In this document: positions 1 to 48,335 of the stretch, one piece after another
Numbering within the stretch: position 1 is the stretch's first letter
How the letters are laid out: every line of letters starts with the position of its first letter
IMG/VR virus record: IMGVR_UViG_3300000292_000047
DNA from: a virus
Taxonomy: Duplodnaviria > Heunggongvirae > Uroviricota > Caudoviricetes
DNA: 48,335 nt
Reading direction: 5' to 3' (one strand)
Program-made: the position numbers and the translations under genes
The notes under the pieces: model-generated
What the model saw: the letters and a program-made list of their open reading frames with translations, nothing else
The model's database searches: none
Told to the model about the DNA's origin: nothing

Positions 1-118
1 ATCAGATTTCTCCGGTTTAACCAGGGCGGGTATCGCTCGGTTTCGGGTATAACCTTAGGAAATTTTTTCCCACCTGTAAAGCGCTTTTTATATAAATCTA
101 TAATTATATAATTCTATG
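1..118. repeat. Copy A of ~105-bp conserved promoter/5'-leader repeat (minus-strand sense); first 54 bp identical to window end
   Basis: Near-identical to 7517-7640 and 16999-17108; contains ccggagaaatctgATG (SD + start) in minus sense and AT-rich tatataaatctataattatata block. Confidence 0.8.
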
Positions 119-701
119 CCACTTGCCAGAGAGCATCATGCAACTGGATACCTCCATTGCACTGGTTGCCCCAGCCATGCCAACCATCAGGTAAATCACC
201 GCGAGCAAACAGCTCAATACGAGGAACATCACCTAACAGCCTTACCAGCTTGTCACGAACCACATCAGGCTTCCGAGAATGCTCCAGACGAGGCGATGTA
301 AACGACTGAATGATCCCCGCATCAAGGCGGGTCGGCAATTTGCCTTTTACCGCAAACAAGCAATCTTCACTGTTTGCACGAGTCATATGCCCCATCCCCA
401 TCACCAGCTTATCTGGTTGTCGGCTACCACATTTGTTCCATGTGAAGCCCTTCATGGTCATAAGCCTGAATCCCCATGCTTTCACCACCAGCAACGCTTC
501 TTCTGGCTGAGTCGGAACCCACCACATGGCCAACAAACACGATTCAGGATTAGCAAGCTGCCAGACAGGAATACGAGCAATATCCTCAGCTTTCATCGTT
601 GGATACTTAAAACCAGCTCCACGATTCCCATCCTTACACTTATCTTTGTATTCCCAGGGGGGATCTGCATAAATCAGATTAAACAATGCAATTGCCTCCA
701 T
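114..701 (-). CDS. MT-A70 family DNA N6-adenine methyltransferase
   Basis: 195 aa; N-terminal DPPW motif (LIYADPPWEY); ATG at 699-701 checked, GGAGG upstream. Confidence 0.7.
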   Translation of the reverse strand: MEAIALFNLIYADPPWEYKDKCKDGNRGAGFKYPTMKAEDIARIPVWQLANPESCLLAMWWVPTQPEEALLVVKAWGFRLMTMKGFTWNKCGSRQPDKLVMGMGHMTRANSEDCLFAVKGKLPTRLDAGIIQSFTSPRLEHSRKPDVVRDKLVRLLGDVPRIELFARGDLPDGWHGWGNQCNGGIQLHDALWQVA

Positions 702-1008
702 GTTAGTTGTGCCTCCGGCGCTTATCTCCGGCAGTCATAACGCTGACCAGCTCTACAGCAGACACAACGAAAAGGGCACTAACCAGACTGATTAATGCCC
801 TTGCCTGTTGTGTGCCGGATATCGCCCGACAACGCTGTTTTGGTAACACGGCTACAGTTCCGTGCCGCTCCAGCTTTTACCCCTTTGCGGATAACAGGCC
901 CTGCCTGTAACTTAGCCCCACGTTCGCCCGAAATGCGCACCAGGCACGCATAAAGATGAGCACGAAGAAGTAACTCCACCGCGCTTATCTTTATGTGTGA
1001 GGGTGAAT

Positions 1009-1084
1009 TGGTGGCCCCTACCGGATTTGAACCGATGACCGTGCGATTATGAGTCGCCTGCTCTAACCACTAAGCTAAGGGGCC
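1009..1084 (-). tRNA. tRNA with CAT anticodon (Met or Ile2), CCA encoded
   Basis: Minus-strand reading GGCCCCT..CTCATAA..GGTTCAAATCC..AGGGGCCACCA; 7-bp acceptor stem, T-arm ATCGG/CCGGT, anticodon loop CTCATAA. Confidence 0.8.
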
Positions 1085-1092
1085 ATATTTGA

Positions 1093-1168
1093 TTTGTTTG
1101 TCTGGTGTGGCGCCGCGCACGAAAATCCCAGCCAATAAATTCAGGATTTTTGGGCGCGGCGGCATATC
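1093..1168. other. Long near-perfect inverted repeat / extended hairpin next to the tRNA
   Basis: tgtttgtctg...gcgccgcgc...aaaatcc // ggatttt...gcgcggcgg...cagacaaaca; three nested stem segments. Confidence 0.6.
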
Positions 1169-1253
1169 AGACAAACATGGTTGATGCGTGCGCCCATGAG
1201 AAAAGCGCATAGAATGTTGTAACTATATATTTATATAATTATAGAAATATATA

Positions 1254-1463
1254 TTACTTTCGGCAGTTGATTTCCCATGCCCTGTTATGAGCCAGAATAT
1301 CTTTCTTTGTCTGGCGGTCCATAACATCGATGTCGTGATCAGTCAGGTAGATGGGCTTTACCCAATCACAGGCGGTATCAACCACCACCGGGACGCTTCC
1401 ACGACTCCCGCAGCTCGCGATCAACATCGTCATCAGCCATATGGTTAACACTCTGCTGTACAT
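1254..1463 (-). CDS. Rz1-like outer-membrane spanin lipoprotein (overlaps Rz-like gene)
   Basis: 69 aa; signal sequence with lipobox LIAS-C; overlaps 3' end of upstream ORF in another frame; last gene of lysis cassette. Confidence 0.5.
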   Translation of the reverse strand: MYSRVLTIWLMTMLIASCGSRGSVPVVVDTACDWVKPIYLTDHDIDVMDRQTKKDILAHNRAWEINCRK

Positions 1464-1656
1464 TCCCCGCCTCTTTTGTCACTTCTATACGCCGCTCCGC
1501 AGTGGCTTTTACGGCGGCTGCATTCTCATTAATGCGCTGCTTTTCAGCTTCATCTTCGGCCTTTTCTCGCCCCTTCATACGACCAAAACCAAACGCGCCG
1601 AATGCAACCAATATAATTGTGCCAATAAATGACAAAACGGCCTTCAAACCAGTCAT
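1378..1656 (-). CDS. Rz-like inner-membrane spanin
   Basis: 92 aa; N-terminal TM helix then charged coiled-coil-like region; ATGA start/stop overlap with endolysin. Confidence 0.55.
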   Translation of the reverse strand: MTGLKAVLSFIGTIILVAFGAFGFGRMKGREKAEDEAEKQRINENAAAVKATAERRIEVTKEAGNVQQSVNHMADDDVDRELRESWKRPGGG

Positions 1657-2195
1657 ACCACCACTCGCTCTTTCATCCAGCCGTAGACAAACGACTCATT
1701 CGCCTCGCGCTTCTCCGCCAACTCCAGATAGCGTTCGCCCTGCGTACAGTTCAGCGACGTCAGCATCACCCGTTCGCCGTCTTTTCCCCGATTCCCAAGA
1801 TAAGCACGCAGCGCATTAATGGTACGTGGACCGATTCGTCCATCTGCATCCAAATCGGGATACAGCTTCCCACGCAGATTGAACACATTCAGCCAGCGTT
1901 GAAGCATTTTGGACGCCACTGTTGGCCCCATATTCACACCGGTATCACACAGCTCTGCGGCAATATCAGAGGATAATGCGGCCACCTGATCAAAGCGTGG
2001 TCCGTACCAGTAATCAGCCTCAAGGATTTCTAGTGCCTGTTCGCGGGTTAAATCGCGCATATCGCCACGGTATCCATGAGCACGGGCAGTGTTCTGAGTA
2101 ATGCCCCACTTTGTTGGGCCTCCCTTGTCGTCAGGGTGATCCACATAGCCGCCCTCTTTTCCAAGAATGCTGTTAAAAATCTCATCTTTGGTCAT
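1653..2195 (-). CDS. Endolysin, GH108-type muramidase with peptidoglycan-binding domain
   Basis: 180 aa; EGGYVDHPDDKGGPTKWGIT motif typical of GH108 lysozymes. Confidence 0.8.
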   Translation of the reverse strand: MTKDEIFNSILGKEGGYVDHPDDKGGPTKWGITQNTARAHGYRGDMRDLTREQALEILEADYWYGPRFDQVAALSSDIAAELCDTGVNMGPTVASKMLQRWLNVFNLRGKLYPDLDADGRIGPRTINALRAYLGNRGKDGERVMLTSLNCTQGERYLELAEKREANESFVYGWMKERVVV

Positions 2196-2478
2196 GATTA
2201 AATCCTAATGCGTCAACTATCCGCGCCAGATTGCCCCTGAAATACAGAACAACGATGCAGATAATCAGATTTCCAATAACCACCAGCCAGTGGGATTCTT
2301 GATAAAGACCGAACACATAACGGAAGGGAACATTGGCGTATACAATGACGTAGATATAAGCCAGAAAGGAAACAAATGGACGATGCCTGGAGTCTTTCCG
2401 TCGATAAAGCATCAGCGCCATTACTATTACTGTGCAAAGCACCGCATTAATCAGTGCTGACGGGTCACTGCTTACCAT
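2182..2478 (-). CDS. Small multi-pass membrane protein, lysis-associated (holin/antiholin-like)
   Basis: Track start at 2514 is TTG; ATG at 2476-2478 has GGAGGGGG SD; about 3 hydrophobic helices. Confidence 0.45.
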   Translation of the reverse strand: MVSSDPSALINAVLCTVIVMALMLYRRKDSRHRPFVSFLAYIYVIVYANVPFRYVFGLYQESHWLVVIGNLIICIVVLYFRGNLARIVDALGFNHDQR

Positions 2479-2860
2479 TTGAACCCCCTCCACGTAAGCG
2501 GGAAAGTATTCCAAAGATGCTACCGAGATCCTGGCTGTTTACGAACGTGAGGATTTTAATTGTCAATGCAGCCACAATAACCGCACCAAGCGCATCAAGA
2601 GGTCGATCGTTGTAGCTGGTCCATTTGGCAAGAAATGAGCCAACTAACGGCGCTCCAATCACTCCAACAATGAACGATGTAAAGAAATAGCCAATCAGCT
2701 TGAGACGGCTAATATTCACCGCTGTAGCAACATAGAAAACAGCGCCAGCAAATGCCCCGAATACAACGCCGTAATCAATACCAGTTGCAATACCAAAAAC
2801 GCTGGCACCCATCAGGCCACCAGCAGCAACGGCCGTACCGGAAATTGGTTCTGCTGACAT
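2465..2860 (-). CDS. Holin-like membrane protein
   Basis: 131 aa; multiple Gly/Ala-rich TM helices; GAGGA SD; first gene of lysis cassette. Confidence 0.5.
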   Translation of the reverse strand: MSAEPISGTAVAAGGLMGASVFGIATGIDYGVVFGAFAGAVFYVATAVNISRLKLIGYFFTSFIVGVIGAPLVGSFLAKWTSYNDRPLDALGAVIVAALTIKILTFVNSQDLGSIFGILSRLRGGGSNGKQ

Positions 2861-2873
2861 TGAAATCCTCGTT

Positions 2874-2906
2874 AAAAAAAAAGCCCCGCCGAAAAAGGCA
2901 GGGCTT
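2874..2906 (-). terminator. Candidate intrinsic terminator (hairpin + U-run on minus strand)
   Basis: agccccgcc-gaaaaa-ggcagggct hairpin followed on minus strand by T-run (plus-strand A9). Confidence 0.5.
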
Positions 2907-3050
2907 CATAAAGCAACAAATTACGCGGTAATCGCTTAACGCAGTTTTACTACGTTAAATGAAACACTACACCCAGTTACCACCTAAAACAAGGTTTCCC
3001 CATAAAAAAACCTTCAAAATGTGGTTAATCGATCAATAAAAAAACAATAC

Positions 3051-3326
3051 TCACAGTAGTGCAGAAAAGAATAGCGGCTTAACTGCTTTCCTCACCTCAC
3101 TAGCGTACATCCCCGCAGCTATCTCAGTTGTGAACAAACGCCCTCCAACTAGCCATGCAACAGGTGCAGATGCCAGGGATGCCAGTGCAATTTCATCTGT
3201 AGCAAGCTCTCTTTCAAGATATTCACGAAATCCGGGGTTAATAGTTACCGTATCCAACATTCTCTGGCGCGCTTCCTTACGTTCACGAATATGGGCAATC
3301 AATTGCTCTTTGGTAAAAGTAGCCAT
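3051..3326 (-). CDS. Hypothetical protein, member of tandem paralogous family
   Basis: Internal ATG at 3324-3326 gives MATFTKEQLI N-terminus shared with 3328-3741 and 4017-4466; IALASL motif. Confidence 0.45.
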   Translation of the reverse strand: MATFTKEQLIAHIRERKEARQRMLDTVTINPGFREYLERELATDEIALASLASAPVAWLVGGRLFTTEIAAGMYASEVRKAVKPLFFSALL

Positions 3327-3327
3327 A

Positions 3328-3741
3328 TCACTTCCCTTTCCCCTGAAGCATGGCGGCGCGGCAGGCATTCCAGCCTGTAGCGTATGCAGCCGCTTTGCTG
3401 CTGCCTTCAACTGGCGCATCCTGCCAATACATTTCTTCCGGCACTACCGGCGCTGGCAAGGCAGCGTGATAGTAGAGTGGCATAGTTTTGTACAGTGGTT
3501 CGCCAGGACTTCCGTCAACCTGATTCCATTCTTCAACCCAGGCATCAACAACCGCTTTGCTGGTTGATACATGTTCTTCTGAATCTACATTTTGTCCTGA
3601 TATACAGAACATAACTGCCTCTGCTTCCAGCGATGCCAGAGCAATTTCATAAGCCCGACGCTCAATATTGTCTCGGACGTCCAGGCTGCCTATGCGCTCT
3701 TTGATTTCTTTAATCAGTTCTTTGTCGGTAAAAGTAGTCAT
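3328..3741 (-). CDS. Hypothetical protein, paralogous family member
   Basis: 137 aa; MTTFTDKELI N-terminus, IALASLEAEAV motif, Pro-rich C-terminal region similar to 4017-4466. Confidence 0.5.
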   Translation of the reverse strand: MTTFTDKELIKEIKERIGSLDVRDNIERRAYEIALASLEAEAVMFCISGQNVDSEEHVSTSKAVVDAWVEEWNQVDGSPGEPLYKTMPLYYHAALPAPVVPEEMYWQDAPVEGSSKAAAYATGWNACRAAMLQGKGK

Positions 3742-3751
3742 GTGTTAGTCC

Positions 3752-4015
3752 TTATCCTGCTGTGCTTTCAACTGATGAGGGGAACAAAATCTTTTCATCA
3801 AACCCTGCATTCATATCATGGACAGCAACACACCAATCCATTGACGAACGATTATCAAGAGCCTCCATGATTTCATCCATGCGGCGCAGGTCATACAGGT
3901 AAATGCTTTTATCGCCAATGGTGTAAAAACCAATTTTTTTCGGTGATGGGCAGCGATCAAGAACGTCCTGTAATTCGTTCAACCATGCCCGTTCTTTTTT
4001 TGTTAAAGTTGCCAT
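3752..4015 (-). CDS. Hypothetical protein (shares MATLTKKE N-terminal motif)
   Basis: 87 aa ORF; start context gccatatcactctcctttga shared with neighbours. Confidence 0.45.
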   Translation of the reverse strand: MATLTKKERAWLNELQDVLDRCPSPKKIGFYTIGDKSIYLYDLRRMDEIMEALDNRSSMDWCVAVHDMNAGFDEKILFPSSVESTAG

Positions 4016-4016
4016 A

Positions 4017-4466
4017 TCACTCTCCTTTGATGCGAATGTTTACAGCCTGACAAGCCTCTTCGAGAACCCAGTCAACAGCGTCTTTCCATGCTCCGGTTTC
4101 GACTGGCGGATTTTCACGCTTAACCTGTTCATAGAAGCGCACTGCTTTAATCAATCCTTCTGGTATCAGTGGCACAGGCGGGGGAGTGAATAACGCCTGA
4201 ATTTCATAGCTCGGCCTGTCGTTGCAATCCTCTTTTGTCGGTACATATTTCCAGTCACCAACCCACGGCTCCCCCTGAGAGTCCGTAACGCCTTTTTTCA
4301 CGTAGCGATATCGCCACGCGACTGGCTCTGCTTCCAACGATGCCAGTGCGATACGAAACACATTGGCAAGCAGACTGCTTGAAGATTGGTTATCGTGCGC
4401 CGGGTCGCTCAGGAAGCCTGTGATGAATGATTTAATCTCCGCACGTTCTTTGGTAATAGTGGTCAT
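4017..4466 (-). CDS. Hypothetical protein, paralogous family member
   Basis: 149 aa; MTTITKERAEI, IALASLEAEPVAW motifs. Confidence 0.5.
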   Translation of the reverse strand: MTTITKERAEIKSFITGFLSDPAHDNQSSSSLLANVFRIALASLEAEPVAWRYRYVKKGVTDSQGEPWVGDWKYVPTKEDCNDRPSYEIQALFTPPPVPLIPEGLIKAVRFYEQVKRENPPVETGAWKDAVDWVLEEACQAVNIRIKGE

Positions 4467-4672
4467 TTATTAATCCTCAAAACTTTATGCCCGGGCGCAA
4501 AAGCACGCGTTTTGTCTTTGCTTATTCGCCAGCCATCCTTGCGCGCCTCTTTTGCACAGCCTGCCCATGACGTACCGATATACTCACCGAAGTCTGGCGA
4601 CTGATATTTACCATTTGTACACTGACGACAATCACAGTAGAGATGCATGGTGTAACTTGCGGCAACAGCCAT
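4463..4672 (-). CDS. Small Cys-rich hypothetical protein
   Basis: ATG at 4670-4672 with AGGAGA SD; 69 aa, HLYCDCRQC...AGC pattern. Confidence 0.4.
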   Translation of the reverse strand: MAVAASYTMHLYCDCRQCTNGKYQSPDFGEYIGTSWAGCAKEARKDGWRISKDKTRAFAPGHKVLRINK

Positions 4673-4673
4673 A

Positions 4674-4865
4674 TCACTCTCCTTTAGTACGCAAGTGGTT
4701 TTTCCAGCGGTTTTGCGCCGCGCTGCGCTTATCTTTGACTCCCTCTCTGGCAATTCCAGAAAATGAAAACAACACCACACGGCGATTGCTAACTCTCAAC
4801 CACTGGCTGGGGTAGCAAAGTCTGTATACACGGGAAATAAGCATCTTTGCTTTACGGTTTTTCAT
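4674..4865 (-). CDS. Small basic hypothetical protein
   Basis: ATG at 4863-4865 with GGGGG SD; stop forms TGATATG junction with next gene. Confidence 0.3.
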   Translation of the reverse strand: MKNRKAKMLISRVYRLCYPSQWLRVSNRRVVLFSFSGIAREGVKDKRSAAQNRWKNHLRTKGE

Positions 4866-5101
4866 CGTTTGCCCCCTGCTTTTCTGCCCTTAACACCATG
4901 CGAGAACCATCATCCAGCTCCCAATTGATTTCACCGCCTTCTGCCATGACAAGATGCCAAACGAGTTGTGCGGCCTCGTTGGTTACATCACAACCGCGAT
5001 CATTGCCTACACGGCGTTTTGTTCCGTCACCTAAATCGCGCATTTTGGCCAACACGATGGTTTTTGATAGCGGTGAAAAACCAAGCTGTAGCCGTGCGGA
5101 A

Positions 5102-5731
5102 TTACTCACTGGTTGCCCCCTGAATACGTTTAAACTCAATTACCCATACCCACGGGTTAGATAGCCAGTTCTCTTGCCCGTAAATACCGCGCCAGATATC
5201 ACCAAAGCCAACGCGATAAACAGCTTCCGGCGGTGTAATCTTGTACGTCGCCGGAGATGCGCCTTCCGCTTTAGCATCTGCCTCGCTCATGTCATGCAGC
5301 CGTTCCACACGCACGTCGGTAATTTCCAGCAAAATACGTGAAGCCCAGCGCGGCATGTGAATCGACGGGGTCCAGCCCTCAGCTGGCTTGCTACTATCTG
5401 AGTAATCAGCCTTGTAATCACACAGTTCAGAAGCCAGAGAGACACCATCTTTGATTTCCTGAATGACATCGTTATCCAGCCAAAAAGCGTTGAATGTTTC
5501 ACGGACCCATATGCGATCACCAACGTTACCGAACGGGCATAAACCATGTTCCGGTGCATCCATAACGTGGGTATAGACACCATTGCGTTTCTTTGTCGGT
5601 TTACGGATAACCAGGCAGTTATCGGCCCTGACATTTTTTACAGGTCGACGAGTCTGCGTCTTCCTGCCTTCGAGGATGGCCCTGACCATCGCATCATTAA
5701 AAATCATGCCGCGCTCTTTCATCTTGCTCAC
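5102..5731 (-). CDS. Hypothetical protein, ASCH-like (start uncertain: GTG 5731 / ATG 5722 / ATG 5707)
   Basis: MIFNDAMVRAILEGRKTQTRR and GDRIWVRETF motifs recalled from ASCH-domain proteins. Confidence 0.45.
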   Translation of the reverse strand: MSKMKERGMIFNDAMVRAILEGRKTQTRRPVKNVRADNCLVIRKPTKKRNGVYTHVMDAPEHGLCPFGNVGDRIWVRETFNAFWLDNDVIQEIKDGVSLASELCDYKADYSDSSKPAEGWTPSIHMPRWASRILLEITDVRVERLHDMSEADAKAEGASPATYKITPPEAVYRVGFGDIWRGIYGQENWLSNPWVWVIEFKRIQGATSE

Positions 5732-6093
5732 TTCAACTCCTCCCGACGACGTTCCTGAAGCTCTAGCATTGCGGCTCGGAAATCCTGCCACCATTCCTCA
5801 TCGGCTACTGGGGTGTTCCGCTCCAGCACCTTGTCCGCATCGGCGATCAGGTTTGCCAGACTCTTGTCTGAAATCTTCGTTACCGGAGTCGTTGGTTGCT
5901 CAACCTGCCCGATAGGTTTTATCGTGCTCAAAAGGAGGCGACGGCGGGAAAGTGGTGCCCCACAACGACGGCCATCTTCCTTGCGATATGTTTCTTTCGG
6001 ACCAACACACCAGGTTGTCGGCGTCTCGCGCAACTTCACTTTTTTCTCACCATCATTGGTAATGATTATTCCGGTATGTGTTTTGATGCTCAT
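5728..6093 (-). CDS. Hypothetical protein
   Basis: 121 aa; ATG 6091-6093; ATGA overlap with upstream gene. Confidence 0.45.
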   Translation of the reverse strand: MSIKTHTGIIITNDGEKKVKLRETPTTWCVGPKETYRKEDGRRCGAPLSRRRLLLSTIKPIGQVEQPTTPVTKISDKSLANLIADADKVLERNTPVADEEWWQDFRAAMLELQERRREELK

Positions 6094-6371
6094 GCCACAG
6101 CCCCTCTCAACGGCTTAACTTTGGCTAATAAGGTGTTAAACAACATGGAGTTAGGATTCATGCCAAATGGCAATTCCGGTTTAGCGGAGTAGTACAGGCA
6201 ACCATTTATTTTCCTGGTTGTTATCTGTCCTTCGGCAACCATGCTTCTCAGTCTGCAACGCATAGAGTTCTGCGACACACCAATGTGCTCCGCGATTACG
6301 TCCACTTTTGAACATGGGTGATCGGTCAGGAAATTAATCACATCTTGGGGGTTAATAATTTTGCGTTTCAT
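6090..6371 (-). CDS. Putative winged-helix DNA-binding protein
   Basis: 93 aa from ATG 6369-6371; HTH-like segment VDVIAEHIGVSQNSMRCRLRSMVAEGQI. Confidence 0.4.
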   Translation of the reverse strand: MKRKIINPQDVINFLTDHPCSKVDVIAEHIGVSQNSMRCRLRSMVAEGQITTRKINGCLYYSAKPELPFGMNPNSMLFNTLLAKVKPLRGAVA

Positions 6372-6416
6372 TGTCGAGGCGTCCTTATACATTTATATAA
6401 ATATATAATTCTATAT

Positions 6417-6438
6417 ACGGCGGGAGACATCCCGCCGT
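6417..6438 (-). terminator. Hairpin downstream of 6449-7516 gene (candidate terminator)
   Basis: acggcggga-gaca-tcccgccgt, 9-bp stem, followed on minus strand by AT-rich tract. Confidence 0.45.
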
Positions 6439-6448
6439 AGGCTTACTG

Positions 6449-7516
6449 TCAGGCTTTCAATAGCGATTCTTTCAGATATCGGGCATCAGCCAGGGCGTTT
6501 GGCGTAATCTTGCGAACCCATGCATTACGGGTTGGACTCCACTTAAAGGCGCGTGATTTAAGCAGCGAACGAATGTTTGCCTCTGGTTTGCCAGGGAAAT
6601 AAAACAGGATGCGGTTATCCTCTGGATCTATCTCCATAGAAAAGCCGTCGTATTCTTCGCGCTGTGCTCCTGTTACAGACTTGACCGATTCAAGCTCCTT
6701 AATACGGCTCTGTAGTCGTTTGATTTCGGCGTTATTGTTGCTCAGTGCGTATGAAGGGAATCCGATGCGCCCACAGAAATCTCCGGCCAGTAACTCTTTG
6801 GCTTCGCTTTCTGTAAACCTGAGATCGATTAATGCAGAAAGCTGCTGTATTTGGTCTTTTTTGTATTTGCGAATGGCCTTATTTGCGGCCTTCATTTTGA
6901 CGTGTGACTTCATGCAGCCTTGCAGCTTACGAAGCAACTTAAATAGCGCATCAGGATCATCAGACGAAATTCCATTACGACCAACACCTGCGGCTTTGCT
7001 CTCGTAGTGTGATGCTTTACTTTCGCATTCAACAAACGCTTTTCTGAATAACGCATCAGCTTTAGACAAACGGCGGCGATGGCCTTTCGCGCTATAATGG
7101 TCAACTAAAATCGGCTGGCCTAACGGGATCACATCCAACAGGTCATGCGCTCGCTTATGCGCTACCGCACCTTCTTTTCTGGCTTTTTCTGCACGAGCAA
7201 TATATCGGGCAAGACGCGCGTTCTGGCGTTCCTGATAGGTGTTTACGTAATCATCTCCGCGCTGCTGCTGTTCAAGCCATGCTTTGCGCAGATCTTCTGT
7301 TACGTCCACCAGCTCCGCAGGGATACAACCAGTTTGGGCTTCATAAGAGTAACCATCCTCATAGATACGCCCATCGTCTTCAACAAAGAAAAAGGTTTCG
7401 TGCTCATCGCTTTTGACCATACGACCATTAACATGGCGTAATAGGTAGCCAGTATCAGTGCTTAACAGGCTGTTAGGGTTGTTGATCCAGTCAGAAATAA
7501 TTACTTGTTTATTCAT
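6449..7516 (-). CDS. Conserved hypothetical protein driven by leader copy B (possibly DUF3560-like)
   Basis: 355 aa from ATG 7514-7516 (MNKQVIISDW) immediately after leader SD ccggagaaatctg; family assignment from memory only. Confidence 0.55.
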   Translation of the reverse strand: MNKQVIISDWINNPNSLLSTDTGYLLRHVNGRMVKSDEHETFFFVEDDGRIYEDGYSYEAQTGCIPAELVDVTEDLRKAWLEQQQRGDDYVNTYQERQNARLARYIARAEKARKEGAVAHKRAHDLLDVIPLGQPILVDHYSAKGHRRRLSKADALFRKAFVECESKASHYESKAAGVGRNGISSDDPDALFKLLRKLQGCMKSHVKMKAANKAIRKYKKDQIQQLSALIDLRFTESEAKELLAGDFCGRIGFPSYALSNNNAEIKRLQSRIKELESVKSVTGAQREEYDGFSMEIDPEDNRILFYFPGKPEANIRSLLKSRAFKWSPTRNAWVRKITPNALADARYLKESLLKA

Positions 7517-7640
7517 CAGATTTCTCCGGTTTAACCAGGGCGGGTATCGCTCGGTTTCGGGTATAACCATAGGAAATTTTTTCCCACCTGTAAAGCACTT
7601 TTTATATAAATCTATAATTATATATTTATAGATTTTCGAT
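7517..7640. repeat. Copy B of ~105-bp promoter/5'-leader repeat
   Basis: Near-identical to 1-118 and 16999-17108. Confidence 0.85.
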
Positions 7641-7685
7641 GTTCCCGATGTCTACACACCATCAAAACAGCTCAAAATGACACTT

Positions 7686-8063
7686 TTACTCTCTTCGCTT
7701 TTTCAAATAGTCGACAACATACGCCCTGGCTTTTGCCAGCTTCCGGCGATACTGTCTGAGGCTAAGAGAAAGGGCGTGGGCTTTATCAATATGCGGTGCA
7801 TTTATGTCGAGGCCCCGAATCTCCCACGCCCCGTATTCAATTCGGACAACCAGCGCCGCAGTCTCATCAACTACCGTGAGGGCCGTCACCGCTCCCTCTA
7901 TACTGGTTTCCAGTGAGTCATTTGGTGCGCCGCCCCCTCCGGTAAACTGGCAGCGCGTAACCATCATCATTTCTAACATCGACGCGAAACCGCTACGGGC
8001 GTTGCAGCCATTGCGCACCCACAGCGCCCATAGCTCAAACAAGCTATCCAGATCGCGTCTCAC
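7686..8063 (-). CDS. Hypothetical protein; possible Q-like antiterminator (weak)
   Basis: 125 aa, GTG start; LFELWALW motif loosely resembles Q-family N-termini; sits immediately upstream of leader copy B. Confidence 0.3.
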   Translation of the reverse strand: MRRDLDSLFELWALWVRNGCNARSGFASMLEMMMVTRCQFTGGGGAPNDSLETSIEGAVTALTVVDETAALVVRIEYGAWEIRGLDINAPHIDKAHALSLSLRQYRRKLAKARAYVVDYLKKRRE

Positions 8064-8066
8064 TGT

Positions 8067-8399
8067 TCAGATCTCCCGTATCGTGACGGGATAAAGCGCC
8101 TCTACCTGCTTTTTCTTCATGATGTAGACGTCTGTTCGCACACCTTTAGTGTCGACACAATCAATCGTCCCATCGTCATAAAACACCATGAAATCAAGTT
8201 TATAAACGACACCACCTGGCAGATGAAAAGGCACCTGCATAAGAAACGTCACAACGCGGCCAGCTTTTCTCAGTAGCTTCAGTTCGCAGTAGTAATCAGC
8301 CTCTTTTTTGCTATCAAAAGCGATATCATCGACAACCGTTTTTTTATTGCCGTATTTGCTTTTCCTGGTCGCTGGTTTGCGAAAGCCGGTATATCTCAT
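8067..8399 (-). CDS. DUF1064-like phage protein
   Basis: 110 aa; SKYGNKKTVVDDIAFDSKKEADYYCELKLL motif typical of this lambdoid nin-region family. Confidence 0.55.
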   Translation of the reverse strand: MRYTGFRKPATRKSKYGNKKTVVDDIAFDSKKEADYYCELKLLRKAGRVVTFLMQVPFHLPGGVVYKLDFMVFYDDGTIDCVDTKGVRTDVYIMKKKQVEALYPVTIREI

Positions 8400-8800
8400 T
8401 TGGTATCCCCTGGTACTTCACCAAGACTAAGATCAAACCCAATTTCGTCTTTAACTGACTGCGGCAACAGCTCCCACGTCTGCGCACACAAAAATTCATC
8501 TGTGCCATAACGCTCAACAAAGCGAGCACAATTACTCAGGGGAGGGTGACGAACGGCAATATGCGGAGGCACACGCCCACCACCAGGCACAACACCGCGA
8601 TGATGTGGTGCGCACAACCCAAAGCTATGGAAGTGGCAATTCTCATCAACGCTGCCGTAATCAGGATCGTGATGTAGCTCCGTCCACAGCTCTGGATTCT
8701 CAATTTCACGGCCATCAATAATGCAAGCTATGCAACCCACGTGAGTGAGCACCGCTTGTATATAAAGTTTCTCTTTCTTCGTTGGTGTACGTCCGTTCAT
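8396..8800 (-). CDS. Cys/His-rich putative zinc-binding protein
   Basis: 134 aa; CIACIIDG...ELHHDP...HFHSFGLCAPHHRG. Confidence 0.45.
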   Translation of the reverse strand: MNGRTPTKKEKLYIQAVLTHVGCIACIIDGREIENPELWTELHHDPDYGSVDENCHFHSFGLCAPHHRGVVPGGGRVPPHIAVRHPPLSNCARFVERYGTDEFLCAQTWELLPQSVKDEIGFDLSLGEVPGDTK

Positions 8801-9033
8801 CAGCGCCCCTTACCATTGATAAAGAGGTTGAACTCGTTGATTAACTGGACATACATGCTTCTGGCCGCGTAGTTCTTTGCCAGCTCTTTACGGGATGAGA
8901 TCCCGCAAAACTCACGCAGAATCACAGAGGCCTCAGAACTGTTTGAAACGTTCTTCCCTGTTTTACTGGTCAGAAAGCGCCAGAATTGGGGATTCTGGCA
9001 ATGCATCGCAGCACCGCGAACATAACTACTCAT
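8800..9033 (-). CDS. Hypothetical protein
   Basis: 77 aa, ATG verified, operon context. Confidence 0.4.
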   Translation of the reverse strand: MSSYVRGAAMHCQNPQFWRFLTSKTGKNVSNSSEASVILREFCGISSRKELAKNYAARSMYVQLINEFNLFINGKGR

Positions 9034-9545
9034 TGATGGCCCCCGTCATTTCTGGTGCTTTTCACCGTGCGGCTTCTTAAAAACCTGCCATCACGAACAA
9101 CAGACACTTCTCGTTTACCCAACCTCATTTCACGGCGGTAACATTCAGAAAATGCCTCGTCCGGCATCATATAAATGCGACGCTTCGCCTCCGTATCCAG
9201 AAGGGAACGGCTTGGGGTTACATATAAGAACGACTCATCAATAGGGACAAAACCACGAGCAAGAATTGCTGGCAGAATACCAGGAAGAACGCAGAAAACA
9301 GCTCCACGATGCAGCAACATCTGGTACTCCATGACCTCCGTAATCCCCGTAACGACTGTTACGGTGTCACGTCTGTTACGGCTGGCAACCAGTCGCTGCA
9401 CACCTCCAATTTTCTGCTCTACAGATAGACGTTTGCTATCGTTATCAATATGATCGATAACAAATCCTTTAATCGTTTGATCAAGGTAGTGCACCACCTG
9501 CGATTGAATCTGGTGATTATCACCAAAGAAGGCCAGAATCATCAT
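9030..9545 (-). CDS. Hypothetical protein
   Basis: 171 aa, ATG verified, ATGA coupling with upstream gene. Confidence 0.45.
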   Translation of the reverse strand: MMILAFFGDNHQIQSQVVHYLDQTIKGFVIDHIDNDSKRLSVEQKIGGVQRLVASRNRRDTVTVVTGITEVMEYQMLLHRGAVFCVLPGILPAILARGFVPIDESFLYVTPSRSLLDTEAKRRIYMMPDEAFSECYRREMRLGKREVSVVRDGRFLRSRTVKSTRNDGGHQ

Positions 9546-10036
9546 TCCTCAAGCCTCCCAAGTGCTGAACGCCGGGCGTTGCTAATCTCCTTATGAATCA
9601 GCTCGATATCGCTGGAATCTTTATTCTTAAGCTCCAGCACGGTAATCGCATCACGAACCTCTGAAACGGTTACGTGTGAGTGTTTCCAGCGAGCAATGAA
9701 TCGCGGACCGCGTAGATTGCAACGCTCCGCAGGCATCCCCAGCTCAGAGAAAACCGCTTTCAGCCTTGATAAGCAGTTAACAGGGAGATTCCCTTTGATC
9801 TTGTTCTGCCGAACCGATGTGCCATCGCTACGCTGGCGCTGACGTTCGGCAAAATCTGCCGCCCATTGCTGGACGTTAATCCGGCCTTCCGAATACGCCA
9901 CCAGCAGCGTCAGGTTATCCGCACGAGGGAATCTCTCGAAGCGATACCAGGCACCAATCAGTGATGACGTAAAGCCAAACTTTCTGGCAACACCAATTTG
10001 GCCTCCATTTTCGTCAACCCACTCCTGAAAGGTCAT
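9542..10036 (-). CDS. Putative early regulator (first gene divergent from repressor; Cro/CII position)
   Basis: 164 aa; ATG 10034-10036 with GGAG SD; N-terminal HTH-like GVARKFGFTSSLIGAW. Confidence 0.35.
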   Translation of the reverse strand: MTFQEWVDENGGQIGVARKFGFTSSLIGAWYRFERFPRADNLTLLVAYSEGRINVQQWAADFAERQRQRSDGTSVRQNKIKGNLPVNCLSRLKAVFSELGMPAERCNLRGPRFIARWKHSHVTVSEVRDAITVLELKNKDSSDIELIHKEISNARRSALGRLEE

Positions 10037-10054
10037 TTAACGAACTCCAGTTAA

Positions 10055-10172
10055 ACCACGATATGTGGTATTAAAACCACATATCGTGAGTTTTTCAATG
10101 GGCGAAACAAAAAATAACCTTCTATTTGTGGTCCACCTCTCGTCTTACCATGTGAAAACCACTAAATGTGGT
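10055..10172. promoter_or_regulatory. Immunity operator region with three ACCAC-N5-GTGGT-type sites between divergent genes
   Basis: accacgatatgtggt (10055-10069), accacatatcgtgag (10076-10090), accactaaatgtggt (10158-10172). Confidence 0.6.
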
Positions 10173-10209
10173 AATGTATAAATAACCCACCATTCACGAT
10201 TGATGAGAC

Positions 10210-10866
10210 ATGAAAAGCAACGACGAGAACATCAAGAAAGAAATAGGTCTGCGCATTCAGACTCTACGGAAACAATCCGGCATGACTGCCGGAGATCTCC
10301 AGCAAGTCACTGGAATAGGCTTAAGCACCTTGCAGAACTATGAGGCCGGATTAAGACAACCATCTATACCTGCCATCAAGAAAATCGCGCACGCCCTGAA
10401 AGCATCAGCGCCTTATATCGCGTGCTTAACAGATAACCCGTTCCCACCCCAGAATACTAACGCTCCTGTTATTCCTGGGCTTGTAGCTATAAAAAATGAC
10501 ATAGCATCGCACGCCGGAGAAAAGCCAGTGCTGGCGATAGAACAGGAGATTCTACGAAGCAAGAACATCAACCCATCGTCTCTGTCAGTTCTCCAGAGCA
10601 ACGATGAGTTAATGTCACCAACAATATCCCCTGGCTCCCAAGTCCTGATTAATACAGACGATACAGAGATTCATGAGGGGATCTATGCCCTTGAAGACAG
10701 AAATGGCCTGGTTGTTTTGAGGCACTGTAGAGTCATACCGGGTGACAATGCTGTTATGCTGTCAACCGAAAGGGATGCTGAAATGAACACTAAGCATCTG
10801 AATAACGAGGAATTTAAGCGTTATAAAGTTCTTGGCCGCGTAGTTAGTGTTGTCAACTGGTTATGA
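10210..10866 (+). CDS. CI-type phage repressor (XRE HTH + S24 LexA-like peptidase domain)
   Basis: 218 aa; N-terminal HTH (LQQVTGIGLSTLQNYEAG), C-terminal S24-like region; divergent from early operon. Confidence 0.75.
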   Translation: MKSNDENIKKEIGLRIQTLRKQSGMTAGDLQQVTGIGLSTLQNYEAGLRQPSIPAIKKIAHALKASAPYIACLTDNPFPPQNTNAPVIPGLVAIKNDIASHAGEKPVLAIEQEILRSKNINPSSLSVLQSNDELMSPTISPGSQVLINTDDTEIHEGIYALEDRNGLVVLRHCRVIPGDNAVMLSTERDAEMNTKHLNNEEFKRYKVLGRVVSVVNWL

Positions 10867-10908
10867 TACACAGCACGGCGAAAGCCGTGCATTTCTACGC
10901 TCAAAAAA

Positions 10909-10923
10909 ACCACATTTTGTGGT
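10909..10923. promoter_or_regulatory. Fourth operator-like palindrome downstream of repressor gene
   Basis: accacattttgtggt, same ACCAC-N5-GTGGT architecture; preceded by GNRA-loop hairpin 10872-10889. Confidence 0.5.
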
Positions 10924-10958
10924 TTTGACAACATGTAAAAGTATAAAAGAGGCTACGC

Positions 10959-11333
10959 ATGGAATTACATACAGCCAATAAAAACGAAACTCTGATCACT
11001 GCTGGAATCGAAATCCAAGCGTTGAACATAGCGATTGAGTGTATGTTATGCCAAATCATTGATAATGAGAAAGATATCGACTGGATAGAATCTATCCTTC
11101 ATCTGGCATCAGAACAAAAAGTCTGCCTCAAAACGGCCTTACAATACGATGTGCCAGCGATATCGAAGCTGTGCCAGCCATTGATGGCATATAACAGGGC
11201 TATTATTTCTGTATGCCTCATGATTCTTGATGAAAACACCCCTCTTAGCGACCGCTCAGAAGCTGCTCTCACCCTCTCACGTAAACAGCGACAGCTAGCA
11301 AATCAACTGATATCAACGATAGCTGACCTCTGA
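10959..11333 (+). CDS. Hypothetical protein
   Basis: 124 aa; AAGAGG SD; followed by hairpin aagcgggc-taac-gcccgctt. Confidence 0.45.
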   Translation: MELHTANKNETLITAGIEIQALNIAIECMLCQIIDNEKDIDWIESILHLASEQKVCLKTALQYDVPAISKLCQPLMAYNRAIISVCLMILDENTPLSDRSEAALTLSRKQRQLANQLISTIADL

Positions 11334-11360
11334 CTGAAAGCGGGCTAACGCCCGCTTACA

Positions 11361-11460
11361 TGATTATAGATTTATATAATTATATAAAACGCTTTTCATC
11401 CGCCAAAAAGTTGGTTATGCTTACCTCGTTCTATAAATATAGATTTATAGAATTATATAA
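11361..11460. promoter_or_regulatory. AT-rich repeat block upstream of parA (candidate centromere/operator)
   Basis: ttatagatttatataattatataa and ctataaatatagatttatagaattatataa; same motif as in leader repeats. Confidence 0.55.
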
Positions 11461-11483
11461 CCAAACACATGGAGTCTCGACAA

Positions 11484-12137
11484 ATGACTATCTCTGTAGG
11501 TATTTTCAACGGAAAAGGCGGCGTAACCAAATCAACAATTGCCCGTGCTTTAGCAGTTGCTTATGCAAAGGCCGGCTGGAATGTATGCCTGATCGATATG
11601 GATGTGCTTAACGGAACGGTAACGCGTTGGGTACAACGCAGAATGGCCAACAATATCGAACCTGCAATCGCGGCGCAGCCGTGCGGCACGCCATCACAAG
11701 TCCAGAAAATCATCGAATCAGAAGTATACGACCTGGTTATCGTCGATGGCGGTGCCTACGCATCTGAATCAGTACCGAAGCTCTCTGAATTTCTGGATAT
11801 GGTTATTTTGCCAACCAGATTCTCTACCGATGACCTAGAAACCACCGTTAACACAGCTCACGGCATCGTTAAAAAGGGTGTGCCAATCAAGAAAATTTGC
11901 ATGGTGTTCTCAGGCGCGGCTGAAAACGAAGCCGACTACATTGAAGCCCAAGAGTACCTAGCTAATACGCCATACTTTGTTGTCGATAAGTACATTCCCC
12001 ACAAGCCAGCTCTGAGCAAAGCTCAGGATAAGGGCTTAAGCCTCATTGAATGCTCATACGTTGCGCCACGCAAAAAGGCAGACGACGTTATTCAGGGGAT
12101 TATCAACCAGCTTGAGGCTCTGACTACTGCCGCGTAA
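11484..12137 (+). CDS. parA: ParA/ParF-type partition ATPase (alternative ATG at 11469)
   Basis: Deviant Walker A GKGGVTKST; MinD/ParA fold; GGAG SD before ATG 11484. Confidence 0.8.
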   Translation: MTISVGIFNGKGGVTKSTIARALAVAYAKAGWNVCLIDMDVLNGTVTRWVQRRMANNIEPAIAAQPCGTPSQVQKIIESEVYDLVIVDGGAYASESVPKLSEFLDMVILPTRFSTDDLETTVNTAHGIVKKGVPIKKICMVFSGAAENEADYIEAQEYLANTPYFVVDKYIPHKPALSKAQDKGLSLIECSYVAPRKKADDVIQGIINQLEALTTAA

Positions 12138-12168
12138 TATATAATTATAGTTTTATAGATTTATATAA
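12136..12168. promoter_or_regulatory. AT-rich repeat block between parA and parG-like gene
   Basis: atataattatagttttatagatttatata. Confidence 0.5.
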
Positions 12169-12180
12169 GAGGGGATACAC

Positions 12181-12429
12181 ATGGCCGGACCATCAAAACC
12201 ACCAAAGAAGAACAGCAAAGGCGTACCGCCATCGATCGAACAACCGCAGGTTTTCGACCCGACTGAAACGCCAACCAGAACCAAATCAGGTGGGGCACAA
12301 ATGGCGTTTAACGTCGACCCTGAATTTAAACGCGAGTACAAAACGTTCGCCAGCTCAATGGATATGTCATTGAAAGAAGTGCTGACAAAATCTTTTGAGT
12401 TACTCAAGGCTCAATACAACCAGAAGTAA
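12181..12429 (+). CDS. ParG-like ribbon-helix-helix centromere-binding protein
   Basis: 82 aa immediately after ParA; basic unstructured N-terminus then predicted beta-strand/helix segment; AGAGGGG SD. Confidence 0.55.
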   Translation: MAGPSKPPKKNSKGVPPSIEQPQVFDPTETPTRTKSGGAQMAFNVDPEFKREYKTFASSMDMSLKEVLTKSFELLKAQYNQK

Positions 12430-12491
12430 GAGAAGGTGACGGCCTCCAGCGCCAACTGTTGGCCGTCGCGACACAACAAGGGGAATTTGTT

Positions 12492-12641
12492 ATGTCCGAG
12501 CAACAATATACACGGTTACTGAAAGCTCGTCTAACCGACCTCAAACGGCTGCAAGCTGGTCGCTTATTTGCCCTGCTATCCACCAGGCCAGAATGGGTAC
12601 GTGAAGCAGTTCTGAAAGGCTTAATGCGCTCCAGCGTTTAA
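12492..12641 (+). CDS. Small hypothetical protein
   Basis: 49 aa from ATG 12492 with AAGGGGAA SD. Confidence 0.3.
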   Translation: MSEQQYTRLLKARLTDLKRLQAGRLFALLSTRPEWVREAVLKGLMRSSV

Positions 12642-12650
12642 ATTCAACCA

Positions 12651-12674
12651 TAAAAAAGGCCCCCGAAGGGGCCT
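12651..12674. terminator. Hairpin terminator, usable on minus strand (bidirectional candidate)
   Basis: aggcccc-cgaa-ggggcct perfect stem; A-run on plus gives U-run on minus. Confidence 0.6.
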
Positions 12675-12679
12675 AATCG

Positions 12680-12802
12680 CTACTTGCTGCTAATGTTTAT
12701 CGTCACATTCAGAGCGTTATCAGTAATCTTCCAACCCTCCCCATGTGGCGTAAACAAAGCCCCAGTAACAACGATAAAAATACACATACAGTATTTTTTC
12801 AT
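12680..12802 (-). CDS. Small hydrophobic peptide (40 aa), candidate type I toxin-like or exported peptide
   Basis: MKKYCMCIFIVVTGALFTPHGEGWKITDNALNVTINISSK; ATG inside track ORF 12680-12862; terminator immediately downstream. Confidence 0.3.
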   Translation of the reverse strand: MKKYCMCIFIVVTGALFTPHGEGWKITDNALNVTINISSK

Positions 12803-13200
12803 TGTATGGCCCTTACAGGCCGTTTCACGGCATCCCCACCGACGAAAACAACGCGAGAGCAAGCACGGCTGCTTGTGCTTGCATGTACGGCAACGGAGAA
12901 TCCTCCCCTAAAGTCGGTGCCCGGGTGCGAATCGGCGGGAAGGTCCACAGGTATTTTACGATTATTTTAAGATTAGTAATAGGAAAGAAATTAAACGAAA
13001 AAACTCGTTTATTTTCACAAAATCAGTAACCTACCCACAATCTGTGAGTTTGCAGGCACAACAAGAATCACAATTTTTTGAAGCATAATAGTGGACTATT
13101 ATTACCTTTTGGGTAAAATTAACTTGCTGCTTGTGCTTGCGTGGTTGTTTATACAACGACGTTATGCTGAAAGGACCGCGAATCCGATCAGCACGAAAGA

Positions 13201-13227
13201 ACCGTCCTCAATAGGGCGGTTTTTTTG
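13201..13227 (+). terminator. Intrinsic terminator (plus)
   Basis: accgtcc-tcaata-gggcggt then T7. Confidence 0.6.
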
Positions 13228-13309
13228 TTTCTGCCTACCAATAAACCCACGCTATGTGGTTGTCTCTGTTAAAATCCCGCCGTATTGACATGAATGCGCC
13301 ATTGGTGGA

Positions 13310-13392
13310 CACTTTCCGAGCCGTAGCAAAATCTACGGTCGGGATTGGAACCCCGTAGACACAATGGCGCATACCGCGTTAGCGGTTTTTTT
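13310..13392 (+). ncRNA. Candidate small structured RNA ending at intrinsic terminator, upstream of antirepressor operon
   Basis: TTGACA at 13285-13290; hairpins ccgtag/ctacgg; terminator accgc-gtta-gcggt + T7 (13373-13392); no ORF. Confidence 0.3.
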
Positions 13393-13558
13393 ATGCGTAA
13401 AGCACTGCTACACCCAAATTATGGTGGGGCGTGCGGGGGAGTCGTAAGACTCGCCGGTTCGTCATTGTGTCCGGTAGTTCCAACCCTGCACGTCTCACCA
13501 CCCAATGATTGGAACCTGACGGTGGTGAGTATCCTTAACCTTTAAGGGAATCATCACA

Positions 13559-13750
13559 ATGACAAACCTACCCCATGACTATTACGTCAACCTCGTAAAG
13601 ATCCTTCTCAAGAAAGCCTCATACGCCGATAAATTCCGCCTGGCTGAAATCATCGAGCGCGAAGCTATGCGCATCGCCAGCAACGATAACGCTGTTTCTG
13701 ACGCAAAAATCTCCCTCGTAACCAAAGTTGTTATGGGAGGTGCAAAATGA
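13559..13750 (+). CDS. Small protein translationally coupled to antirepressor
   Basis: 63 aa; stop overlaps ant start (ATGA). Confidence 0.45.
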   Translation: MTNLPHDYYVNLVKILLKKASYADKFRLAEIIEREAMRIASNDNAVSDAKISLVTKVVMGGAK

Positions 13751-14898
13751 AAACGCTTCCGATCGTTAACACCCTACAGCCTATCCTGCATAATCAGATT
13801 CCAGTAATCACAACTGAGCTACTCGCCCGCCTTTATGGAACAGAAGCAATCCGTATACAGCAAAATCACCATGAAAATAAAACTCGGTTCATTGAGGGGA
13901 AGCACTTCTTTAAAGCTGTTGGTGATGAACTCAAAAATTTGCGACTAGTTTTAAACGAGTCACAAAATGAGGTGCAAATTTCCCCCAAAACTCGCTCTCT
14001 CATCCTCTGGACAGAACGCGGGGCTGCACGTCACGCCAAAATGCTTGAAACTAACCAAGCGTGGGATGTGTTCGAACGGCTGGAAGACTGCTATTTCAAC
14101 CAGAACGCGCAAACGGCCGCGACCGTTACCGTCTCGCCAAACAATCCTCGTGAGGTTGTCGATACGCTCAACGCCAAACCGATGTTTTACATTAAGGTGT
14201 GCAACAACGAGCCACTCACAACCTCAGCCGATGTTGCCCAGGCATTCAGCACCACAAACAATTCCATCGTTATGGCCATCGATGCGTTACGCATTCCTCG
14301 TACAGCTGCGGCACGTCATTTCTTTAAAGAGCAACGACCGCTGGAAGGAAGCGACCGCGAAATAACAATCTATCGCATGACAAAAGACGGATTTACCTTG
14401 CTCATGGAAAGTATCGACGGTCCAGGCGTGAAAGATATCAAGCTGGCCTACATTGAAGCCTTTAACGCTATCAGCAGCGTGTTAAAAACACAGTACGAGC
14501 GTGATCTGGCTAAACGACTGTACCAGGAAAAAACGATTATCCGCGCGGCAACAGAGCATAATCGGCTATTAACAGAACCGAAATACAGGAAGGAACTAAT
14601 CAAGGAGTTTGACAAGGCAACAGGGAAAACCAAAGCGGCGCTAAATCTGCCAGCAATGACTCAGGAAAATGTGATATCAGCCTTACTTCTTGATCTGCTC
14701 AGAAACGCCAGAGCACTTATCAGCTTTGACGAAAACCTGAATCCTCAGCTCAAGCTACTACCACCGACAGGCAAAGTAGTCGACCAGGCTGATCACAACA
14801 GCATACTCAGCGTACTGGATGCAAACCTGCCAGCCAGGACACTACAGGATCTGATAAAAACATGTGCTGATAAGCTGGCACAGAAGAGCAGACCATAA
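13747..14898 (+). CDS. Antirepressor-type regulatory protein (ORF6N-like N-terminus + Rha domain)
   Basis: 383 aa; ITIYRMTKDGFTLLMESIDGPGVKDIKLAYIEAFN matches Rha pattern; GGAGG SD. Confidence 0.7.
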   Translation: MKTLPIVNTLQPILHNQIPVITTELLARLYGTEAIRIQQNHHENKTRFIEGKHFFKAVGDELKNLRLVLNESQNEVQISPKTRSLILWTERGAARHAKMLETNQAWDVFERLEDCYFNQNAQTAATVTVSPNNPREVVDTLNAKPMFYIKVCNNEPLTTSADVAQAFSTTNNSIVMAIDALRIPRTAAARHFFKEQRPLEGSDREITIYRMTKDGFTLLMESIDGPGVKDIKLAYIEAFNAISSVLKTQYERDLAKRLYQEKTIIRAATEHNRLLTEPKYRKELIKEFDKATGKTKAALNLPAMTQENVISALLLDLLRNARALISFDENLNPQLKLLPPTGKVVDQADHNSILSVLDANLPARTLQDLIKTCADKLAQKSRP

Positions 14899-14902
14899 CT
14901 AC

Positions 14903-14930
14903 AAGGGGCTACGGCCCCTTACTCTTTTCT
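14903..14930 (+). terminator. Intrinsic terminator after antirepressor gene
   Basis: aaggggc-tacg-gcccctt followed by actcttttctc. Confidence 0.65.
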
Positions 14931-15636
14931 CTCTTATCAACGCCAGAGACTTTCTGAAAATCCTTTCGAATAGCGTCAGCATCACGCGCTAAGCCCATAC
15001 TGGAACGTGTCGCCATATGACGAAAATGATCAACTGCCGGAAACAAAGAAATAATGGACCCAATAGCTTGCAGCAAACTCGCTTTTCTACGCATCATAAT
15101 TCCACCATAACCGATAACCACCCTTCAGACACAACCCCCCCTCCCCCCATACAGGGTGCCCTTTACCGGAGTTCCGGCCCCTTCTCAAAAGCATCAAAAA
15201 AAGCTCGAGATCGAGTACCGGAACTCATGCCACCAGATAGCTCCACATCGTTTCCAATGCTTCGCCGCCGTGTGCGCCCTGTGGCCCACAATCATGCCAT
15301 TGGTCGTCTGATATACCTTCTTCTGCTCATAGAGCACAGGCGAGTTGTCGCACTCCTACCTTTCTCAGACTCGACTTAGTTTAGATCGCTGTTCCTGGCT
15401 TGCGTCAGCACACTTTCCCCTTGTACGCATACCCGCGCGCCACTTCGCCCAAAAACACCGAACCCAACGAAGTGGCAAAGACAACGACGCGAGCGTGAGT
15501 CTGAAATGGGCACCAGTAAAAAAGGGGTTGCAGGCGCAAAAAGATTTGATTATCTTTAGACGCAAGAAAGCCGCCCCAATCAAGAGGTGTCTTTTTAAAT
15601 CCAGCCTACCAAGCAAGATTTAAATTTCAGACTGAA

Positions 15637-15660
15637 AACCGCCCGGCAAGGCGGTTTTTG
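15637..15660 (+). terminator. Intrinsic terminator closing an ORF-poor region
   Basis: ccgcc-cggcaa-ggcgg + TTTTT. Confidence 0.55.
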
Positions 15661-15719
15661 TCTTTCTGGCGCTTACATTACACCACCATAAAACGATCCG
15701 TAAAGGATCATTTGATCCC

Positions 15720-15980
15720 TTATTCCAATTCTGACGACACTTTAACCTTTTCCCATACAAGGGTTTGCAGCCTTAACAGAATCGCATCTTTATCAAGGTG
15801 TGAAAGATCCTTAACCATATCGTCAAACGACAGAACGCGAATGGCCATCTCAATGACCCTCGGCGGCTCACCCTTCTCATATCGCTTATATGTAGCCAAC
15901 GATATCCCAAACTCTTCGGCGGCTCGCTCCTGCGTCCAGTTCATCCCACGACGCCATAATTTCAATTCGTAACCCGTCAT
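15720..15980 (-). CDS. XRE-family HTH transcriptional regulator
   Basis: 86 aa; LKLWRRGMNWTQERAAEEFGISLATYKRYEKG; GAGGA SD. Confidence 0.65.
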   Translation of the reverse strand: MTGYELKLWRRGMNWTQERAAEEFGISLATYKRYEKGEPPRVIEMAIRVLSFDDMVKDLSHLDKDAILLRLQTLVWEKVKVSSELE

Positions 15981-16081
15981 TACATCCTCTACCTTTCCCT
16001 AGATATTCAATAAATTAGACATAGCCACTCACGACAAAATAAGATGTATTAACAATCCAATCTTTAGGCTTTAGGTAAAAA

Positions 16082-16507
16082 ATGAGTTCATCTGCTTTTG
16101 TCACCGTGGTCACTGGTGTAAGTGTTTTTGTTCTAGGCCAACTCATCGTCAAAGGAGCTATTGAGCCTTACATTTCATTCAGGGAACAACTAGGGAAAAT
16201 ATCCAATCTGTTATTGTGTAACCAAGCAAAAATAGTGAATCCTGGCTCGAACTTAAAGCCAGAAATCATTCATGATCTAAAAGATTCCGCAGCACAGTTA
16301 ATGGCGAAATATTCCACTTTACCTTTCTATATCAAAAAGTTACATATCGGCTTTCGTCTTGTTCCATCAGCCACCGAGATTCTTGGAGCAGCTCGAAATT
16401 TGAACTATATAGCGTCAATACATGAAGGTAAGACTGGGGAGAATCCATCTAGGCATCTCGAAGAGATTGGCCATATGCTCAAAATACCAACTACCTATTC
16501 AAGCTAA
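16082..16507 (+). CDS. Membrane-anchored hypothetical protein (N-terminal TM helix)
   Basis: 141 aa; AFVTVVTGVSVFVLGQLIV helix; divergent from HTH gene; AT-rich. Confidence 0.5.
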   Translation: MSSSAFVTVVTGVSVFVLGQLIVKGAIEPYISFREQLGKISNLLLCNQAKIVNPGSNLKPEIIHDLKDSAAQLMAKYSTLPFYIKKLHIGFRLVPSATEILGAARNLNYIASIHEGKTGENPSRHLEEIGHMLKIPTTYSS

Positions 16508-16575
16508 CCCAATGTAAGTTATCGGCTTGCCCCACAATAAGTTATCTATCTTCAAACGCCCCCTATATTAACACT

Positions 16576-16602
16576 CGCAAAGTGTCAAAATGACACTTTG
16601 CG
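16576..16602. terminator. Perfect 12-bp-arm palindrome between convergent genes (bidirectional terminator candidate)
   Basis: cgcaaagtgtca-aaa-tgacactttgcg. Confidence 0.55.
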
Positions 16603-16610
16603 CATTGTGT

Positions 16611-16991
16611 TTACTTAACGAGGAATAAAAATGGTTTATCGTTCGGCGGTGTAATCGGGGCTGGCTCGCTTTTGCTCATGCGATCAGTGTACCAGGCCAA
16701 CTCCTTGTCAAAGTAAGCCTGATTAAAATAGGCCATGAATGTGGTTTCAAATCCATAACGACCGCTAATACGCAGCATCTGATTGCCGTTCTCTGTTTCC
16801 AGATATACCTGGGCACGTTCCTGATTCTCCTTCAGCCAGGTTAAAGCCTCATCGCACGAGGACAAACGATACTCATCATCGTAGCCGTCATCGATGCGGC
16901 TTGAAGAAGAACGGCAAATCACGCCAACAGAACCAGCCAGGATAGTTTGAATTTTAAGGAAAGCGTTTTTGCGGATTTTAATCATGCTCAT
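16611..16991 (-). CDS. Hypothetical protein driven by leader copy C
   Basis: 126 aa; ATG 16989-16991 directly after leader. Confidence 0.55.
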   Translation of the reverse strand: MSMIKIRKNAFLKIQTILAGSVGVICRSSSSRIDDGYDDEYRLSSCDEALTWLKENQERAQVYLETENGNQMLRISGRYGFETTFMAYFNQAYFDKELAWYTDRMSKSEPAPITPPNDKPFLFLVK

Positions 16992-16998
16992 CGGGTTA

Positions 16999-17108
16999 TC
17001 TCCGGTTTAACCAGGGCGAGTATCGCTCGGTTTCGGGCATAACCTTAGGAAATTTTTTCCCACCTGTAAAGCACTTTTTATATAAATCTATAATTATATA
17101 ATTCTATG
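16999..17108. repeat. Copy C of ~105-bp promoter/5'-leader repeat
   Basis: 3 substitutions relative to copy A; SD-proximal end diverged. Confidence 0.85.
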
Positions 17109-17112
17109 ATCA

Positions 17113-17140
17113 CAAAAAAGCCCCTTTGCAACAGGGGCTT
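17113..17140 (-). terminator. Intrinsic terminator of higBA operon
   Basis: Minus strand: aagcccct-gttgcaaa-ggggctt + T6. Confidence 0.65.
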
Positions 17141-17154
17141 ATCATTCGTTCTGA

Positions 17155-17454
17155 TCAGATGTTAAACGCTATTCGTTTTCCTGTGGGAAGCTCAACATCC
17201 AGGCTTAATTTGCCTCCCATAGCTTCAACGTAACGCTTTAATGTCGCCAGCTTTAAATCATTTCCGCGCTGCTCCAGCTTTGTTACTGCTGGCTGGCTTA
17301 TACCCATCGCCTCAGCAACCTGTTTTTGTGATAACTGGAGTTCTTCACGCATCATCTGCAAGCCGACCTCAAGAATCATCTCATCTGCCATTTCTTTAAT
17401 TCGCGCCTGGCTTTCAGGTGAACGGCTGGCAATCACCTCATCTAATGTTCTCAT
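17155..17454 (-). CDS. higA: HigA-like antitoxin (XRE HTH)
   Basis: 99 aa; LSQKQVAEAMGISQPAVTKLE HTH; directly downstream of toxin gene. Confidence 0.65.
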   Translation of the reverse strand: MRTLDEVIASRSPESQARIKEMADEMILEVGLQMMREELQLSQKQVAEAMGISQPAVTKLEQRGNDLKLATLKRYVEAMGGKLSLDVELPTGKRIAFNI

Positions 17455-17801
17455 TACTTGCTCTCCAGTGTGTTCAGATGTGCTGCAAACTCATCCTCAG
17501 CTATACGCACCAGTTTTTCATAAAACCGTTTATCGTTACTTTTGTCTCCTGCACAAAGAACGATGGCCCGGCGAATCGGATCGAACGCATAAAAGGCTCT
17601 TATCGGACGGCCAGAAAACTGAACGCGAAGCTCTTTCATATTTTTGTACCGAGAACCTTTTACGGTATCGGCATATGGCCTGGGTAACTCAGGTCCGTAA
17701 ACCTGTAGCTTTTTCAAATCAGCCAAAACCTTTTCCTGAAGAGCGTCTTCTTGCTCATTTAGCCAGTCGTCAAATCGCTGGCTAAAAAGTACCGTCCACA
17801 T
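17454..17801 (-). CDS. higB: HigB / Gp49-family (RelE/ParE superfamily) toxin
   Basis: Track start is TTG; ATG 17799-17801 with AGGA SD; ELRVQFSGRPIRAFYAF...LCAGDKSNDKRFYEKLVRIAEDE pattern. Confidence 0.65.
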   Translation of the reverse strand: MWTVLFSQRFDDWLNEQEDALQEKVLADLKKLQVYGPELPRPYADTVKGSRYKNMKELRVQFSGRPIRAFYAFDPIRRAIVLCAGDKSNDKRFYEKLVRIAEDEFAAHLNTLESK

Positions 17802-17810
17802 GCTCAATCC

Positions 17811-17856
17811 TATAACCTGTAGTTTATATCACTAACTATATAACCTGTGGGTTATA
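17811..17856. promoter_or_regulatory. higBA promoter/operator with palindrome
   Basis: tataacctgt direct repeat and tataacc-tgtg-ggttata inverted repeat. Confidence 0.45.
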
Positions 17857-18045
17857 ATTTCAAGAAAAACGGGGCTATTTAACATAATGGACGTTATCGG
17901 CACCACCGGATCACCGTTCATTGTCGGATCTAAAAAATCCGCTCAAAAGATCATGTTTTCCTGGGCGTTTTCCACCGTTTTTTATGTTGCTTATTTGTTA
18001 ATGAAATCTCGTTTTCAGTTTCGCCTCATTTTCGACGCGAAAGCC

Positions 18046-18309
18046 CTATTTTTGTGACTTTACTCCTGGCATATGGACTTCCCAGCGACGAATCCCCATA
18101 GCTGCGCAAAAATCAGCCACATAATTCAATCCCGCCCATTCGCGGATACCACCACGGGCTTTTTCAATGAAAACGGCAATCCCTTTTTTATTGAGAGCAA
18201 AAAGCCGCCAGCTTTTTGTCACTTCGTCCTGGGTAGCCACAACACAAGTGAAAGCTCCCATGCGATACAGGTCCAAGAACTCTTTGCGTGTTTTGCGTAC
18301 AAGTTCCAT
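18046..18309 (-). CDS. Hypothetical protein (start uncertain)
   Basis: Track start TTG; ATG 18307-18309 has GAGG SD. Confidence 0.35.
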   Translation of the reverse strand: MELVRKTRKEFLDLYRMGAFTCVVATQDEVTKSWRLFALNKKGIAVFIEKARGGIREWAGLNYVADFCAAMGIRRWEVHMPGVKSQK

Positions 18310-18332
18310 AACAAACCTCATTTTTGCATGTT

Positions 18333-18620
18333 TCAAACATCTGTTTTGTTATCAATGAAGATTAACCCTAACCCAGCGAAGTAACACAGCAGCGCCCAGG
18401 CTGCATACGGAATGCTGGATCTGGATGTGGACTCCTTTAACATCTGCCAGTTGCGAACATTGCGACTATCTTTTAAGCCTAGTTTTTTGGCCAACTGCGA
18501 GCCGCTCATTCCGGTCAGGCCAATGACTGCCCGAACTTCTCCACATGTAGGAGATTCCCATTCATCCGCTTTTTTTAAACAAGCCGGATTCAACATTTTT
18601 AAAACAGTATCTTTATCCAT
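18333..18620 (-). CDS. Putative HTH DNA-binding protein
   Basis: ATG 18618-18620 with GGAGA SD; GLTGMSGSQLAKKLGL..RNVRNWQ. Confidence 0.4.
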   Translation of the reverse strand: MDKDTVLKMLNPACLKKADEWESPTCGEVRAVIGLTGMSGSQLAKKLGLKDSRNVRNWQMLKESTSRSSIPYAAWALLCYFAGLGLIFIDNKTDV

Positions 18621-18999
18621 AACCATCTCCATTTATTATATCTACGATGGTAGGAAATCTTTTCCTATGTGGCAATAGAAATTTACTACATTGCGTATAA
18701 GACAAGTTTTCTATGTCTAATAGGAAATGATGTTTCTTACATTTTATCGCGTTCTGATGGCTACTGTGTGCGTATTTATCGACGTTTATTGATAAGGCTC
18801 GCCCCTTCCTCCTGCAAAGCCCGGCCGTAGGCCTTATTTCGGCCTTATATAAATTGATTTTGTATAGTTCGAAACGTGCCGTTTCGAAAAGGATGATCAG
18901 GCTGCTCCATGCCTCCGGCAAGTGCCGGAGGAGGTATATTTGAGCGTAGCGACTCGAACCGGCGCGAGCTTTAGCTCGCTGCAAGGGCGAACATATTCA

Positions 19000-19260
19000 C
19001 AGGCAAAGCCTGCGTAAGTTAAATAAAGAAAGTCTTAATAAAAGAAAGTGATTTTGCATTTATTTGTTTAGTGCATCTATTATAAAAAACCATTTGCATA
19101 TACATATCAGAACTGTGGATAACTTTATTAGCCGATGCCTGTAAAGGCGATATTTTTGCTGTGTTCAGGTTTAGAGAAAATTAATTTAGATTGTTTTTTG
19201 AACAGATATTTTATTGCGACGTAGATAATCCTCCGGTAAAACCGGATTCATCATTCAGGT
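19000..19260. promoter_or_regulatory. Candidate replication origin downstream of repA (AT-rich, DnaA box)
   Basis: Perfect DnaA box TTATCCACA on minus strand at 19114-19122; AT-rich flanks. Confidence 0.5.
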
Positions 19261-19263
19261 GGG

Positions 19264-20112
19264 TTAATGTTGGAGTGATTTCCAGGTCTTTCTTAACCTG
19301 TTATAACGCTGCTCAACGAGGGATCGTAAATATGCAAGGTCAGCACCAGGATACATGCCATCAGCAAATTCCTGACTAACCTCTCTGGTGATTTGATGAC
19401 GAAGTTCGGCCTCTCCCTTTTCCCGAACAAGACGCGCAGCTCTCTCCGCTGCTTTCTGTTTTGCCTTTATCTCTCTGGCCGTCTTCCTCTGACGCCATAC
19501 ATTCTCCATCTGCTCCTGAATAACAATACGCTTATAATCAGCCTCCGTTATCGCTTTTTTAAGCCGTTCGCTATTCTTCGCATTGAAGTAATTAAGTTTC
19601 TGGCTAACCGCACGTCTCCATGCTTGTTCAGTAATACCAACGGTTTCCAGCAGTTGATCACGAATCTCTATTTTCGCTGGCCAATACTGTTTATTCACCC
19701 GATCCCAGCGACGTTCATAATCAATAAAACCTAACGCTTTCAGTTGCGACAACGCCCTTGTACAGCGCGTTATAGACTTGTTCCCAGCTTCGGATACGGT
19801 AGACAGGCCGCAAAAATCAGCCAACGCCTCAGCACTAGCCAGAACCCGCTTAGAAATGATGTTTACATGGTGCAAAATCGCAGCGATCACAGCATTAATC
19901 GCCCGACGACGATGCTCGTTTATCCGGCGCTTCCGCTCTGACGGTTGATTAACGTAGAACGCAACCTCACACGTAAGATCACGCCCATTAATGCGCTGTA
20001 AAGCATCAGATAACACCAGCGGCAGCTTGTGCGTATGGTGCTTTGGAGGCTGGAACTCCGGCGACAAATTACAAACGTAAGCTGAACGTAGAGACGGCAT
20101 TGGTCTATCCAT
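19264..20112 (-). CDS. repA: IncFII-type (RepFIIA-like) replication initiator RepA; in-frame upstream ATG at 20244 possible
   Basis: RRRAINAVI and GLSTVSEAGNKSITRCTRALSQLKALGFIDYE align by eye with R100 RepA1 (RRRAIDALL, GLATESAAGKLSITRATRALTFLSELGLITYQ); ATG 20110-20112. Confidence 0.7.
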   Translation of the reverse strand: MDRPMPSLRSAYVCNLSPEFQPPKHHTHKLPLVLSDALQRINGRDLTCEVAFYVNQPSERKRRINEHRRRAINAVIAAILHHVNIISKRVLASAEALADFCGLSTVSEAGNKSITRCTRALSQLKALGFIDYERRWDRVNKQYWPAKIEIRDQLLETVGITEQAWRRAVSQKLNYFNAKNSERLKKAITEADYKRIVIQEQMENVWRQRKTAREIKAKQKAAERAARLVREKGEAELRHQITREVSQEFADGMYPGADLAYLRSLVEQRYNRLRKTWKSLQH

Positions 20113-20156
20113 ATGTTCGCTCTTGCGTCCACGGAAAACCAACGTATAATGGGAGT

Positions 20157-20237
20157 TGTCGAGGCGCCCATGGATTGTTGTTGTTGGTTTTCCGTGGATG
20201 TCGCAAGAAGCCCGCAGATTTATCTGCGGGCTTTTTG
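20157..20237 (+). ncRNA. CopA-like antisense RNA countertranscript to repA leader
   Basis: TTGCGT-N16-TATAAT at 20123-20150; strong terminator gcccgcaga-ttta-tctgcgggc + T5 at 20210-20236. Confidence 0.55.
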
Positions 20238-20710
20238 TTTCCATATCTGGTCACTTTCCAACCAGACACCCACAATCATAACCACGTTACGTGGTTTTAA
20301 GAGAACTCTACCACAACACTTTCGGTCATGCACGAAGTCTCTCACTGATCGAACGATAATCCACCAGTAAAAGGATCTAAATTGGATCTCGTTTTGCGAG
20401 CATCATACTACTGGCCTAACTCCAGTCAATGATTCCCAGCCAGAAACCTGCGGTAAACTCATCGTTCAGCAATATGCTGTCCGGCTTCAAAGATAAGGTG
20501 ACATCATCCCTTAACAGCGCGGCCAGTTCAGTTAAAGGGCTGTTCTGATTTAATGCTGGCCACTCATACCTGGTAATAAGTGGTCAGTCTTAACACTCAC
20601 CATTTGATTGCACCCGTGTTGACGATTTGTTACTGGATATCAGACACGCTGGATAGCCAGTAGAAACATACCATTAAAATTATTACAATAATTGGTCACA
20701 TGATTATCTT

Positions 20711-21274
20711 ATGCTGAATAATAAAGATATGAATATTAATGAACTTAAAGACTGTATTCACTATGAAGTAATCGGTAGCGAGCGTCCTTTCTCCTGGCGA
20801 AAGGCAATTGTTCGCGCAATAAAACATAGAAGGGTTCGTTATTTATTTTGGTGGCGCATAGCCAAATACCTTTTTGATAAAGGCGGATACTGTCGGAAGA
20901 TTGCGGGAAAAATAGAACGTTTCATTCTTGATAAATATAATGTAACAGTCCCTTTAACTGTAAATATAGGGAAAGGCTTTGATATTTCTTATCTCAACAG
21001 TGTTGTTATCGGTCACAAAGTAACAATCGGTGAAAATTGTTCAATTAAGCCCGGAGTAACTATTGGACTTCGCGGGGAATTTAATGATATGGATATTGTT
21101 ATAGGGCATAATGTGACCATTGGTTGTAATGCCACCATTCTTGGTGGCAAAGTGCGTATAGGAAACAATGTCACAATAGGTGCTCATGCATTGGTATTGC
21201 ATGATATTCCTGATGATTCAACATTCATCACTAAATTTCAGTCTGAAGTTATCTGCTCGTCCTCCCGAACATAA
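20711..21274 (+). CDS. Hexapeptide-repeat (left-handed beta-helix) acetyltransferase, moron
   Basis: 187 aa; repeated [LIV]-G-x-x-x-x hexapeptides; AT-rich relative to neighbours; 3' end overlaps convergent Tfa gene. Confidence 0.7.
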
Positions 21275-21855
21275 CCCTGATTCATCAGCTCTGGCCATAC
21301 GATATCCGGAGCTGTACTGGTGTCAATTCTACTCACTAATACTCTGTATTTTCTCCAGGAATCCAGTTGTGAATTTTCCTCGTTTGTTGCTATTTCAAGA
21401 TTAACTGCATCCTGCAGAATTGCGATGTTATCTGTTGCTTCCTGGATCAACCTTGCCTTTTTCTCTTCCGCTTCCCGTATCCGAAACAGTTTTTCTGCTT
21501 CCTCATCATTCACCCAGGATACGCCGTCCCACTTCTGATACTCCCCTGCTGGCGACAACCAGGTGACATTCTCTGGTAGCGGTCCGAGTTCAGAAATAAA
21601 CAATGCGTCCCCCGACGCCACGTCATAGACCGTTTTACCACGATGGTCTTCAACAATATTCCACGATTCATTTTCACTGTTAAAAACTGCCACAAAGCCA
21701 GCAGGAATTTCCGGTGGGGCGATATCTGTAGAATTAGCTGGCAGCCCTGTATGAGGTGGAATATATGCGTCACCTTCACCAATAAACTCATTAGTTCCGG
21801 CCAGCAGGTTATAAATTTTTACGGTACGTGATTGTTCACTCATTCTGAATGCCAT
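21238..21855 (-). CDS. Tail fibre assembly protein (Tfa)
   Basis: 205 aa; [42 protein letters not shown] typical enterobacterial Tfa N-terminus. Confidence 0.8.
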
Positions 21856-24701
21856 TATGCAAGCCTCACAATATAATTAAATGCGATGTTTTTAACGGTG
21901 TTTTCCGCGTTACCAGCAGCGTTAACGGTGATGGTGTGTCCATGTGAACCAATCGCAACAGAGTGCGTATGAGCGCCAATACCAACAGTGTGTGCATGTG
22001 CCCCAGCACTTGTAGCGGTACCTGATACTGAGTGGGTATGTGCGCCAGAAGAAGGCACAGTTCCATTCCCCACCACCGTGCCACTTGATGAACCATCCAG
22101 CCAGTCGAAATTCATACCGCCACTGTTTGGTCTCCTTAATGGAACGGTATGAGTATGTGCGCCAGCACTATTTGCAGTACCAGATACATTATGGGTATGT
22201 GCACCTGTGTTATTCGTTGATTTAGTACCGTAATCAAACGACGATGTGGTTTTCGTACCCAAATCCGTATTGGATGCGCTGGCACTGTGGGTGTGCGATT
22301 TAATGCCATCCTGTTCCTGAGACAATACGGCCCGACCACTGGCGGGTTTGCCCTTGATTGTCCAGCCGCGCATATCTGGAATAACACCAGAAGGATAGGC
22401 AATAGCCAGTTTCGGATATGCTGCCTTATCAAACGTCTGCCCCTGCATGATTGCATAACCTGCAGGTGGCGTATCTGATGGCCACGGCAGCGGAACACCT
22501 GGCGGAAACGCTTCAATATTTGCCGAGCCGTCAAATTTTACGCCGTTAATTGTCCTTGCCGTTTTCAGCTTTGTTGCTGTAGCAGCATTGCCGGATAGTT
22601 CGCCTGAAAGACCACCGCTGAATGTCTGTTTCGCCATCCATGTCTGAGCTTCGTCGATAATTGGCACACGTCTTGTCGTGATCGTGCGGCTTCCCGGATT
22701 TCCTGAAATGCGAACCATAAAAAAGCGGTAGTTGGCTTTACTTACAGTGCTGCGCCATACATGCATTGAGCGTCCCGAACCAGAATCATCACTCGGACCG
22801 ACTGAGATGTTTATCAGGTTGCCATCAATGACGCCCCAGTCCATACCGTCGGGAATATTGGTCATGTTATCAAGCCGAACGGTTATCAGACTGCCCGGCA
22901 CAAAATCGTAGGTCTGCCAGTCCAGGCTGGTGAGCTTTGCCACAGCACCGCCGATACCCAGATTCAGGGGAAGTGAATACGAGGTGTAGACTTCCCGCCA
23001 TTCGCTCCATGAGCTGCCGGTAAAGACGCGCTCAAAGGTGCGGCCTTTAAGGGTTGTACCTGTTCCGGCAGTTGTATAACGCTGCCATACATTAACACCA
23101 TCAAACCGCCTCAACACTTCCAGAATGCCGAGTACAGTCACGCCGTTTCCGTCCAGTACTGGACCGTTGGTCGCTTTACCTGTAACGCTGTAAATACCTG
23201 GTGAGGTTACATCATTCAAATCACCTTCGTAATAACGACTCTCTGACTGATGACCGACTCTTAACCACGGTTCCCACTGCGGATTTGATGCATCCCAGCT
23301 TGCCGCAAGACAGCGGACATACATATTTCCACGGCGAGTGGTATAACGTTGCGTTCTTCCATAATTTCCGCCTTCGAGGATCTCAAGCATCCCCTGAGCA
23401 AAGCCGCCTTCCTCTGGATAATTGCGTTCATATGAAGCTATAGCTGAGCTACTGTTACGCCATAAACCAAGATGCTCGGCGGCTCCAAGCGTATTCAGGT
23501 CTATAGTCGTACTCAAAGGGCGGGTAGCAGATTGAGTGTGACGCCATACGCCCCACGGACCATCAGTGCCATTCCACTTATTGGCGAGTTTACGCATGTA
23601 TACATTGCCGTCTCTCGTGGTAAAGCGTTGCGTACCTGCAAAATTGCCGGCAGCAAAAACCTCAAGCACACCGACAGCATTATCTTCCGGGAAATTTTTC
23701 TCCAGTGTTGCGTTGGTGGATGTTGCTTTAGACCAGATACCTGAATAAGCCTTAACAGGACCAAACGTATTCAGATCAGCATCAAGCGGCATTTCGCCAT
23801 TGTTTTTCATAAACGTCAGGCTGGTAACGCCAACATTGTCCAGAAAAGCTGATTTATCCTGGATATCTGCACCGTTCTGATTTTTCGCCAGACGTGAATT
23901 TGCGTTGTCATTTGCTGCCTTGACCGCTTTTGGCGTTGCCGCCTGCGTTTCAGACGTACTGTTAGTGGCACTACTGAGCTGAACTATCCCTTTTTGTGCC
24001 GTGGTGGCATTCTGGGCGGTATATTTTCCGTCAGCCAGGTCATATGCAGCCTTAACAGCCTTAGGCGTCGCTGCGAGCTTTTCAGACGTGCTATTGGTGG
24101 CATTACTGAGTTGAACAATGCCTTTTGATGTTAAAGTTGCATCAGGATGATTACGTGATTGCTCATGTTTTACAATAGCTTGCTTAAGCCGCTTTGCTGA
24201 AACAGCCAGGGAATCATCTGTACCTGCATCAATTTCTTGTTCATTAGCAAATCTTGCTACTCCAACAACAGTTTCGGTTGCGGGAGGGTTAATAAACTCA
24301 ACATCACCAAATGTAATGTTTTTAGTATCAAGATTTTTAATTGCTATATCACTTGATATTAAAGCAATTGTAGAAGATGCTTTATTTATTATTACTTGTT
24401 CTTGCGAGTATACAGCAAACAATGTTCCTTTATTTGTATACAACCCTATTGTATGGACAACATACTCATCTTTACTATCATCCTTCGCAGTTACATGAAT
24501 GGTATCAGGAGAAACGACTTTGCCTCCTATTGTGGTAAGTCGCTTTATTTCATCTGTTATTTTTGTTTGTGTGGTTGATGTGGCATAATATCTACTACCT
24601 AAACCAACAGAAACGATCTCAACTTTATTTGTTCCAGTCTTGTTGGCATTAACCAGCGCCTTACGCCCGGCGTCAGTCATCGTAAATAATAATTTACTCA
24701 C
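21855..24701 (-). CDS. Tail fibre protein (P2 H-like N-terminal/central region, His-rich C-terminal repeats)
   Basis: 948 aa, GTG start with AAGGA SD; [28 protein letters not shown] repeats like P2 gpH; C-terminal GAHTH(S/N/T)V repeats. Confidence 0.85.
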
Positions 24702-24731
24702 GCTTAATTCCTTGGATTAACAAATCGCAAA

Positions 24732-25313
24732 TTAGCACTCACCAATTAATCGTACATAAGACACAGGCTGGAAAGCACCGACAATACCAACACCACCTGA
24801 AACATTGGTTGCTTGCGAAAATGTAAATAGTGTTCTTGCCGACTTTGCACTCTTGATACTTCTTAACGTATCCTCCAACATCTCTTTCGAAGGAACAGCA
24901 CCATCAAAAGAGTTAATCGAAGCAACAATTGAGGCTGTATATGGTTCGCCAGGTGGTGATGTTTCAAACCATTCTGTTATGTTTACCTCTCCACCCAAGC
25001 TATTTACTACATCTTCAACCGCTGCCCTTGTACCCTTTATTCGCTTTGTTCGTATTATTGATTTAAAAACAGAACGCTTTAACGATACAGGCCAACTATC
25101 CCTCCATGTATCAGCATTCCATTGCCAAGCTAAATGATCGAGAACAACTGAGTCCAGGTTATCAACAACGCTATATATTTCTGTCTTATATATTAAATTG
25201 TTAATTGCTTGTAGTTCATCATCAATAGCTTTCGACATAGCTATCACGTTGGGATCGCTAGCTAAGTTAGGAGGTAAAACATCCAACAAGCTAACATTAA
25301 AGATATCAGCCAT
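24732..25313 (-). CDS. Tail/baseplate protein, P2 gpI-like
   Basis: 193 aa, position between J-like gene and fibre; RTKRIKGTRAAVEDVV motif. Confidence 0.65.
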   Translation of the reverse strand: MADIFNVSLLDVLPPNLASDPNVIAMSKAIDDELQAINNLIYKTEIYSVVDNLDSVVLDHLAWQWNADTWRDSWPVSLKRSVFKSIIRTKRIKGTRAAVEDVVNSLGGEVNITEWFETSPPGEPYTASIVASINSFDGAVPSKEMLEDTLRSIKSAKSARTLFTFSQATNVSGGVGIVGAFQPVSYVRLIGEC

Positions 25314-26430
25314 CCTCTAACCCCGCATACTGGCAATTTATATTTCTCTCTCTGGCGACCTGTGTCTCTCCAACCACATTAAAAACAGGACTTGATATTT
25401 CTAATCTTTTAGCCCCAGCATTTTTTAAACGTTGAATAATTTCATCTGGATTTATATCTCTTCCCATAACCGAACGTTGCCATTGTTTATACTCATCAAT
25501 AGCTTTCTCAACCTCACTTTGAATTAAAGTTGTTCTGTTTTTGTCCGATGAGTTAATCCAGTATTTAATTATTATATCGTATTCAATGCTCTCTGGTTTC
25601 TTAACAAGAACTTTATCTGTGAATGGTCGAATATTAGTTGCAGAGAGAACGCTATTTATCTGCTCTAATAGTTCATCAGAAGGTATATCTCCGTTCTCTA
25701 ACAAAGAACGGATTTCTACAATTCCGGGCGATGGTGTATATACATTCACATCTTTTATATTCTGATTGGCTGTTCTTGTCCAATATTTATAAGAATCCTC
25801 CGGCCCTGCTGTAGACAGTTTTTCCGGCGACAGTTTTATTCTTTCAGCATAATTATCATCTGACTCCGTATCAGCACCAGAATTAGATGTTGTTACATTC
25901 CTTACGCTGGAAACATACGGCAACGGAGTCACCAACTCATTTATTTGCCCTGGTAAAAAGCCATTCCCAGATAAACCAGGTATAACAGCATATCCTGAGA
26001 CTGTACCAACTGTTTTCCCAGCAGGTATTTCCAACAAAATATCTGTTTGGAAAATAACACCATTTCCAGTTGAAACTTGAGTGCCAGCAGGTATTGTATA
26101 TATCCCCGATAATTTTGTTGACAGATTAAACTCAAATGTAGTCAAGGCAGATTGAGCTTCCAGCCTAGGCGTATCCGTCAGATAGCCTATATGGTCGAGA
26201 TATTCACCTTCACCATATGTAAGAAGGTTTTGTTTTGCAGAAAAATCGATAGCTTTTCTTTGCTGTATAATAATCTCACACAATGATAAGATGAATAATC
26301 TACGTGGATCAGCAGGTGCTAATGTTTCACCTGTTATACTCTCAAAAGCCCTGATTGAACGAGTTGTTATATCAGTCGGGTTAGAATCTGCGAAAGTAAT
26401 ATCTGGCAAACCACCACGCGGCAACGTCAT
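25306..26430 (-). CDS. Baseplate J-like protein
   Basis: 374 aa; size, order W-J-I-H. Confidence 0.7.
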   Translation of the reverse strand: MTLPRGGLPDITFADSNPTDITTRSIRAFESITGETLAPADPRRLFILSLCEIIIQQRKAIDFSAKQNLLTYGEGEYLDHIGYLTDTPRLEAQSALTTFEFNLSTKLSGIYTIPAGTQVSTGNGVIFQTDILLEIPAGKTVGTVSGYAVIPGLSGNGFLPGQINELVTPLPYVSSVRNVTTSNSGADTESDDNYAERIKLSPEKLSTAGPEDSYKYWTRTANQNIKDVNVYTPSPGIVEIRSLLENGDIPSDELLEQINSVLSATNIRPFTDKVLVKKPESIEYDIIIKYWINSSDKNRTTLIQSEVEKAIDEYKQWQRSVMGRDINPDEIIQRLKNAGAKRLEISSPVFNVVGETQVARERNINCQYAGLEDG

Positions 26431-26747
26431 TCTCTAACTCCTATCACAAGTTTTGGCCTAATAAAACCATCAGAAACGTCCGTTCTTTCAAAAGTAACAG
26501 AATGGATAATCGCTCTAGGCTCAAACTCACTAATTTTTTGAATTATTTCTCGTGTTGCTGTAGCAATAAAAATTGGACTAGGGCTATCAACAAGACTTGA
26601 ATTAATTCCTAATTTTCTGGCATATGGTACAGTGCCAATTTGAGTATTAATAATAGTAGAGACATTTTGCAAAACTTCTTCTACAACTGTTTTGGGCGAC
26701 CAATCAATCGAGTAAGAAGGTGATGATATGGTAAACGTATTATTCAT
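26427..26747 (-). CDS. Baseplate assembly protein W (gp25-like)
   Basis: 106 aa; position upstream of J. Confidence 0.65.
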   Translation of the reverse strand: MNNTFTISSPSYSIDWSPKTVVEEVLQNVSTIINTQIGTVPYARKLGINSSLVDSPSPIFIATATREIIQKISEFEPRAIIHSVTFERTDVSDGFIRPKLVIGVRE

Positions 26748-27211
26748 AATAATTTACCTAACGCACTTCTAGTTTTTGACTCTATATTGCCAGCAATATC
26801 AACTAATGCTTCTTTCAGAGAGGTCTGTCCGACTTCCTGTAATTTAATGCCGACGATAATCACTCGTGGATTCCCAGTTGGACCGAAATAAGTCCATGAT
26901 TCCTCTATATCTGTAATTATAAAATTACCAAAATACTGAATACCAATTACAACAGGATTTACTTCCTGAATTGATTGCATTGTCCTAAGTAATGAAAGCG
27001 CAGCCAATGGAACAATGCCAAGTGTTGTATCCAACCGCATATTAAAACTAACTTCATCCAGATCTGGACCTATATCCTCCAGAACAGGTTTAAGCCCAAT
27101 AACATCATGGCGCGCTACACGACGCTTTGACGTCCTTTTAAAATTGTTGAACGTATTCACCACTATTGATGAGGCAACAAAAGGCATTGTACCAAGCATA
27201 CCCACAATCAT
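26744..27211 (-). CDS. Putative baseplate/tail protein
   Basis: 155 aa between V-like and W-like genes. Confidence 0.4.
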   Translation of the reverse strand: MIVGMLGTMPFVASSIVVNTFNNFKRTSKRRVARHDVIGLKPVLEDIGPDLDEVSFNMRLDTTLGIVPLAALSLLRTMQSIQEVNPVVIGIQYFGNFIITDIEESWTYFGPTGNPRVIIVGIKLQEVGQTSLKEALVDIAGNIESKTRSALGKLL

Positions 27212-27828
27212 GCCTGAGCCTCCGTTGTCGGAGCGTATTCCCCCTGAGCTGTGTGATGGTGGCCTTTAGATTTAATCCCATCAACATCTATATCACCACC
27301 AACAACCTTAACATTCCCAGAAATTGTAGCTGCAACACCTCCAGCAGAAGATCCTTTCATTCCACCTTTGAAGGTTAGTAATCCTTCAACTGTAGCATTT
27401 CCGGTAATGATGGTTTCTGGAGCATCAATAGTTACGGTTCCTGTAGCCTTAATGGTTACATCTCCGACAGCATCAACAAGGAGTAAATTAGATTCTCTGT
27501 CTATCTCAATACGAGTTCCGTTATTAAATCTAATGACGCGTTTATTAACAGTATTAGATGGCGGCTTCTGTGTTTCATCATAAAAACTACCAAGAATAAA
27601 ACCTTGTTGCGGCCCCGCGGGATGAAAGATACACAAAACTTGCTCACCAATATCTGGCATCCAGTAATCAGCATTCTTATCTGTATTTTTCACAATAACT
27701 GATAACTTTGCCGAAGTGACGTTATCCTGATCATCGAAAGTAACTCTTGCTGTAACATCACCATCATCAATATCAGAAACAACGCCAACTCTTATAGTCT
27801 GACGTAATAATGTTTCTAAATCATTCAT
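27208..27828 (-). CDS. Baseplate spike/assembly protein V-like
   Basis: 206 aa; N-terminal OB-like region, C-terminal Gly/Val-rich beta-helix-like repeats. Confidence 0.65.
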   Translation of the reverse strand: MNDLETLLRQTIRVGVVSDIDDGDVTARVTFDDQDNVTSAKLSVIVKNTDKNADYWMPDIGEQVLCIFHPAGPQQGFILGSFYDETQKPPSNTVNKRVIRFNNGTRIEIDRESNLLLVDAVGDVTIKATGTVTIDAPETIITGNATVEGLLTFKGGMKGSSAGGVAATISGNVKVVGGDIDVDGIKSKGHHHTAQGEYAPTTEAQA

Positions 27829-27830
27829 AA

Positions 27831-28832
27831 TTAATACCCATTAATTACTCTTCGGACATCAATCGAGGTGGTATAACCACTAGTCCCAATTGAATGCACA
27901 GCTTTCGATATAAGATATTTTCCAGAAAATGAACCGAATCCCTCCAGATTTATAGTTACACCAGCTACCAATCTGGTGTCTCCAACCAATACTAAAGATC
28001 CGGTATTTTGATATCTATTTTTAAGCCGCAAAGCAGCCTTTGCCTTACGTTTTGCTTCATCTAAATTAGCTACCAGTTTTCTTATCTTAAGATTCGACCC
28101 TTCTTCTACGGATGGATCTACCCAAGTATACGAAAGCGACTTTCTTTTTTTAGGTACGCGATATTTGCACGTGCAACTTTTATACAAATCTGTAGATTGT
28201 GTGCTAAAGCTATATCTGATTATCTCATCAATACCTAACGTAAGCGTAGCGATAGGATCTTTTTGCTCAAACATCTCTTGAGCAAATATTATTAATTGGC
28301 TATCAGTGACCTTTAACGACAACCCTTCATCCTGGCAAAGTCGATGGAGAAATTTTAAATCGCTTTCCTCCATTTGATCTTCACGCGCATAATATGGATT
28401 ACTATCACCATCAATAAGAAACAACAGTTCAAGGTTAGCTAATTTAGCTATAGAAGTTGCTATATCTTTAAGAGTTGTTTTTTCCCATGCATTACTTTTT
28501 AAATCACGTCTAATGCCTGATGAAACAGGAACAGAAACAGCAGTTACCTCAACCACAGAAGGTGGTCCAGAGCAAGTTATGCCATCTACCTGGAATTTCC
28601 CGCACTCAAGGACGATTTGATTTATAGGCTTAAAGCTCAAATCAATAAAATCACCCTTTTTAGGTGTCCAGTCTCCAGACCATTTCCCATCATCATTTTT
28701 TAATATAATAGAAATATCATCGACCTGACCATCTTCATTATCTGTATAAGACATTGACAAAACATCAGGTGACATATGAGCGGTAATATTTACATTCTGA
28801 TATATAACATCAAAAAGCGTTTTACGTAACAC
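27831..28832 (-). CDS. Late control D-like tail/baseplate hub protein
   Basis: 333 aa following tape measure and X-like gene. Confidence 0.6.
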   Translation of the reverse strand: MLRKTLFDVIYQNVNITAHMSPDVLSMSYTDNEDGQVDDISIILKNDDGKWSGDWTPKKGDFIDLSFKPINQIVLECGKFQVDGITCSGPPSVVEVTAVSVPVSSGIRRDLKSNAWEKTTLKDIATSIAKLANLELLFLIDGDSNPYYAREDQMEESDLKFLHRLCQDEGLSLKVTDSQLIIFAQEMFEQKDPIATLTLGIDEIIRYSFSTQSTDLYKSCTCKYRVPKKRKSLSYTWVDPSVEEGSNLKIRKLVANLDEAKRKAKAALRLKNRYQNTGSLVLVGDTRLVAGVTINLEGFGSFSGKYLISKAVHSIGTSGYTTSIDVRRVINGY

Positions 28833-29040
28833 TATTGCGTCTCCACGGAGGAAAATTGTTTACTGATATTGGCATAACCGGAGCATCAGGAACTTTAAGA
28901 ATAATTCCCGCAGAAAAAAGCACCGTAAAGCGGTGCTCAGTATTAGCATCAATAAGAAGATAAGACAGGTACTCATTACCATACAACTTTAAAGCGATAC
29001 TATCCCATGAGTCCCCTTGAACCGTTCTATAATCATCCAA
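28822..29040 (-). CDS. Tail protein X-like (LysM-like)
   Basis: 72 aa; DSWDSIALKLYGNEYLSYLLIDAN LysM-like. Confidence 0.55.
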   Translation of the reverse strand: MDDYRTVQGDSWDSIALKLYGNEYLSYLLIDANTEHRFTVLFSAGIILKVPDAPVMPISVNNFPPWRRNSVT

Positions 29041-31825
29041 AACTTAATCTCCGTTGTTGGAACATATGAGCACTCAATTTCTTCTCAAAATCAGAATATC
29101 CCGCATCTAATGCTCTTTTAGCTGCTGCCTCAGTTTCCTTTGGTGAACCAGCCGGAAGATTGATTACAGGTGAATAGGTTATTCCACCAGTCACAGCGTT
29201 AACGTTCTGGCGAGGTCCAGAAGTCCCAGCGGCAGATATCCCGTGAGGTGATAAATTTGATTGCCCGAACTTGCTTGCTATTGCATTCTGTAAGCTGTTA
29301 TTCCTGCTAACACCTGATGCCAGAGTAGTCATTATTGCACCACCTGACTTTGTTAGCTGTGAGAATGGACCTTTTTTCGCGTCAGAGAACGGTAAATACT
29401 CACGTACAGAAGAAAAAACGCCTTTCACTTCATTAATTAAAGCATTTGCTTTTGATTTTATCCCAGTGATTAACGTCTCAATTATTTTTGCGCCTGACTC
29501 ACTCCAGTTTATTCCAGATAAATAAGTCGTTACAGATTGGAATGCTCTTATAAAGAGTCCAACTGGTGAAAAACGCATAAAAACAGATACCAGTGTATCT
29601 ATGATTTTCTTTCCTGTTTCGCTCCAGTTAATGCCAGAAAGGTAATTTGTTGTAATTTTAAATGCTTTAATTAAGAACGGAAGCGGAGACATCCATTTAA
29701 AAGCACTAATTAATGTACTGTAAATTCTTACTCCTGCCGAACTCCAGTTTATGTTGGAAAGATAATCCCATGCTTTACCAAACATAGATATAATCCATCC
29801 ATTGAGGTCAAAGTTTAAGATAAAGTTTTTTATAGCCTCAAATGATTTAACTGTATATTCCTTAACAGAAGGCCAAACTCTGACAGCATAATCTCTGATC
29901 TTATCCCAATTCTGATAGAGCAATATTCCTGCGGCAACCAGCGCAGATATAGCCATCTGAATCCACCCGAAGGGTGTTAGCTTTGTCGCTACAGATAAAG
30001 CCAGCATAGCTACCCTACACGCTATAACCACACTTTTCATGGTTAGAAACGCACCTGCCGCCATCACTATCTGAGACACAAAATTGGGGTTGTTAGCTAC
30101 AAATTCACTAATTTTTGTAATCAGCGGAACCAAAACACTAAGCGCGGCATTCAAAGCAGGTTGCAAGGCCTGACCAAAACTTAATGATGCATTGCTAGCC
30201 TGAATACGTAATTGTTTCAATCGCTCCGCATTATCTTTCGTTATGTTGGCAAAATCGCGGTCAATAACAGCACTTCCAGCTCCAAGAGATGTTGCTTTGA
30301 TTCTCTGGTATTCCTTCCAGTTTTGAATCATCGGACGAACAAAGTTCTGAACCTGCATATCGCCAAATAGTTCACCAAGTAACTTCTGATCTCCGTTCTT
30401 AGTCATTTTCATGACAGAATGCATTGCAGCTTCGAATGGATTCTTCCCTTTTTTCTGCGCTGTTGTAACAATTTTATATAAATCTACACCGAAATTTTTC
30501 TTTGCTTTTTTTAGTGTTTCAGGGGAAAGTATTTTTGCCAAAAAGTTGTTCATATTATTAGCAGCCTCATCCGAAGTTGCAGCCCCCTTGCGAGCTATCT
30601 GCAAAGCTGCACCCATCGTCGCGGCTGCTTCTTTACCTCCCATTTTTAATGCCTGGAACTGAGCACCAAGCACAGGAAGATTTTTGGCCATATCTTTAAA
30701 TTCAAAGTTCCCCTCTTTCCCTGCCTGAACCAGAATCCCCATTGCAGACTTCATTTGAGATGGATCAATCTTCAATGAGTCACTTAATGTAAATGATGCT
30801 TTCGAGACATCGAGGATATCAGAGCCAGTAGCTGTAGCTGTTCGCCCAATAGTTAGTAGATTCGCCTGAGCCTCTTTATAATCCTGCCCAGCAGCGACGA
30901 GAAAACCCTGAGCGGCCTGAATATCAGATGCAAACTGGTTGGTAGCCGTTCCGGTAACAAGCATCGCCTGCCCCATCGCCTGAACTTCTTCCGGCTTCAT
31001 ATCTGCCGTAAGACCAATCATTTTGTTTTCACGATTGAAATTTGCTGCATTGTTAGCAGCAGCAAATGCACCAGCCGCTACAGCACCAGTTTGTAATCCT
31101 GACCTTACAAGTTGACTCTTTGCCTCACCAAGATGCTCTCGCTTCAATTCACGCTGCCTTTCCAACGCGCGGTTTAACTCCTCCTGAGCACGTTTTACTG
31201 CAAGAACATTTTTCCGTGCTTCAGCCAACGCATTTTTATAGCTGTTAATTTTATCAATACGTTGTTTTTCTAATGCCCGGTTAAGTTCCTCCTGCTGTTT
31301 TTTCACTTGCTGAACATTTGCTCTGGCTAAAGCCAAAGCCGTTCTGTAGCGGTTAACCTGCTCAACGCTACGGGCCTGAGCCTCACGATTACGATCAATG
31401 CTGGCTTTAAGCTCTTTCTCTCTTGAGGCCAAAGCTCTGGCAGATGTATCAGCTCCCTGATAGGCAGACTTTAAAGCGGCCAGTTCTTCACGCTGAGAAC
31501 GTAGTGATGCTCGTAAATTTGATGAATGTGTTTTTGCCTTCTCAAAGTCACGAAGCATCGCTCTGGTTGGATTGGCCGTGTTTTTTATTTGCTTCTGTAA
31601 CTCTTCAACGCGAGCGGCAGCTTTATGATATTCGAGGGCAGTCTGTCCAACCTTTACTTTTACAGATTGTAGCTTTTGAATTTCCCCATGTTCTTTCGTT
31701 AATCCAGCAAGCTCTGCATTTAATTTAGCAACAGCCTGATTAGCTGTAGTAAAACTTTTGGGGAGAGAGGCGGCAACTTTGCCGCCAATTTCAAAAGCCA
31801 GCTTAAAGTTCTTATTGCTGGCCAT
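29033..31825 (-). CDS. Tail tape measure protein
   Basis: 930 aa, coiled-coil rich, hydrophobic central segments. Confidence 0.85.
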   Translation of the reverse strand: MASNKNFKLAFEIGGKVAASLPKSFTTANQAVAKLNAELAGLTKEHGEIQKLQSVKVKVGQTALEYHKAAARVEELQKQIKNTANPTRAMLRDFEKAKTHSSNLRASLRSQREELAALKSAYQGADTSARALASREKELKASIDRNREAQARSVEQVNRYRTALALARANVQQVKKQQEELNRALEKQRIDKINSYKNALAEARKNVLAVKRAQEELNRALERQRELKREHLGEAKSQLVRSGLQTGAVAAGAFAAANNAANFNRENKMIGLTADMKPEEVQAMGQAMLVTGTATNQFASDIQAAQGFLVAAGQDYKEAQANLLTIGRTATATGSDILDVSKASFTLSDSLKIDPSQMKSAMGILVQAGKEGNFEFKDMAKNLPVLGAQFQALKMGGKEAAATMGAALQIARKGAATSDEAANNMNNFLAKILSPETLKKAKKNFGVDLYKIVTTAQKKGKNPFEAAMHSVMKMTKNGDQKLLGELFGDMQVQNFVRPMIQNWKEYQRIKATSLGAGSAVIDRDFANITKDNAERLKQLRIQASNASLSFGQALQPALNAALSVLVPLITKISEFVANNPNFVSQIVMAAGAFLTMKSVVIACRVAMLALSVATKLTPFGWIQMAISALVAAGILLYQNWDKIRDYAVRVWPSVKEYTVKSFEAIKNFILNFDLNGWIISMFGKAWDYLSNINWSSAGVRIYSTLISAFKWMSPLPFLIKAFKITTNYLSGINWSETGKKIIDTLVSVFMRFSPVGLFIRAFQSVTTYLSGINWSESGAKIIETLITGIKSKANALINEVKGVFSSVREYLPFSDAKKGPFSQLTKSGGAIMTTLASGVSRNNSLQNAIASKFGQSNLSPHGISAAGTSGPRQNVNAVTGGITYSPVINLPAGSPKETEAAAKRALDAGYSDFEKKLSAHMFQQRRLSFG

Positions 31826-31830
31826 TAGTA

Positions 31831-32261
31831 TTAATCCTCATTAAACACGTCAATCCATGCGACGATTCGCCTCAACCGAAGCGAAAGCCAGTAGGATATA
31901 GGTGTTGATTGAGATGATTGAGATAGAGAACTCGCGGCCCTCATTATTTGCTTATCAATAGGTTTTTGTTCATCAAAACCTACGAGAGCAAAAAATTCTG
32001 TACCTTTTGACAAACTTTAACAAAGTCTTTCGCTGGTAATCCATTCAGATACTCTATTGGACGACCAATACAGCGAGCAGCCAAGGCTGCATGGACTTTA
32101 TTATCAAGTGATGTTTGAACTGAAACATGCCCTTGAGATTGCAGTAAGTCAGATACCTCTAAAATATCACTGCCTTTTAGGTTGTCTAAATCAAGGTTGA
32201 GTTCAGTCACCGGCTCAAAGTCTTCAAAACGATATTCTTTACTTAATTTAACGGTTTCCAT
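31831..32261 (-). CDS. Tail assembly chaperone pair (E-like 31980-32261; E+E'-like fusion via -1 frameshift extending to 31831)
   Basis: Slippery TTTTTTG (minus strand; plus 31989-31995) just before E-frame stop; overlapping downstream ORF in -1 frame. Confidence 0.6.
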
Positions 32262-32270
32262 TTTGTCACC

Positions 32271-32792
32271 TTATAAACCTAAATCATCACGAACGCTTTT
32301 TAATATATCTTCACCATCAAAGATACAAATAAAGTTCAACTTATCAATTTCCAGGACTTCTTTTCCATCAATAAATAATTTGATATAGAGAACTTCAAAT
32401 TCATTCTCTGAATCAGTAGCCTTTGCCACCTGTAGCGAACCTAAATCCAGTTTTTTAGGGTTTAGCTTCATTGAAGCCCGAATAGGAACCGTTTTATATT
32501 TTCCTGTTCCTGCATCATAAACCTGCTGGCTACCGCGAAAATCTACCTGATGCGATGAGGATAGAAATAATTTTGTACCAGCAGAGGTCAGAGTTCGCCA
32601 TTTAAGAGAGACAGTCATTGGTTTGAAATGCCCCAGCGTTCCGCTCTCAAGCTCTCCAGCGATACCTGCACCACTAACAGTTTCTGTCATCATCTCAATT
32701 GATGGCAGCTTTGCGTCAGCAACACCGATAATACGGTTTCCTTCACCGTATACTGTAAAGTTAATAAGTCTCTCAGGAATTTGATTGCTCAA
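32271..32792 (-). CDS. Tail tube protein (FII-like)
   Basis: 173 aa; TTG start with AGGAGG SD; between sheath and chaperones. Confidence 0.7.
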   Translation of the reverse strand: MSNQIPERLINFTVYGEGNRIIGVADAKLPSIEMMTETVSGAGIAGELESGTLGHFKPMTVSLKWRTLTSAGTKLFLSSSHQVDFRGSQQVYDAGTGKYKTVPIRASMKLNPKKLDLGSLQVAKATDSENEFEVLYIKLFIDGKEVLEIDKLNFICIFDGEDILKSVRDDLGL

Positions 32793-32808
32793 AGCAACCT
32801 CCTATTAT

Positions 32809-34272
32809 TTATTCAGAAAACAAGTTCAGCAGATAATCAGGATTATATTCCATGACGAACTCTATATCTCTGGCAGGTGAGAATGGTGTCATTTTCACAT
32901 GGAATTTAACAATCCCGTCCATCAATGACGTAATCGTGTTTTCAGACTGATCAAAGGTAACAACACCACCTGCAATATCCTGATTACCAGTGAGGCCGTT
33001 AAGCCAAATATTCGCACTAGTAACAATCGATTCAATTAATCGACGGTTTGCAGGATTGTCTATTTTTGACCAATGCGAAAGAATTAACGTATTACCCACC
33101 CAGTTAAACATACGTCGGCAAACACGAAATGCGTCTTTGGGGTCTGTAGATGTTGGATAAATAGCATTACGGTTTCCCCATGATTTCCAACCATCAAAAT
33201 TAAGGCTTGTTACAATCCCCTGTCCATTTAAGTAGTTTGCCTGGCTAATGTTAAGCCATACCTCACTGCCATCTTTACGTACAGCACCGTCCATCTGTAG
33301 TTTTATATTTGACGGAGAACGTGATGGAATATCACCATACTGACTATCCAGCAAGCATGTTGCTGCCGCTAAATGGGTTGAGTGATGGTAAATATTGTCA
33401 CCAAGTTTCACCATCGGCCAGCACACTGTCTGGTTAGCTGCCATATGATTATTGTTCTGCTTCCATTCAGGAACAGCAGAATAATCACTGATAGTAGATT
33501 TATCAGTCGGCGCATCGGTGATAGCTTCTGCTTTGAACAATTCACTAATCAGCGCAGCTTTAGCCGCCATTAGCTGGCCAACTTCACTATCAGAACTAAA
33601 TCCAGGCGCAATCACTTGTCCTGGAACTAGTTTGAAGCGGGGATAAACATCCGACAGTAACTCAAGCCCCGTATTCGCTTTAGTGTTGGAATCCACACCA
33701 CCAATAATATCGTTTTTAGTTACAGCCCCGGGATCAAGATGCGTATAACTAACCTTAAGAGTGGCGTCTTTTTCAGTAATTTTTCCTCCGCTAATAGCGG
33801 TAATGACCGTATAGCCATTATCATCCAGCGCCAGTACATAATCTGTATCAACCGTTAACCCTGGAGAATCACCATCTGCTTTTTTCACAACAACAGATTT
33901 ATATAAGACACCATCGTTAGAGAGCGTACCTTTCCCGCCAGAAAGTTTTACTACCTCATCAGTTACGTCTTTCTTATGCTTTGCTGGATCAAGCACATTG
34001 ATAAATACAACTGGCGCAACACCATATATTCCAAATGCGACTTTAATTACTTCGCTTAAAGTATATTTCTCGAAGTTTGTGCTATATCCTATTTTAGATA
34101 CGGCCTCTGCGTATGTATAAGCAATGATAGGTTTATTTACCGCTGAGGCTGGATCTTCTAACTGATTAACAGGAGTTGTACCAAATGCGACAATCAACCC
34201 AGCACTAACTTGTACTGGAGGAGTTATAGATGTAGCCAGCTCAGATATATAAATACCGTGGCGATATCCCAT
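32809..34272 (-). CDS. Contractile tail sheath protein (FI-like)
   Basis: 487 aa; position and size. Confidence 0.8.
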   Translation of the reverse strand: MGYRHGIYISELATSITPPVQVSAGLIVAFGTTPVNQLEDPASAVNKPIIAYTYAEAVSKIGYSTNFEKYTLSEVIKVAFGIYGVAPVVFINVLDPAKHKKDVTDEVVKLSGGKGTLSNDGVLYKSVVVKKADGDSPGLTVDTDYVLALDDNGYTVITAISGGKITEKDATLKVSYTHLDPGAVTKNDIIGGVDSNTKANTGLELLSDVYPRFKLVPGQVIAPGFSSDSEVGQLMAAKAALISELFKAEAITDAPTDKSTISDYSAVPEWKQNNNHMAANQTVCWPMVKLGDNIYHHSTHLAAATCLLDSQYGDIPSRSPSNIKLQMDGAVRKDGSEVWLNISQANYLNGQGIVTSLNFDGWKSWGNRNAIYPTSTDPKDAFRVCRRMFNWVGNTLILSHWSKIDNPANRRLIESIVTSANIWLNGLTGNQDIAGGVVTFDQSENTITSLMDGIVKFHVKMTPFSPARDIEFVMEYNPDYLLNLFSE

Positions 34273-34562
34273 TATTTAATCTCCATGATAGAAGAAGAAA
34301 CTCTAGAGTACATTACATACTCGACACTGGTTTTATCAGAAAGTCTTTTTTCTGCATCTGAAAAATCACTGGTTGCCACAAACAAACACTTTGCACCAGG
34401 AATATGTGATATTAATTTTTCACACTCTGGAGATAAGCCATTCTTAAATAGTTTATGCTTCAAAATTGAGAGTTGAGGGATTGTTGGCCCTATATATACA
34501 AATGTTTGAGCAACATCTTCCTTCTTTTCTATATCTTCTTTACTACTTTTCTTATTAGCCAT
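34272..34562 (-). CDS. Hypothetical structural-module protein
   Basis: 96 aa between neck genes and sheath. Confidence 0.4.
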   Translation of the reverse strand: MANKKSSKEDIEKKEDVAQTFVYIGPTIPQLSILKHKLFKNGLSPECEKLISHIPGAKCLFVATSDFSDAEKRLSDKTSVEYVMYSRVSSSIMEIK

Positions 34563-35048
34563 TTAGATAAACTCCTGAGACTGAATATTCTGAGGCTTTA
34601 ATACTAGCCACGTTCCAGTTGCTTCCGTTATCCAATATGGATATGGTTGATCATCAAACATTCGCCATCTGATATCACCCTGAAAGAGAAATTTCTCTTC
34701 AAGTAAAGGCTTCTCCTGAAAATGAAACATCATCCTTTCAAGAAGAGCCATTACCCATTCATATCCAGTATGGTCCTCACAAAAACCACCTAGAAGAAAC
34801 TTAACCTTAACTTCATCCGTTTCAGGCTGCATTCCTCCTTCCGTGGGCCTGATAATCACATGAGGAAATTCTGGCGGTTTATCTGGAGATGGTTGTGATT
34901 TAGGAGGCAAGTACCCTTTAAATATTGTTGGAACAAACAATTTAATATCGCTGTCTGTTTCATCATAAGGAGGCCCCTGCACTAATAAATCATGGAAAAC
35001 CTCATGTTCCAACCGATTTTTTATTGCATCTATCAAAAGATTAATCAA
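34563..35048 (-). CDS. Putative tail completion/neck protein
   Basis: 161 aa; position. Confidence 0.4.
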   Translation of the reverse strand: MINLLIDAIKNRLEHEVFHDLLVQGPPYDETDSDIKLFVPTIFKGYLPPKSQPSPDKPPEFPHVIIRPTEGGMQPETDEVKVKFLLGGFCEDHTGYEWVMALLERMMFHFQEKPLLEEKFLFQGDIRWRMFDDQPYPYWITEATGTWLVLKPQNIQSQEFI

Positions 35049-35389
35049 ATCGGCATTCCTCTGTTAGTATTAACAGTGAGAGTTATTTCCAATACACCAA
35101 CATTATCTGATACTTCATCAACAATATAATTTTTACCGTTGATTTTCATTGACTGGTCTTTGACAGGGAGAACAGGAAAATCTTTTCTTGAAACAAATAA
35201 TATTATTTGCCCCTGATTTATTCCCTCTGCAAACTCAGCATATGAGCGTTTATTCCGCTCATGAATAAGGTCTGTATCAATAACGGCAAGGATATCCTTG
35301 CCGTCTATGTTATATGTATCGGCAAACTCTTTTTCATTGAGGAATATTGCAGAAATATCTTGCGCTATAACCTCTTTGAAGGAGTTCAT
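35045..35389 (-). CDS. Putative head-tail connector/head completion protein
   Basis: 114 aa; position after capsid genes. Confidence 0.4.
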   Translation of the reverse strand: MNSFKEVIAQDISAIFLNEKEFADTYNIDGKDILAVIDTDLIHERNKRSYAEFAEGINQGQIILFVSRKDFPVLPVKDQSMKINGKNYIVDEVSDNVGVLEITLTVNTNRGMPI

Positions 35390-35781
35390 TACTTCTTATT
35401 ACCTTTTTTTTGCGTTGATTTTTTCGCATTACTGGTATCAGAAGTAGCTACAGATTCAGATGAATCATCAGCAACCATTTCCTCATTGCCGCCATCATCC
35501 TCAAACTCAACCTCGAATACACAGCTACCCGCCTCCGTTCGCGTAATCAACCCCGCGTCCACAGCATCATTAACAGCAGATGCGTATCCATGCTCAAAAG
35601 CTAACTTAGCAGCATCATAGCCCCCAGCCGATGCCAAATCACCATCCTCTTCGGTGGCAATAGCATGTCCTGACGCAATCAGTTCGGCAATTCTGGAGTT
35701 ATCCATTAGCCCATTAAGCAAACGGCCCGCTTTTAGCGAGCCGTGGCTTATCGTATCAATGTTTTTAATCAGTCTGGCCAT
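35389..35781 (-). CDS. Hypothetical head-module protein with acidic C-terminus
   Basis: 130 aa immediately after major capsid gene. Confidence 0.4.
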   Translation of the reverse strand: MARLIKNIDTISHGSLKAGRLLNGLMDNSRIAELIASGHAIATEEDGDLASAGGYDAAKLAFEHGYASAVNDAVDAGLITRTEAGSCVFEVEFEDDGGNEEMVADDSSESVATSDTSNAKKSTQKKGNKK

Positions 35782-36825
35782 TTAAACCACCTTAGCCACC
35801 AGATAGGCATCAGCCACACCAGGATTAGGCAGTGGAGATGACTTCATGGCAACATAACGGCCAGCCGGCTTACGAGTTACCCAAGTGTCTGGAACTCGTG
35901 GTGACTCAACAATCGTTAGAGTCTTTTCGGCGTCATCTACAAGCTCTACAGCACCATACAGCATCGTTCCTCGACCAGGAGAGCCAAAGAGGATCTTATC
36001 TTCCGGTACTAATGGTTCAGGTTTTCCTGTTTTATCATTGCGAATAAGTTCGTCGTAACCATAAAAATCGACACCTTCAAGATTGCCATAATGAGTTACG
36101 CCTTCTTCTAACTCTTTAGGCTCAATATACCCAAGCTCTTTTCGGCGATTATCAAGATATTTAGTTACTGCTTCATTTTTAACGAAGGCATCAACAACTT
36201 TTGCGCCCATTACGGCAACACGAGGTGTAAAACCTGAAGTTAGTGATACCCGACGTTTCCAGTTGCGAACATTGACTAACGGATCTGATTTTGCTGCACT
36301 CCATAAATCATCACCTGTCAGTTCAAGATATGGTTTATCTCCTTCCTCTTCAGGCCAAAAATAAACTGTGTCATCCACTCCTTCACCAACAATATCAACC
36401 TGCCCCGTAAACAAGACTTGTGCACACATCCATTCTTCACGGCGGTTAACCATTTCATCAAGCTCAAGCAAATCTTTACCTAATTGCTCGGCGGCTCGTT
36501 CTGCTGGCGATTTTGCGTTGTAAATATTCTCACCCGGAAGCCTGTTTAAAAGCAGCTCGGCTGTTGTTACCAAATCAGGTGCAACAAGTGGTGGCTCCAG
36601 AGTTCTCGTTACAAAGCCGCGTCGCTCAACGGTTTTTGAGCCAAAACCTTTACCAACAAACGGAGCCATAGTACGGCCACCGCGAACAAAATCCAGATCA
36701 ACTTTCTTTGTATTAAAGGTCTGAACACCAGGAAAAAAGGTACGAAGAAGAAAACGACGAGCCTTGAAATTCTGAATAACAGGCTCAAGCATCGTACGTC
36801 GTTCAAAAATATCAATATTCGGCAT
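35782..36825 (-). CDS. Major capsid protein (lambda gpE-like)
   Basis: 347 aa; position after protease and decoration genes. Confidence 0.8.
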   Translation of the reverse strand: MPNIDIFERRTMLEPVIQNFKARRFLLRTFFPGVQTFNTKKVDLDFVRGGRTMAPFVGKGFGSKTVERRGFVTRTLEPPLVAPDLVTTAELLLNRLPGENIYNAKSPAERAAEQLGKDLLELDEMVNRREEWMCAQVLFTGQVDIVGEGVDDTVYFWPEEEGDKPYLELTGDDLWSAAKSDPLVNVRNWKRRVSLTSGFTPRVAVMGAKVVDAFVKNEAVTKYLDNRRKELGYIEPKELEEGVTHYGNLEGVDFYGYDELIRNDKTGKPEPLVPEDKILFGSPGRGTMLYGAVELVDDAEKTLTIVESPRVPDTWVTRKPAGRYVAMKSSPLPNPGVADAYLVAKVV

Positions 36826-36845
36826 AAAAATACGACCTCTTTATA

Positions 36846-37229
36846 TTATGCAGATGGATTTTGTTGTGCGGTATTAAGGAATATTCCAACCTTCCGGCAA
36901 GCCAGATATACATCGGCAACTTTTGCTGATTCAGGAAGGATAACCGCATGTGCATTGAACATTCCGGTCAGCCATGCTGTTCCGACTTGCGCTGAATCAG
37001 TCGCATCAATATTGTGTTGAGCGATACAATACGGTTCTTTTGCCTCCCCTTCACCAGAGAGATTTATTGGCGCCACAGTGACAACATTTGTTGTCTGATC
37101 AATACTGACAAAAGCAAGTAACTCACCCCGTTTTACTTTACCGCTGGCAAGTTTAATACTTGTCGGAATTGCTGGCATACCACCAGAAATAATCAGATTA
37201 TCTGGTTCAAATGAAAAAGACTCTCGCAT
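36846..37229 (-). CDS. Head decoration-like protein
   Basis: 127 aa between protease/scaffold and major capsid. Confidence 0.45.
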   Translation of the reverse strand: MRESFSFEPDNLIISGGMPAIPTSIKLASGKVKRGELLAFVSIDQTTNVVTVAPINLSGEGEAKEPYCIAQHNIDATDSAQVGTAWLTGMFNAHAVILPESAKVADVYLACRKVGIFLNTAQQNPSA

Positions 37230-37238
37230 AAACTCACC

Positions 37239-38327
37239 TTAATTTTTATCGCGGTTTTTAAATACTGACCCAATAACATTTTTTACTGCTTCAGCCTGTT
37301 TGTTGCCGTTGTTTTCTGGTTGATTAACATCAACTGAATCATTCACCTCACTTGCGTCTTCTTGCCGTTGATTAAGAAAGTTTTTGTTACGCGCTCGCTC
37401 TGCATTCATAATTTCCAAAGCAAGTTCAGCCGCAGAAACTCCTGTTTTGAATTTTGCATTCTTAACCAGGTCGTCATGACCAGGAATCACGCTATTCTCG
37501 ATTGTTTCAATGCGCTCGCGTTCTGATTTAACGCCCTCGTCTTTACCAGCATTAAAAACCTGATTGTATAATTCTGGATATTTATTTTTTAATTCATCAA
37601 GAGTCACAATATCGTCCTCATTTTGTTCATTTGATTCAGTAGATAACTCATTTTTATTTTGCGGCAACTTTGCGAGTGAATCAGGTAATTTTGAAAACCT
37701 TGATGCTTCAAAAGTTATTCCATTAAGCGAAAGCATCCCTTCCTTTATAGAAGCGGATAAGCGTATTGGTTTTTCAACTTCGTCAGCAAATCCAAGCTCT
37801 ACAGCCTCTTCTGCATTTAGCCATGTTTCCTGATCCATTAGTTCAATTAATTTATCCTCAGAAAGCCCTGTTTTCTCCTTATATGCAGATAAAATACTAT
37901 TGCGTATCTTATCCATCATCTCAGCAATATCACGCAATTCATCCGCATCGCCAGCAGCAAATATCCACGGATTATGGATCATCATCATAGCATTAGATGG
38001 GATAATAATTTTATCACCCGCCATTGCAATAATAGTTGCAGCCGATGCAGCAATCCCGTCGATATAAACCGTAATATTCGCCTTATGACGCTTTAATGAT
38101 GAAAGAATAGCTTGAGCAGTAAAAACAGAACCACCATAACTATTAATTTTTACGTTGATAGTATTTGATGAAATATCCTTTAATTTATTAACTATGTCAG
38201 AAGAAGAAACCTCATCAAATTCACCAATATACCCGTAAATTAAAAGTTCAGCCGGAGAGTCATCTTCACCCGTGCTATTTTTTATTTCCCACCAATTAGG
38301 CATCATCAGTCTCCATATTTTGTTCAT
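37239..38327 (-). CDS. Head maturation protease (ClpP/S49 fold) with C-terminal scaffold-like domain
   Basis: SYGGSVFTAQAILSSL..GIAASAATIIAMAGDKIIIPSNAMMMIHNP; acidic coiled-coil C-terminus. Confidence 0.8.
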   Translation of the reverse strand: MNKIWRLMMPNWWEIKNSTGEDDSPAELLIYGYIGEFDEVSSSDIVNKLKDISSNTINVKINSYGGSVFTAQAILSSLKRHKANITVYIDGIAASAATIIAMAGDKIIIPSNAMMMIHNPWIFAAGDADELRDIAEMMDKIRNSILSAYKEKTGLSEDKLIELMDQETWLNAEEAVELGFADEVEKPIRLSASIKEGMLSLNGITFEASRFSKLPDSLAKLPQNKNELSTESNEQNEDDIVTLDELKNKYPELYNQVFNAGKDEGVKSERERIETIENSVIPGHDDLVKNAKFKTGVSAAELALEIMNAERARNKNFLNQRQEDASEVNDSVDVNQPENNGNKQAEAVKNVIGSVFKNRDKN

Positions 38328-39870
38328 TTACCTCAGAAACAGGAGGTGTAATAAGCCCCAACTCACGGCGAGCATTCTCTTCTCTGCCACAGATTTGTGC
38401 GGTTTCTTCCCAGTTAAGACCTGACATTTCAGCCGCTTCTTTTTCACGGGTAGAGAATGTTTCCTCAACACGCAGTTTTGCAGCTTTGACTTCTTTAAGG
38501 GGATCTAATTGGCCTTGTGATGGGCCATACCATTGAGCGCCACTCCATGCAGCGCGATATTCAGGCCCATAAAAAAAACCAGGGGCAATAACACGACCTT
38601 TAGCAACGGCTTCGGCCAACCATTCCTCATAGATCGGTTGGCAAAATGACTGAACCATCCAGTCACGTCGCATACGGAACATTTTCCAGGCTTCAAGTAA
38701 TGCGGCCCTGCTTGCGCTATAACTTGCTGTAAAATGCTTTACCAAGAGTTCGTAAGGGAGTTCTAAAGCAGCCCCAATTTGACGGCATATGGCGACAACA
38801 AAACCATCAAATGCCGTATTTGGTCGCCCGGGATTTGCTGTATCTATCGACTCACCTTCACCCAAACTTACTATGGAGCCATTCCCCATTTCTTGGGTGT
38901 TATTATCATGGTTATCGATCTGCTCGTACTGAGGGATACCCGATTCACCGACTGGCCCATCAGGAGCGTCTGTTTTAATAAAGACAGTAAACATCCCTGA
39001 CACAACCGCAGCAACCAATTCAGCATCGGTGTATCGTCCTAACTGCTTCAATGCTTCAATTACAGGAGCAAGGACAGGAACGCCACGGCGTTGCCCAGGC
39101 CTTTCAAAATCCTGCATGACATGCAGAATATTTCTTCTTCCTGTTTTACTCCCATATGCGGGAATACGTTCCCACTTGCGGGTTACAAAACCAGAAGTCC
39201 CGGCTGGGTGATGTTTTGCAACCCAGTACGCCACAGGCTCGCTAAATTCACCAACCTCTACGCCACCGTAAAGATTTGGTATAAAACGATCCTCTGGATT
39301 GCAAACACGATCACCTTCAATTAAATAGACGCACAAATCATATATAACACCCTTACGCTTAATAACTGGTAGCGCAGCAAATATATCGCCAGATGTTAAC
39401 GCAGATATTTGGACCAATGATTGCAATTGTCCAAAAGTACACATTCTTGATGCATCACAATTTGGAGAATCAGCCCATAATCTAAACTCACGCTCAACAT
39501 GCTTTTCCCATGCTCGCGCTTCTTCCTGCGTCATCCCCAAGAAATCGGCATCAATGTTCGCATTTAGTTTTAAACCGGAACCAACAACGTTTGTCCTGAT
39601 AGTTTTTATTGCGCCAACAGATAGCGGGTTTCCCATGAAGAGATCACGAGAACGCTCACGCAATTTATCTATATTTTTAACAATATCATCATCAGGAGAA
39701 CCAGCTTTACTAAACCAACCCCTTAATGATTTTTTATGAGTGCTTGCACCATGACGTGAATATCCAAGGTTATTAATACCTTCAAGTGCTTCTAACCGTT
39801 TTCTTGCCAAAGCTCGATTTAATGCCCTCTGAGGTGAAAACGGCGCAATAACTCGATCAAGAATATTCAT
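38296..39870 (-). CDS. Portal protein
   Basis: 524 aa between gpW-like gene and protease. Confidence 0.8.
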   Translation of the reverse strand: MNILDRVIAPFSPQRALNRALARKRLEALEGINNLGYSRHGASTHKKSLRGWFSKAGSPDDDIVKNIDKLRERSRDLFMGNPLSVGAIKTIRTNVVGSGLKLNANIDADFLGMTQEEARAWEKHVEREFRLWADSPNCDASRMCTFGQLQSLVQISALTSGDIFAALPVIKRKGVIYDLCVYLIEGDRVCNPEDRFIPNLYGGVEVGEFSEPVAYWVAKHHPAGTSGFVTRKWERIPAYGSKTGRRNILHVMQDFERPGQRRGVPVLAPVIEALKQLGRYTDAELVAAVVSGMFTVFIKTDAPDGPVGESGIPQYEQIDNHDNNTQEMGNGSIVSLGEGESIDTANPGRPNTAFDGFVVAICRQIGAALELPYELLVKHFTASYSASRAALLEAWKMFRMRRDWMVQSFCQPIYEEWLAEAVAKGRVIAPGFFYGPEYRAAWSGAQWYGPSQGQLDPLKEVKAAKLRVEETFSTREKEAAEMSGLNWEETAQICGREENARRELGLITPPVSEVNEQNMETDDA

Positions 39871-40106
39871 AAATCTCTTATCACCACTCGTTTAATTCGT
39901 GGGCCTCGGCGTACACCTGCTGATAATCTTTCTACTTCATTACGCCAGTAATCCATCTCTTTTCTGACTTCTGATAAATCCGCACGAGTTAACTGCCGCG
40001 TACCAAATTTATATGACTGACCGCCAATAGCAATAGCGCGATATGCTTCCCGCCAGACAGATAACATCTCTCTGGCTTCAGTCAGAGAAAATGCTTCATT
40101 GTTCAT
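39867..40106 (-). CDS. Head-tail joining protein (lambda gpW-like)
   Basis: 79 aa between terminase large subunit and portal. Confidence 0.55.
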   Translation of the reverse strand: MNNEAFSLTEAREMLSVWREAYRAIAIGGQSYKFGTRQLTRADLSEVRKEMDYWRNEVERLSAGVRRGPRIKRVVIRDL

Positions 40107-40117
40107 TTATATTTCCT

Positions 40118-41974
40118 CTATATGGTTACGCCTTTACTTATAACTCTACGGCGTCTTCTACGTATACCTGACGAGTTCTGCACATACACATTACCTCGCA
40201 TTTCCTGTTCGGCAAGCCAGTTAAAATTAGGGTTCAGAATTTCCATCGCGGCAGTTGCATAGTTACGGCAATCAAGAGGCTCGTTACGCTCGTAGACTTT
40301 CACCCACTTTTCTTTTGTCTGCCCATTTTTATATTCAAATATTTTTTTCTCTGATAATAATCCTTTAAAGTATTCGGTATCATATCCTCTGTCAGAATCT
40401 AATGGGAAATGCATATAACCAGGACCAGGATCATGTAGTTTAATTCTTGCCATGATGGTCCCTTTACCATCATCAACCCCCAAATTAAACAACATAGCAC
40501 CCACACGGTTATTATTACTTGGCTTTCCTATAAATGGTAAACCTACCCCACCACGCCCCCTGATAGAGTATATTCGCCTTGATTCTCTCGGCTTAGTAAA
40601 GCGATATACCTCTGTCGTAAAATGCCCACCAGAGTCAATACAAACGGAAGAAATCTGTAATTTTCGACCGTCACGGAATGACCAGCTACGGAGTAAGTAT
40701 TCATCAAGTTGTTTCCAGACAACATCTTGTGCGGGATCACCTGGGAATATTTTATATTCTATCCCCCATGACTCCTTACCTTTTCCCCAACCGACCAATT
40801 CACAAACTAAATACGTGTCCTGTACGTCAACACCAGCACTTAACAATAAAACATCATCTGGTAAAAACTCTTCAAACCTTATTCTGCGTTGCAACAAGTA
40901 TTCAGGATCGATATCGTCTTTAGCATCCTCTTTCCATGGCTCACCCAGCTTAAGGTTAATAAACTCCATTAATCCATTTTTATCGCGGTTTCTGGTTGCT
41001 TCCGTAAATTCTTCAACCAGCTCTGACAATGCAACCCACGGGGAGTAAAGACTGTTAATATGAAAACCAACAATACCTTTAACTCCAGTATGTTCAGCTA
41101 TCCATACCCCCTTCGCCAACCAATCAACGTCTGGTTTACCAGATCCGCGCATAATCCCGCCGCACTCACAGCACTCATATCTGGCCGTTTCCGGTAACGC
41201 CTCACCTGAATCGCTCTTATCCCATCTGACTTGCGACCATTTCATCACCTGCATGGTGCCACAACATGGGCAAGGAACATGGTAGTAACGCTGATCGGAG
41301 AGCTTAAACCACTTGTGGATTTTGCTTGTTTCCTCCAAAACAGGAGTAGAAACAAAAACTTTCTTACGATTATGAAAGTTGGTAGTACGCTGAATACCTA
41401 GTTTTAGTGGGTCGCCCTCCTGCGTCACACCGTAACGATCAATCTCATCAGCTAACAGTATTCGAATTGGCCTGGATGCAAGACCTGCTGGGGAATTAGC
41501 ACCAACAAGTGCTATATATCCACCAGCGTAATGCTTCATACGTATAGTCGTGCTGGACTTTTTGGCTGCACCGCGCCCCTCTTTCCCTTCATGCAGCTTG
41601 TGTTTCAAACCAGGGGAATATTTGAACGTCGGATCAATACGCTCTTTTGAAAAAGCCTCAGCCGCCTCTACCGTTGGATAAATCATCAACTGAGGAGATG
41701 GCTCCTGATCTGCAAAGTAACCCATAACATTTAGCTGTAATTCGGATTTACCAATTTGCGAGCTACATTGCATCACTACTGTTTCTGTATCAGCGTCACC
41801 AATAACATCCATTGGTTCACGCAAATATGGCACTCGGCTTGTACGCCACGGCCCTGGCTCTGGAGACGTTCCCGGCGCTACATGACGATACTTATCAGCC
41901 CATTCGGAAACAGTTAGCCGTGATTTAGGGCGAAGCGCACGGAAAAAAGCGGTGCTCCATACTGTTTCGCCCAT
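40118..41974 (-). CDS. Terminase large subunit
   Basis: 618 aa; ATPase N-terminal region and nuclease C-terminal region; position. Confidence 0.85.
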   Translation of the reverse strand: MGETVWSTAFFRALRPKSRLTVSEWADKYRHVAPGTSPEPGPWRTSRVPYLREPMDVIGDADTETVVMQCSSQIGKSELQLNVMGYFADQEPSPQLMIYPTVEAAEAFSKERIDPTFKYSPGLKHKLHEGKEGRGAAKKSSTTIRMKHYAGGYIALVGANSPAGLASRPIRILLADEIDRYGVTQEGDPLKLGIQRTTNFHNRKKVFVSTPVLEETSKIHKWFKLSDQRYYHVPCPCCGTMQVMKWSQVRWDKSDSGEALPETARYECCECGGIMRGSGKPDVDWLAKGVWIAEHTGVKGIVGFHINSLYSPWVALSELVEEFTEATRNRDKNGLMEFINLKLGEPWKEDAKDDIDPEYLLQRRIRFEEFLPDDVLLLSAGVDVQDTYLVCELVGWGKGKESWGIEYKIFPGDPAQDVVWKQLDEYLLRSWSFRDGRKLQISSVCIDSGGHFTTEVYRFTKPRESRRIYSIRGRGGVGLPFIGKPSNNNRVGAMLFNLGVDDGKGTIMARIKLHDPGPGYMHFPLDSDRGYDTEYFKGLLSEKKIFEYKNGQTKEKWVKVYERNEPLDCRNYATAAMEILNPNFNWLAEQEMRGNVYVQNSSGIRRRRRRVISKGVTI

Positions 41975-41979
41975 GAGGT

Positions 41980-42531
41980 TTATTCTTCCTGCTTAATAAA
42001 TCGGGATTCCTGGAGCGCCTGAAGCGCAAAATTAATCTCGTCTTCAATAATGCGCTCGATCTCCCTGGCTGTTTTGCCTTCACAACGGGGAGCTGCTCTT
42101 GGAGCAATACTAAATAAGCGGCTACGCAATTCATTAGCTGCCAGAAATGCATCATCCCTGACCGCATCTTTAGCGATGAGAGAGCCTTCCTTTTCTTCAA
42201 ATTCAAGGCGTTTCAGCTTTGCCTGATAAATTTTTTCTGCGGTCTTAGCCTTGTTGAATTGCACCGCAACACCGGAAGTACCACCAGCTAATCCGGCATC
42301 ATCAGCGGGTAACTCTGGTTGTTCCGAAGATATCCCATGCCCTCTTTTTCCATTTTCAGCAGATACCTCACGACCAACCTGTCGGCTCGCTTCATAAGCC
42401 GCACTGGCTTTATCAAAATCCAGCTTGCCGCTTTTCAGCACTGGAATGCGACCGGAACGACAGAGCTTCGTAACCATTGCCGGAGAAATACCTTTCCGGC
42501 GGGCAAACTCTGACTTACTGACGATGGCCAT
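41980..42531 (-). CDS. Terminase small subunit (HTH)
   Basis: Track start TTG; ATG at 42529-42531; N-terminal HTH SKSEFARRKGISPAMVTKL. Confidence 0.55.
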   Translation of the reverse strand: MAIVSKSEFARRKGISPAMVTKLCRSGRIPVLKSGKLDFDKASAAYEASRQVGREVSAENGKRGHGISSEQPELPADDAGLAGGTSGVAVQFNKAKTAEKIYQAKLKRLEFEEKEGSLIAKDAVRDDAFLAANELRSRLFSIAPRAAPRCEGKTAREIERIIEDEINFALQALQESRFIKQEE

Positions 42532-43121
42532 TACTTGCAACCATTAGCAAGATACTGAACAAATCCCTCATGCGTTTCATGCGCGTCGTGGTACTGACGA
42601 TAAACATCCAGCAACAATGCAATTTCCATATCCGTCGCGGGAATACGTTCTTTATCAATAGCCAGGTACTTAATTTGAACAACAGGGGAAGAATTATCGT
42701 CTTCTTCCTGCGGCTGTTCATCGCTTAACATTTCGTCAAGCTCTGCATCATTAAACCCAAGCAGATCAATATCAAAATCATCATCCATTAACTCTTTGAC
42801 TTCTTCGGCCAGAAGCTGCATATCCCAGCCAGCATTTAAGGCCAGCTTGTTATCTGCAATCCTGTAAGCCTTCTTCTGTTTTTCAGAAAGGTTACTCAAC
42901 CGAATCGCCGGAACTTTATCCATTTCCAGAATTTCGGCTGCTGCAAGCCGACCATGCCCCGCAATCAGTTCATTCTTTTCATCGATCAGCACAGGATTAG
43001 TGAAACCGAACTCACGGATACTGTTCACCAACTGTTCAACTTGCTCATCTGAATGAGTCCGTGAATTTTTGGCATATCTGAGCAGCTTACCGACTGGTAA
43101 ATATTCGATTTTTAGAGTCAT
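42531..43121 (-). CDS. ParB-like nuclease domain protein
   Basis: 196 aa; ParB N-terminal fold motifs (LIAGHGRLAAA); paralog of 45788-46411. Confidence 0.7.
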   Translation of the reverse strand: MTLKIEYLPVGKLLRYAKNSRTHSDEQVEQLVNSIREFGFTNPVLIDEKNELIAGHGRLAAAEILEMDKVPAIRLSNLSEKQKKAYRIADNKLALNAGWDMQLLAEEVKELMDDDFDIDLLGFNDAELDEMLSDEQPQEEDDNSSPVVQIKYLAIDKERIPATDMEIALLLDVYRQYHDAHETHEGFVQYLANGCK

Positions 43122-43678
43122 TTTTTAACCACCATAACACAACAGGTTAAAGAAAACTGTTTAACTTATTGATACTAAAAGAGAAAAATGACGATCTTTT
43201 TACTCATAAAAAATCACACAAACCAGCATAATTATCTGATTTTATTAAGTTTTTATAAGTAAAAAGGATCTTGCGATGGTGTTTTGGTTAAAAGATTGGA
43301 TGTATTTGCATGATTTATAACGATTTTTATCAGAACAACATCACATTGGTTAAAGATCTGCGCGTATCTTGATGATCTAAAAGAAAATTTTCTACTTTCT
43401 TTTTACCAGCACAAATACAGCAAAAAATCACGTTTTCCCGATATTTTTCAATGAGATGAGTAAATTTCTTTTACCGCAACTTTTAACCTAACTTTTTTCA
43501 CGTTTAGCTAGCCGAACATCGGGGTTCGAATGACCCGCATCCAACGCTTTTGGCCAGAAGGACCCAATTCTGCCGGACGATGAAACGATGCTCGTGCTCA
43601 CCCACAGACAGCCAGCGAGCGACGCTACAGAACACAGTGAATACACCCTGCATAACAACACCATCAACCACACGATGA

Positions 43679-44398
43679 TTAACGAGAGAACGTCTTAGAA
43701 AGAATGTCATCAATAGCCTTTGTGACTTCATCAGCAAACGCATCCTCACCAGCACGTAGCGCCACGCCATGCCAATCAAGACGCTGCGAATAGTTAGGTT
43801 GCTGGATAAACGTAAGGATCAACGTAGGACGCCGCCCAACGCGCTGCCAGACGCCTGGTTGAAGCGGGTTACTTGTACCAGGTCGAACAACAAAAAACTC
43901 CGTAGGCTTGCCCTGACGGCGATTTTGATGCGCATCTCGCTGAACTCTTAGGCCAGATAAGACCTGCTGTAATTGCCCCCGCGAAATATTCCCGTATTTG
44001 TCCAGCTTTGCGCCGGGACCAGGAGCAAGCTGCCAGCCGTTAGGCAAATATCCACCAGCCCTTAGCGCCCCTTCTGAGCGTTTGTACTGTCGTTGGCCAC
44101 CTTCGATTTGCGGAGTCAACGTTACAGGGGCTGGCGTTCCTCCCCATTCACGAGCATACACAATGGCTGTAGGATCACTCTTCTTTGCGGCCAAAACGTA
44201 AGTAGAGTTCTGAATCCACGGCGTGGGCCTGTCAAATACCCGATTAATTTCATTCTTAATCGCAGCCTGAGAAGCCTTTGCCGTTCTGGTTGCCGCAAGC
44301 GCCATTGCGAATGGCAATTCACGTTCTTCAAGGCGCTGGAGTTGTCGTTGAATATCCTGAGAAGAAAAATCCATCTTTATCTCAATTCTGTCAGCCAC
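43679..44398 (-). CDS. Hypothetical protein
   Basis: 239 aa; GTG start with AGGAGG SD. Confidence 0.45.
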   Translation of the reverse strand: MADRIEIKMDFSSQDIQRQLQRLEERELPFAMALAATRTAKASQAAIKNEINRVFDRPTPWIQNSTYVLAAKKSDPTAIVYAREWGGTPAPVTLTPQIEGGQRQYKRSEGALRAGGYLPNGWQLAPGPGAKLDKYGNISRGQLQQVLSGLRVQRDAHQNRRQGKPTEFFVVRPGTSNPLQPGVWQRVGRRPTLILTFIQQPNYSQRLDWHGVALRAGEDAFADEVTKAIDDILSKTFSR

Positions 44399-44414
44399 CA
44401 GCGCCTCCTACACA

Positions 44415-45788
44415 CTACTTAATCAACGGCCGGAAAGCCGCCAGCACATCATCAGATCGTCCGATTGTTGAACCACCAGGCAACGGCAACTCAAACTCAA
44501 AACGAACAGCTTTCTCCAGACTCTCCCAGCGAAGAGAATCATCGTTAATAACGTGCAAATACCAGCTCTTACAGTTGAATATTGACCGCTTAATCCTGAA
44601 ACCATGTACACGACACAACTGCTTCACTTCATCATCAGAGTGAAACTTCTGGTAAAACCAGTGCCCCTTCCGGTACAACGCGGTAAAACCGTTATGATCA
44701 ATAAAATAAAGCCGGCTTTTGGAACTCGCCGCTTGTGTTTGCTTCAGGACTGTTTCCAGCTCTCCACGGCTACGACCAGAAAAGAATATTGACCCACCAG
44801 CTTTACACAGGCCTTTCAGAACCGTCAGAACAGACCATTCAGCCTCGACACTATCGACCGAGTTCAAAACGCTATCGCAAATCACGTAGTCGTAACGCCC
44901 TCGCGTTTTTAAGTCGTCCACCAGCGTATCAATCATCCGGTTTGTTGCGGTCCTATCCAGAGTGTTTCCAGCGCCCTTACGGCGGAAAAGCTCGAGATCA
45001 TGCAGGTTATATCCCTTTGCCCTGAGCATTCGCGCGTAGTCTCCCTGCCCCGAACCAAAATCAATTCCTCTTGGCGTCTTGGCAATGATCGGGAGGATCA
45101 ACGACTCATACAGGTTTGATTTCAGGCTGCCACCATTACGCAACCGCATAAGCTGCGCATACGTCTGGATGTATGTTGTTTTCTCCAGATGAGAATACTC
45201 AAATACACCATAAGTTTTATTCAGATAACTTTGGTATTTTTCCTTCTCAACATCAGGGATCACAAACACCGTTAGCGGTGTGCGCGTCATTTTCGCTGCT
45301 AATGCATACTGAGCACAGTGAATAACCTCACCAGACTGAGTAGCAACACAACCACCCCACGGACCATACTTGATAACCAGTTCCGCTATGTTCTTTCGAA
45401 CATATGCCATTTTCGCGCGCATATTGCCTGAGATCTGGCTTGCCGATACCTGAACAAAACCATGCTTATCTTCCAGACCGGACACCCTGCAACGCTCATC
45501 TCCGCTATCAAAATCCGTTCCGTTATGCAGTTGGTTAAACCGTACTTCGTCGTATACCGTCGTTTCACAGGGCAACACATACACCGCAGCACGCGTTATT
45601 CCCAACTTACGTAGCGCCTTCGTCCTTTGGTGTCCCGCCACCAGCAAATCGCCGCGCACTATCAATGGCTTCACAAGCCCCAGCTCCCTGACGCTTTCCG
45701 CCAGCCTCGCAAGATCATCCTCACCGATAAAACGCGGGTTATATTCCGCGCCGCGTAGGTGCGTTATGTCGTAATTCAGGTGAAGCAT
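44415..45788 (-). CDS. ParB-like domain fused to class I SAM-dependent methyltransferase
   Basis: N-terminal ParB-like region (LVAGHQRTKAL); C-terminal GIDFGSGQGDYA motif I; ATG 45786-45788 with GGAGG SD, TGATG coupling to upstream gene. Confidence 0.7.
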   Translation of the reverse strand: MLHLNYDITHLRGAEYNPRFIGEDDLARLAESVRELGLVKPLIVRGDLLVAGHQRTKALRKLGITRAAVYVLPCETTVYDEVRFNQLHNGTDFDSGDERCRVSGLEDKHGFVQVSASQISGNMRAKMAYVRKNIAELVIKYGPWGGCVATQSGEVIHCAQYALAAKMTRTPLTVFVIPDVEKEKYQSYLNKTYGVFEYSHLEKTTYIQTYAQLMRLRNGGSLKSNLYESLILPIIAKTPRGIDFGSGQGDYARMLRAKGYNLHDLELFRRKGAGNTLDRTATNRMIDTLVDDLKTRGRYDYVICDSVLNSVDSVEAEWSVLTVLKGLCKAGGSIFFSGRSRGELETVLKQTQAASSKSRLYFIDHNGFTALYRKGHWFYQKFHSDDEVKQLCRVHGFRIKRSIFNCKSWYLHVINDDSLRWESLEKAVRFEFELPLPGGSTIGRSDDVLAAFRPLIK

Positions 45789-46411
45789 CAGCACACCTCC
45801 CCAGCCAGCAATGCGGATACAAATCCGATATAGCTGCCATTATCATCAACATAACGAGACACCGCGCAGTCAAAACGATCCGCTTCCTCATCCGTTGCCG
45901 GGATTTTATGACCTCCAAATGACAGGTACTGAACTTTTACGCCTGATTTGGCCTCATCCTTCTCAAATGGGATATCCATACCCTCTGTGTCATCGTAGAC
46001 CGCCGCACTCAATAAGTTATCCAGTTCGCGCTGAGTAAAACCAATTGAGTCCAGAGCAAAATCATCGGCCGCAAGATCTGCAAGCTCCGCGCTTAACAAC
46101 TCTTCATCCCAACCAGCATTCAGCGGAATACGGTTGTCGGCCAGACGATATGCCTTCTTCTGATTCTCCGTTAGCCCAGCCAGAACAATGCAGGGAACAT
46201 CATCCATCCCCAACTGAGTGGCCGCAGCAATTCGACCATGACCAGCAATTACAACGTTGTTCTCGTCTATCAGGATCGGATTAGTCCATCCGTACTCCTG
46301 TATGCTGGCAACAATCTGATCTACCTGCTCCACGGAGTGTGTGCGAGCGTTCTTTTCATAACCAATCAACACAGAAAGTGGTAAAGAAACCACATTAAGA
46401 TGTTTTGTCAT
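45788..46411 (-). CDS. ParB-like nuclease domain protein
   Basis: 207 aa; VIAGHGRIAAA; shares C-terminal region with 42531-43121. Confidence 0.7.
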   Translation of the reverse strand: MTKHLNVVSLPLSVLIGYEKNARTHSVEQVDQIVASIQEYGWTNPILIDENNVVIAGHGRIAAATQLGMDDVPCIVLAGLTENQKKAYRLADNRIPLNAGWDEELLSAELADLAADDFALDSIGFTQRELDNLLSAAVYDDTEGMDIPFEKDEAKSGVKVQYLSFGGHKIPATDEEADRFDCAVSRYVDDNGSYIGFVSALLAGEVC

Positions 46412-46645
46412 GCCGTTTATCCGCTAAAATCCCCTCGCTTGTGCAAGCAAGTGGGCCTCGGTTTGTATCCACGGCACCCTGTGGGTATGAATGACTGTCG
46501 TCAGGTCGCAACTGACGGCGGTCGCCCACCTTCCAGTAATAAAAAAGCCACCAGCATTAACTCCACAGCGAGCTGGAGTTAATGAGGCAGCTTTGGTTTG
46601 CGCATTATCGCAGCCCCTGGTAAGCACAAGAGCTGCTGTAATGCG

Positions 46646-47056
46646 TTACGCAGGGATCAAACGGATGCGGCCGTTATTTACCTCAATACGAGAGTATTCC
46701 GGCTTACCATCAACGATTCCAGTAATGACAAGTTCGCCATCAGACGAGCATTCTTCTTTGTCGTCTTCAAGTACCGCGCCTTCTGGCAAATCAACACAGG
46801 CAAAAACAGGGCAGCCTGGATAACGATCATCTTCCATCGCAATCAACATCGATTCACCGAACCACTCTGTGGTAGCACGACCATCAGCCGCCTGATAGTG
46901 AATCAAATACTGGTTTTCGCCATTTGCATACTGAGCACGGGCTTGAACTTCTCCCCACTCTTCACTGATACGCATTGTTACCAGTTGGGATAATTCAAAC
47001 TTAAACGGAACAGACTCTGCACCAATGGCAATCGGTTTATCTTCTTTCTTTTCCAT
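46646..47056 (-). CDS. Hypothetical protein (internally duplicated domain?)
   Basis: 136 aa, ATG verified. Confidence 0.45.
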   Translation of the reverse strand: MEKKEDKPIAIGAESVPFKFELSQLVTMRISEEWGEVQARAQYANGENQYLIHYQAADGRATTEWFGESMLIAMEDDRYPGCPVFACVDLPEGAVLEDDKEECSSDGELVITGIVDGKPEYSRIEVNNGRIRLIPA

Positions 47057-47103
47057 AACATCACCTGAAAATAAAAGCCCCGCGACACGCGAGGCTGTAA
47101 GAG

Positions 47104-47256
47104 TTACTTTCGATAGAAATCAAGGCGCATTTGCTCCCGCTTAAGCCGAAAAGCTCTCTGCGCCACTAAGATGCGCCACAGGACACCAGCAATAACCACC
47201 AGCGAGATACAAAAACACACAGCCACAACCATCAGAAAAATGCCAAGACCATTCAT
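47104..47256 (-). CDS. Unannotated small membrane peptide (50 aa)
   Basis: Hand translation: MNGLGIFLMVVAVCFCISLVVIAGVLWRILVAQRAFRLKREQMRLDFYRK; ATGA overlap with stop of 47253-47465; below track size cut-off. Confidence 0.4.
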   Translation of the reverse strand: MNGLGIFLMVVAVCFCISLVVIAGVLWRILVAQRAFRLKREQMRLDFYRK

Positions 47257-47465
47257 GAAACTATCCATTTTTCAATGAATACCTCCAGTAATATCAAGAG
47301 ATACGCCGTACCCAGCGCGGTTCCTACCGATATAGCTAAGACAAACCTCAAAGATAACGAGGTATCTTTCGCTTTTCTCCAGACGTAAGCGCCAGCCAGA
47401 AATACCAACAAATCTCTTATTGGAAGCGGAAACCAGAACAAATCACTCGGCATAAGCACGATCAT
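47253..47465 (-). CDS. Small two-helix membrane protein
   Basis: 70 aa, hydrophobic. Confidence 0.4.
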   Translation of the reverse strand: MIVLMPSDLFWFPLPIRDLLVFLAGAYVWRKAKDTSLSLRFVLAISVGTALGTAYLLILLEVFIEKWIVS

Positions 47466-47742
47466 CTTCCGCTGCTGATTTACACGCCGCAGTTACTGAT
47501 ATATTGATAACCGGTGCGCTAATCGTGATGGACGACTCTGTCGGTTGACGCGATATAACTGAACGATGGTTATCAATGAAGTCCACAATCTCATTCAGGC
47601 ATTCTTTAGCTGCCTCATCGTGACTTTTTCCGTATGCTTCACGGAGGACTTTCATCCTCATCATTGCTCCGTCACATATAGTCGAAAGCGCGTAAAGCAC
47701 ATCACTAACCGCCATTTCTTTTTTGGTGCTTGTCGAAGGCAT
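47443..47742 (-). CDS. Hypothetical protein
   Basis: 99 aa; AGGAGA SD. Confidence 0.45.
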   Translation of the reverse strand: MPSTSTKKEMAVSDVLYALSTICDGAMMRMKVLREAYGKSHDEAAKECLNEIVDFIDNHRSVISRQPTESSITISAPVINISVTAACKSAAEDDRAYAE

Positions 47743-47816
47743 CCCATGTTCTCCTTTGTCTGGATGTAAAAAAGCCCCGGCAATTGCCGAGGCTCGTTGT
47801 TCGTTATCGTTACGGT

Positions 47817-48014
47817 TTAATGCTCGCGTCGTCCGGCGACAACTTCGGATTTGTATTTCAGGTCGCCCAGCAAGAATTGCAGTTTAAGCATCTTTGCCGC
47901 CGTGTAGTTCCCTGATTCCACAACCTCTTTCATGAGGTCATAAACGGCCGCTACATCATCAGCCAGGAACTCTTTGCGTTGCTGCTCAGTCGCACGTTTG
48001 AAGGAAATACGCAT
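47817..48014 (-). CDS. Hypothetical protein
   Basis: 65 aa from ATG 48012-48014; TGATG coupling to upstream gene. Confidence 0.4.
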   Translation of the reverse strand: MRISFKRATEQQRKEFLADDVAAVYDLMKEVVESGNYTAAKMLKLQFLLGDLKYKSEVVAGRREH

Positions 48015-48283
48015 CACTCATCATCTCCTGCCGCACATACAACCTCACAAAAAAAATCAGCAGAATGTTTCTCCTTGAACGAATGACGCTCAAAACCGCA
48101 CTCAATATCAGGCGCAAAAACATCCACCACATACGGTCTTTCAGAATGTTTGTTTTCCCAACGATAAACCGTAGTGACGTTGAAATGTTTTAACGCTTCA
48201 CGGAACTCAACGCTGCCCGTCAGGTTTTTTGAGGTCAGGTATTGCAGGAGGTTTTTTACTACTTCACGGTCTTGTACTTTCAT
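48014..48283 (-). CDS. Hypothetical protein, first gene behind leader copy A/D
   Basis: 89 aa; ATG 48281-48283 directly after ccggagaaatctg. Confidence 0.5.
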   Translation of the reverse strand: MKVQDREVVKNLLQYLTSKNLTGSVEFREALKHFNVTTVYRWENKHSERPYVVDVFAPDIECGFERHSFKEKHSADFFCEVVCAAGDDE

Positions 48284-48335
48284 CAGATTTCTCCGGTTTA
48301 ACCAGGGCGGGTATCGCTCGGTTTCGGGTATAACC
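48282..48335. repeat. Copy D of leader repeat, identical to window positions 1-54
   Basis: 54/54 identity with window start. Confidence 0.9.

Follow-up and report, generated by a model that had tools for sequence, protein, structure and literature searches.

Organization of the locus

The window, by which we mean the whole 48,335-nucleotide stretch of DNA that was analyzed, carries between positions 13285 and 14920 a series of elements in the order a1-b1, C4, a2-b2, leader ORF, ATGA overlap and ant, all of them on the plus strand (Table 1). Two curated RNA families, IsrK and C4, have matches here that lie 24 nt apart on the same strand and both score over their gathering scores; the listed features are non-random and are accounted for by these two families. 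An earlier note, made from the letters of this DNA without database searches, had described an ORF-free, structured RNA region upstream of a coupled small-ORF/antirepressor operon. All the sequence features that it listed were found within a base or two of their given positions, although some of the roles assigned to them had to be corrected. The description as ORF-free is apt in that the mechanical ORFs of the region (34 and 66 codons) have no support, but such ORFs do exist.

Table 1. Coordinates of the elements of the module in the window.
Feature	Position	Strand	Basis or remark
Sigma-70-type promoter	13285-13313	+	Sequence reading and alignment to relatives
IsrK sRNA with intrinsic terminator	13320-13392	+	Rfam isrK (RF01394)
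a1 site, UUGGAAC	13345-13351	+	Complementary to C4 a′; predicted -14.0 kcal/mol
b1 site, GACACAAUGGCG	13358-13369	+	Complementary to C4 b′ loop
C4 antisense RNA	13417-13505	+	Rfam RF01695
b′ recognition loop (hairpin 2 loop, core UCAUUGUGU)	13456-13472	+	Complementarity and co-variation
a′ recognition segment, GUUCCAA	13477-13483	+	Single-stranded between hairpin 2 and outer stem
a2-presenting hairpin	13494-13529	+	9-bp stem; a2 UUGGAAC (13509-13515) in loop
b2 target site, CACAAUGACAAACC	13554-13569	+	Complementary to b′; covers orf63 AUG (13559-13561)
orf63, 63-codon leader ORF	13559-13750	+	ORF; position of P1 icd
Antirepressor gene ant, 383 aa	13747-14898	+	ORF6N N-terminal domain and Rha domain
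Terminator-like hairpin, operon end	14903-14920	+	Terminator scan

From the partition genes to the antirepressor, a distance of about 950 bp, the RefSeq record of plasmid pECO-b75 is devoid of annotated features, and the corresponding gap is likewise empty in the tables (PLSDB and GenBank) for two close relatives. In fact, the gap holds four RNA genes: ryfA/timP, a TimR-like sRNA, IsrK and C4. The TimR-like RNA (13122-13227) has as its partner ryfA, which is encoded on the opposite strand. A terminator at 13201-13227 had been counted as part of the antirepressor module; the hairpin exists, is followed by T7 and folds as a strong terminal hairpin that the terminator scan missed, but it ends the separate structured RNA antisense to ryfA and belongs to this neighboring TimR/ryfA-type toxin-antitoxin unit. 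Rfam matches to RNAI and to the Phe and Thr leaders at 13105-13231 were far under their gathering scores and reflect the terminator hairpin only.

Promoter and IsrK element

The -35 box TTGACA (13285-13290), which the earlier note had picked out, is separated by a 17-nt spacer from a weak -10 element, GACACT (13308-13313), and we infer from the homologues an RNA 5′ end near 13320. The promoter aligns position for position with a TTGAC-17 nt-TATAxT arrangement before IsrK/a1b1 in most of 17 relatives, including the annotated P1 promoter P1c4 and the promoter region of isrK in Salmonella Gifsy-1, while three Klebsiella-type loci have TTTACA and CATAGT in place of the usual boxes. The poor -10 hexamer is a weak point; the promoter scan was silent on the site because GACACT matches the consensus at just three of six positions.

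A perfect 11-nt inverted repeat is formed by ATGCGCCATTG (13294-13304) and CAATGGCGCAT (13362-13372), whose arms are the sole exact copies in the window. It had been read as a hairpin of the small RNA. The repeat is real, but the 5′ arm sits between the -35 and -10 boxes, where the RNA would not yet have begun, and the hairpin was therefore rejected. Nine of the 11 positions are kept in YpM_39 and YpM_41, and other families are without the repeat.

The segment 13320-13392 scored 67.7 bits on the isrK model, compared to a gathering score of 50. The c4-a1b1 model (RF03163) also matched, over 13307-13359, with 38.8 bits (E=3.8e-8), which is under its gathering score of 46.7. Both models overlap in all of the 18 loci that were compared (the window and 17 others, including P1, P7, D6, Gifsy-1 and VT2-Sakai). 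The layout of the family in the Rfam alignment, with two 5′ hairpins of which the second has a1 in its loop, then b1 and a Rho-independent terminator, was found in the window. Hairpin 1 is formed by 13320-13326 and 13333-13339, and 6 of its 7 pairs change on both sides among the 18 loci. Hairpin 2 (13340-13343/13352-13355) presents a1 and is followed by b1, and the intrinsic terminator that the earlier note had seen was recovered by the scan as a hairpin (13373-13386) with a run of seven T (U7 in the RNA). The repeated hairpin units are likewise in place, with CCGTAG at 13321 and 13353 and CTACGG at 13333. IsrK has a fold z-score of -2.3, and in isolation its MFE fold favors another pairing, that of CUACGG with the second CCGUAG. 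A helix of GCGCAU (13367-13372) with AUGCGU (13393-13398) around the terminator had seemed conserved by eye; it was rejected, with 71.7% of cells paired versus 68.3% in shuffled alignments.

The small RNA proposed in the note corresponds to IsrK (13320-13392) with a1/b1; it carries copies of the target sites and not their complement. In Gifsy-1, IsrK activates translation of the antirepressor (PMC4825925). The Gifsy-1 RNA is an Hfq-associated activator that acts in trans, and some of its transcripts pass the terminator; when it was supplied in trans, anrP translation rose more than 100-fold and Gifsy-1 was induced (PMC4825925).

C4 antisense RNA

The C4 family was matched over its full length (1-87) with 77.8 bits, compared to a gathering score of 45 (E=1.2e-13), and blastn aligned this segment with the annotated c4 of P1 and P7. 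By alignment to the annotated 77-nt c4 of P1, the mature RNA would extend from about 13423 to 13502. The MFE and centroid folds (-46.1 kcal/mol, z=-6.2) both show a 17-bp outer stem (13422-13438/13484-13500) that encloses hairpin 1 (13439-13443/13448-13452) and hairpin 2 (13453-13457/13471-13475), with a′ and b′ unpaired. Across the 18 loci, the outer stem and hairpin 2 had all of their cells paired (100%) and hairpin 1 had 97.7%, and 13 pairs of these three helices changed on both sides. The c4 of P1 and P7 represses ant and determines heteroimmunity (PMC12197685). The earlier note had treated the leader as a mere target of the small RNA, and this has to be given up: the homologue of the antisense repressor lies within that leader.

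All duplex energies were computed on restricted segments, because full-length RNAduplex gave uninformative structures with large interior loops. The a1/a′ helix changes on both sides at 6 of its 7 pairs among the 18 loci, and the b1/b′ pairing, which also co-varies, covers 12 nt (92% complementary) with a predicted energy of -18.9 kcal/mol. For the combined duplex of IsrK with C4 a′b′, the predicted energy is -35.4 kcal/mol.

Downstream sites, leader ORF and antirepressor

The 9-bp stem at 13494-13529 is present as it had been described, with CTCACCACC (13494-13502) as its 5′ arm and GGTGGTGAG (13521-13529) as its 3′ arm. Among the 18 loci, this stem has 92% paired cells and 4 pairs with changes on both sides. 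The C4 outer stem uses the 5′ arm as its own 3′ strand, and the two structures are thus mutually exclusive. The a2 site in the loop is identical to a1 in 18 of 18 loci, and its 7-nt pairing with a′ has a predicted energy of -8.8 kcal/mol. Both a1 and a2 lie inside the 10-mer GATTGGAACC, which, in line with the loop repeat noted earlier, has just two copies in the window, at 13343 and 13507. The b2 site is 93% complementary to b′ (13456-13469) over 14 nt, with a predicted energy of -18.1 kcal/mol, and co-varies with it. In the leader fold, the Shine-Dalgarno AAGGG (13544-13548) is in a local hairpin just 5′ of b2.

The ATGA-coupled 63-codon ORF of the note was found: orf63 overlaps the 383-codon ORF by the ATGA at 13747-13750. 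It matches phrog_7886, whose function is unassigned, over its full length (E=2e-47), and 62-63 of its 63 residues are identical in four relatives. There was no Pfam or NCBIfam match, and BLASTP gave no alignment to P1 Icd, and orf63 was therefore rejected as an Icd homologue.

The antirepressor assignment of the downstream gene was borne out by Pfam matches to ORF6N (3.3e-20) and Phage_pRha (3.8e-12) and by many antirepressor PHROGs. Over the part of the N-terminus that could be aligned, Ant shares 52% identity with Gifsy-1 AnrP and 69% with VT2-Sakai Ant. Homology to P1 Ant1 was rejected, with no significant alignment (best E=7). As judged from its sequence, Ant belongs with the ORF6N antirepressors of Gifsy-1 and Stx phages. 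The ant gene is disrupted in some close relatives, and the module may therefore not be essential to them.

Co-variation of the pairing sites

The same IsrK-C4 tandem was found in all of the 17 other loci, and c4, a1, b1, a2, b2, icd and ant are annotated in P1, P7 and D6. The three sets of a/b sites co-vary across the 18 loci. On average, each C4 matched its own four sites over 28.8 nt and the sites of other loci over 14.5 nt. Ten distinct a-site sequences occur, and each of them is exactly matched in a1, a2 and a′. In the helices, 95.7% of cells were paired, versus 82.3% in shuffled and approximately 40% in slid alignments, and 26 pairs changed on both sides; the observed values were attained in 0 of 500 shuffles. 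The window, YpM_39 and YpM_41 carry three site combinations around a nearly identical orf63, namely UUGGAAC/CACAAUG in the window, UUGGAAC/CACCAUG in YpM_39 and UUGGCGU/CAUCAUG in YpM_41.

These data bear on whether the hairpins could be unrelated terminators or attenuators of a long 5′ UTR in which short motifs are repeated by chance. Two terminator-like hairpins are present, and the leader 13503-13575 alone does not exceed shuffled sequence in stability (z=-0.45), as such a reading would allow. It is refuted, however, by the extensive compensatory changes within and between the RNAs together with covariance-model scores 18-33 bits over the curated gathering scores. The 10-mer repeat also argues against it, with two copies found where 0.08 are expected and 0 of 100 shuffles containing at least two. 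We give chance essentially no weight as an explanation.

Comparison with known immunity regions

Taken as a whole, positions 13285-14920 very probably constitute a P1-type immunity-I (immI) module of a myovirus-type phage-plasmid, in which C4 antisense RNA and IsrK control the leader ORF and ant. Family membership, anatomy, complementarity and co-variation are demonstrated here. The central claim of the earlier note, that of an antisense-controlled small-ORF/antirepressor operon like immI of P1, is upheld by the C4 and IsrK matches over their gathering scores, by the direct blastn tie to the annotated c4 of P1 and P7, and by an element order that matches the P1 annotation with pairing sites that co-vary in 18 loci. 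The module is one that is already known, an ordinary though unannotated copy of P1-type immI, and its host is a 48-kb Escherichia phage-plasmid. The phage-plasmid family is present in 84 of 5,426 complete E. coli genomes, and about 60 plasmids of PLSDB have the module.

The window resembles immI of P1, P7 and D6 in the order and strand of every RNA element, in the position of the sigma-70 promoter, and in the three-helix fold of C4 with a′ and b′ exposed. In all of them, sets of target sites lie both upstream and downstream of C4, and C4 is followed immediately by the a2 hairpin, which uses the 3′ strand of C4 as its 5′ arm. A short leader ORF and the antirepressor gene, which in P1 are icd and ant1, share an ATGA overlap. 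The sites vary among relatives and C4 changes to match them; P1/P7 heteroimmunity rests on this. In the window, by contrast, orf63 is not homologous to Icd nor Ant to Ant1/Ant2, and b2 covers the start codon and not the Shine-Dalgarno. The a1b1 element of the window has a clean GC-rich terminator and scores as IsrK, whereas those of P1, P7 and D6 reach 35-46 bits on the isrK model. The host is also different, since P1 is a punavirus with C1 and the window is from a 48-kb myovirus phage-plasmid with a CI-like repressor.

Gifsy-1 has a C4 homologue approximately 25 nt after IsrK (locus L005: isrK 1899-1975, C4 2001-2084), an ATGA-coupled upstream ORF and the same promoter layout, and it shares with VT2-Sakai and the window a homologous ORF6N N-terminal domain (52-69% identity). 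However, the coupled ORF of Gifsy-1 and the Stx phages (orf45; 57 codons in VT2-Sakai) starts at a conserved AUG inside C4. An ORF of this type was rejected for the window, where the frame from the conserved AUG at 13421 stops after 8 codons and a separate 63-codon ORF lies 3′ of C4. In Gifsy-1 and the Stx phages, b2 is on the Shine-Dalgarno just before ant, and in the window it is on the orf63 AUG. Unlike Gifsy-1, the window has no antQ or isrJ nearby, and its Ant has an extra Rha domain and a C-terminal extension (383 aa versus 187 aa).

The immunity region of satellite phage P4 (seqA - CI RNA - seqC) is similar in that a small RNA processed from the leader pairs with complementary sites on either side of it. 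In the view of the Gifsy-1 authors, IsrK has a structural homologue in seqA; according to the same paper, P4 CI makes transcription of the replication genes terminate prematurely and does not block translation of an antirepressor operon (PMC4825925). The Rfam searches of the window reported no P4-type match. The searchable literature connects the Gifsy-1 work with P4 CI and not with P1 c4, and Rfam places isrK outside the C4 clan. Our comparison indicates that P1 c4/a1b1 and Gifsy-1 IsrK/STnc1160, which are treated in two separate literatures, are the same module.

In P22, sar is encoded on the strand opposite to its target, which it overlaps, and is a cis-antisense RNA. By analogy, a minus-strand RNA across the leader ORF or the ant start would block translation in the window. 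The likeness is a general one, in that ant of P22 immI is likewise an antirepressor gene whose translation is blocked at initiation by a small antisense RNA (PMC12197685). The regulator in the window is instead in tandem on the same strand as its target, with short loop-loop complementarity. A scan of 13280-13760 found no minus-strand promoter-like or terminator-like site, and the Rfam matches, co-varying helices and other structured RNA signals are all on the plus strand. The sar-ant analogy of the earlier note is accordingly dropped, and we consider a sar-type arrangement extremely improbable.

Proposed mechanism

What follows on the start of transcription, on termination with read-through, on RNA processing and on repression and coupling of translation is inferred from the homologues, as are IsrK's role as an activator and the Ant target. 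A single promoter, with its -35 box at 13285, would initiate transcription at about 13320. Some transcripts would end at the terminator 13373-13392, which would give an IsrK of approximately 73 nt with a1 and b1, while the read-through RNA would span C4, the a2/b2 leader, orf63 and ant. An RNA of approximately 80 nt, C4, may be excised from the read-through transcript, a step in which RNase P is involved, at the 5′ end, in P1. In Gifsy-1, STnc1160 (approximately 80 nt) is processed from a read-through transcript (PMC4825925), and IsrK and STnc1160 are transcribed in lysogens (bioRxiv 10.1101/787010).

The exposed a′ and b′ of C4 would then pair with a2 and b2. The b′/b2 duplex lies over the orf63 AUG, so that orf63 translation would be blocked, and ant would in turn stay untranslated because it is coupled to orf63 via ATGA. 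The CI-like repressor (10210-10866) would remain active and the plasmid prophage would remain lysogenic. Since orf63 and Ant are not homologous to Icd and Ant1, it is only by analogy that coupling and Rho-dependent polarity are extended to the window.

Both sites recur in IsrK, whose predicted binding to C4 is stronger than that of the mRNA (-35.4 kcal/mol for the duplex with C4 a′b′, versus -18.1 for b2 and -8.8 for a2, on the restricted segments). An excess of IsrK may compete for C4, or for the C4 segment within the read-through RNA, which would free the orf63 start, switch on Ant and lead to induction. The sequences of the a and b sites would determine immunity specificity, as in P1 versus P7. 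We tentatively propose, at somewhat less than even confidence, that IsrK is the a1/b1 element of P1-type immI, a separately terminated decoy that sponges C4, and that the rapidly diversifying a/b loops define heteroimmunity groups. In the P1 annotation, the role of a1/b1 is labeled only 'putative'.

In Gifsy-1, constitutive co-expression of the orf45/STnc1160 region strengthened and did not weaken IsrK toxicity (PMC4825925), which does not agree with simple repression by C4 and its titration by IsrK. The authors attributed activation to remodeling of the read-through mRNA and not to titration of a free antisense RNA (PMC4825925). If the window were purely of this type, the C4-like segment would work only within the read-through mRNA, with no free C4 acting on a2/b2; a′b′ would pair in cis with the IsrK portion as the silent 'structure A', and free IsrK would remodel the mRNA in trans. 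This is backed by mutational and structural experiments at the homologous Gifsy-1 locus (PMC4825925), and in the MFE fold of the read-through RNA (13320-13580) the IsrK middle (approximately 13341-13372) does pair in cis with C4 at approximately 13459-13486. However, a2 and b2 co-vary with a′ and b′ in 18 of 18 loci, which the model does not require, the window is without an orf45 equivalent and has its coupled ORF downstream of C4, as in P1, and a processed RNA of C4 size (approximately 80 nt) exists even in Gifsy-1. Remodeling as the sole mechanism is therefore unlikely for the window, although it can coexist with the C4 antisense mechanism.

Biological meaning

The value of the present finding is mainly one of annotation, and specialists in phage immunity will find nothing surprising in it. 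The IsrK-C4 pair marks the lysis-lysogeny override of this phage-plasmid family and predicts heteroimmune relatives. If the decoy proposal is true, immI would be a three-RNA switch, consisting of decoy, antisense and target, that arises from one transcription unit, and the co-circulating 48-kb phage-plasmids would fall into heteroimmunity groups that are set by their a/b loops.

Identification of an IsrK-C4 module upstream of the antirepressor gene

An Rfam scan of the whole window at gathering thresholds gave four matches, to isrK, C4 antisense RNA, ryfA and a tRNA (anticodon loop CUCAUAA). At a relaxed threshold, c4-a1b1 (RF03163, 'a1, b1 targets of C4 antisense RNA') also matched 13307-13359, overlapping the IsrK match, with 38.8 bits and E=3.8e-8, which is below its gathering score. 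Sensitive blastn of 13285-13565 matched 257 phage records; P1 and P7 (at their annotated c4 genes), phage D6, Gifsy-1 and a large number of Stx phages were among them. All 17 relatives that were fetched had an IsrK/c4-a1b1 match followed about 25 nt further on the same strand by C4. The isrK and c4-a1b1 models covered overlapping sequence in the window and in up to 16 of the 17 relatives, P1, P7, D6 and Gifsy-1 among them, with isrK alone listed for four; the two models apparently describe a single element, with the terminator in one case and without it in the other. The Rfam C4 clan does not have isrK as a member, and the Gifsy-1 paper likens IsrK/STnc1160 to P4 seqA/CI, not to P1 c4 (PMC4825925). 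The module is real and well supported, and elements of its kind are already known.

Coordinates of features in the window
Feature	Position	Strand	Remarks
tRNA	1084-1012	-	Rfam, 65.8 bits
CI-like repressor gene	10210-10866		HTH_3 and weak Peptidase_S24 match
ParA gene	11469-12137		
ryfA	12948-12652	-	Rfam, 141.8 bits
TimP-like ORF	12802-12680	-	40 codons; inside ryfA match
Promoter -35	13285-13290	+	TTGACA, then 17-nt spacer
Promoter -10	13308-13313	+	GACACT, weak
IsrK (RF01394)	13320-13392	+	Rfam, 67.7 bits; hairpin 1, hairpin 2 (a1 in loop), b1, terminator
a1 site	13345-13351	+	UUGGAAC, in loop of IsrK hairpin 2
b1 site	13358-13369	+	GACACAAUGGCG, between hairpin 2 and terminator
C4 (RF01695)	13417-13505	+	Rfam, 77.8 bits; 17-bp outer stem enclosing two inner hairpins
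b' loop of C4	13456-13472	+	single-stranded in predicted fold
a' segment of C4	13477-13483	+	GUUCCAA, single-stranded in predicted fold
a2 site	13509-13515	+	UUGGAAC, in loop of 9-bp hairpin 13494-13502/13521-13529
b2 site	13554-13569	+	over orf63 AUG at 13559

Anatomy of the module

A TTGAC-17 nt-TATAxT promoter lies in the same register just upstream of the first hairpin in most relatives, and from this register the RNA start should be near 13320. IsrK ends in a hairpin (13373-13386) and seven T, which is terminator-like, as an earlier note had proposed. The predicted C4 fold is strong (-46.1 kcal/mol, z=-6.2), and alignment with P1 c4 as annotated would put the mature RNA at about 13423-13502. 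The 5' arm of the a2 hairpin doubles as the 3' strand of the C4 outer stem, and these two structures are therefore mutually exclusive; the a2 hairpin is conserved (92% of cells paired, 4 pairs changed on both sides). The 10-mer GATTGGAACC was found only at 13343 and 13507 in 48 kb, compared to a chance expectation of 0.08, and b2 showed 93% complementarity over 14 nt to 13456-13469 in b'. The leader ORF, orf63 (63 codons, 13559-13750), and the antirepressor gene, ant (383 codons, 13747-14898), share an ATGA overlap, and the ant product has ORF6N and Rha domains and matched many antirepressor PHROGs, in agreement with the coupled layout described earlier.

Every motif listed in the earlier note was present (TTGACA at 13285, CCGTAG at 13321 and 13353, CTACGG at 13333, the 9-bp stem, an 11-nt inverted repeat and both copies of the 10-mer), and the proposed likeness to the P1 immunity I (immI) layout was correct in outline. 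The roles assigned to the RNAs were not upheld: the supposed antisense sRNA carries target-like sites, and C4, the antisense repressor homologue, sits inside the 'leader' that was taken as the target. The comparison with P22 sar fails because no minus-strand signals were found.

The 11-nt inverted repeat is perfect (ATGCGCCATTG at 13294-13304, CAATGGCGCAT at 13362-13372) and neither arm has another exact copy in the window. Its 5' arm falls in the promoter spacer, which rules out the sRNA hairpin that had been suggested, and its 3' arm overlaps b1; an operator is possible. Just 9 of the 11 positions are kept in YpM_39/41, and the repeat is absent from other families.

The adjoining unit and the host element

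A type I toxin-antitoxin pair (12652-13227) adjoins the module. A structured plus-strand RNA at about 13122-13227 (fold z=-5.5) has the terminator at 13201-13227 as its 3' end. Its segment 13126-13143 repeats plus-strand 12868-12885 (18 nt, 94% identity), so that it is an antisense RNA to ryfA, as expected of a TimR-like antitoxin. Gene order and complementarity agree with timP/timR, a divergently transcribed type I toxin-antitoxin pair (PMC7667032). The terminator that the earlier note placed here folds as a strong terminal hairpin, but belongs to this other unit.

The 2-kb stretch around the module shared 91-98% identity with some 60 Escherichia plasmids that are non-mobilizable and almost all 47-50 kb long, and 94-96% identity with three Yersinia myophages (vB_YpM_39, 41 and 44), each a 49-kb circle. 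Window 20000-44000 matched phage structural modules (terminase, portal, sheath, tape measure and tail fibre) at 98-99.8% identity. Together with the ParA and CI-like repressor genes and the plasmid relatives, these modules identify the window as a plasmid prophage, or phage-plasmid. Of 5,426 complete E. coli genomes, 84 have the 476-nt core of the module, for the most part on plasmids of this kind. In some close relatives ant is split or partly pseudogenised (pECO-b75, L019 5463-6632; an E. fergusonii plasmid, L001 4182-4904) into an ORF6N fragment marked incomplete and a separate 'Rha family' CDS, whereas the window has an intact ORF. None of the four RNAs (ryfA/timP, TimR-like, IsrK, C4) is annotated in the pECO-b75 RefSeq record.

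Comparison with known systems

The P1 record annotates promoters P2c4 and P1c4, a1, b1, c4 (77 nt), a2, b2, icd and ant1, with icd overlapped by ant1 over 4 nt. The window has identical elements in identical order; however, orf63 is unrelated to Icd and Ant to Ant1. A lambdoid-type antirepressor is instead joined to the P1-like arrangement. Over the aligned N-terminal (ORF6N) region, Ant shares 52% identity with Gifsy-1 AnrP and 69% with VT2-Sakai Ant. In Gifsy-1 (L005 2001-2154) and VT2-Sakai (L006 2064-2237), the coupled upstream ORF (orf45 and 57 codons, respectively; experimentally studied or annotated) begins at a conserved AUG at the 5' end of C4, as in Stx phages, and runs through the whole of C4. 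In contrast, the frame from this AUG ends after 8 codons in the window, which has a separate leader ORF downstream of C4. Likewise, b2 lies on the start codon of that ORF and not, as in these lambdoid relatives, on the Shine-Dalgarno sequence directly before the antirepressor start. These differences are minor variations in a known system.

Proposed mechanism

In the P1 model, processing of the operon transcript releases C4, whose pairing with a2/b2 stops translation of the leader ORF and hence, via coupling, that of ant (P1/P7 record annotations; review PMC12197685). In Gifsy-1, the whole operon is under the isrK promoter, with some transcripts passing the IsrK terminator, and the region that Rfam names C4 yields a processed ~80-nt RNA, STnc1160; IsrK in trans raised anrP translation >100-fold via the coupled upstream ORF and induced the prophage (PMC4825925). 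From these homologues we infer how the module in the window is expressed and processed, that it involves repression and coupling, and in which direction IsrK acts. By this analogy, C4 would hold orf63-ant silent, and IsrK, once bound to the recognition segments of C4, may act as a competitor or activator. The CI-like repressor, encoded 3 kb upstream of ant and the likely target of Ant, would in turn be inactivated by it. The predicted C4-IsrK duplex (-35.4 kcal/mol) is stronger than C4-b2 (-18.1) and C4-a2 (-8.8), and IsrK-C4 pairing in cis is predicted for the read-through RNA. However, co-expression of the STnc1160 region strengthened IsrK toxicity in Gifsy-1 (PMC4825925), which does not fit a simple titration model.

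Co-variation and specificity

The anatomy and complementarity of the module are accompanied by co-variation. The recognition sites vary widely, with ten different a-site sequences among 18 loci (the window and its 17 relatives), and yet a1, a2 and the complement of a' are one 7-mer in 18/18; the b sites follow a like pattern. Summed exact matches of C4 to its own four sites averaged 28.8 nt, compared to 14.5 nt when the sites came from other loci. Helices were counted on the alignment of the 18 loci (IsrK and C4 helices and the a1-a' intermolecular helix): 95.7% of cells were paired, compared to 82.3% when shuffled and ~40% with partners slid, and 26 pairs had changed on both sides. The observed values on all five measures were reached by 0/500 shuffles.

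Three specificity combinations occur within the window's own phage-plasmid family (window, YpM_39 and YpM_41). The a/b sites among near-identical phage-plasmids (window 13340-13570 versus L002 and L016) are UUGGAAC/CACAAUG, UUGGAAC/CACCAUG and UUGGCGU/CAUCAUG, while the orf63 protein is identical across window, YpM_39 and YpM_41, with only two synonymous base differences (~99% identity). Site variation beside a constant orf63 is what a determinant of immunity specificity should show, as in P1 versus P7. The RNA recognition loops are a local diversification hot spot, and they probably define immunity groups.

What the first reader, a model, noticed from the sequence alone, without database searches (positions are those of the whole stretch)
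15122..15660. ~540-bp GC-rich ORF-poor region with long-range hairpins ending in a terminator
Between the antirepressor terminator and the HTH gene there is no convincing ORF (track ORFs are low-complexity, lack an SD and overlap each other). The DNA has several perfect stems (gagttccgg / ccggaactc about 40 nt apart; ccacttcg / cgaagtgg) and ends in an intrinsic terminator at 15637-15660. This is consistent with a non-coding RNA, an origin or a recombination site.
Basis: seen in the sequence. Interest (0 to 1): 0.45.

Follow-up and report, generated by a model that had tools for sequence, protein, structure and literature searches.

The report
Divergent ColE1-type origin in a phage-plasmid
The "empty" 600 bp next to the HTH gene most likely form a protein-free replication origin of the ColE1 type (a long primer RNA held in check by a short antisense RNA), so diverged that standard typing tools miss it and sitting, unusually, in a 48-kb phage-plasmid that also has an IncFII RepA replicon.

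Summary
In detail: there is no credible ORF, both stems are perfect, and the terminator is real. The unit is larger than reported, about 15120-15719. The long RNA lies on the minus strand, not the plus strand.

The window is an E. coli phage-plasmid. Between the E. coli and Salmonella lineages this module is 88-90% identical, while neighbouring genes are 69-80%. A 69%-identical copy sits in an unrelated phage contig that otherwise shares only a distant ParA.

No ORF is conserved. 158 predicted pairs show 23 compensatory changes, against 1-5 in the slid controls. G·U pairs outnumber A·C 205 to 8, which points to a minus-strand RNA.

The architecture matches ColE1. A ~547-nt RNA II-like transcript follows a GATC-flanked promoter. 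A ~105-nt antisense RNA I-like transcript has three stem-loops and uses the reported terminator. Profile HMMs link both ends of the module to ColE1-family origins (E from 1e-8 to 9e-4; no shuffle reaches the real scores). Rfam RNAI and MOB-suite do not recognise it.

An almost invariant G6AG7 tract, close to the human mitochondrial CSB II primer-forming motif, lies just past the predicted start of DNA synthesis.

Transcription and origin activity are inferred, not shown.

The parts
15120..15719 (-). Whole conserved non-coding module: a candidate minimal ColE1-type replicon, from the primer promoter to about 13 nt past the G-tract.
   Evidence: Homology with Salmonella plasmids, L015 and L008 begins and ends here. 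It is 88.6-90.4% identical between lineages, against 69-80% for flanking genes. At least five unrelated downstream flanks begin within about 13 nt of the G-tract.
15695..15717 (.). Cluster of three Dam sites, GATC-N4-GATC-N7-GATC, the last two bracketing the -35 of the primer promoter.
   Evidence: Unique in the window; 0.01 expected by chance. ColE1-like plasmids L072 and L073 have the same spacing at the RNA II promoter, and ColE1 itself has GATT-N4-GATC-N7-GATC. The N7 pair is conserved in L008.
15675..15704 (-). Inferred RNA II-like (primer) promoter: -35 TTTACG (15704-15699), 18-nt spacer, -10 TAATGT (15680-15675). An alternative -10 is TGTAAT with an extended TG. Start about 15666-15670.
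   Evidence: Read from the sequence. It aligns with ColE1 TTGAGA-17-TAATCT in the profile alignments. The simple promoter scan did not flag it. No transcript data.
15122..15668 (-). Inferred RNA II-like preprimer, about 547 nt if it runs to the end of conservation and about 508 nt to the predicted RNA-to-DNA transition.
   Evidence: Consensus fold of 158 pairs, 97.5% of cells paired, 23 pairs with compensatory changes against 1-5 in slid controls, 0 of 500 shuffles as high. The G·U excess selects this strand. No conserved ORF.
15528..15556 (+). Inferred RNA I-like promoter: -35 TTGCAG (15528-15533), 17-nt spacer, -10 TATCTT (15551-15556).
   Evidence: Read from the sequence. L008 keeps TTGCGC-17-TATCTT. 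The -10 and start region lie inside the longest block invariant across all three lineages, about 28 nt. Weak match to consensus; not flagged.
15560..15665 (+). Inferred RNA I-like antisense RNA, about 105 nt: a 6-7 nt 5' tail and three stem-loops, the last being the terminator. It is fully complementary to the 5' end of the long RNA.
   Evidence: The same three-hairpin fold appears in all eight representatives of the three lineages, on both strands. The terminator was found. The 3' end coincides with the inferred start of the minus-strand RNA.
15633..15660 (.).
   Evidence: It is part of the 5' block that matches ColE1-family profiles; ColE1-like L077 has the same stem, AAAACCGCC TTGCAG GGCGGTTTT.
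15594..15624 (.). Stem-loop II, the variable middle hairpin of the antisense target.
   Evidence: Arms 15594-15601 and 15617-15624. The upper stem differs in sequence but stays paired in every lineage: C-G changes to G-C, and L008 is 2 bp longer (and direct reading).
15566..15594 (.). Stem-loop III of the antisense target. The stem is invariant and the loop varies between lineages.
   Evidence: (helix 3: 9 pairs, never varying). Loop sequences are CUUGAUU, CUCAAUU, CUUAAAU and CUUAUGU.
15439..15476 (-). Hairpin with a conserved 20-nt loop (UUGGGUUCRGUGUUUUUGGR) and a fully covarying stem.
   Evidence: Helix 11 has 6 of 13 pairs with changes on both sides; GCCACUUCG/CGAAGUGGC in the window becomes UUUUACCG/CGGUAAAA in L008.
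15245..15260 (-). Small hairpin with a GGAAAC loop that aligns with the ColE1 hairpin CCAGGGGGAAACGCCUGG.
   Evidence: Helix 20 covaries: 3 pairs with changes on both sides. Profile alignment to ColE1.
15169..15226 (-). Last long hairpin before the predicted origin. L008 carries a 22-nt insertion in its loop.
   Evidence: helix 21 has 18 pairs. It aligns with the ColE1 ori-proximal segment GGGTTTCGCC...GAGCGTC...TTTTTGTGATGCT...GGGGGGCGGAGCC.
15158..15167 (-). Predicted RNA-to-DNA transition (oriV). RNA-sense GGUAAAG|GGC aligns with ColE1 GGAAAAA|CG.
   Evidence: Profile alignment, with shuffle control. This is inference by homology only, and the exact site is uncertain.
15135..15148 (-). G6AG7 tract in the RNA and non-template strand (plus strand CCCCCCCTCCCCCC).
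   Evidence: Unique in the window; 0.00 expected even allowing one mismatch. G6AG7 in 23 of the 25 sequences that span it and G6AG8 in the other 2. It nearly matches human mtDNA CSB II, GGGGGAGGGGGGGTTTG (PMC4176368).
15122..15134 (-). Conserved tail UUGUGUCUGAAGG, after which homology ends in every lineage.

Best explanation
The interval is the core of a roughly 600-bp, protein-free, RNA-primed theta replication origin of the ColE1 type, carried by a family of about 48-kb enterobacterial phage-plasmids.

Proposed mechanism (inferred unless marked otherwise):
1. A promoter flanked by GATC sites at 15675-15717 fires leftwards and makes a ~510-550-nt structured preprimer (RNA II-like). The structure is shown by covariation; the transcript itself is not shown.
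2. The 3' part of this RNA stays hybridised to the template. It is processed near 15160-15167, or ends at the G6AG7 tract at 15135-15148, to give a 3'-OH that host DNA polymerase I extends.
3. It pairs with the first ~105 nt of the nascent preprimer and blocks primer maturation, which sets copy number and incompatibility.
4. The G6AG7 tract may reinforce or terminate the R-loop through an RNA:DNA G-quadruplex, as CSB II does in human mitochondria.

The phage-plasmid also has an IncFII RepA replicon and no other replication gene. This module is therefore a second replicon. Whether it serves the plasmid state or lytic growth is unknown.
For: Selection on non-coding sequence:
- 88.6-90.4% identity between the E. 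coli and Salmonella lineages, against 69-80% for every flanking gene.
- A 69% copy in contig L008, which otherwise shares only a 31%-identical ParA.
- No ORF is conserved, and tblastx matches hop between frames.

Structured minus-strand RNA:
- 23 pairs with compensatory changes against 1-5 in slid controls, and 0 of 500 shuffles as high.
- G·U versus A·C cells are 205 versus 8; structure conservation index 0.77 versus 0.68.

ColE1 architecture (family features as defined in PMC8683028):
- About 547 nt from the inferred start to the end of conservation, against about 550 in ColE1.
- A ~105-nt antisense RNA with a 5' tail and three stem-loops in all lineages. Its 3' end meets the preprimer start.
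- In the antisense target, stems are invariant or covary while loops differ between lineages. That is the pattern expected of specificity determinants.

Sequence homology to ColE1 origins:
- A profile of 9 diverse ColE1-like origins hits 15719-15634 on the minus strand at E = 3.1e-5, and hits the same place and strand in four homologues. None of 3000 shuffled modules exceeds 7.6 bits, against 15.5 for the real one.
- Reciprocally, the module profile hits the 5' block of 6 of 9 ColE1-like origins at E from 1.3e-8 to 6e-4.
- It also hits, colinearly, the 130 nt next to the origin in 8 of 9 (ColE1 itself E = 9.4e-4). None of 3000 shuffles reaches 7.7 bits.
- The GATC-N4-GATC-N7-GATC spacing is identical to that in ColE1-like plasmids L072 and L073 and is unique in the window.

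Context:
- No iterons or other notable direct repeats.
- The only replication protein found in the window is an IncFII RepA 3.6 kb away.
- RNA-based origins of plasmid prophages have a precedent in mycobacteriophages (PMC7157519).
Against: - No transcript, primer or replication data exist. Both promoters match the consensus only moderately, and the simple scan did not flag them.
- The central ~350 nt have no detectable similarity to ColE1. A plain local alignment of the whole module against ColE1 is not significant: 31 of 300 shuffles score as well.
- The promoter block alone is not significant. Part of the 5' score comes from a terminator-like hairpin of a common type; a similar hairpin elsewhere in the window scores 8.7 bits.
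- Rfam RNAI scores 17-18 bits against a gathering score of 47, and its strand differs between homologues.
- MOB-suite types no replicon in these plasmids.
- The aligned origin site has AAA where ColE1 has AAAAA.
- No conserved primosome-assembly site lies downstream.
- The element already has a RepA replicon and a ParA. A classic multicopy origin fits awkwardly with these unless it is tightly repressed or used only in lytic growth.
- Only three lineages exist in the collections searched, so the covariation rests on few independent events.
- Cumulative GC skew shows no inflection here. That is uninformative for a phage genome.
Confidence: 0.68

Rival explanations
1. A structured regulatory non-coding RNA with a cis-antisense partner, descended from a ColE1 origin or resembling one, that no longer primes replication. 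It might be a long leader controlling read-through into the variable downstream cargo genes, or a trans-acting RNA used in phage-host conflict.
For: Structure and conservation are shown, but origin activity is not. In three flank types a gene in the same orientation, with a ribosome-binding site, starts 50-70 nt after the G-tract: a small ORF in the window, a membrane-protein gene in L003, L006 and L015, and a zinc-ribbon ORF in L008. The element already has RepA.
Against: The downstream genes are unrelated to one another. In L004 and L048 there is none, only a terminator right after the conserved tail. There is no conserved 3' terminator, as a discrete trans-acting RNA would need. Homology to ColE1 covers exactly the primer promoter and the region next to the origin. 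Conservation ends within about 13 nt of the G-tract, as for a minimal origin.
Confidence: 0.2
2. A DNA-level site, not an RNA gene: an origin of transfer, a recombination or resolution site, or a single-strand initiation signal whose hairpins form in DNA.
For: Inverted repeats and strong conservation without coding capacity. The left end of the module is a recurrent junction with at least five different flanks.
Against: The G·U versus A·C asymmetry and the wobble intermediates fit RNA pairing on one strand. There is a promoter-plus-terminator layout. The plasmids are typed non-mobilizable, and no relaxase was seen in the records examined. A published survey did not find known oriTs in phage-plasmids (PMC10123127). 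The terminase genes lie about 25 kb away. The region is homologous to ColE1 origin RNA regions.
Confidence: 0.05
3. A type I toxin-antitoxin locus of the hok/sok kind: a long folded mRNA for a tiny toxin, repressed by a short antisense RNA.
For: The layout is similar: a structured RNA of about 0.5 kb with long-range pairing, plus a ~100-nt antisense RNA over its 5' end. A ryfA-like RNA lies 2.2 kb away. By my own knowledge, not checked here, ryfA is the mRNA of the TimP toxin in Salmonella. If so, such loci occur on this element.
Against: No short ORF keeps its start, frame and stop across the three lineages. Indels of 1, 2, 3 and 22 nt break every frame.
Confidence: 0.03
4. A decayed protein-coding gene (pseudogene), or a real gene missed by annotation.
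For: ORFs of 83-120 aa can be drawn on both strands.
Against: These ORFs mostly have TTG or GTG starts and overlap one another. None is conserved. tblastx matches switch frames every 20-40 codons. The region is more conserved than the real genes around it. Substitutions are compensatory in stems.
Confidence: 0.02

Closest known systems
ColE1-like (ColE1/pMB1/p15A family) RNA II / RNA I replicons
   Same: - Length from primer promoter to origin is about 550 nt.
- A ~105-nt antisense RNA with a 5' tail and three stem-loops, the last being its terminator, ends at the primer start.
- GATC sites bracket the -35 with identical spacing.
- Stem-loop I is nearly identical to that of some ColE1-like plasmids.
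- The 130 nt next to the origin align colinearly, including a GGAAAC-loop hairpin, a U-rich-loop hairpin and a G-run-CGGA...GG-A-run motif.
- No Rep protein and no iterons.
(family features from PMC8683028.)
   Different: - The central ~350 nt are not alignable.
- Rfam RNAI is far below threshold, and MOB-suite types no replicon.
- AAA replaces AAAAA at the aligned origin.
- There is an extra G6AG7 tract 12-26 nt downstream.
- No Rop, no mob genes, no conserved primosome-assembly site.
- The host replicon is a 44-52-kb phage-plasmid with ParA and an IncFII RepA, not a small multicopy plasmid.
Human mitochondrial CSB II (primer formation for H-strand replication)
   Same: The motif is almost the same. 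It is G6AG7-UUG here and GGGGGAGGGGGGGTTTG in mtDNA. It sits in the transcript and non-template strand at the point where a transcript is thought to become a replication primer. [quoted passage not shown]
   Different: There is no evolutionary link, so this is convergence at most. No test was done here. By the ColE1 alignment the tract lies just downstream of the transition site, not at it.
RNA-based origins of extrachromosomal mycobacteriophage prophages (RedRock, Alma and others)
   Same: A plasmid prophage that carries a partition system and a nearby non-coding RNA region needed for replication, with no Rep protein for that origin (PMC7157519).
   Different: The hosts are Actinobacteria. 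No sequence comparison was made. Those phages lack repA, whereas this element has both RepA and the RNA module.
R-loop origins of lytic phages (T4 oriF/oriG, T7 primary origin); own knowledge
   Same: A transcript retained as an R-loop primes leading-strand synthesis in a phage genome.
   Different: Those origins have no antisense copy-control RNA and no similarity to ColE1. Not tested here.

Membership tests
ColE1-like RNA II/RNA I replicons | [quoted passage not shown] | tested here: met
   The conserved non-coding block is 15120-15719. It is about 547 nt from the inferred start to the end of conservation. No conserved ORF and no notable direct repeats. Definition from PMC8683028.
ColE1-like RNA II/RNA I replicons | [quoted passage not shown] | tested here: met
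   Met in silico only. A ~105-nt plus-strand unit with a candidate promoter, a 5' tail, three hairpins and a terminator is conserved in all lineages. No transcript was observed.
ColE1-like RNA II/RNA I replicons | Sequence match to a profile of ColE1 origins (the published criterion is a whole-origin HMM at E < 0.001 plus manual inspection) | tested here: met
   I used my own 9-sequence profile, not the published one. It gives E = 3.1e-5 at 15719-15634 on the minus strand. The reciprocal search gives E from 1.3e-8 to 6e-4 for the 5' block and 9.4e-4 for the ori-proximal block. Only about 220 of 600 nt align.
ColE1-like RNA II/RNA I replicons | Match to Rfam RNAI (RF00106) at the gathering score | tested here: not met
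   17-18 bits against 47. The strand differs between homologues, and the score comes mostly from the terminator hairpin.
ColE1-like RNA II/RNA I replicons | An oriV motif: a G-run about 20 nt upstream of an A-run where RNase H makes the primer end | tested here: inconclusive
   GGGGCCGGAACUCCGGUAAAG|GGC aligns with ColE1 GGGGGGCGGAGCCUAUGGAAAAA|CG. The G-run and the A-run are both shorter, and a second, longer G6AG7 tract follows.
ColE1-like RNA II/RNA I replicons | Replication depends on host RNA polymerase, RNase H and DNA polymerase I | not testable with these tools
   Needs cloning and tests in polA and rnhA hosts.
Mitochondrial CSB II-type G-quadruplex primer site | A G5AG7-type tract in the transcript and non-template strand at the transcription-to-replication switch | tested here: met
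   G6AG7 at 15135-15148 on the minus strand. It is unique in the window and present as G6AG7 in 23 of the 25 sequences that span it (G6AG8 in the other 2). Motif from PMC4176368. Only the presence of the sequence was tested.
Mitochondrial CSB II-type G-quadruplex primer site | G-quadruplex-dependent transcription termination and a stable R-loop | not testable with these tools
   Needs in vitro transcription comparing K+ with Li+ and GTP with 7-deaza-GTP.
Type I toxin-antitoxin (hok/sok-like) | A conserved short toxin ORF in the long RNA | tested here: not met
   No ORF of 25 aa or more keeps its position and frame in all three lineages.
IncFII RepA/CopA replicon | The antisense RNA and origin lie next to and control repA | tested here: not met
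   The IncFII_repA gene is at 19264-20244 on the minus strand, 3.6 kb away, with three to four unrelated genes (including a HigBA-like pair) in between. Of the 14 kb of L008 that could be read, only the module and a distant ParA match the window; the rest of that contig was not examined.
Any Rfam 15 family | Covariance-model match at the gathering threshold within 15100-15730 | tested here: not met
   Nothing at gathering score. Only sub-threshold hits driven by the terminator.

The most novel reading that the evidence does not exclude
The module is the replicon this phage uses for lytic or high-copy replication, in a tailed phage that encodes no replication protein other than a low-copy IncFII RepA. 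It would be a ColE1-derived, antisense-gated primer RNA whose 3' end is fixed not only by RNase H but by a mitochondrial CSB II-like G6AG7 hybrid G-quadruplex. That would be a bacterial counterpart of mitochondrial primer formation, and a way for a virus to replicate with host RNA polymerase and Pol I alone.
Probability: 0.2. Interest if true: 0.8.

Novelty: new member of a known kind. Interest (0 to 1): 0.6.

Why it matters
- It would extend the ColE1 replicon family, best known from small multicopy plasmids and cloning vectors, into tailed phage-plasmids of E. coli, Salmonella, Klebsiella and Yersinia hosts. The sequence is too diverged for Rfam RNAI or MOB-suite typing to see it. These elements are currently listed with no typed replicon.
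- It points to past exchange between ColE1 plasmids and phage-plasmids.
- It raises a testable question: why does a phage with a RepA/ParA plasmid lifestyle keep a second, protein-free origin under stronger purifying selection than its neighbouring genes? Lytic amplification is one possible answer.
- The module is a candidate for a new vector origin with its own incompatibility specificity.
- The nearly invariant G6AG7 tract offers a bacterial system for studying G-quadruplex and R-loop primer formation, so far described for mitochondria.

Tried and rejected
- Rfam at gathering and at permissive thresholds on the window, L008 and L003 gave only sub-threshold hits driven by the terminator (Phe leader, RNAI, AgrB), with inconsistent strand.
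- I looked for more distant homologues. Four conserved-block patterns in viral contigs, one in genome contigs and one in metagenome contigs returned the same three lineages plus chance hits. blastn against phages and plasmids gave the same result.
- I tried to extend contig L008 to see whether it has a Rep gene. The collection returned the same 14-kb stretch.
- Plain Smith-Waterman alignment of the module against ColE1 was not significant. Homology appeared only with profiles.
- A promoter-only ColE1 sub-profile was not significant on its own.
- A sub-profile of the ColE1 origin-proximal region was only weakly positive in the forward direction: E = 0.04 and 0.21. The reciprocal search was clearer.
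- The 32-kb deletion derivative pCREC-544_3 keeps both repA and the module, so it cannot separate their roles.
- A plasmid copy-number paper had no supplement held as text.
- Literature searches found no description of this plasmid family's non-coding region and no paper on the Yersinia phages vB_YpM_39, 41 and 44.
- The protein-coding, type I toxin-antitoxin, oriT or recombination-site and IncFII CopA readings were considered and set aside, as detailed under rival explanations.
Full report
CONTEXT. The window is an enterobacterial phage-plasmid of about 48 kb. The 821 bases around the finding are at least 95% identical to 72 complete E. coli genomes, in 75 of 76 places on plasmids of about 46-57 kb. 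They also match three Yersinia pestis phages and 62 PLSDB plasmids from Escherichia, Salmonella and Klebsiella, all typed non-mobilizable. Annotated relatives carry myovirus tail, capsid and terminase genes, ParA, a HigBA-like toxin-antitoxin pair and a plasmid RepA. In the window RepA belongs to Pfam IncFII_repA (19264-20244, minus strand). To the left of the finding lies a P1-like immunity region: isrK, C4 antisense RNA and an ORF6N/Rha antirepressor.

OBSERVATION. The ORFs in the interval are short, overlap one another and mostly start with TTG or GTG. No public record annotates a gene under 15122-15660. Both strands fold about 3 sd better than dinucleotide shuffles.

CONSERVED BUT NOT CODING. 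All collections searched hold only three lineages:
- an E. coli-type lineage (97-100% identical);
- a Salmonella-type lineage (L003-L005, L014, L015, L049; 88-90%);
- one distant copy, L008, in an IMG/VR contig (69%).

Between the first two lineages the module is 88.6-90.4% identical. The HTH gene beside it is 72-73%, parA 80%, higBA 79%, the 126-aa ORF 69% and repA 75-78%. L008 is a different phage: the 14 kb held for it run through a 541-aa ORF (which I take to be a terminase, not checked against a domain library) and a 704-aa tail-fibre-like gene into the module. It shares nothing else with the window except a 31%-identical ParA.

Homology starts just after the HTH stop codon, at about 15719. 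It ends about 13 nt beyond a G-tract, at about 15122, in every lineage. Beyond that point there are at least five unrelated flanks. No ORF of 25 aa or more keeps its frame and ends in all three lineages, and indels of 1, 2, 3 and 22 nt occur.

STRUCTURED RNA ON THE MINUS STRAND. RNAalifold on eight representatives, in minus-strand sense, gives 158 pairs with 97.5% of cells paired. Twenty-three pairs show changes on both sides, against 1-5 when the partners are slid by 1-3 columns and 6.9 ± 1.9 in shuffles (0 of 500 as high). Compensatory changes occur both in the Salmonella lineage and in L008. The hairpin at 15439-15476 has a completely exchanged stem and a conserved 20-nt loop.

One-sided changes almost always give G·U in minus-strand sense: 205 G·U cells against 8 A·C cells. 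The consensus energy is -160 kcal/mol for the minus strand and -112 for the plus strand. This asymmetry is partly built in, because the structure was predicted in that sense. The wobble intermediates at covarying pairs still support the minus strand.

ARCHITECTURE. Reading the minus strand:
- Three GATC sites (15717-15714, 15709-15706, 15698-15695) bracket a candidate -35, TTTACG. An 18-nt spacer and the -10 TAATGT follow, and transcription would start near 15668.
- The first ~105 nt form three stem-loops.
- On the plus strand a candidate promoter, TTGCAG-17-TATCTT (15528-15556), would start an RNA near 15560-15564. That RNA ends at the terminator at 15633-15660.
- This ~105-nt RNA folds into a short 5' tail plus three stem-loops in every lineage.
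- Its -10 and start region lie in the longest invariant block of the module.
- In this antisense-overlap region the stems are invariant or covary, while the loops differ between lineages.

A preprimer of about 550 nt and an antisense RNA of about 100 nt with three stem-loops are the defining layout of ColE1 replicons (PMC8683028). Both promoters are inferred from sequence only. The simple scan did not flag them.

HOMOLOGY TO ColE1. Three direct tests failed:
- Rfam RNAI scores only 17-18 bits, with inconsistent strand between homologues.
- blastn of the module against PLSDB finds only the phage-plasmid family.
- A plain local alignment to ColE1 is not significant.

Profiles gave a different answer. 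I fetched ColE1 (NC_001371) and eight diverse ColE1-like origins. A profile of these nine hits the window at 15719-15634 on the minus strand with E = 3.1e-5. It hits the same place and strand in L003, L004, L008 and L015. None of 3000 shuffled modules exceeds 7.6 bits, against 15.5 for the real one. The alignment covers the GATC-flanked primer promoter and stem-loop I. ColE1-like plasmids L072 and L073 have the same GATC-N4-GATC-N7-GATC spacing, and this pattern is unique in the window.

Two cautions apply to that 5' hit. The promoter part alone is not significant. A similar hairpin elsewhere in the window scores 8.7 bits.

The reciprocal search is stronger. The module profile hits the 5' block of six ColE1-like origins at E from 1.3e-8 to 6e-4. 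Separately and colinearly, it hits the last ~130 nt before oriV in eight of nine (ColE1 itself E = 9.4e-4). None of 3000 shuffles of that ColE1 segment reaches 7.7 bits; the best is 4.6. In that alignment:
- the ColE1 hairpin CCAGGGGGAAACGCCUGG corresponds to window 15260-15245, which covaries here;
- ColE1 GGAAAAA|CG, the RNA-to-DNA transition, corresponds to GGUAAAG|GGC at 15167-15158.

The central ~350 nt do not align.

THE G-TRACT. GGGGGGAGGGGGGG lies at 15148-15135 in minus-strand sense, 12-26 nt past the aligned transition site. It is unique in the window. It appears as G6AG7 in 23 and G6AG8 in 2 of the 25 sequences that span it. It nearly matches human mitochondrial CSB II (GGGGGAGGGGGGGTTTG). 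[quoted passage not shown] Whether it acts that way here is untested. The fold also predicts that it pairs with a C/U-rich segment at about 15529-15515, but this helix is poorly kept in L008 (helix 5). I leave it open.

INTERPRETATION. The best-supported reading is a highly diverged ColE1-type, RNA-primed, antisense-controlled origin.
- Shown: conservation, absence of coding capacity, conserved RNA structure, strand preference, and profile-level homology to both ends of ColE1 origins.
- Inferred: the two transcripts and their ends, primer formation, copy control, and any role for the G-tract.

The phage-plasmid has an IncFII RepA with its own neighbourhood 3.6 kb away. No helicase, primase, polymerase or other initiator was found among its larger ORFs. 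The module would therefore be a second replicon of unknown role.

The rivals are less likely. They are a non-replicative regulatory RNA, a DNA-level site, a type I toxin-antitoxin and a pseudogene, each treated under rival explanations. The first cannot be excluded without experiments.

NOVELTY. The mechanism is the known ColE1 one. What is new:
- the lineage, which Rfam and MOB-suite do not see;
- its home in tailed phage-plasmids beside a RepA replicon;
- the CSB II-like tract.

RNA-based origins of plasmid prophages have been reported only for mycobacteriophages among the papers I found (PMC7157519). My searches found no description of this one.

Noticed in passing
window 12652-12948 (-): Full-length match to Rfam ryfA (141.8 bits, E = 1.8e-36) on the phage-plasmid. 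By my own knowledge, not checked here, ryfA in Salmonella is the mRNA of the small toxin TimP. This may therefore be a plasmid-borne type I toxin-antitoxin.
   Followed up: no
window 13320-14898 (+): A P1/P7-like immunity cassette: isrK (13320-13392), C4 antisense RNA (13417-13505), a 63-aa ORF (13559-13750) and an ORF6N + Rha antirepressor (13747-14898). This cassette varies or is replaced between relatives. In L001 an IS21 sits between it and the module.
   Followed up: partly
window 14909-15121 (-); L003, L006, L015, L004, L048, L008 downstream of the module: The DNA just past the module is a swap point. The window has a 62-70-aa ORF with no Pfam match. Other relatives have a membrane-protein gene, a zinc-ribbon ORF, or nothing but a terminator. 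All these junctions fall within about 13 nt of the G-tract.
   Followed up: partly
L063 (metagenome contig), equivalent to window 15352-15373: A natural 22-nt deletion inside the module removes one side of two predicted helices. It is either a tolerated change in the non-alignable middle of the RNA or a dead copy.
   Followed up: no
window 13175-13230 (-): A second hairpin, AAACAAAAAAACCGCC...GGACGGTTCTTTCG, resembles ColE1 stem-loop I (8.7 bits, E = 0.0034 with the ColE1 profile). It lies between ryfA and isrK and is probably just a terminator.
   Followed up: no
window 1009-1084 (-): A tRNA-Met (CAT) gene on the phage-plasmid.
   Followed up: no
window 114-701 (-) and 42531-46411 (-): An MT-A70-family methyltransferase (Pfam family of adenine methyltransferases), plus three ParB_N-domain proteins, one of them fused to a methyltransferase domain. 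This may be relevant because the primer promoter is bracketed by GATC sites.
   Followed up: no
window 18650-19260 and 19264-20244 (-): An IncFII-family RepA with an ORF-poor stretch downstream of it that probably holds its own origin. MOB-suite nevertheless assigns no replicon type to these plasmids.
   Followed up: partly
L008 (IMGVR_UViG_3300036772_000110) 1-11122 and 13275-13981: The only distant carrier of the module looks like a different kind of phage-plasmid: large virion proteins, a 541-aa ORF I take to be a terminase (not checked), a 704-aa tail-fibre-like protein and a ParA. Only 14 kb of its 39.9 kb could be read, so whether it has any Rep gene is unknown.
   Followed up: partly

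Follow-up and report, generated by a model that had tools for sequence, protein, structure and literature searches.

Imm of phage T4 and gp15 of phage HK97 are superinfection-exclusion proteins of the inner membrane, for each of which a single protein is sufficient at the cytoplasmic membrane. The membrane effectors of abortive infection, such as RexB of lambda and the transmembrane (TM) effectors of CBASS, Pycsar and retron systems, have a separate sensor or signal partner and usually at least two TM helices. SieA of P22, a prophage-encoded exclusion protein of the inner membrane, is also sufficient alone at the cytoplasmic membrane (PMC10883804). The P2 Z/fun position, which lies within the tail genes, and the position between integrase and primase are published defence hotspots, and shuttling between kinds of mobile element is a behaviour described for the defence cargo of such hotspots (PMC13586616; PMC9122126).

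Here the locus of a 141-aa protein is compared with these systems. The locus lies in a ~48-kb E. coli phage-plasmid, and the whole stretch of DNA that was analysed, 48,335 nucleotides, is referred to as the window. The 141-aa protein resembles SieA, Imm and gp15 in being a small predicted inner-membrane protein of a temperate element, in a putative transcription unit of its own, but it is without sequence or profile similarity to them. It further differs from them in its predicted form, a single TM helix with almost nothing periplasmic and a cytoplasmic helical bundle, and in belonging to a family that is not restricted to a single phage lineage and is also found on conjugative plasmids. Like the cargo of P2 hotspots (Z/fun, old/tin and integrase-primase), family members occupy the Z/fun and integrase-primase slots, and, as with shuttling single-gene defence systems, copies related to one another are found in mobile elements of unrelated kinds; the 141-aa protein has, however, no homologue among the systems of PADLOC-DB 2.0.0, and the copy in the window sits in the accessory region of a phage-plasmid rather than in a P2 hotspot. 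With the membrane effectors of abortive infection it shares a predicted effector function at the membrane, a conserved TM segment and a variable cytoplasmic part that could receive a signal, but it is solitary, has one TM helix and is without a partner gene. Judged from its context, the most likely role of the 141-aa protein is protection from phages at the level of the membrane.

A single-gene cassette in the accessory region

The window was compared with 72 close relatives, otherwise near-identical E. coli plasmids; its phage-plasmid type was not found among the ten typed groups of PMC12977533. The features of the locus, in the coordinates of the window, are as follows.

15633-15660, no strand assigned: GC-rich hairpin downstream of the XRE gene, preceded by an A-tract and followed by a T-tract (terminator scan, folding)
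15720-15980, minus strand: 86-aa XRE-family HTH protein, PHROG 6962 (unknown function) (Pfam HTH_3 match)
15990-16564, plus strand: variable cassette of ~575 bp and 39.0% GC, comprising the 141-aa gene and its upstream region (three-way alignment, BLAST limits, GC)
16016-16045, plus strand: candidate sigma-70 promoter-like site TAGACA-18-TAAGAT, upstream of the 141-aa gene (9/12 consensus positions)
16073-16076, plus strand: Shine-Dalgarno-like AGGT, separated by 5 nt from the start codon (ATG) of the 141-aa gene (direct reading of the sequence)
16082-16507, plus strand: 141-aa protein, PHROG 7512 (unknown function) (ORF list)
16094-16150, plus strand: predicted TM helix, codons 5-23 (hydropathy)
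16576-16602, no strand assigned: perfect 12-bp inverted repeat with a 3-nt loop, backbone (terminator scan, folding)
16611-16991, minus strand: 126-aa backbone ORF, PHROG 8090 (unknown function) (ORF list, PHROG profile)

An earlier note on this DNA had described a terminator-bounded two-gene island, in which an XRE regulator is divergent from a membrane-anchored effector. Both reading frames are genuine genes and were recovered where the note had placed them: the 86-aa HTH ORF, the XRE type of which is confirmed by its match to Pfam HTH_3 (PF01381; 29.9 bits, cut-off 23, E=5.8e-7, above the gathering score), and the 141-aa ORF, which is in the ORF list and for which hydropathy predicts the single N-terminal TM helix. 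Terminator-like hairpins were likewise found at both claimed sites. The island itself did not survive comparison with the relatives. The region with the XRE gene, both hairpins and the 126-aa gene was matched in 72/72 relatives, and the 141-aa gene was carried by 13 of them (full cassette coverage) and missing from the other 59. In the relatives lacking the supposed island, a comparison that the note had proposed, only the cassette is missing; the XRE gene and both hairpins remain, near-identical, and are therefore backbone and form no island boundary. The true variable unit is ~15990-16564.

Homology to the backbone ends at 15989 and 16565 (BLAST limits), and ~8 bp occupy the place of the cassette in relatives (three-way alignment). 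In the cassette-less relatives the 126-aa gene shares the strand of the XRE gene and begins the pair, 64 bp upstream of it, and the cassette splits the two, with the start codon and Shine-Dalgarno sequence of the XRE gene on one side and the backbone palindrome on the other. No flanking repeats or recombination sites beyond chance were found at the cassette borders. DNA similarity between the cassette in the window and other carriers does not extend beyond the ORF. The locus is a single-gene cassette inserted in the accessory region, between the resident XRE gene and the former upstream region of that gene.

The GC content of the window is 44.5% and that of the genes flanking the locus 45.7-47.3%. 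The note had called the pair of genes AT-richer than their neighbours, which holds for the 141-aa gene (39.9% GC) and the intergenic region (31.7%) but not for the XRE gene, which at 46.7% is backbone-like. Its description of the effector as a moron without a recognized family agrees with the distribution, present in 13 and absent from 59 of the 72 relatives, and with the profile searches, in which only the unannotated PHROG 7512 was matched. The data support the 141-aa gene as a separately acquired, AT-rich accessory gene (moron). As in morons in the sense of Hendrix and Juhala, it is present or absent between otherwise near-identical genomes with clean junctions, the base composition of the cassette (39.0% GC) differs from that of the flanking genes (45.7-46.7%), and the family gene is antisense to the flanking operon in lambdoid prophages. 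It departs from the classical description in that the bracketing terminators in the window are a property of the backbone, not of the cassette, and in that the promoter of the 141-aa gene is a consensus match only. Two sigma-70-like sites were found in the region, compared with 4.4 expected from shuffles; the 9/12 match is not above chance, and expression during residency is therefore assumed.

The XRE protein matches PHROG 6962 at E=9e-45. Its gene is annotated in all four relatives inspected, three of which are without the 141-aa gene, and it is present without that gene in 59/72 plasmids and also in Yersinia phages. XRE homologues were found in lytic Klebsiella and Erwinia phages, and tblastn of the 141-aa protein against these XRE-bearing phage records gave no match. 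By these sequence comparisons, the XRE gene is a conserved backbone gene and not a dedicated partner of the 141-aa gene.

The left hairpin (15633-15660) folds with -18.6 and -18.2 kcal/mol on the plus and minus strands (z = -2.5 and -3.0 respectively) and is identical in cassette-less relatives; it looks like a bidirectional intrinsic terminator and a feature of the backbone. The right hairpin (16576-16602) folds with z = -5.7 and -5.2 on the two strands, is present in one copy only in the window and is kept in all three arrangements aligned. In cassette-less relatives its position is ~25 bp upstream of the ATG of the XRE gene, in the gap that separates that gene from the 126-aa gene. This repeat may be a terminator and/or an operator, and in the window may also end transcripts of the 141-aa gene. 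A search for further half-sites of the palindrome that might serve as operators found none in the window, including the 101-bp divergent region. The terminator scan returned 9 hairpins in 3.3 kb, compared with 3.0 +/- 1.8 in shuffles.

Protein family, topology and conservation

The 141-aa protein is RefSeq WP_016240784.1 apart from ~1% divergence. It matches PHROG 7512 over residues 1-141 of 141 (E=1.7e-73), and the same PHROG was matched by 72/72 diverse family members and was their only consistent match. There are 36 clusters of close homologues, with homologues down to E=3e-84, and the family as a whole comprises 701 homologous clusters (50% identity, E<=1e-3), nearly all of 135-180 aa and of constant architecture. 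Family dN/dS values of 0.15-0.30 indicate purifying selection, and the overall ratio gives no sign of an arms race. The 141-aa ORF is intact in every full-length carrier examined.

The profile check suggested in the earlier note, run here against Pfam, NCBIfam, PDB and PHROGs, matched the 141-aa protein to no housekeeping family. Neither the protein alone against Pfam and NCBIfam nor the 72 diverse members against Pfam gave a family match, and a PDB profile search yielded a chance-level match only. In PHROGs the 141-aa protein found the unannotated 7512 and 13090 (E=0.14) only, with no annotated PHROG at E<=1; the 72 members found no annotated PHROG at E<=0.01 save one stray match to a terminase small subunit. 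There was no similarity to the known exclusion families as represented in PHROGs (SieA, SieB, Imm, Sp, Sim, Cor, gp15, Ltp and others). Against PADLOC-DB 2.0.0 the 141-aa protein gave 0 matches at E<=1, and the 72 members gave scattered single matches only, all with an E-value of at least 0.0045 and unconvincing. The family is absent from PADLOC-DB 2.0.0 and is therefore missed by scans built on that database. Domain fusions were sought in the longer homologues, which revealed N-terminal extensions or extra TM helices and one fused C-terminal tail only. This tail was judged by eye to be unrelated. Searches of the literature by protein accession and by related Yersinia phages found no mention of the protein.

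The 141-aa protein has one hydrophobic segment, residues 5-23, with a Kyte-Doolittle 19-residue maximum of 2.23, the next best value elsewhere being 0.73. The mean content of K+R is 0.14 in the N-terminal flank and 2.7 in the C-terminal flank, the latter being richer in 72/72 members, and those members that carry an additional signal peptide or TM helix at the N-terminus are consistent with a cytoplasmic C-terminus. By the positive-inside rule (72/72 members), a bitopic inner-membrane protein with N-out/C-in orientation is predicted. The AF2 model of the protein has a pLDDT of 79.5. In the predicted structure ~3-4 residues would face the periplasm, followed by one TM helix and then a cytoplasmic four-helix bundle of ~115 residues.

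Column conservation across the 72 diverse members is highest in the TM helix (0.57, compared with 0.39-0.44 in helices 2-4 of the bundle), and the sequence of the bundle varies far more than that of the TM helix. The conserved TM residues are T8, G12, V13, V15, F16, G19 and Q20. Conservation is concentrated on one helical face, with a moment of 0.476 that was equalled by 2/10,000 shuffles, and T8, G12, F16, G19 and Q20 are predicted to form a conserved helix-packing face.

Genomic contexts of family members

In every context seen the family member is a solitary gene. The contexts are as follows.

Enterobacterial plasmids: 347 records in PLSDB, 264 of them conjugative
Salmonella plasmids: member beside Phd/ParE or Abi_2
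Phage D6: member between humD and phd/doc
Three separate lambdoid lineages: member antisense to its neighbours, with the replication genes on one side and NinB/DUF1367 (ninB) on the other
Chromohalobacter P2-like prophage: member between the sheath and tail-fibre genes (the P2 Z/fun slot)
GpA-encoding element: member between integrase and primase
Integrase-adjacent island: family member present
ThsA-Macro-like gene: family member adjoining

The plasmid carriers include sitABCD-type virulence plasmids and microcin-C plasmids, and the neighbours on plasmids are maintenance genes (ParA, resolvase, TA modules). Carriers span lambdoid, P2-like and P1/D6-like phages and conjugative plasmids, in several gammaproteobacterial orders. 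The family is large and uncharacterized, is mobile among temperate phages and plasmids, and settles in accessory and defence hotspots. Many virulence, resistance and colicin plasmids of E. coli and Salmonella, and prophages, carry the family, which could therefore affect phage-therapy host range and plasmid stability.

The pairing of regulator and effector proposed in the earlier note was not borne out, as most relatives have the XRE gene without the 141-aa gene, and an HTH gene adjacent to the homologue was absent in 11/12 other context types examined. In one metagenomic context type an ORF with an Xre-related antitoxin domain lies ~300 bp upstream of the homologue. In the search for a conserved partner gene, 22 neighbouring proteins, namely the XRE and 126-aa proteins of the window and 20 proteins of related loci, were compared all-against-all by BLAST, which gave one related pair only. 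This pair consists of TM proteins of 159 aa and 167 aa from two plasmid types and is not homologous to the family. Residence in a hotspot enriches for defence genes without proving defence; other lysogenic-conversion genes also sit there.

Proposed function and alternatives

The status of the gene as a cassette or moron, together with the location of relatives in moron and defence hotspots, in phage D6 and beside TA and Abi genes, makes a role in superinfection exclusion or abortive infection a reasonable guess. The best overall explanation, to which a probability of about 0.42 may be assigned, is a single-gene cassette encoding a solitary bitopic protein for protection from incoming phages at the inner membrane. 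The 141-aa protein would be made during the residency of the element, with a promoter of its own and no control by the XRE protein, and would shield the carrier cell at the inner membrane. The variable cytoplasmic bundle may be the sensing or regulatory part, and the invariant TM face the effector, which would self-associate or engage a conserved host membrane protein; on sensing infection, the membrane would be compromised or closed in a manner like that of abortive infection. This sub-mechanism, with a sensing bundle and an acting TM face, is favoured though itself doubtful, and a constitutive block to DNA entry is nearly as likely.

The latter, in its strict form, is superinfection exclusion by a constitutive inner-membrane protein that blocks translocation of phage DNA via the injection conduit or a host DNA-entry protein and leaves the cell unharmed, which is the way in which SieA of P22, Imm of T4 and gp15 of HK97 act. 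To our knowledge, every known Sie protein is bound to a single phage lineage, the relatives of which it excludes, whereas the present family is spread over lambdoid, P2-like and P1/D6-like phages and conjugative plasmids. In addition, only ~3-4 residues are predicted to be periplasmic, where the conduits of ejection proteins assemble, and there is no similarity to any annotated exclusion PHROG. Strict exclusion is on balance unlikely, even though the protein is a small, predicted inner-membrane protein of prophages and phage-plasmids in a putative transcription unit of its own, the conservation of the TM face points to a specific partner within the membrane, and SieA provides a precedent for an inner-membrane protein that alone can suffice (PMC10883804). 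An accessory membrane protein with no part in defence, which would improve carrier fitness through modulation of a host membrane protein, envelope stress tolerance, plasmid competition or conjugation, is also rather unlikely, though less so than strict exclusion. Most PLSDB carriers are conjugative plasmids with the gene among maintenance genes, the conservation of the TM face across orders fits a conserved host partner, and no link to defence databases was found; however, such a role sits poorly with the recurrence of the family at documented P2-like defence hotspots, its use of the same antisense slot in three lambdoid lineages and its position adjoining Abi_2 and ThsA-like genes.

An insulated regulator-effector or TA-like module, in which the XRE protein controls or neutralizes the membrane protein, is consistent with the divergent orientation of the two genes, 101 bp apart in the window, and with weak, sub-threshold matches of the XRE protein to antitoxin HTH models of the MqsA/HipB type. 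As an evolutionary unit this module is already contradicted, 59/72 relatives keeping the XRE gene without the 141-aa gene. The XRE gene has the GC content of the backbone, homology with other carriers ends at the ORF ends, the sampled homologues are without an HTH neighbour (the one metagenomic exception apart) or any conserved neighbour, and the divergent promoter region has no second copy of the backbone palindrome; the module is considered highly improbable. The 141-aa ORF might also be decaying or without function, a hitch-hiker at a junction prone to recombination, given that the same junction took a MITE-like element in Yersinia phage vB_YpM_41 (alignment). This reading is effectively refuted by the conservation data, namely the intact ORF in every full-length carrier examined, the dN/dS of 0.15-0.30 and the 701 homologous clusters of constant length and architecture.

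Returning to protection at the inner membrane, it is tentatively proposed for the family as a whole that PHROG 7512 may be a new, widespread single-gene anti-phage system acting at the membrane. The TM face (T8, G12, F16, G19, Q20) would be the effector and the fast-varying bundle the phage sensor, within a minimal cassette of ~0.5 kb that would shuttle among phages (lambdoid, P2-like and P1/D6-like), phage-plasmids and conjugative plasmids. Should the family indeed give protection from phages, then with ~145 aa, a single TM helix and no partner it would rank among the smallest modules for defence or exclusion that are complete in themselves. The assignment of the XRE neighbour and both 'bracketing terminators' to the backbone, outside the cassette, is useful for annotation and guilt-by-association screens even without a phenotype. 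In this ~48-kb phage-plasmid type, which is little studied, the junction at the start codon of the regulator has been struck by insertions more than once.

The insertion and its phage-plasmid backbone

The cassette region is matched at ~99% identity by circular E. coli plasmids of 47–57 kb, and also by the Yersinia phages vB_YpM_39, 41 and 44; together with the gene content of the window, these matches identify it as a phage-plasmid. The known relatives of this ~48-kb type are 72 E. coli plasmids and the three Yersinia phages. PMC12977533 types ten phage-plasmid groups, and this is not one of them; a literature search found no paper on it. Other features of the window are as follows.

12652–12948 (minus), full-length match to ryfA RNA (141.8 bits)
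13320–13392 (plus), isrK
13417–13505 (plus), C4 antisense RNA
13747–14898 (plus), intact ORF6N/Rha antirepressor gene, 383 aa
17155–17807, Gp49 (HigB)-type toxin and HTH pair
19264–20244, IncFII-type RepA gene

The isrK, C4 and antirepressor elements (13320–14898) are a P1-type immI immunity region, found here on a 48-kb IncFII-RepA phage-plasmid in the order ryfA, isrK, C4, antirepressor. The large minus-strand ORFs that run through 21–46 kb may be virion genes. In the E. coli AR_0067 plasmid (L001), otherwise 99.4% identical, an IS21 element (istA/istB, L001 165–3260) splits the antirepressor into ORF6N and Rha fragments. The 734 bp that separate the antirepressor gene from the left terminator (14899–15632; GC 0.50, GC skew strongly negative) hold no family-supported ORF, only a 62-aa hypothetical protein being annotated there in relatives.

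An earlier note described an AT-rich, terminator-bounded island of two genes at 15637–16602, an XRE regulator and a membrane-anchored effector. The features themselves are real: both ORFs sit where that note placed them, at 15720–15980 (minus) and 16082–16507 (plus), the 86-aa product scores above the Pfam HTH_3 threshold, a single hydrophobic helix (residues 5–23) is present in the 141-aa protein, and both hairpins fold far better than shuffled sequence. The boundaries and the composition were wrong. Comparison with relatives lacking the island, a check that the note had proposed, showed the 141-aa gene to be variable, but not the XRE gene or the hairpins; coverage of 15400–16900 was full in 13 of the 72 matching E. 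coli records, and the middle part was missing from the other 59. A three-way alignment of the window, the cassette-less plasmid AR_0015 and phage vB_YpM_41 showed near-identity at the left hairpin, throughout the XRE gene as far as its ATG and SD, at the right palindrome and in the 126-aa gene; only ~15990–16564 was specific to the window. AR_0015 has ~8 bp in its place, with the 126-aa gene, palindrome and XRE gene in series on one strand and 64 bp between the two genes. The island is therefore a one-gene insertion into a pre-existing backbone. The low GC content is likewise confined to the cassette (39.0%; XRE gene 46.7%, 126-aa gene 45.7%, whole window 44.5%). No repeats were found at the cassette ends.

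At exactly the same junction (window ~15981–15990), vB_YpM_41 carries an unrelated insert of ~320 bp (~4582–4921 of the phage locus, L003), which looks MITE-like from its 27/28-nt terminal inverted repeats (GGGGTTCCGTGGGCATTTCTGCGATAA) and ATAGC target duplication. With two such different insertions at one site, the XRE start-codon junction has been struck more than once.

The XRE gene, the palindrome and the 126-aa gene

On sequence comparison the XRE gene (PHROG 6962) is a backbone gene. Its product has its nearest phage homologues among regulators of lytic Klebsiella, Erwinia and Serratia phages, and a tblastn search of those phage records with the 141-aa protein gave no match. At its 3' end (window ~15720) the cassette-carrying plasmids have TAA, and the cassette-less relatives CAA and four codons more (86 versus 90 aa).

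In cassette-less relatives the XRE start is preceded at ~25 bp by the 12-bp palindrome (16576–16602, sole copy in the window), which has a perfect TTGACA when read on the strand of the XRE gene. It may terminate transcription of the 126-aa gene, serve the XRE gene as an operator or promoter element, or do both. The 126-aa ORF (16611–16991, minus) belongs to PHROG 8090, which has no annotated function, and had no match in Pfam. In cassette-less relatives it stands 64 bp ahead of the XRE gene on the same strand, with the palindrome in between, and the cassette may have split a two-gene backbone unit made up of this pair. As the cassette moves the palindrome ~575 bp from the XRE gene and interposes a convergent gene, it may perturb XRE expression rather than being under XRE control.

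The 141-aa protein and its family

The earlier statement that the protein has no known family holds in that its sole family match is PHROG 7512, which carries no functional annotation; profile searches of Pfam, NCBIfam, PADLOC and the PDB gave no named family. Every close relative (55–99% identity) is labelled hypothetical. When 1.84 billion representative proteins were searched with a profile, 701 clusters reached E≤1e-3 and 124 of these E≤1e-10; nearly all clusters are of 135–180 aa. PHROG 7512 was matched by all 72 diverse members sampled, none of which convincingly matched an annotated phage or defence family. The family is thus large, uniform and uncharacterised, and a literature search found no paper or experiment on it.

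Structure prediction, also proposed in the earlier note, yielded an AF2 model (pLDDT 79.5) in which a long helix (residues 4–46) has the TM segment as its first half and continues into a four-helix bundle; fold searches returned generic helical bundles only. The flank N-terminal to the TM helix averages 3.6 residues with 0.14 K+R, while the 15 residues C-terminal to it average 2.7 K+R, the larger value in 72/72 members, and members with an additional N-terminal signal peptide or TM helix are consistent with the same orientation. The predicted topology is N-out/C-in, with the bundle cytoplasmic.

Conservation in the 72 members is highest in the TM helix (T8, G12, V13, V15, F16 and Q20 at 75–96%, then K24 at 79% and P29 at 99%), an unusual pattern in a membrane anchor; variation is far greater in the bundle helices and in the loop 115–122. 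The conservation in the TM helix has an alpha-helical periodicity, the observed moment being reached by 2 of 10,000 shuffles, so one TM face is constrained. The pattern points to a specific helix–helix contact, either with itself or with a conserved host protein.

Distribution and possible function

The gene was solitary in all contexts sampled, which include two unclassified types and the following.

PLSDB plasmids, 347, of which 264 conjugative; these include the three plasmid types listed next
Salmonella plasmids, after Phd/ParE or Abi_2
sitABCD-type plasmids
microcin-C-type plasmids, near resolvase and ParA
phage D6 and D6-like contigs, between humD and phd/doc
three distinct lambdoid prophage lineages (40–43% identical to the window protein), between replication genes and NinB/DUF1367, on the strand opposite the early operon
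Chromohalobacter P2-like prophages, between sheath and tail-fibre genes, opposite strand
an integrase-adjacent island
a chromosomal site, adjoining a ThsA-Macro-like gene

The neighbouring proteins share no common family, and DNA homology between the window and other carriers ends at the ORF ends. The Chromohalobacter position is recognisable as the Z/fun slot. A 2026 survey places tail-gene (Z/fun) and integrase-primase positions among P2 defence hotspots (PMC13586616; see also PMC9122126) and reports that hotspot cargo moves among differing kinds of mobile element (PMC13586616). The gene is shown to be a solitary mobile cassette recurring at hotspots, with a conserved TM face and a variable, predicted cytoplasmic, bundle.

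On two plasmid types the homologue adjoins a second unannotated family of small N-terminal-TM proteins (L008 4404–4883, minus, 159 aa; L005 7022–7525, minus, 167 aa; 54% identical), which hhalign found non-homologous to PHROG 7512. At the prophage hotspots L017 and L018 several small neighbours lacking a Pfam match have stretches that appear hydrophobic and TM-like by eye.

We tentatively favour anti-phage protection of the carrier at the inner membrane (probability roughly 0.4). The variable bundle would act as infection sensor and the invariant TM face as effector, oligomerising or engaging a host membrane protein and so shutting the membrane down. The conservation pattern, opposite to that of a mere anchor, argues for this, as does the spread over unrelated elements, which resembles general defence cargo and differs from the lineage-specific Sie proteins. 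Taken on its own, the Abi-like version of such protection is doubtful. Strict exclusion, in which DNA entry is blocked constitutively, as demonstrated for SieA (PMC10883804), would be unlikely by itself, if nearly as likely as the sensor–effector reading. A membrane function other than phage defence is likewise doubtful.

The proposal of a moron with a possible defence role survives, but not the regulator–effector pairing, the XRE gene being present in the backbone without its supposed partner; an XRE-linked module is thus very improbable. Purifying selection on the 141-aa gene is shown by dN/dS of 0.15–0.30 among the enterobacterial copies compared, and an ORF without function deserves almost no weight. 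One of a large unstudied family, the gene is an accessory gene of a familiar kind and a reasonable, cheap candidate for a phage-challenge assay. We infer that it would be expressed during residency, given a promoter-like site at 16016–16045, itself no better than chance, and an SD (16073–16076).

Follow-up and report, generated by a model that had tools for sequence, protein, structure and literature searches.

A HigB2-type toxin–antitoxin cassette beside a dif-like Xer site in an Escherichia coli phage-plasmid

The module described here is an ordinary toxin–antitoxin cassette of the HigB2 type, in which the gene of a RelE-like Gp49 toxin precedes that of an Xre-type antitoxin, and it is encoded entirely on the minus strand of the stretch of 48,335 nucleotides that was analysed (the window). 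We consider it quite probable that the pair forms an autoregulated type II operon of the Gp49 (HigB2/Tad)–Xre (HigA2/Ata) kind and belongs to the plasmid-maintenance equipment of an E. coli phage-plasmid of about 48 kb. The cassette is of a known kind and already annotated in public records; as the feature is a conventional type II module, the result is mainly one of housekeeping and calls for no follow-up as a discovery. The analysis adds a two-operator promoter layout and a link between residue 59 of the antitoxin (Q, K or A) and one base of the operator half-site (G, C or A). The elements of the cassette are as follows.

17454..17801, minus strand: toxin gene, Gp49/DUF891 protein of HigB2/Tad type with predicted RelE fold, 115 aa plus stop (Pfam, PHROG, AF2/Foldseek, public annotation)
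17155..17454, minus strand: antitoxin gene, Xre-type HTH protein, 99 aa plus stop (HTH_3, HTH_37, HigA3/HigA2, PHROG 2339)
17808..17811, minus strand: Shine-Dalgarno sequence AGGA of the toxin (read from the sequence)
17858..17863, minus strand: -35 hexamer TTGAAA (consensus scan)
17835..17840, minus strand: -10 hexamer TATAGT, sharing the last two bases of O1 (consensus scan)
17839..17856, unstranded: predicted operator O1, perfect palindrome TATAACC-TGTG-GGTTATA with 7-bp arms, filling the -35/-10 spacer
17811..17828, unstranded: predicted operator O2, imperfect palindrome TATAACC-TGTA-GTTTATA with 1 mismatch, spanning the predicted transcription start and extending to the Shine-Dalgarno motif
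17112..17140, minus strand (17140..17118 in the narrower delimitation): intrinsic terminator whose 8-bp stem has 5 G-C pairs, with a loop of 7 nt and T6 (TTTTTTG) (folding)

The original prediction had proposed a toxin-first gene order with a start/stop overlap of 1 nt, and both are found: base 17454 is common to the two genes (..AAG TAATG AGA..). An antitoxin homologue lies directly downstream of the toxin, on the same strand, at all 80 homologous loci examined, which span Enterobacterales, Pasteurellaceae, Acinetobacter and Oligella. The Shine-Dalgarno sequence of the antitoxin, GGAGAG, sits within the 3' end of the toxin gene, and a consensus promoter scan of 16500-18500 gave no internal antitoxin promoter within that gene. 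The cassette has a single sigma-70 promoter, the junction TAATG and its own terminator, and its sequence indicates a bicistronic, translationally coupled mRNA that would end at this terminator.

The open reading frame of the toxin as listed mechanically, 17454..17807 on the minus strand, starts at TTG. Translation most probably begins at the ATG at 17801, which is preceded by the AGGA motif and agrees with the GenBank/RefSeq annotation of 115 aa. Both gene products match profiles of the expected families, as had been anticipated. The toxin scores 81.2 bits with Pfam Gp49/DUF891 (PF05973, COG4679; cutoff 23.9) over 89 of the 90 positions of the profile, and it also matches PHROG 3445 'toxin' at 2e-33; PF05973 is likewise present in all 120 toxin homologues among the matches listed, and public records label the protein 'higB2 putative toxin' and 'RelE/ParE family toxin'. 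Its AF2 model (pLDDT 85.5) is predicted to adopt a RelE-like fold of N-terminal helices, an antiparallel sheet and a long C-terminal helix (residues 91-114). A Foldseek search with this model returned T. thermophilus RelE, VcHigB2 and E. coli RelE (E 1e-4 to 3e-4, probability 1.0, TM 0.6-0.8), the top structural matches being RelE, VcHigB2, YoeB and M. tuberculosis HigB1. A sequence search of the PDB gave no true match up to E <= 10, either with the single sequence or with a 36-sequence profile, and the relation of the toxin to solved toxins is thus far one of predicted fold only. Invariant basic and aromatic residues lie on the sheet and where the C-terminal helix begins (K56, R59, R68, K87, K91 and Y94); as a guess, K56, R59, R68, K87 and Y94 might be the counterparts of the RelE catalytic residues.

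The pair had been described as being of HigB/HigA type. This stands as far as a RelE-superfamily toxin and a HigA-like antitoxin are concerned, while the toxin is not a member of the canonical HigB family of plasmid Rts1 and E. coli: a Pfam scan (E <= 0.01) gave Gp49 alone, and the E. coli and Shigella HigB structures come low in the fold search (E 0.07-0.26). The toxin belongs instead to the Gp49 (HigB2/Tad) branch. The antitoxin consists of some 30 N-terminal residues, nearly invariant among close homologues, followed by the HTH (residues 32-83) and a short tail at the C-terminus. It matches HTH_3 with 40 bits (cutoff 23), HTH_37 with 31.7 bits (cutoff 27) and PHROG 2339, and its closest solved relatives are M. 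tuberculosis HigA3 (6lty, 4.6e-5) and HigA2 (7ewc, 2.5e-4), with S. pneumoniae HigA at 5e-3. An AF2 model of the antitoxin was discarded (pLDDT 60, from a shallow alignment of 87-100% identity).

The predicted promoter of the cassette is of a strong sigma-70 type. TTGAAA and TATAGT, separated by 17 nt (17863..17835, minus strand), match the consensus at 10 of 12 positions and form the sole promoter-like site in 16500-18500; in homologous loci TTGAAA or TTGACA stands at the same position, directly 5' of the first operator. A palindrome tataacc-tgtg-ggttata had been noticed upstream of the genes, and it is indeed present as O1, but not as the only copy: the second, O2, had been missed. The starts of O2 and O1 are 28 nt apart, and the pattern occurs twice in the 48-kb window at <=2 mismatches, both times within the cassette promoter, against 0.14 occurrences expected. 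Among 77 distinct upstream regions of homologous loci, 62 keep the dyad ATAAnn-N4-nnTTAT, where chance would give 0.013 per 132 nt, and 38 of the 77 carry two dyads with a start-to-start spacing of 18-29 nt. Two-operator layout and half-site are defined for the enterobacterial and Pasteurellaceae branch only; the Acinetobacter loci differ in having another dyad, ATATAG..CTATAT.

Between lineages both arms of the dyad change together, from ATAAGC to ATAACC to ATAAAC. The variable half-site base covaries with residue 59 of the antitoxin, which is predicted to lie in the recognition helix: Q goes with G in 30 of 36 cases, A with A in 7 of 7 and K with C in 2 of 4. None of 10000 permutations gave an association as strong, by a statistic that ignores phylogeny. 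At the other end of the operon, the strong terminator claimed for the module is present as well (-19.6 kcal/mol, z = -3.7), just outside the extent given in the original prediction, which began at 17155. The 'leader copy C' said to adjoin the module is a 116-nt repeat at 16991-17106 that starts 12 nt past the terminator stem and is 92% identical to the copies at 1-116 and 7515-7630.

On the promoter side the cassette has a further neighbour. Xer cores comprise 28-30 bp, namely an 11-bp XerC arm, a spacer of 6-8 bp and an 11-bp XerD arm, and in cer-like sites the XerC side is flanked by some 180 bp of accessory DNA to which PepA/ArgR or ArcA bind, multimer resolution being dependent on XerCD. 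Two features of the window are relevant here.

17877..17904, minus strand: dif/cer-like Xer core GGTGCCGATAA-CGTCCA-TTATGTTAAAT (match to the E. coli dif arms)
17905..18054, unstranded: about 150 nt of conserved non-coding DNA flanking the XerC arm of the core (comparison with other plasmids)

The core lies 14 bp upstream of the -35 hexamer, as a neighbour of the cassette outside the operon. It differs from E. coli dif (reference sequence from PMC3025954) by 2 mismatches, with a perfect XerD arm, and is the sole match to the dif arms in the window at <=3 mismatches (0.00 expected). The adjoining stretch is visibly better conserved in other E. coli plasmids than the toxin–antitoxin genes, which are 76% identical there, and the sequence beside the core is 81% identical to positions 6403-6522 of Yersinia pestis plasmid pPCP1. 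The stretch possibly provides the accessory DNA that a cer-like site for multimer resolution would need; neither an ArgR nor an ArcA box was identified in it. A search of 16400-18700 against Rfam at E <= 1 gave no match, so the stretch does not correspond to a known RNA family. At the antitoxin end, AGATGTTAAAC (17157-17167) was considered as part of a further Xer site and rejected: it resembles a XerD arm at 8 of 11 positions, but the XerC arm that would go with it agrees at only 1 of 11, and the motif is just the last codons of the antitoxin.

From these elements a mechanism can be proposed. A dimer of the antitoxin, alone or with the toxin as corepressor, would bind the two 18-bp dyads, and the operon would thereby repress itself, since O1 occupies the -35/-10 spacer and O2 lies across the transcription start. 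Judging from the homologous modules HigB2/HigA2 of V. cholerae and HigBA2 of A. baumannii, the N-terminal 30 or so residues of the antitoxin may wrap around the toxin and neutralise it. Loss of the plasmid, or degradation of a labile antitoxin, would free the RelE-fold toxin, which might then cleave mRNA, probably on the ribosome, so that plasmid-free segregants would stop growing (post-segregational killing). The toxicity and RNase activity of this module, the lability of its antitoxin and its stabilising or addictive effect are inferred; no experiment on exactly this module turned up in the literature searched. Plasmid multimers would be resolved at the adjacent Xer site, and toxin–antitoxin pair and Xer site together would thus make up a small stability cluster, giving the phage-plasmid a compact set of maintenance functions.

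The replicon context fits this proposal. The element is recorded both as an E. coli plasmid of about 48 kb and as a 'complete phage genome', which makes the label 'phage-plasmid' of the original prediction a reasonable one. Annotated copies of the cassette, identical or nearly so, are found in over 100 plasmids; of the 104 E. coli copies, 103 are plasmid-borne. A role in plasmid maintenance is favoured because of this distribution, the nearby repA and parA, and the adjacent Xer site. More distant homologues are found in many genera, mostly on large contigs or chromosomes, where 'addiction' is not an obvious role.

Three other readings were weighed against plasmid maintenance. Defence genes are often found as morons in temperate phages and phage-plasmids, and the insulated layout of the cassette, with its own promoter and terminator, would suit a moron whose main role is abortive infection: another phage, on infecting, would shut off host transcription or cause the antitoxin to be degraded, the toxin thus freed would arrest the cell, and the resident phage-plasmid would exclude its competitors. 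PHROG places family 3445 in its category 'moron, auxiliary metabolic gene and host takeover', and at domain level the toxin resembles the C-terminal third of NsnC, a PADLOC model (27 bits; positions 190-290 of its 294). Apart from this partial match and generic HTH matches, however, PADLOC-DB 2.0 gave no full match to any system and none for the flanking genes, and no defence phenotype of Gp49-type modules was found reported in the literature searched. The cassette also travels with the Xer site and occurs on small plasmids that are not phages, such as pPCP1 and conjugative plasmids of 24 kb, a pattern that points to plasmid maintenance, and we regard defence as an unlikely main role.

The other two readings are less probable still. 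That the toxin is a ParE-like gyrase poison and not an mRNA endonuclease, which would leave operon, autoregulation and addiction unchanged, seems very unlikely to us. Gp49 falls within the RelE/ParE superfamily, the RefSeq name goes no further than 'RelE/ParE family toxin', the modelled C-terminal helix is long, and the residues of the toxin could not be aligned to the RelE catalytic residues (hhalign of the toxin profile with an approximate E. coli RelE sequence gave no alignment). Yet the best structural matches are RelE-type toxins and HigB proteins, the only ParE-labelled chain (6n90) ranks 34th with E 5e-2, and a Pfam ParE_toxin match is absent. The Gp49-domain toxin studied in A. baumannii breaks down RNA in vitro, and the invariant residues of the toxin are, by inference, what a RelE-type active site would lead one to expect. 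We give even less credence to the idea that the pair mainly regulates the life cycle of the phage-plasmid and is no killing system, in the manner of the prophage-borne PfiT/PfiA, which reportedly controls prophage gene expression or virion production. The fold search does return the PfiAT complex (9w3a, E about 1e-2), and the module lies between two transcription units of the phage-plasmid, beside the repeated 116-nt 'leader'. Against this, the operator dyad is confined, within the 48-kb window, to the module's own promoter, so that no other promoter of the phage-plasmid is an evident target, and the same cassette occurs in non-phage replicons and in the chromosomes of many genera.

The maintenance reading could be widened. 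The toxin–antitoxin genes and the cer-like Xer site might form a portable 'stability cassette' that XerCD, recombining at the core, exchanges between unrelated enterobacterial replicons, much as pdif modules are in Acinetobacter plasmids; the 48-kb phage-plasmids, the 24-kb conjugative plasmids and pPCP1 would be the candidate partners. The 95% homology between window and pPCP1 ends inside the spacer of the Xer core (window 17890), a second Xer-like core of pPCP1 lies at that junction, and window 17868-17987, next to the core, is found elsewhere in pPCP1, beside that plasmid's own cer-type core. Speaking against exchange, the other boundary of the homology (17165) falls in the last codons of the antitoxin, with no convincing Xer site there. 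To our knowledge, pdif-type modules are not an established phenomenon in Enterobacterales, and on balance we think such a portable cassette improbable.

Among characterised systems, the V. cholerae HigB2–HigA2 module (PDB 5ja8, 5jaa, 8a0x) shares with the cassette a toxin-first operon, a palindromic operator and an antitoxin whose N-terminal segment precedes a C-terminal HTH domain. Over its full length the toxin model aligns best with VcHigB2 (TM 0.67 over 114 columns), likewise a RelE fold that has a C-terminal helix. Identity in that structural alignment is about 17%, with no match at sequence level, and the V. cholerae module is chromosomal, located in a superintegron. VcHigB2 is a ribosome-dependent mRNase that is neutralised by the disordered N-terminus of HigA2 (PMC5416850). 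Similarly, HigBA2 of A. baumannii plasmid pAB120 is plasmid-borne and combines a Gp49 toxin, encoded first, with an Xre antitoxin; its HigB2 is an RNase in vitro and acts as corepressor when HigA2 represses the operon (PMC5906591). The M. tuberculosis modules HigBA2 (Rv2022c/Rv2021c) and HigBA3 (Rv3182/Rv3183) show the same order of a Gp49-domain HigB and an Xre antitoxin. The pAB120 and M. tuberculosis systems are distant in sequence, and their toxins are set beside ours by family only.

Toxins of the Tad/COG4679/DUF891 family are described in PMC2701414 as RelE-like and paired with Xre antitoxins. Tad–Ata of Paracoccus aminophilus pAMI2, gp49–gp48 of N15 and s045–s044 of SXT all have a COG4679/DUF891 toxin encoded first and an Xre-HTH antitoxin, and the same paper, citing Dziewit et al. 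2007, presents Tad–Ata and its homologues as stabilising systems of plasmids, of a linear phage-plasmid and of an ICE. The setting of the N15 pair is also a phage-plasmid. A tblastn search of phages with the toxin did not recover N15 gp49 at E <= 1e-3, so the two toxins are distant members of one Pfam family.

The closest counterpart is the pair YPPCP1.09c/YPPCP1.08c of Y. pestis pPCP1, annotated as a RelE/ParE toxin and an HTH protein, whose DNA is 95% identical over window 17165-17890, promoter and operators included. The pPCP1 copy differs in its less symmetric operators and shares neither the terminator nor the last three antitoxin codons; it resides not on a phage-plasmid but on a plasmid of 9.6 kb that codes for a Rop protein. 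In microarrays YPPCP1.08c and.09c show co-expression (r = 0.97; PMC2231364); this entry and a primer location were all that the literature searched yielded on the pPCP1 module or on the phage-plasmid analysed here, with no functional study among it. The presence of nearly the same, apparently functionally uncharacterised cassette on pPCP1 may be of interest for work on the stability of that plasmid and on plasmid curing.

The module lies on the minus strand and forms a coupled bicistron with a single promoter and its own terminator. Its elements are the following:

17863..17835, minus strand: sigma-70-like promoter TTGAAA-17 nt-TATAGT, 10/12 matches in a consensus scan
17839-17856: palindrome O1, TATAACC-TGTG-GGTTATA, filling the -35/-10 spacer exactly
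17811-17828: O2, a second copy of the palindrome with one mismatch, its start offset by 28 nt from that of O1
17454..17807, minus strand: toxin ORF as listed, 117 aa from a TTG start
17801, minus strand: likely real toxin start (ATG), 115-aa product
17155..17454, minus strand: antitoxin ORF, 99 aa
17140..17118, minus strand: intrinsic terminator after the antitoxin stop, 8-bp stem (5 G-C pairs), 7-nt loop, TTTTTTG

The toxin most likely starts at ATG 17801, because an AGGA (17808-17811) precedes this codon and the GenBank and RefSeq copies annotate a 115-aa product. The toxin-first order with a 1-nt overlap, as originally described, holds: base 17454 is common to both genes (..AAG-TAATG-AGA..). 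The antitoxin Shine-Dalgarno sequence, GGAGAG, is located within the final toxin codons, an arrangement that fits translational coupling of both genes. The promoter is the only sigma-70-like one found by the consensus scan between 16500 and 18500. The upstream palindrome is present exactly as reported, but it is one of two candidate operators rather than a single one, with O2 spanning the predicted transcription start as far as the Shine-Dalgarno sequence. Allowing up to two mismatches, the pattern occurs twice in the 48-kb window against 0.14 expected; both matches are in the module promoter, and no further copy was found elsewhere.

The predicted strong terminator is also real (-19.6 kcal/mol, z = -3.7), but it lies outside the 17155-17856 interval first assigned to the module. 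Directly past it starts a copy of a 116-nt repeat (16991-17106), correctly noted as the adjacent 'leader copy C'; the module is therefore insulated, with another transcription unit on either side. The repeat has three copies in all (1-116, 7515-7630 and 16991-17106; 92-97% identity), and a minus-strand gene follows each of them. About ten copies of an AT-rich 34-nt motif resembling TATATAAATCTATAATTATATAAT are scattered over the window, among them those at 86, 1221, 6383, 7600, 11354, 11427, 17076 and 30472. Repeat and motif may represent a promoter/operator that recurs within the regulatory circuit of the phage-plasmid itself.

Profile searches place both proteins in toxin-antitoxin families, as the original prediction of a HigB/HigA-type system anticipated, with the refinement that the toxin belongs to the Gp49/HigB2-Tad branch and not to canonical HigB. 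It matches Pfam Gp49/DUF891 (PF05973) with 81.2 bits (cutoff 23.9) over 89 of 90 profile positions, and no other Pfam family, including canonical HigB and ParE, at E <= 0.01. It also matches PHROG 3445 'toxin' (2e-33), while NCBIfam returned a sub-threshold RelE/ParE family model and nothing else. An AF2 model from 36 homologues (pLDDT 85.5, pTM 0.78) predicts a short strand, two helices, a four-stranded sheet and a long C-terminal helix. The top Foldseek matches of this model in the PDB are all RelE-superfamily toxins, namely T. thermophilus RelE, V. cholerae HigB2, E. coli RelE, M. tuberculosis RelE and HigB1, and YoeB; the best full-length match is V. cholerae HigB2 (TM 0.67 over 114 columns). 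Searches of solved chains with the single toxin sequence or a profile gave no sequence-level match. Residues K56, R59, R68, K87, K91 and Y94 are invariant among toxin homologues; they could not be aligned onto RelE (toxin profile against an E. coli RelE sequence), and we would guess that they are of the kind expected in a RelE-type site. The HigA-like antitoxin carries a Cro/C1-type HTH at residues 32-83 (HTH_3 40 bits, HTH_37 31.7 bits, both above cutoffs), preceded by about 30 N-terminal residues. Among proteins of solved structure, those closest to it in sequence are HigA3 (6lty, 4.6e-5) and HigA2 (7ewc, 2.5e-4) of M. tuberculosis and S. pneumoniae HigA.

Pairing and operators were evaluated in a homologue scan with one genome per species, yielding 80 loci with toxin homologues (54-98% identity) from Enterobacterales, Pasteurellaceae, Acinetobacter, Oligella, Pelistega and others. 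In all 80, the gene directly 3' of the toxin on the same strand encodes an antitoxin homologue (51-95% identity). The dyad ATAAnn-N4-nnTTAT occurs at least once in 62 of 77 distinct upstream regions and twice, 18-29 nt apart, in 38, against a background of 0.013 per 132 nt in the remainder of the same loci. Enterobacterial loci share the window's arrangement exactly: TTGAAA or TTGACA immediately precedes the first dyad, whose 3' arm is overlapped by the -10. The variable half-site positions vary in concert on both arms: the majority of loci have ATAAGC, the window and pPCP1 share ATAACC, and Buttiauxella and Dryocola have ATAAAC. The first variable base follows antitoxin residue 59 in the recognition helix SQPAxT-Q/K/A (Q-G in 30/36 distinct combinations, A-A in 7/7, K-C in 2/4), and none of 10000 permutations, which ignore shared ancestry, gave as strong an association. 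This covariation is good, though indirect, evidence for recognition of the promoter dyads by the antitoxin. Eight loci from Acinetobacter, Vitreoscilla and Alteromonadaceae (L063, L064, L066, L067, L071, L076, L078 and L082) have the recognition helix KQPSLSA or SQPSVVA and a single different dyad of the ATATAG-N-CTATAT type near the start codon, which suggests a second operator specificity class within the family.

The window is up to 100% identical to E. coli plasmids of about 48 kb and 99.3-99.5% identical to the Yersinia phages vB_YpM_39, 41 and 44 (three 'complete genome' records), in which the toxin is already named higB2. RefSeq names the products 'type II toxin-antitoxin system RelE/ParE family toxin' and 'helix-turn-helix domain-containing protein'. 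The neighbourhood is consistent with a phage-plasmid because repA, parA, a Hin-like invertase, tail fibre genes and a Ref nuclease are nearby. Matches above the Rfam gathering score were obtained for four RNAs:

12652-12948, minus strand: ryfA RNA, 141.8 bits
13320-13392, plus strand: isrK, 67.7 bits
13417-13505, plus strand: C4 antisense RNA, 77.8 bits
1012-1084, minus strand: tRNA

The pairing of isrK with C4 resembles the P1/P7-type immunity I region. The module occurs in 100 of 5426 complete E. coli genomes, with 103 of 104 copies plasmid-borne, and in 52 Yersinia plasmid records, most of those listed being about 9.6 kb. One of these, pPCP1 of Y. pestis CO92 (L083, NC_003132), carries the cassette as YPPCP1.09c and YPPCP1.08c, 95% identical between window 17165-17890 and pPCP1 7800-8524. 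A microarray study found these two genes to be a co-expressed operon of unknown function (r = 0.97; PMC2231364), and our literature search turned up no study of what this orthologue does. The cassette also appears on a 9.6-kb scaffold of a Bacillota assembly (L003, Amphibacillus jilinensis Y1 Scaffold15; toxin 98%, antitoxin 95% identity to the window); these values and the upstream and junction sequences equal those of a Y. pestis copy (L004), so that the scaffold is probably contamination with, or a misassigned, pPCP1-like plasmid.

Other roles for the module can be weighed against these data. A ParE-like target of the toxin is unlikely: ParE-labelled chains come far down the Foldseek ranking, and RNA degradation in vitro has been shown for one Gp49 family member, HigB2 from an A. 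baumannii plasmid (PMC5906591). A module that purely regulates the phage-plasmid cycle is unlikely, given an operator dyad confined in the window to the module's own promoter and a cassette present on non-phage replicons too. A partial domain-level PADLOC match of the toxin and the moron-like layout would suit an abortive infection or defence system, to which we assign a small probability.

Upstream of the module lies a further element:

17904..17877, minus strand: dif/cer-like Xer core GGTGCCGATAA-CGTCCA-TTATGTTAAAT, 14 bp upstream of the -35

This core, the single such site in the window (0.00 expected), has a perfect XerD arm and two mismatches to the arms of E. coli dif, GGTGCGCATAA-TGTATA-TTATGTTAAAT (PMC3025954). 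In 24-34-kb E. coli plasmids the conservation of the XerC-side non-coding stretch of about 150 nt (17905 to ~18054) visibly exceeds that of the toxin-antitoxin genes (76%). Window 17868-17987 is 81% identical to pPCP1 6403-6522, where the corresponding position holds a cer-type XerD arm, TTATGGTAAAT. Core and stretch are probably a multimer-resolution site and resemble the cer/psi type flanked by accessory sequences; with the toxin-antitoxin module, this site would make a stability cluster. The cassette homology with pPCP1 stops within the Xer core spacer, at window 17890; pPCP1 has a second Xer-like core at this junction, GGTGCGTACAA-ATTGCCG-TTATGTTAAAT, and the piece adjoining the core in the window lies beyond pla in pPCP1, beside the cer-type core. 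This hints at a past Xer-mediated exchange between replicons, a reading of low probability because no Xer site was found at the other cassette boundary (17165). In E. coli pFHI_NMBU_11_03 (L084, 2636-3202) the Xer-adjacent stretch lies beside a 99-aa HTH gene without annotated toxin; DUF5397 and a 'virulence factor' gene come next after the HTH gene, and the promoter has a different dyad. The Xer-site region may be a junction joining different small modules.

The observation is confirmed, and its interpretation as a toxin-antitoxin system is supported with these refinements. The mechanism we propose follows published relatives by analogy. Gp49/DUF891/COG4679 ('Tad') toxins are RelE-like and partnered by Xre antitoxins (PMC2701414), and the studied Gp49-type modules are all toxin-first (PMC5906591). 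In A. baumannii HigA2 represses its promoter, and the toxin serves as corepressor (PMC5906591); for the present module, the comparative data suggest repression by antitoxin dimers at O1 and O2. [quoted passage not shown] By homology, the N-terminal antitoxin segment would neutralise the toxin, freed toxin would cleave mRNA, and post-segregational growth arrest would stabilise the plasmid prophage. Nothing about the module, or the function ascribed to it, appears surprising: it is of a known kind, and its exact sequence is already annotated as toxin-antitoxin in many public records.

Follow-up and report, generated by a model that had tools for sequence, protein, structure and literature searches.

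Why does a tailed-phage genome carry the replication gene of a plasmid, and how is that gene controlled? The question is raised by a locus in a viral DNA of 48,335 nucleotides (here called the window, meaning the whole stretch that was analysed), in which a gene for an IncFII-like initiator, repA, lies next to AT-rich DNA. Our answer is that the region 18860–20430 very probably serves for plasmid maintenance, as the replicon of a temperate myovirus whose prophage is a circular plasmid. The locus is real and looks like a functional phage-plasmid replicon, its function being predicted from the sequence.

The 48-kb window forms a closed circle, its contig ends overlapping by 54 nt, and the junction is contiguous in one relative. 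It contains lambda-type head genes and a contractile tail (terminase including TerL, portal, capsid, sheath and tube, baseplate, fibre), together with holins, an endolysin, a cI-like repressor and a P1/P7-like C4 antisense RNA with its antirepressor module. A full tailed-phage gene set is thus combined with RepA, ParA and a toxin–antitoxin pair on one replicon, as befits a phage-plasmid. The parA gene (11469–12137) and the higBA module listed in a first-pass annotation of this DNA are both present, the latter as a HigB-like Gp49 toxin (17454–17807) and an HTH antitoxin (17155–17454). The 82-aa ORF at 12181–12429, labelled parG there, has no Pfam match and is plausible as parG by position only.

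That annotation had also suggested a phage-plasmid lifestyle, against which an integrated copy would speak. We looked for the replicon in 5,426 complete E. coli genomes. It is present in 71, ATCC 25922 among them, in a total of 82 copies, all on plasmids of 32–94 kb and none on a chromosome, so that the prophage is an extrachromosomal circle. No integrase was recognised among the ORFs scanned in the window or in the annotation of a close relative. PLSDB holds 71 plasmids with the replicon, 69 of which are typed as non-mobilizable, and the element family also occurs in Salmonella, Klebsiella aerogenes, E. fergusonii and E. albertii. Its relatives include isolated phages: three Yersinia phages from Y. 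pestis EV76 (vB_YpM_39/41/44) carry the same replicon and match 60–81% of the window at about 98% identity, and two partial Escherichia phage genomes match its structural half at 99.6–99.8%. In the literature we found no paper describing any of these five. Finally, a natural deletion has produced the 32-kb circular plasmid pCREC-544_3, which lacks the repressor, parA, the early operon in its entirety and the lysis genes and retains repA-ori as its sole recognisable replication function. We attribute the extrachromosomal state of the 48-kb circle in E. coli to the working-looking plasmid replication module that the phage carries.

Profile matches identify RepA as an IncFII/IncL-M superfamily initiator, with a winged-helix domain at its centre. 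Pfam PF02387 (IncFII_repA) matches residues 53–319 of the 326-aa ORF with 149.8 bits (E 1.3e-43, cutoff 22.9), spanning profile positions 2–272 of 275, and NCBIfam NF040977 (RepA_IncFII_LM) matches over its entire length (positions 1–266 of 266) with 231.5 bits (cutoff 70), compared with 273.8 bits for a classical IncFII RepA and 327.9 bits for an IncL/M RepA as controls. The winged-helix DNA-binding core that marks the superfamily is present. Over 97 residues of this core, BLASTP finds 40% identity to classical IncFII RepA (E 2e-19), reproducing the by-eye alignment with RepA1 of R100/R1 in the first-pass annotation (RRRAI..., GL.T.S.AG..SITR.TRAL..L..LG.I.Y); outside the core there is little similarity. 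Searches of solved structures gave no homologue by sequence and, by fold, only generic winged-helix matches. The gene is under strong purifying selection.

The earlier description of the replicon as IncFII-type therefore holds at the level of the superfamily and fails for the classical IncFII group. On the models for classical IncFII RepA, the protein scores only 78.6 bits (TIGR03474, cutoff 446.9) and 82.2 bits (PRK13750, cutoff 478), where a control IncFII RepA reaches 581.5 and 618.1 bits. CopA, tap and copB were sought with Rfam, among leader ORFs in seven lineages and among upstream ORFs, and none was found. In addition, in strain AR_0067 an identical replicon shares its cell with a copB-tap-repA IncF plasmid (CP032259 with CP032258), and in ECONIH1 it does so with the IncFII-typed pECO-824. 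Its presence alongside true IncFII plasmids, seen in two strains at least, argues, indirectly, that the replicon is not IncFII in the incompatibility sense.

The start of repA also needed revision. The minus-strand ORF that ends at 19264 is open to ATG 20244, the start used in the database annotation (326 aa). We rejected this start: the ATG is missing in the relatives, whose proteins are 277 aa long, the profile matches begin only at residue 53–58, and the extension runs across the antisense terminator as well as a loop whose indels are not in triplets, both described below. The product at 19264–20112 proposed in the first-pass annotation is indeed RepA, and its ATG 20112 is in frame, yet that codon is confined to the Escherichia lineage; the start conserved throughout the family is ATG 20100.

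Features of the replicon. Positions refer to the window; the minus strand is the repA strand.
Feature	Position	Strand	Description
Putative repA promoter	20402–20429	-	TTGACT (20429–20424), 16 nt, TATGAT (20407–20402)
Leader hairpin	20280–20296	-	AACCACG-N3-CGTGGTT; stem kept in all lineages
Putative antisense (countertranscript) RNA	20157–20240	+	~80 nt; two stem-loops
Antisense stem-loop II	20203–20238	+	Intrinsic terminator with U-run
Antisense stem-loop I	20163–20202	+	16-nt loop UUGUUGUUGUUGGUUU
Proximal element P	20183–20208	-	5' arm of predicted long-range helix B; target of antisense stem-loop I
Putative antisense promoter	20123–20150	+	TTGCGT (20123–20128), 16 nt, TATAAT (20145–20150)
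Distal element D	20121–20143	-	GUUGGUUUUCCGUGGACGCAAGA; predicted to pair with P (helix B) or with the repA start region (hairpin III)
repA start region R	20098–20113	-	Contains ATG 20112 and ATG 20100; predicted hairpin III with 20130–20144
repA coding sequence	19264–20100	-	278 aa from conserved ATG 20100; 282 aa from ATG 20112
Hairpin past repA	19230–19246	-	TCCGGTTTTACCGGAGG; just past repA stop, at head of diverged spacer
DnaA box	19114–19122	-	TTATCCACA; 142 nt past repA stop
Origin core	19000–19113	-	Near-invariant over six lineages; GC 0.28
Conserved ATGCA boxes (three)	19090–19099, 19067–19077, 19050–19060	-	In origin core
AT-rich stretch	19019–19066	-	15-nt direct repeats 19019–19033 and 19035–19049
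Origin-core hairpin	19000–19012	-	
GC-rich block	18860–18999	-	Three conserved hairpins: 18964–18979, 18912–18931, 18868–18888

Downstream of repA, the AT-rich region pointed out earlier is readily seen (GC 0.28–0.32 between 19000 and 19250), as is the perfect DnaA box, which is the sole TTATNCACA in the window. We did not accept the box as evidence on its own, since at least one DnaA-type 9-mer turned up in 94 of 100 shuffles of the window and a single match is what chance would give. It gains its weight from its position and from its conservation in relatives that are 74% identical. The box is kept in all lineages, two Salmonella relatives having TTATTCACA, and it lies at the edge where conservation resumes after a diverged spacer. 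From there onward, about 260 nt are near-invariant over six lineages that differ from each other at about 26% of the bases of repA, with the spacer between repA and the origin being variable. At the head of the spacer, the hairpin just past the repA stop keeps its CCGG...CCGGAG stem in eight sequences that do not share the rest of the spacer.

The same order of repA, hairpin, spacer, DnaA box and AT-rich origin is found in a classical IncFII plasmid, which has a similar hairpin at the same place and a DnaA box on the same strand 176 nt past the repA stop, as against 142 nt here. The diverged spacer (19123–19229) resembles the CIS region of IncFII plasmids, and the three ATGCA boxes in the origin core are candidate RepA sites. 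In the GC-rich block beyond the core, the conserved hairpins carry compensatory changes (GCGAGCT.AGCTCGC to GCGGACT.ACGTCCGC); judged from its position, the block could provide a signal for priming, comparable to the primase site that R1 has downstream of oriR. The likeness is one of layout: we rejected sequence homology to the R1-type origin, to which there is only a 13-nt identity (E 0.025) besides the similar hairpins.

By analogy with R1/R100, RepA would be made from a long-leader mRNA and would act at the origin immediately downstream of its own gene. It would bind the conserved sites beside the DnaA box and, together with host DnaA, open the adjoining AT-rich DNA, after which host DnaB/DnaC and primase would start theta replication, possibly with the downstream hairpins as the priming site. 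The RepA sites and the dependence on DnaA are both taken over from the homology with R1/R100.

We then considered how RepA synthesis might be controlled. The putative repA promoter has 10 of 12 matches in a promoter scan and a predicted transcript start near 20395; both of its hexamers are conserved in all ten aligned relatives, and its flanks diverge. The homology with relatives that have another left-hand neighbour stops at about 20457, just upstream of this promoter, the neighbour being either an invertase or an acetyltransferase. Opposite the leader, we read a second promoter by eye. In ten sequences representing six lineages its hexamers are unchanged, and the scan had missed it because its -35 hexamer is weak, with 3 of 6 matches. 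Both promoters are putative and are proposed from their consensus matches. Within the leader, the hairpin at 20280–20296 has a variable loop and G:C to G:U changes in its stem, which suggests constraint at the RNA level.

The RNA predicted to start at the antisense promoter folds at -41.1 kcal/mol (z -6.5), and 0 of 200 shuffles folded equally well. RNAalifold recovered the same two stem-loops from eight sequences, with three compensatory pairs. There is no plus-strand gene upstream that its terminator could serve. No Rfam antisense family, CopA (RF00042) included, matched at the gathering score or at E up to 10, whereas the CopA model scores 106.3 bits on a control IncFII plasmid; weak Thr-leader and trpB matches were rejected, as they merely reflect the shape of a hairpin followed by a terminator. 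Between the repA promoter and repA no ORF was found, and leader peptides, looked for in all three frames across seven lineages, were rejected as a conserved feature. Transcription attenuation was rejected as well, since past the antisense target the sense strand lacks a terminator-like hairpin with a U-run.

Folding and covariation point instead to alternative pairings of the leader. Helix B, taken from the minimum-energy leader fold, joins P and D with 89.6% of cells paired across the alignment, compared with 34–47% when the partners are slid, and hairpin III reaches 90% compared with 27–56%; these paired counts are inflated, as the structures were derived from the window sequence itself. Helix B has three pairs with changes on both sides. 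Hairpin III has two compensatory pairs and is predicted in all seven lineages, though the sequence of the stretch varies among them. Column 315 of the alignment, a T in Escherichia and otherwise an A, shows covariation with each of its two possible partners, columns 265 and 349. The covariation is drawn from few compensatory pairs in some six lineages. Relatives at about 60% RepA identity could not add to it and were rejected as a source, since their upstream regions are entirely different and unrelated to this one; the control module is thus not a fixed partner of this RepA. When the antisense target was masked, the number of paired bases around the ATG rose from 6–11 to 11–16 of 18 in six of the seven lineages, the S. 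salamae lineage showing no rise.

From sequence, folding and covariation, we tentatively propose, with a confidence just short of even, that copy number is set by a three-way RNA switch free of any leader peptide, in which the ~80-nt countertranscript tips the balance, and that RepA-ori might serve lytic replication too. In the free mRNA, D, which lies beside the ribosome-binding region, would pair with P and leave the repA start accessible. The antisense RNA, presumed to be made constitutively from the strand opposite the leader, would bind P and release D. The freed D would then pair with the start region, burying the start codons and switching RepA synthesis off. In this model we infer both the production of the RNA and the direction of the switch. 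One feature could point the other way: helix B covers part of an AAGAG Shine-Dalgarno-like motif upstream of ATG 20112, and so could inhibit rather than activate, at least from that codon.

R1 offers another route, since RNase III cleaves CopA–CopT duplexes there. The antisense RNA could likewise lead RNase III to cleave the repA mRNA, which would then decay, or helix B could itself be a repressor that other factors open. We regard this as rather unlikely. Helix B does pair CUUGCG with CGCAAG, overlapping the AAGAG motif that lies 8 nt before ATG 20112, and it would be stable, at about -35 kcal/mol as estimated from the -58.6 kcal/mol fold of a segment that includes the terminator hairpin. On the other hand, hairpin III shows covariation in every lineage and covers the conserved start just when P is not free, the pattern predicted if the P–D pairing is an activator, and with helix B as repressor, antisense binding would activate RepA synthesis and give no stable control of copy number. 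We consider it more improbable still that the RNA blocks translation of a leader peptide to which repA translation is coupled, in the manner of R1 and ColIb-P9. Such coupling could be read into a 56-codon TTG ORF of the window that ends at TAG 20107–20105, four nt before ATG 20100, into a 14-codon TTG ORF that in two lineages overlaps the repA start by an ATGA at its end, and into the weak Shine-Dalgarno sequence at the conserved ATG, as is usual in coupled genes. But no leader ORF is common to all lineages and three of the seven have none; two lineages have CTG in place of the in-loop ATG 20171, indel lengths in the target loop are not divisible by three, and PGAP, which annotates tap in classical IncFII plasmids, does not do so here.

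Two further alternatives concern the role of the replicon as a whole. RepA and its origin might be the only replication system of the phage, used in lytic growth as well as in plasmid life, with no separate lytic replicon like that of P1. Consistent with this, none of nine tested early-operon ORFs matches a known initiator, helicase or helicase loader, which agrees with the earlier remark that lambda O/P-type genes are missing, and the DnaA box of the origin is the only one in the window. We nevertheless hold this to be unlikely, if worth serious attention: five early ORFs of no known function could hide a lytic initiator, a 373-aa DUF3560 protein (6449–7570) partly matches a PHROG labelled 'primase' (E 3.6e-37), pCREC-544_3 is evidence that RepA-ori suffices for plasmid life and has no bearing on lytic growth, and an initiator limited by antisense RNA is ill-suited to runaway lytic replication unless that control is bypassed. 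It is barely conceivable, by contrast, that the replicon is an inactive remnant of recombination in an integrating phage or a defective prophage. ParA and the toxin–antitoxin genes could in principle be cargo, and we found nothing else in support; against it stand the lack of chromosomal copies in the 5,426 complete E. coli genomes and of a recognised integrase among the ORFs scanned, the purifying selection on repA, the conservation of origin and control elements across Escherichia, Salmonella and Klebsiella lineages, and the persistence of the element as a plasmid after the loss of its phage early genes.

How does the replicon relate to known systems? With IncFII R1/R100 (copB, copA, tap, repA, oriR) it shares a RepA of the same superfamily, both proteins passing NF040977, and synthesis of RepA that appears to be limited by a countertranscript of the leader. 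Control in the leader has precedents in CopA and tap of R1 and in the IncI1/IncB pseudoknot (PMC8053102, PMC5717011). In the I-complex, antisense RNA and a distal mRNA segment compete for the first stem-loop of the leader (PMC8053102, citing Asano and Mizobuchi 1998). The logic of competition proposed here on computational grounds would be the same as in the I-complex and IncL/M plasmids (ColIb-P9 repY-repZ with Inc RNA, pMU720 repB-repA with RNAI, pMU407.1), the start region being hidden by a hairpin once the distal segment is free, and the predicted long-range pairing is, as there, the alternative to the start-hiding hairpin. The means differ. The pairing in the I-complex is a short pseudoknot, and here it would be a helix of 15–23 bp; no conserved or recognisable leader peptide corresponds to repY or repB; and the loop motif 5'-UUGGCG-3' is absent, the target loop reading AAAACCAACAACAACAAU. 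A relative of this RepA at 63% identity, on a conjugative-type contig with type IV secretion genes, does have UUGGCG in its leader hairpin loop. The IncL/M RepA of pOXA-48 is only 20% identical to RepA here over 107 residues. Outside the phage-plasmid clade and its tiers of 58–63% identity, the closest full-length RepA we found is that of pKPC_UVA01-like mobilizable plasmids (p09A18011_A_KPC, MOB-suite rep_cluster_1367), which is 37% identical over 94%, passes NF040977 and sits on a conventional mobilizable resistance plasmid.

Among phage-plasmids, P1 (IncY), N15 and SSU5/pHCM2 are likewise temperate tailed phages that persist in their lysogens as low-copy plasmids with their own initiator, a ParA-type partition system and a toxin–antitoxin module. 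Their backbone is another one, the element described here having a lambda-type head, a Mu/P2-like contractile tail and a size of about 48 kb as against 55–111 kb. P1 RepA is an iteron-binding protein of a different family, and unlike P1 the window has no recognisable separate lytic replicon. Judged by tabulated sizes and hosts, the element does not appear to belong to any of ten well-defined phage-plasmid types (PMC12977533, PMC11652158). We found no description of this family in the literature, including the Pfeifer/Rocha supplements; the 2018 survey by Gilcrease and Casjens may describe it.

These findings do not overturn current understanding, as phage-plasmids and replicons of the IncFII family are both well known. 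They do point to an element family that is common yet under-recognised: MOB-suite gives it no replicon type, phage records list its RepA as a 'hypothetical protein', PHROGs enters the protein family under 'unknown function', and the element does not appear to be among the ten phage-plasmid types known to current typing tools. Once named, the replicon would be a marker by which this type of phage-plasmid can be detected in assemblies, and it is predicted to be compatible with IncF resistance plasmids. The proposed RNA switch offers a compact, directly testable system for antisense control and, if true, would be akin to the I-complex pseudoknot mechanism but simpler and based on RNA alone. For the element itself, infection as phage particles would explain how these 'cryptic non-mobilizable plasmids' spread.

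The initiator of this phage-plasmid belongs to the IncFII RepA superfamily. A first-pass annotation had recognized, by eye, motifs shared with R100/R1 RepA. Profile searches against the family matched the ORF product to Pfam IncFII_repA (E 1.3e-43) and to NCBIfam NF040977 'RepA_IncFII_LM' (231.5 bits; cutoff 70), a broad model that gives the classical IncFII RepA 273.8 bits and the IncL/M RepA of pOXA-48 327.9 bits. The same motifs appeared in a BLASTP alignment with the classical IncFII RepA (97 residues, 40% identity, E 2e-19); with the IncL/M RepA, 107 residues aligned at 20% identity. Against the classical IncFII equivalog the window RepA scored 78.6 bits, below the cutoff of 446.9, and the PHROGs entry for its family (phrog_7060) reads 'unknown function'. 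In the Salmonella orthologue 239 of 277 residues were identical, 123 of them with another codon; differences affected 51% of third codon positions versus 10.5% of first and second, synonymous sites were saturated and dN was 0.09-0.14. Few residue changes despite codon turnover, together with the low dN, indicate that repA is under strong purifying selection.

E. coli plasmids carry a 326-aa annotation starting at ATG 20244, which we rejected as over-extended. That position reads ATC or ACC in relatives, RepAs with 58-85% identity are nearly all 277 aa long, and profile matches start only at residue 53-58 of the long ORF. The conserved start is ATG 20100, giving 278 aa (MPSLRS...). The product originally proposed (19264-20112) holds as a reading frame but not in its start: ATG 20112 lies in the same frame and its Shine-Dalgarno motif (AAGAG) is better than that of ATG 20100, but this codon is restricted to the Escherichia lineage, and ATG 20100 is conserved.

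Downstream of repA we found both the DnaA box and the AT-rich region described at first pass. The hairpin after the stop has a similar counterpart in the classical IncFII plasmid, and the spacer 3' of it has diverged among relatives. TTATNCACA occurs once in the window, as the DnaA box of the origin; since one match is expected by chance, the box carries weight by its position and conservation. From the box onward, ~260 nt have hardly changed across six lineages, although about one quarter of bases differ among their repA genes. Within this block are three ATGCA boxes, the AT-rich stretch, with a GC content of 0.28, and several GC-rich hairpins that show compensatory substitutions. The classical IncFII plasmid has an equal layout, with its box on the same strand 176 nt past the stop versus 142 nt here.

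Features of the replicon and of other loci in the window
Feature	Coordinates	Strand	Remarks
MT-A70 methyltransferase	114-701		
tRNA gene	1012-1084	-	65.8 bits
DUF3560 protein	6449-7570	-	373 aa; early operon
ryfA RNA, full-length	12652-12948	-	141.8 bits (cutoff 80)
isrK RNA	13320-13392	+	
C4 antisense RNA	13417-13505	+	
ORF6N/Rha antirepressor	13747-14898	+	
DnaA box	19114-19122	repA strand	TTATCCACA; 142 nt beyond repA stop
Hairpin	19230-19246		first element downstream of repA
repA ORF	20244-19264	-	ORF scan; ends 19264, open up to ATG 20244
R (start region)	20113-20098	- (mRNA)	complementary to D
D (distal segment)	20143-20121	- (mRNA)	complementary to P and to R
Antisense promoter, putative	20123-20150	+	TTGCGT-16-TATAAT; invariant
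Predicted antisense RNA	20157-20240	+	two stem-loops, -41 kcal/mol, z -6.5 (folding)
P (antisense target)	20208-20183	- (mRNA)	complementary to D
Leader hairpin, conserved	20280-20296	-	AACCACG-N3-CGTGGTT
Three GATC (Dam) sites	20340-20395	-	within ~50 nt
repA promoter, putative	20429-20402	-	TTGACT, 16 nt, TATGAT; conserved in all relatives
Tail-gene remnant, 96 nt	20458-20553		matches P88-type tail genes
Hexapeptide acetyltransferase	20711-21274		
Three ParB N-terminal (ParB/Srx-like) proteins	42531-46411	-	
One of these, methyltransferase fusion	44415-45794		

The putative repA promoter would give a ~290-nt leader, and we found no conserved leader ORF upstream of repA. The Dam-site cluster lies just downstream of the putative transcription start. 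On the opposite strand, a terminator follows the putative antisense promoter by 80 nt, and RNAalifold returned the same two-stem-loop structure for eight sequences, with compensatory changes. Neither CopA nor any other Rfam family matched the predicted antisense RNA, whereas a control IncFII plasmid yielded CopA at 106 bits; the predicted RNA is thus unrelated to CopA.

In the leader mRNA, helix B (P-D) had 89.6% of cells paired versus 34-47% with partners slid, and hairpin III (D-R) 90% versus 27-56%. Both are maintained in six lineages, and one position in D covaries with each of its two alternative partners. When the antisense target was masked in silico, hairpin III replaced helix B in the predicted fold; in six of the seven lineages, 11-16 of the 18 bases near the ATG were then paired, up from 6-11. 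Part of the AAGAG motif falls within helix B. The most economical reading, drawn from few lineages and from structures derived from the window sequence itself, is that the antisense RNA and D would compete for P: antisense RNA bound to P would leave D free to hide the repA start codon. Such a switch explains neither the Dam-site cluster nor the conserved leader hairpin. The same competition principle is described for ColIb-P9 and IncB in the part of PMC8053102 that cites Asano and Mizobuchi 1998; the control proposed here differs in having no leader peptide and no UUGGCG loop motif.

RepAs of ~60% identity lie on 45-kb contigs that share the window's Mu-like baseplate backbone. In two such phage-plasmid contigs (L010 and L011, 9516-10004 in each), the antisense leader is replaced by a 162-aa ORF whose stop overlaps the repA ATG. 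This ORF encodes a truncated, RepA-like paralogue with a winged helix (43 bits against NF040977, profile positions 53-164) that may act as a regulatory protein. A 63%-identical RepA, with UUGGCG in its leader hairpin, comes from a contig that also bears type IV secretion genes. Because related RepAs carry differing upstream regions and lie on differing contig types, the initiator is common to phage-plasmids and conjugative-type plasmids, with the control module swapped. Homology with most relatives stops at ~20457; beyond it, a Hin-type invertase and an invertible tail-fibre segment follow in those relatives, and the tail-gene remnant and the hexapeptide acetyltransferase in the window.

Positions 1-54 and 48282-48335 are identical, an exact 54-nt overlap, and the junction is contiguous in the related plasmid CP032259; the window thus closes into a circle of ~48,281 bp (about 48.3 kb) and has no host flanks. 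It encodes a lambda-type terminase, portal and capsid, a contractile tail with Mu/P2-like baseplate and fibre, holins, an endolysin and a cI-like repressor. Besides repA, its maintenance genes are ParA with a small downstream ORF, the 'parG' of the first-pass annotation, and, as proposed there (higBA), a HigB-like toxin with an HTH antitoxin. We recognized no integrase among the window ORFs scanned or in a close relative's annotation. The early operon had been described as lacking lambda O/P-type replication genes, and nine ORFs tested from it indeed gave no match to an initiator of the O/P type, a helicase or a helicase loader; a second replication function is hinted at only by a partial match of the DUF3560 protein (residues 191-369) to 'primase' phrog_19458 (E 3.6e-37).

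In PLSDB, the replicon occurs at ≥98% identity in 71 plasmids, 69 of them typed non-mobilizable; those inspected had no replicon type assigned. As to extrachromosomal or integrated carriage, 71 of 5,426 complete E. coli genomes, including the ATCC 25922 reference strain, hold 82 copies, all on plasmids and none chromosomal. Two copies of the replicon are present in another ATCC 25922 record, CP032086 (94,204 bp), suggesting dimerization or a duplication in assembly. The phages vB_YpM_39/41/44, all three isolated on Yersinia pestis EV76, align with 60-81% of the window at ~98% identity and have their RepA annotated as 'hypothetical protein'; two partial Escherichia phage genomes match the window's structural half at 99.6-99.8%. 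In the circular plasmid pCREC-544_3 (NZ_CP024829.1; 32,182 bp), the repressor, parA, all of the early operon and the lysis genes are missing, and repA-ori, the toxin-antitoxin pair and the structural genes remain; this natural deletion experiment suggests that repA-ori is sufficient for plasmid life. The closed circle, the phage and plasmid genes, the plasmid location of all 82 copies and the isolated-phage relatives bear out the phage-plasmid lifestyle first suggested.

Several other loci accompany the replicon. The isrK and C4 RNAs precede the antirepressor, an arrangement resembling an immI-like module of P1/P7 style; CP032259 carries an IS21 insertion next to it. The ryfA RNA, which in Salmonella is the timP/timR type I toxin-antitoxin locus, lies ~220 nt downstream of the parA operon end and may provide, in addition to the HigB-like pair, a second module for post-segregational killing. 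The tRNA gene lies in the late/lysis region, the ParB-type proteins adjoin the terminase genes, and the window also has an MT-A70 methyltransferase.

The original observation and its interpretation were both right, and the label IncFII-type holds in part: the replicon is IncFII in the superfamily of its protein and the layout of its origin, but not by the R1/R100-defining features or by incompatibility group, the latter on the indirect evidence that it shares strains AR_0067 and ECONIH1 with copB-tap-repA plasmids. Phage-plasmids as such are well known. Many sequences of the 48-kb family exist, and RefSeq annotates its RepA automatically; our literature search found no paper on it, though a 2018 survey may already cover it. 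IncFII replicon types are reported for the P1 and pMT1 phage-plasmid groups (PMC11652158). Ten well-defined phage-plasmid types are recognized, and by the sizes and hosts tabulated for them the 48-kb family does not appear among them (PMC12977533). Its antisense control would be a plausible, testable variant.
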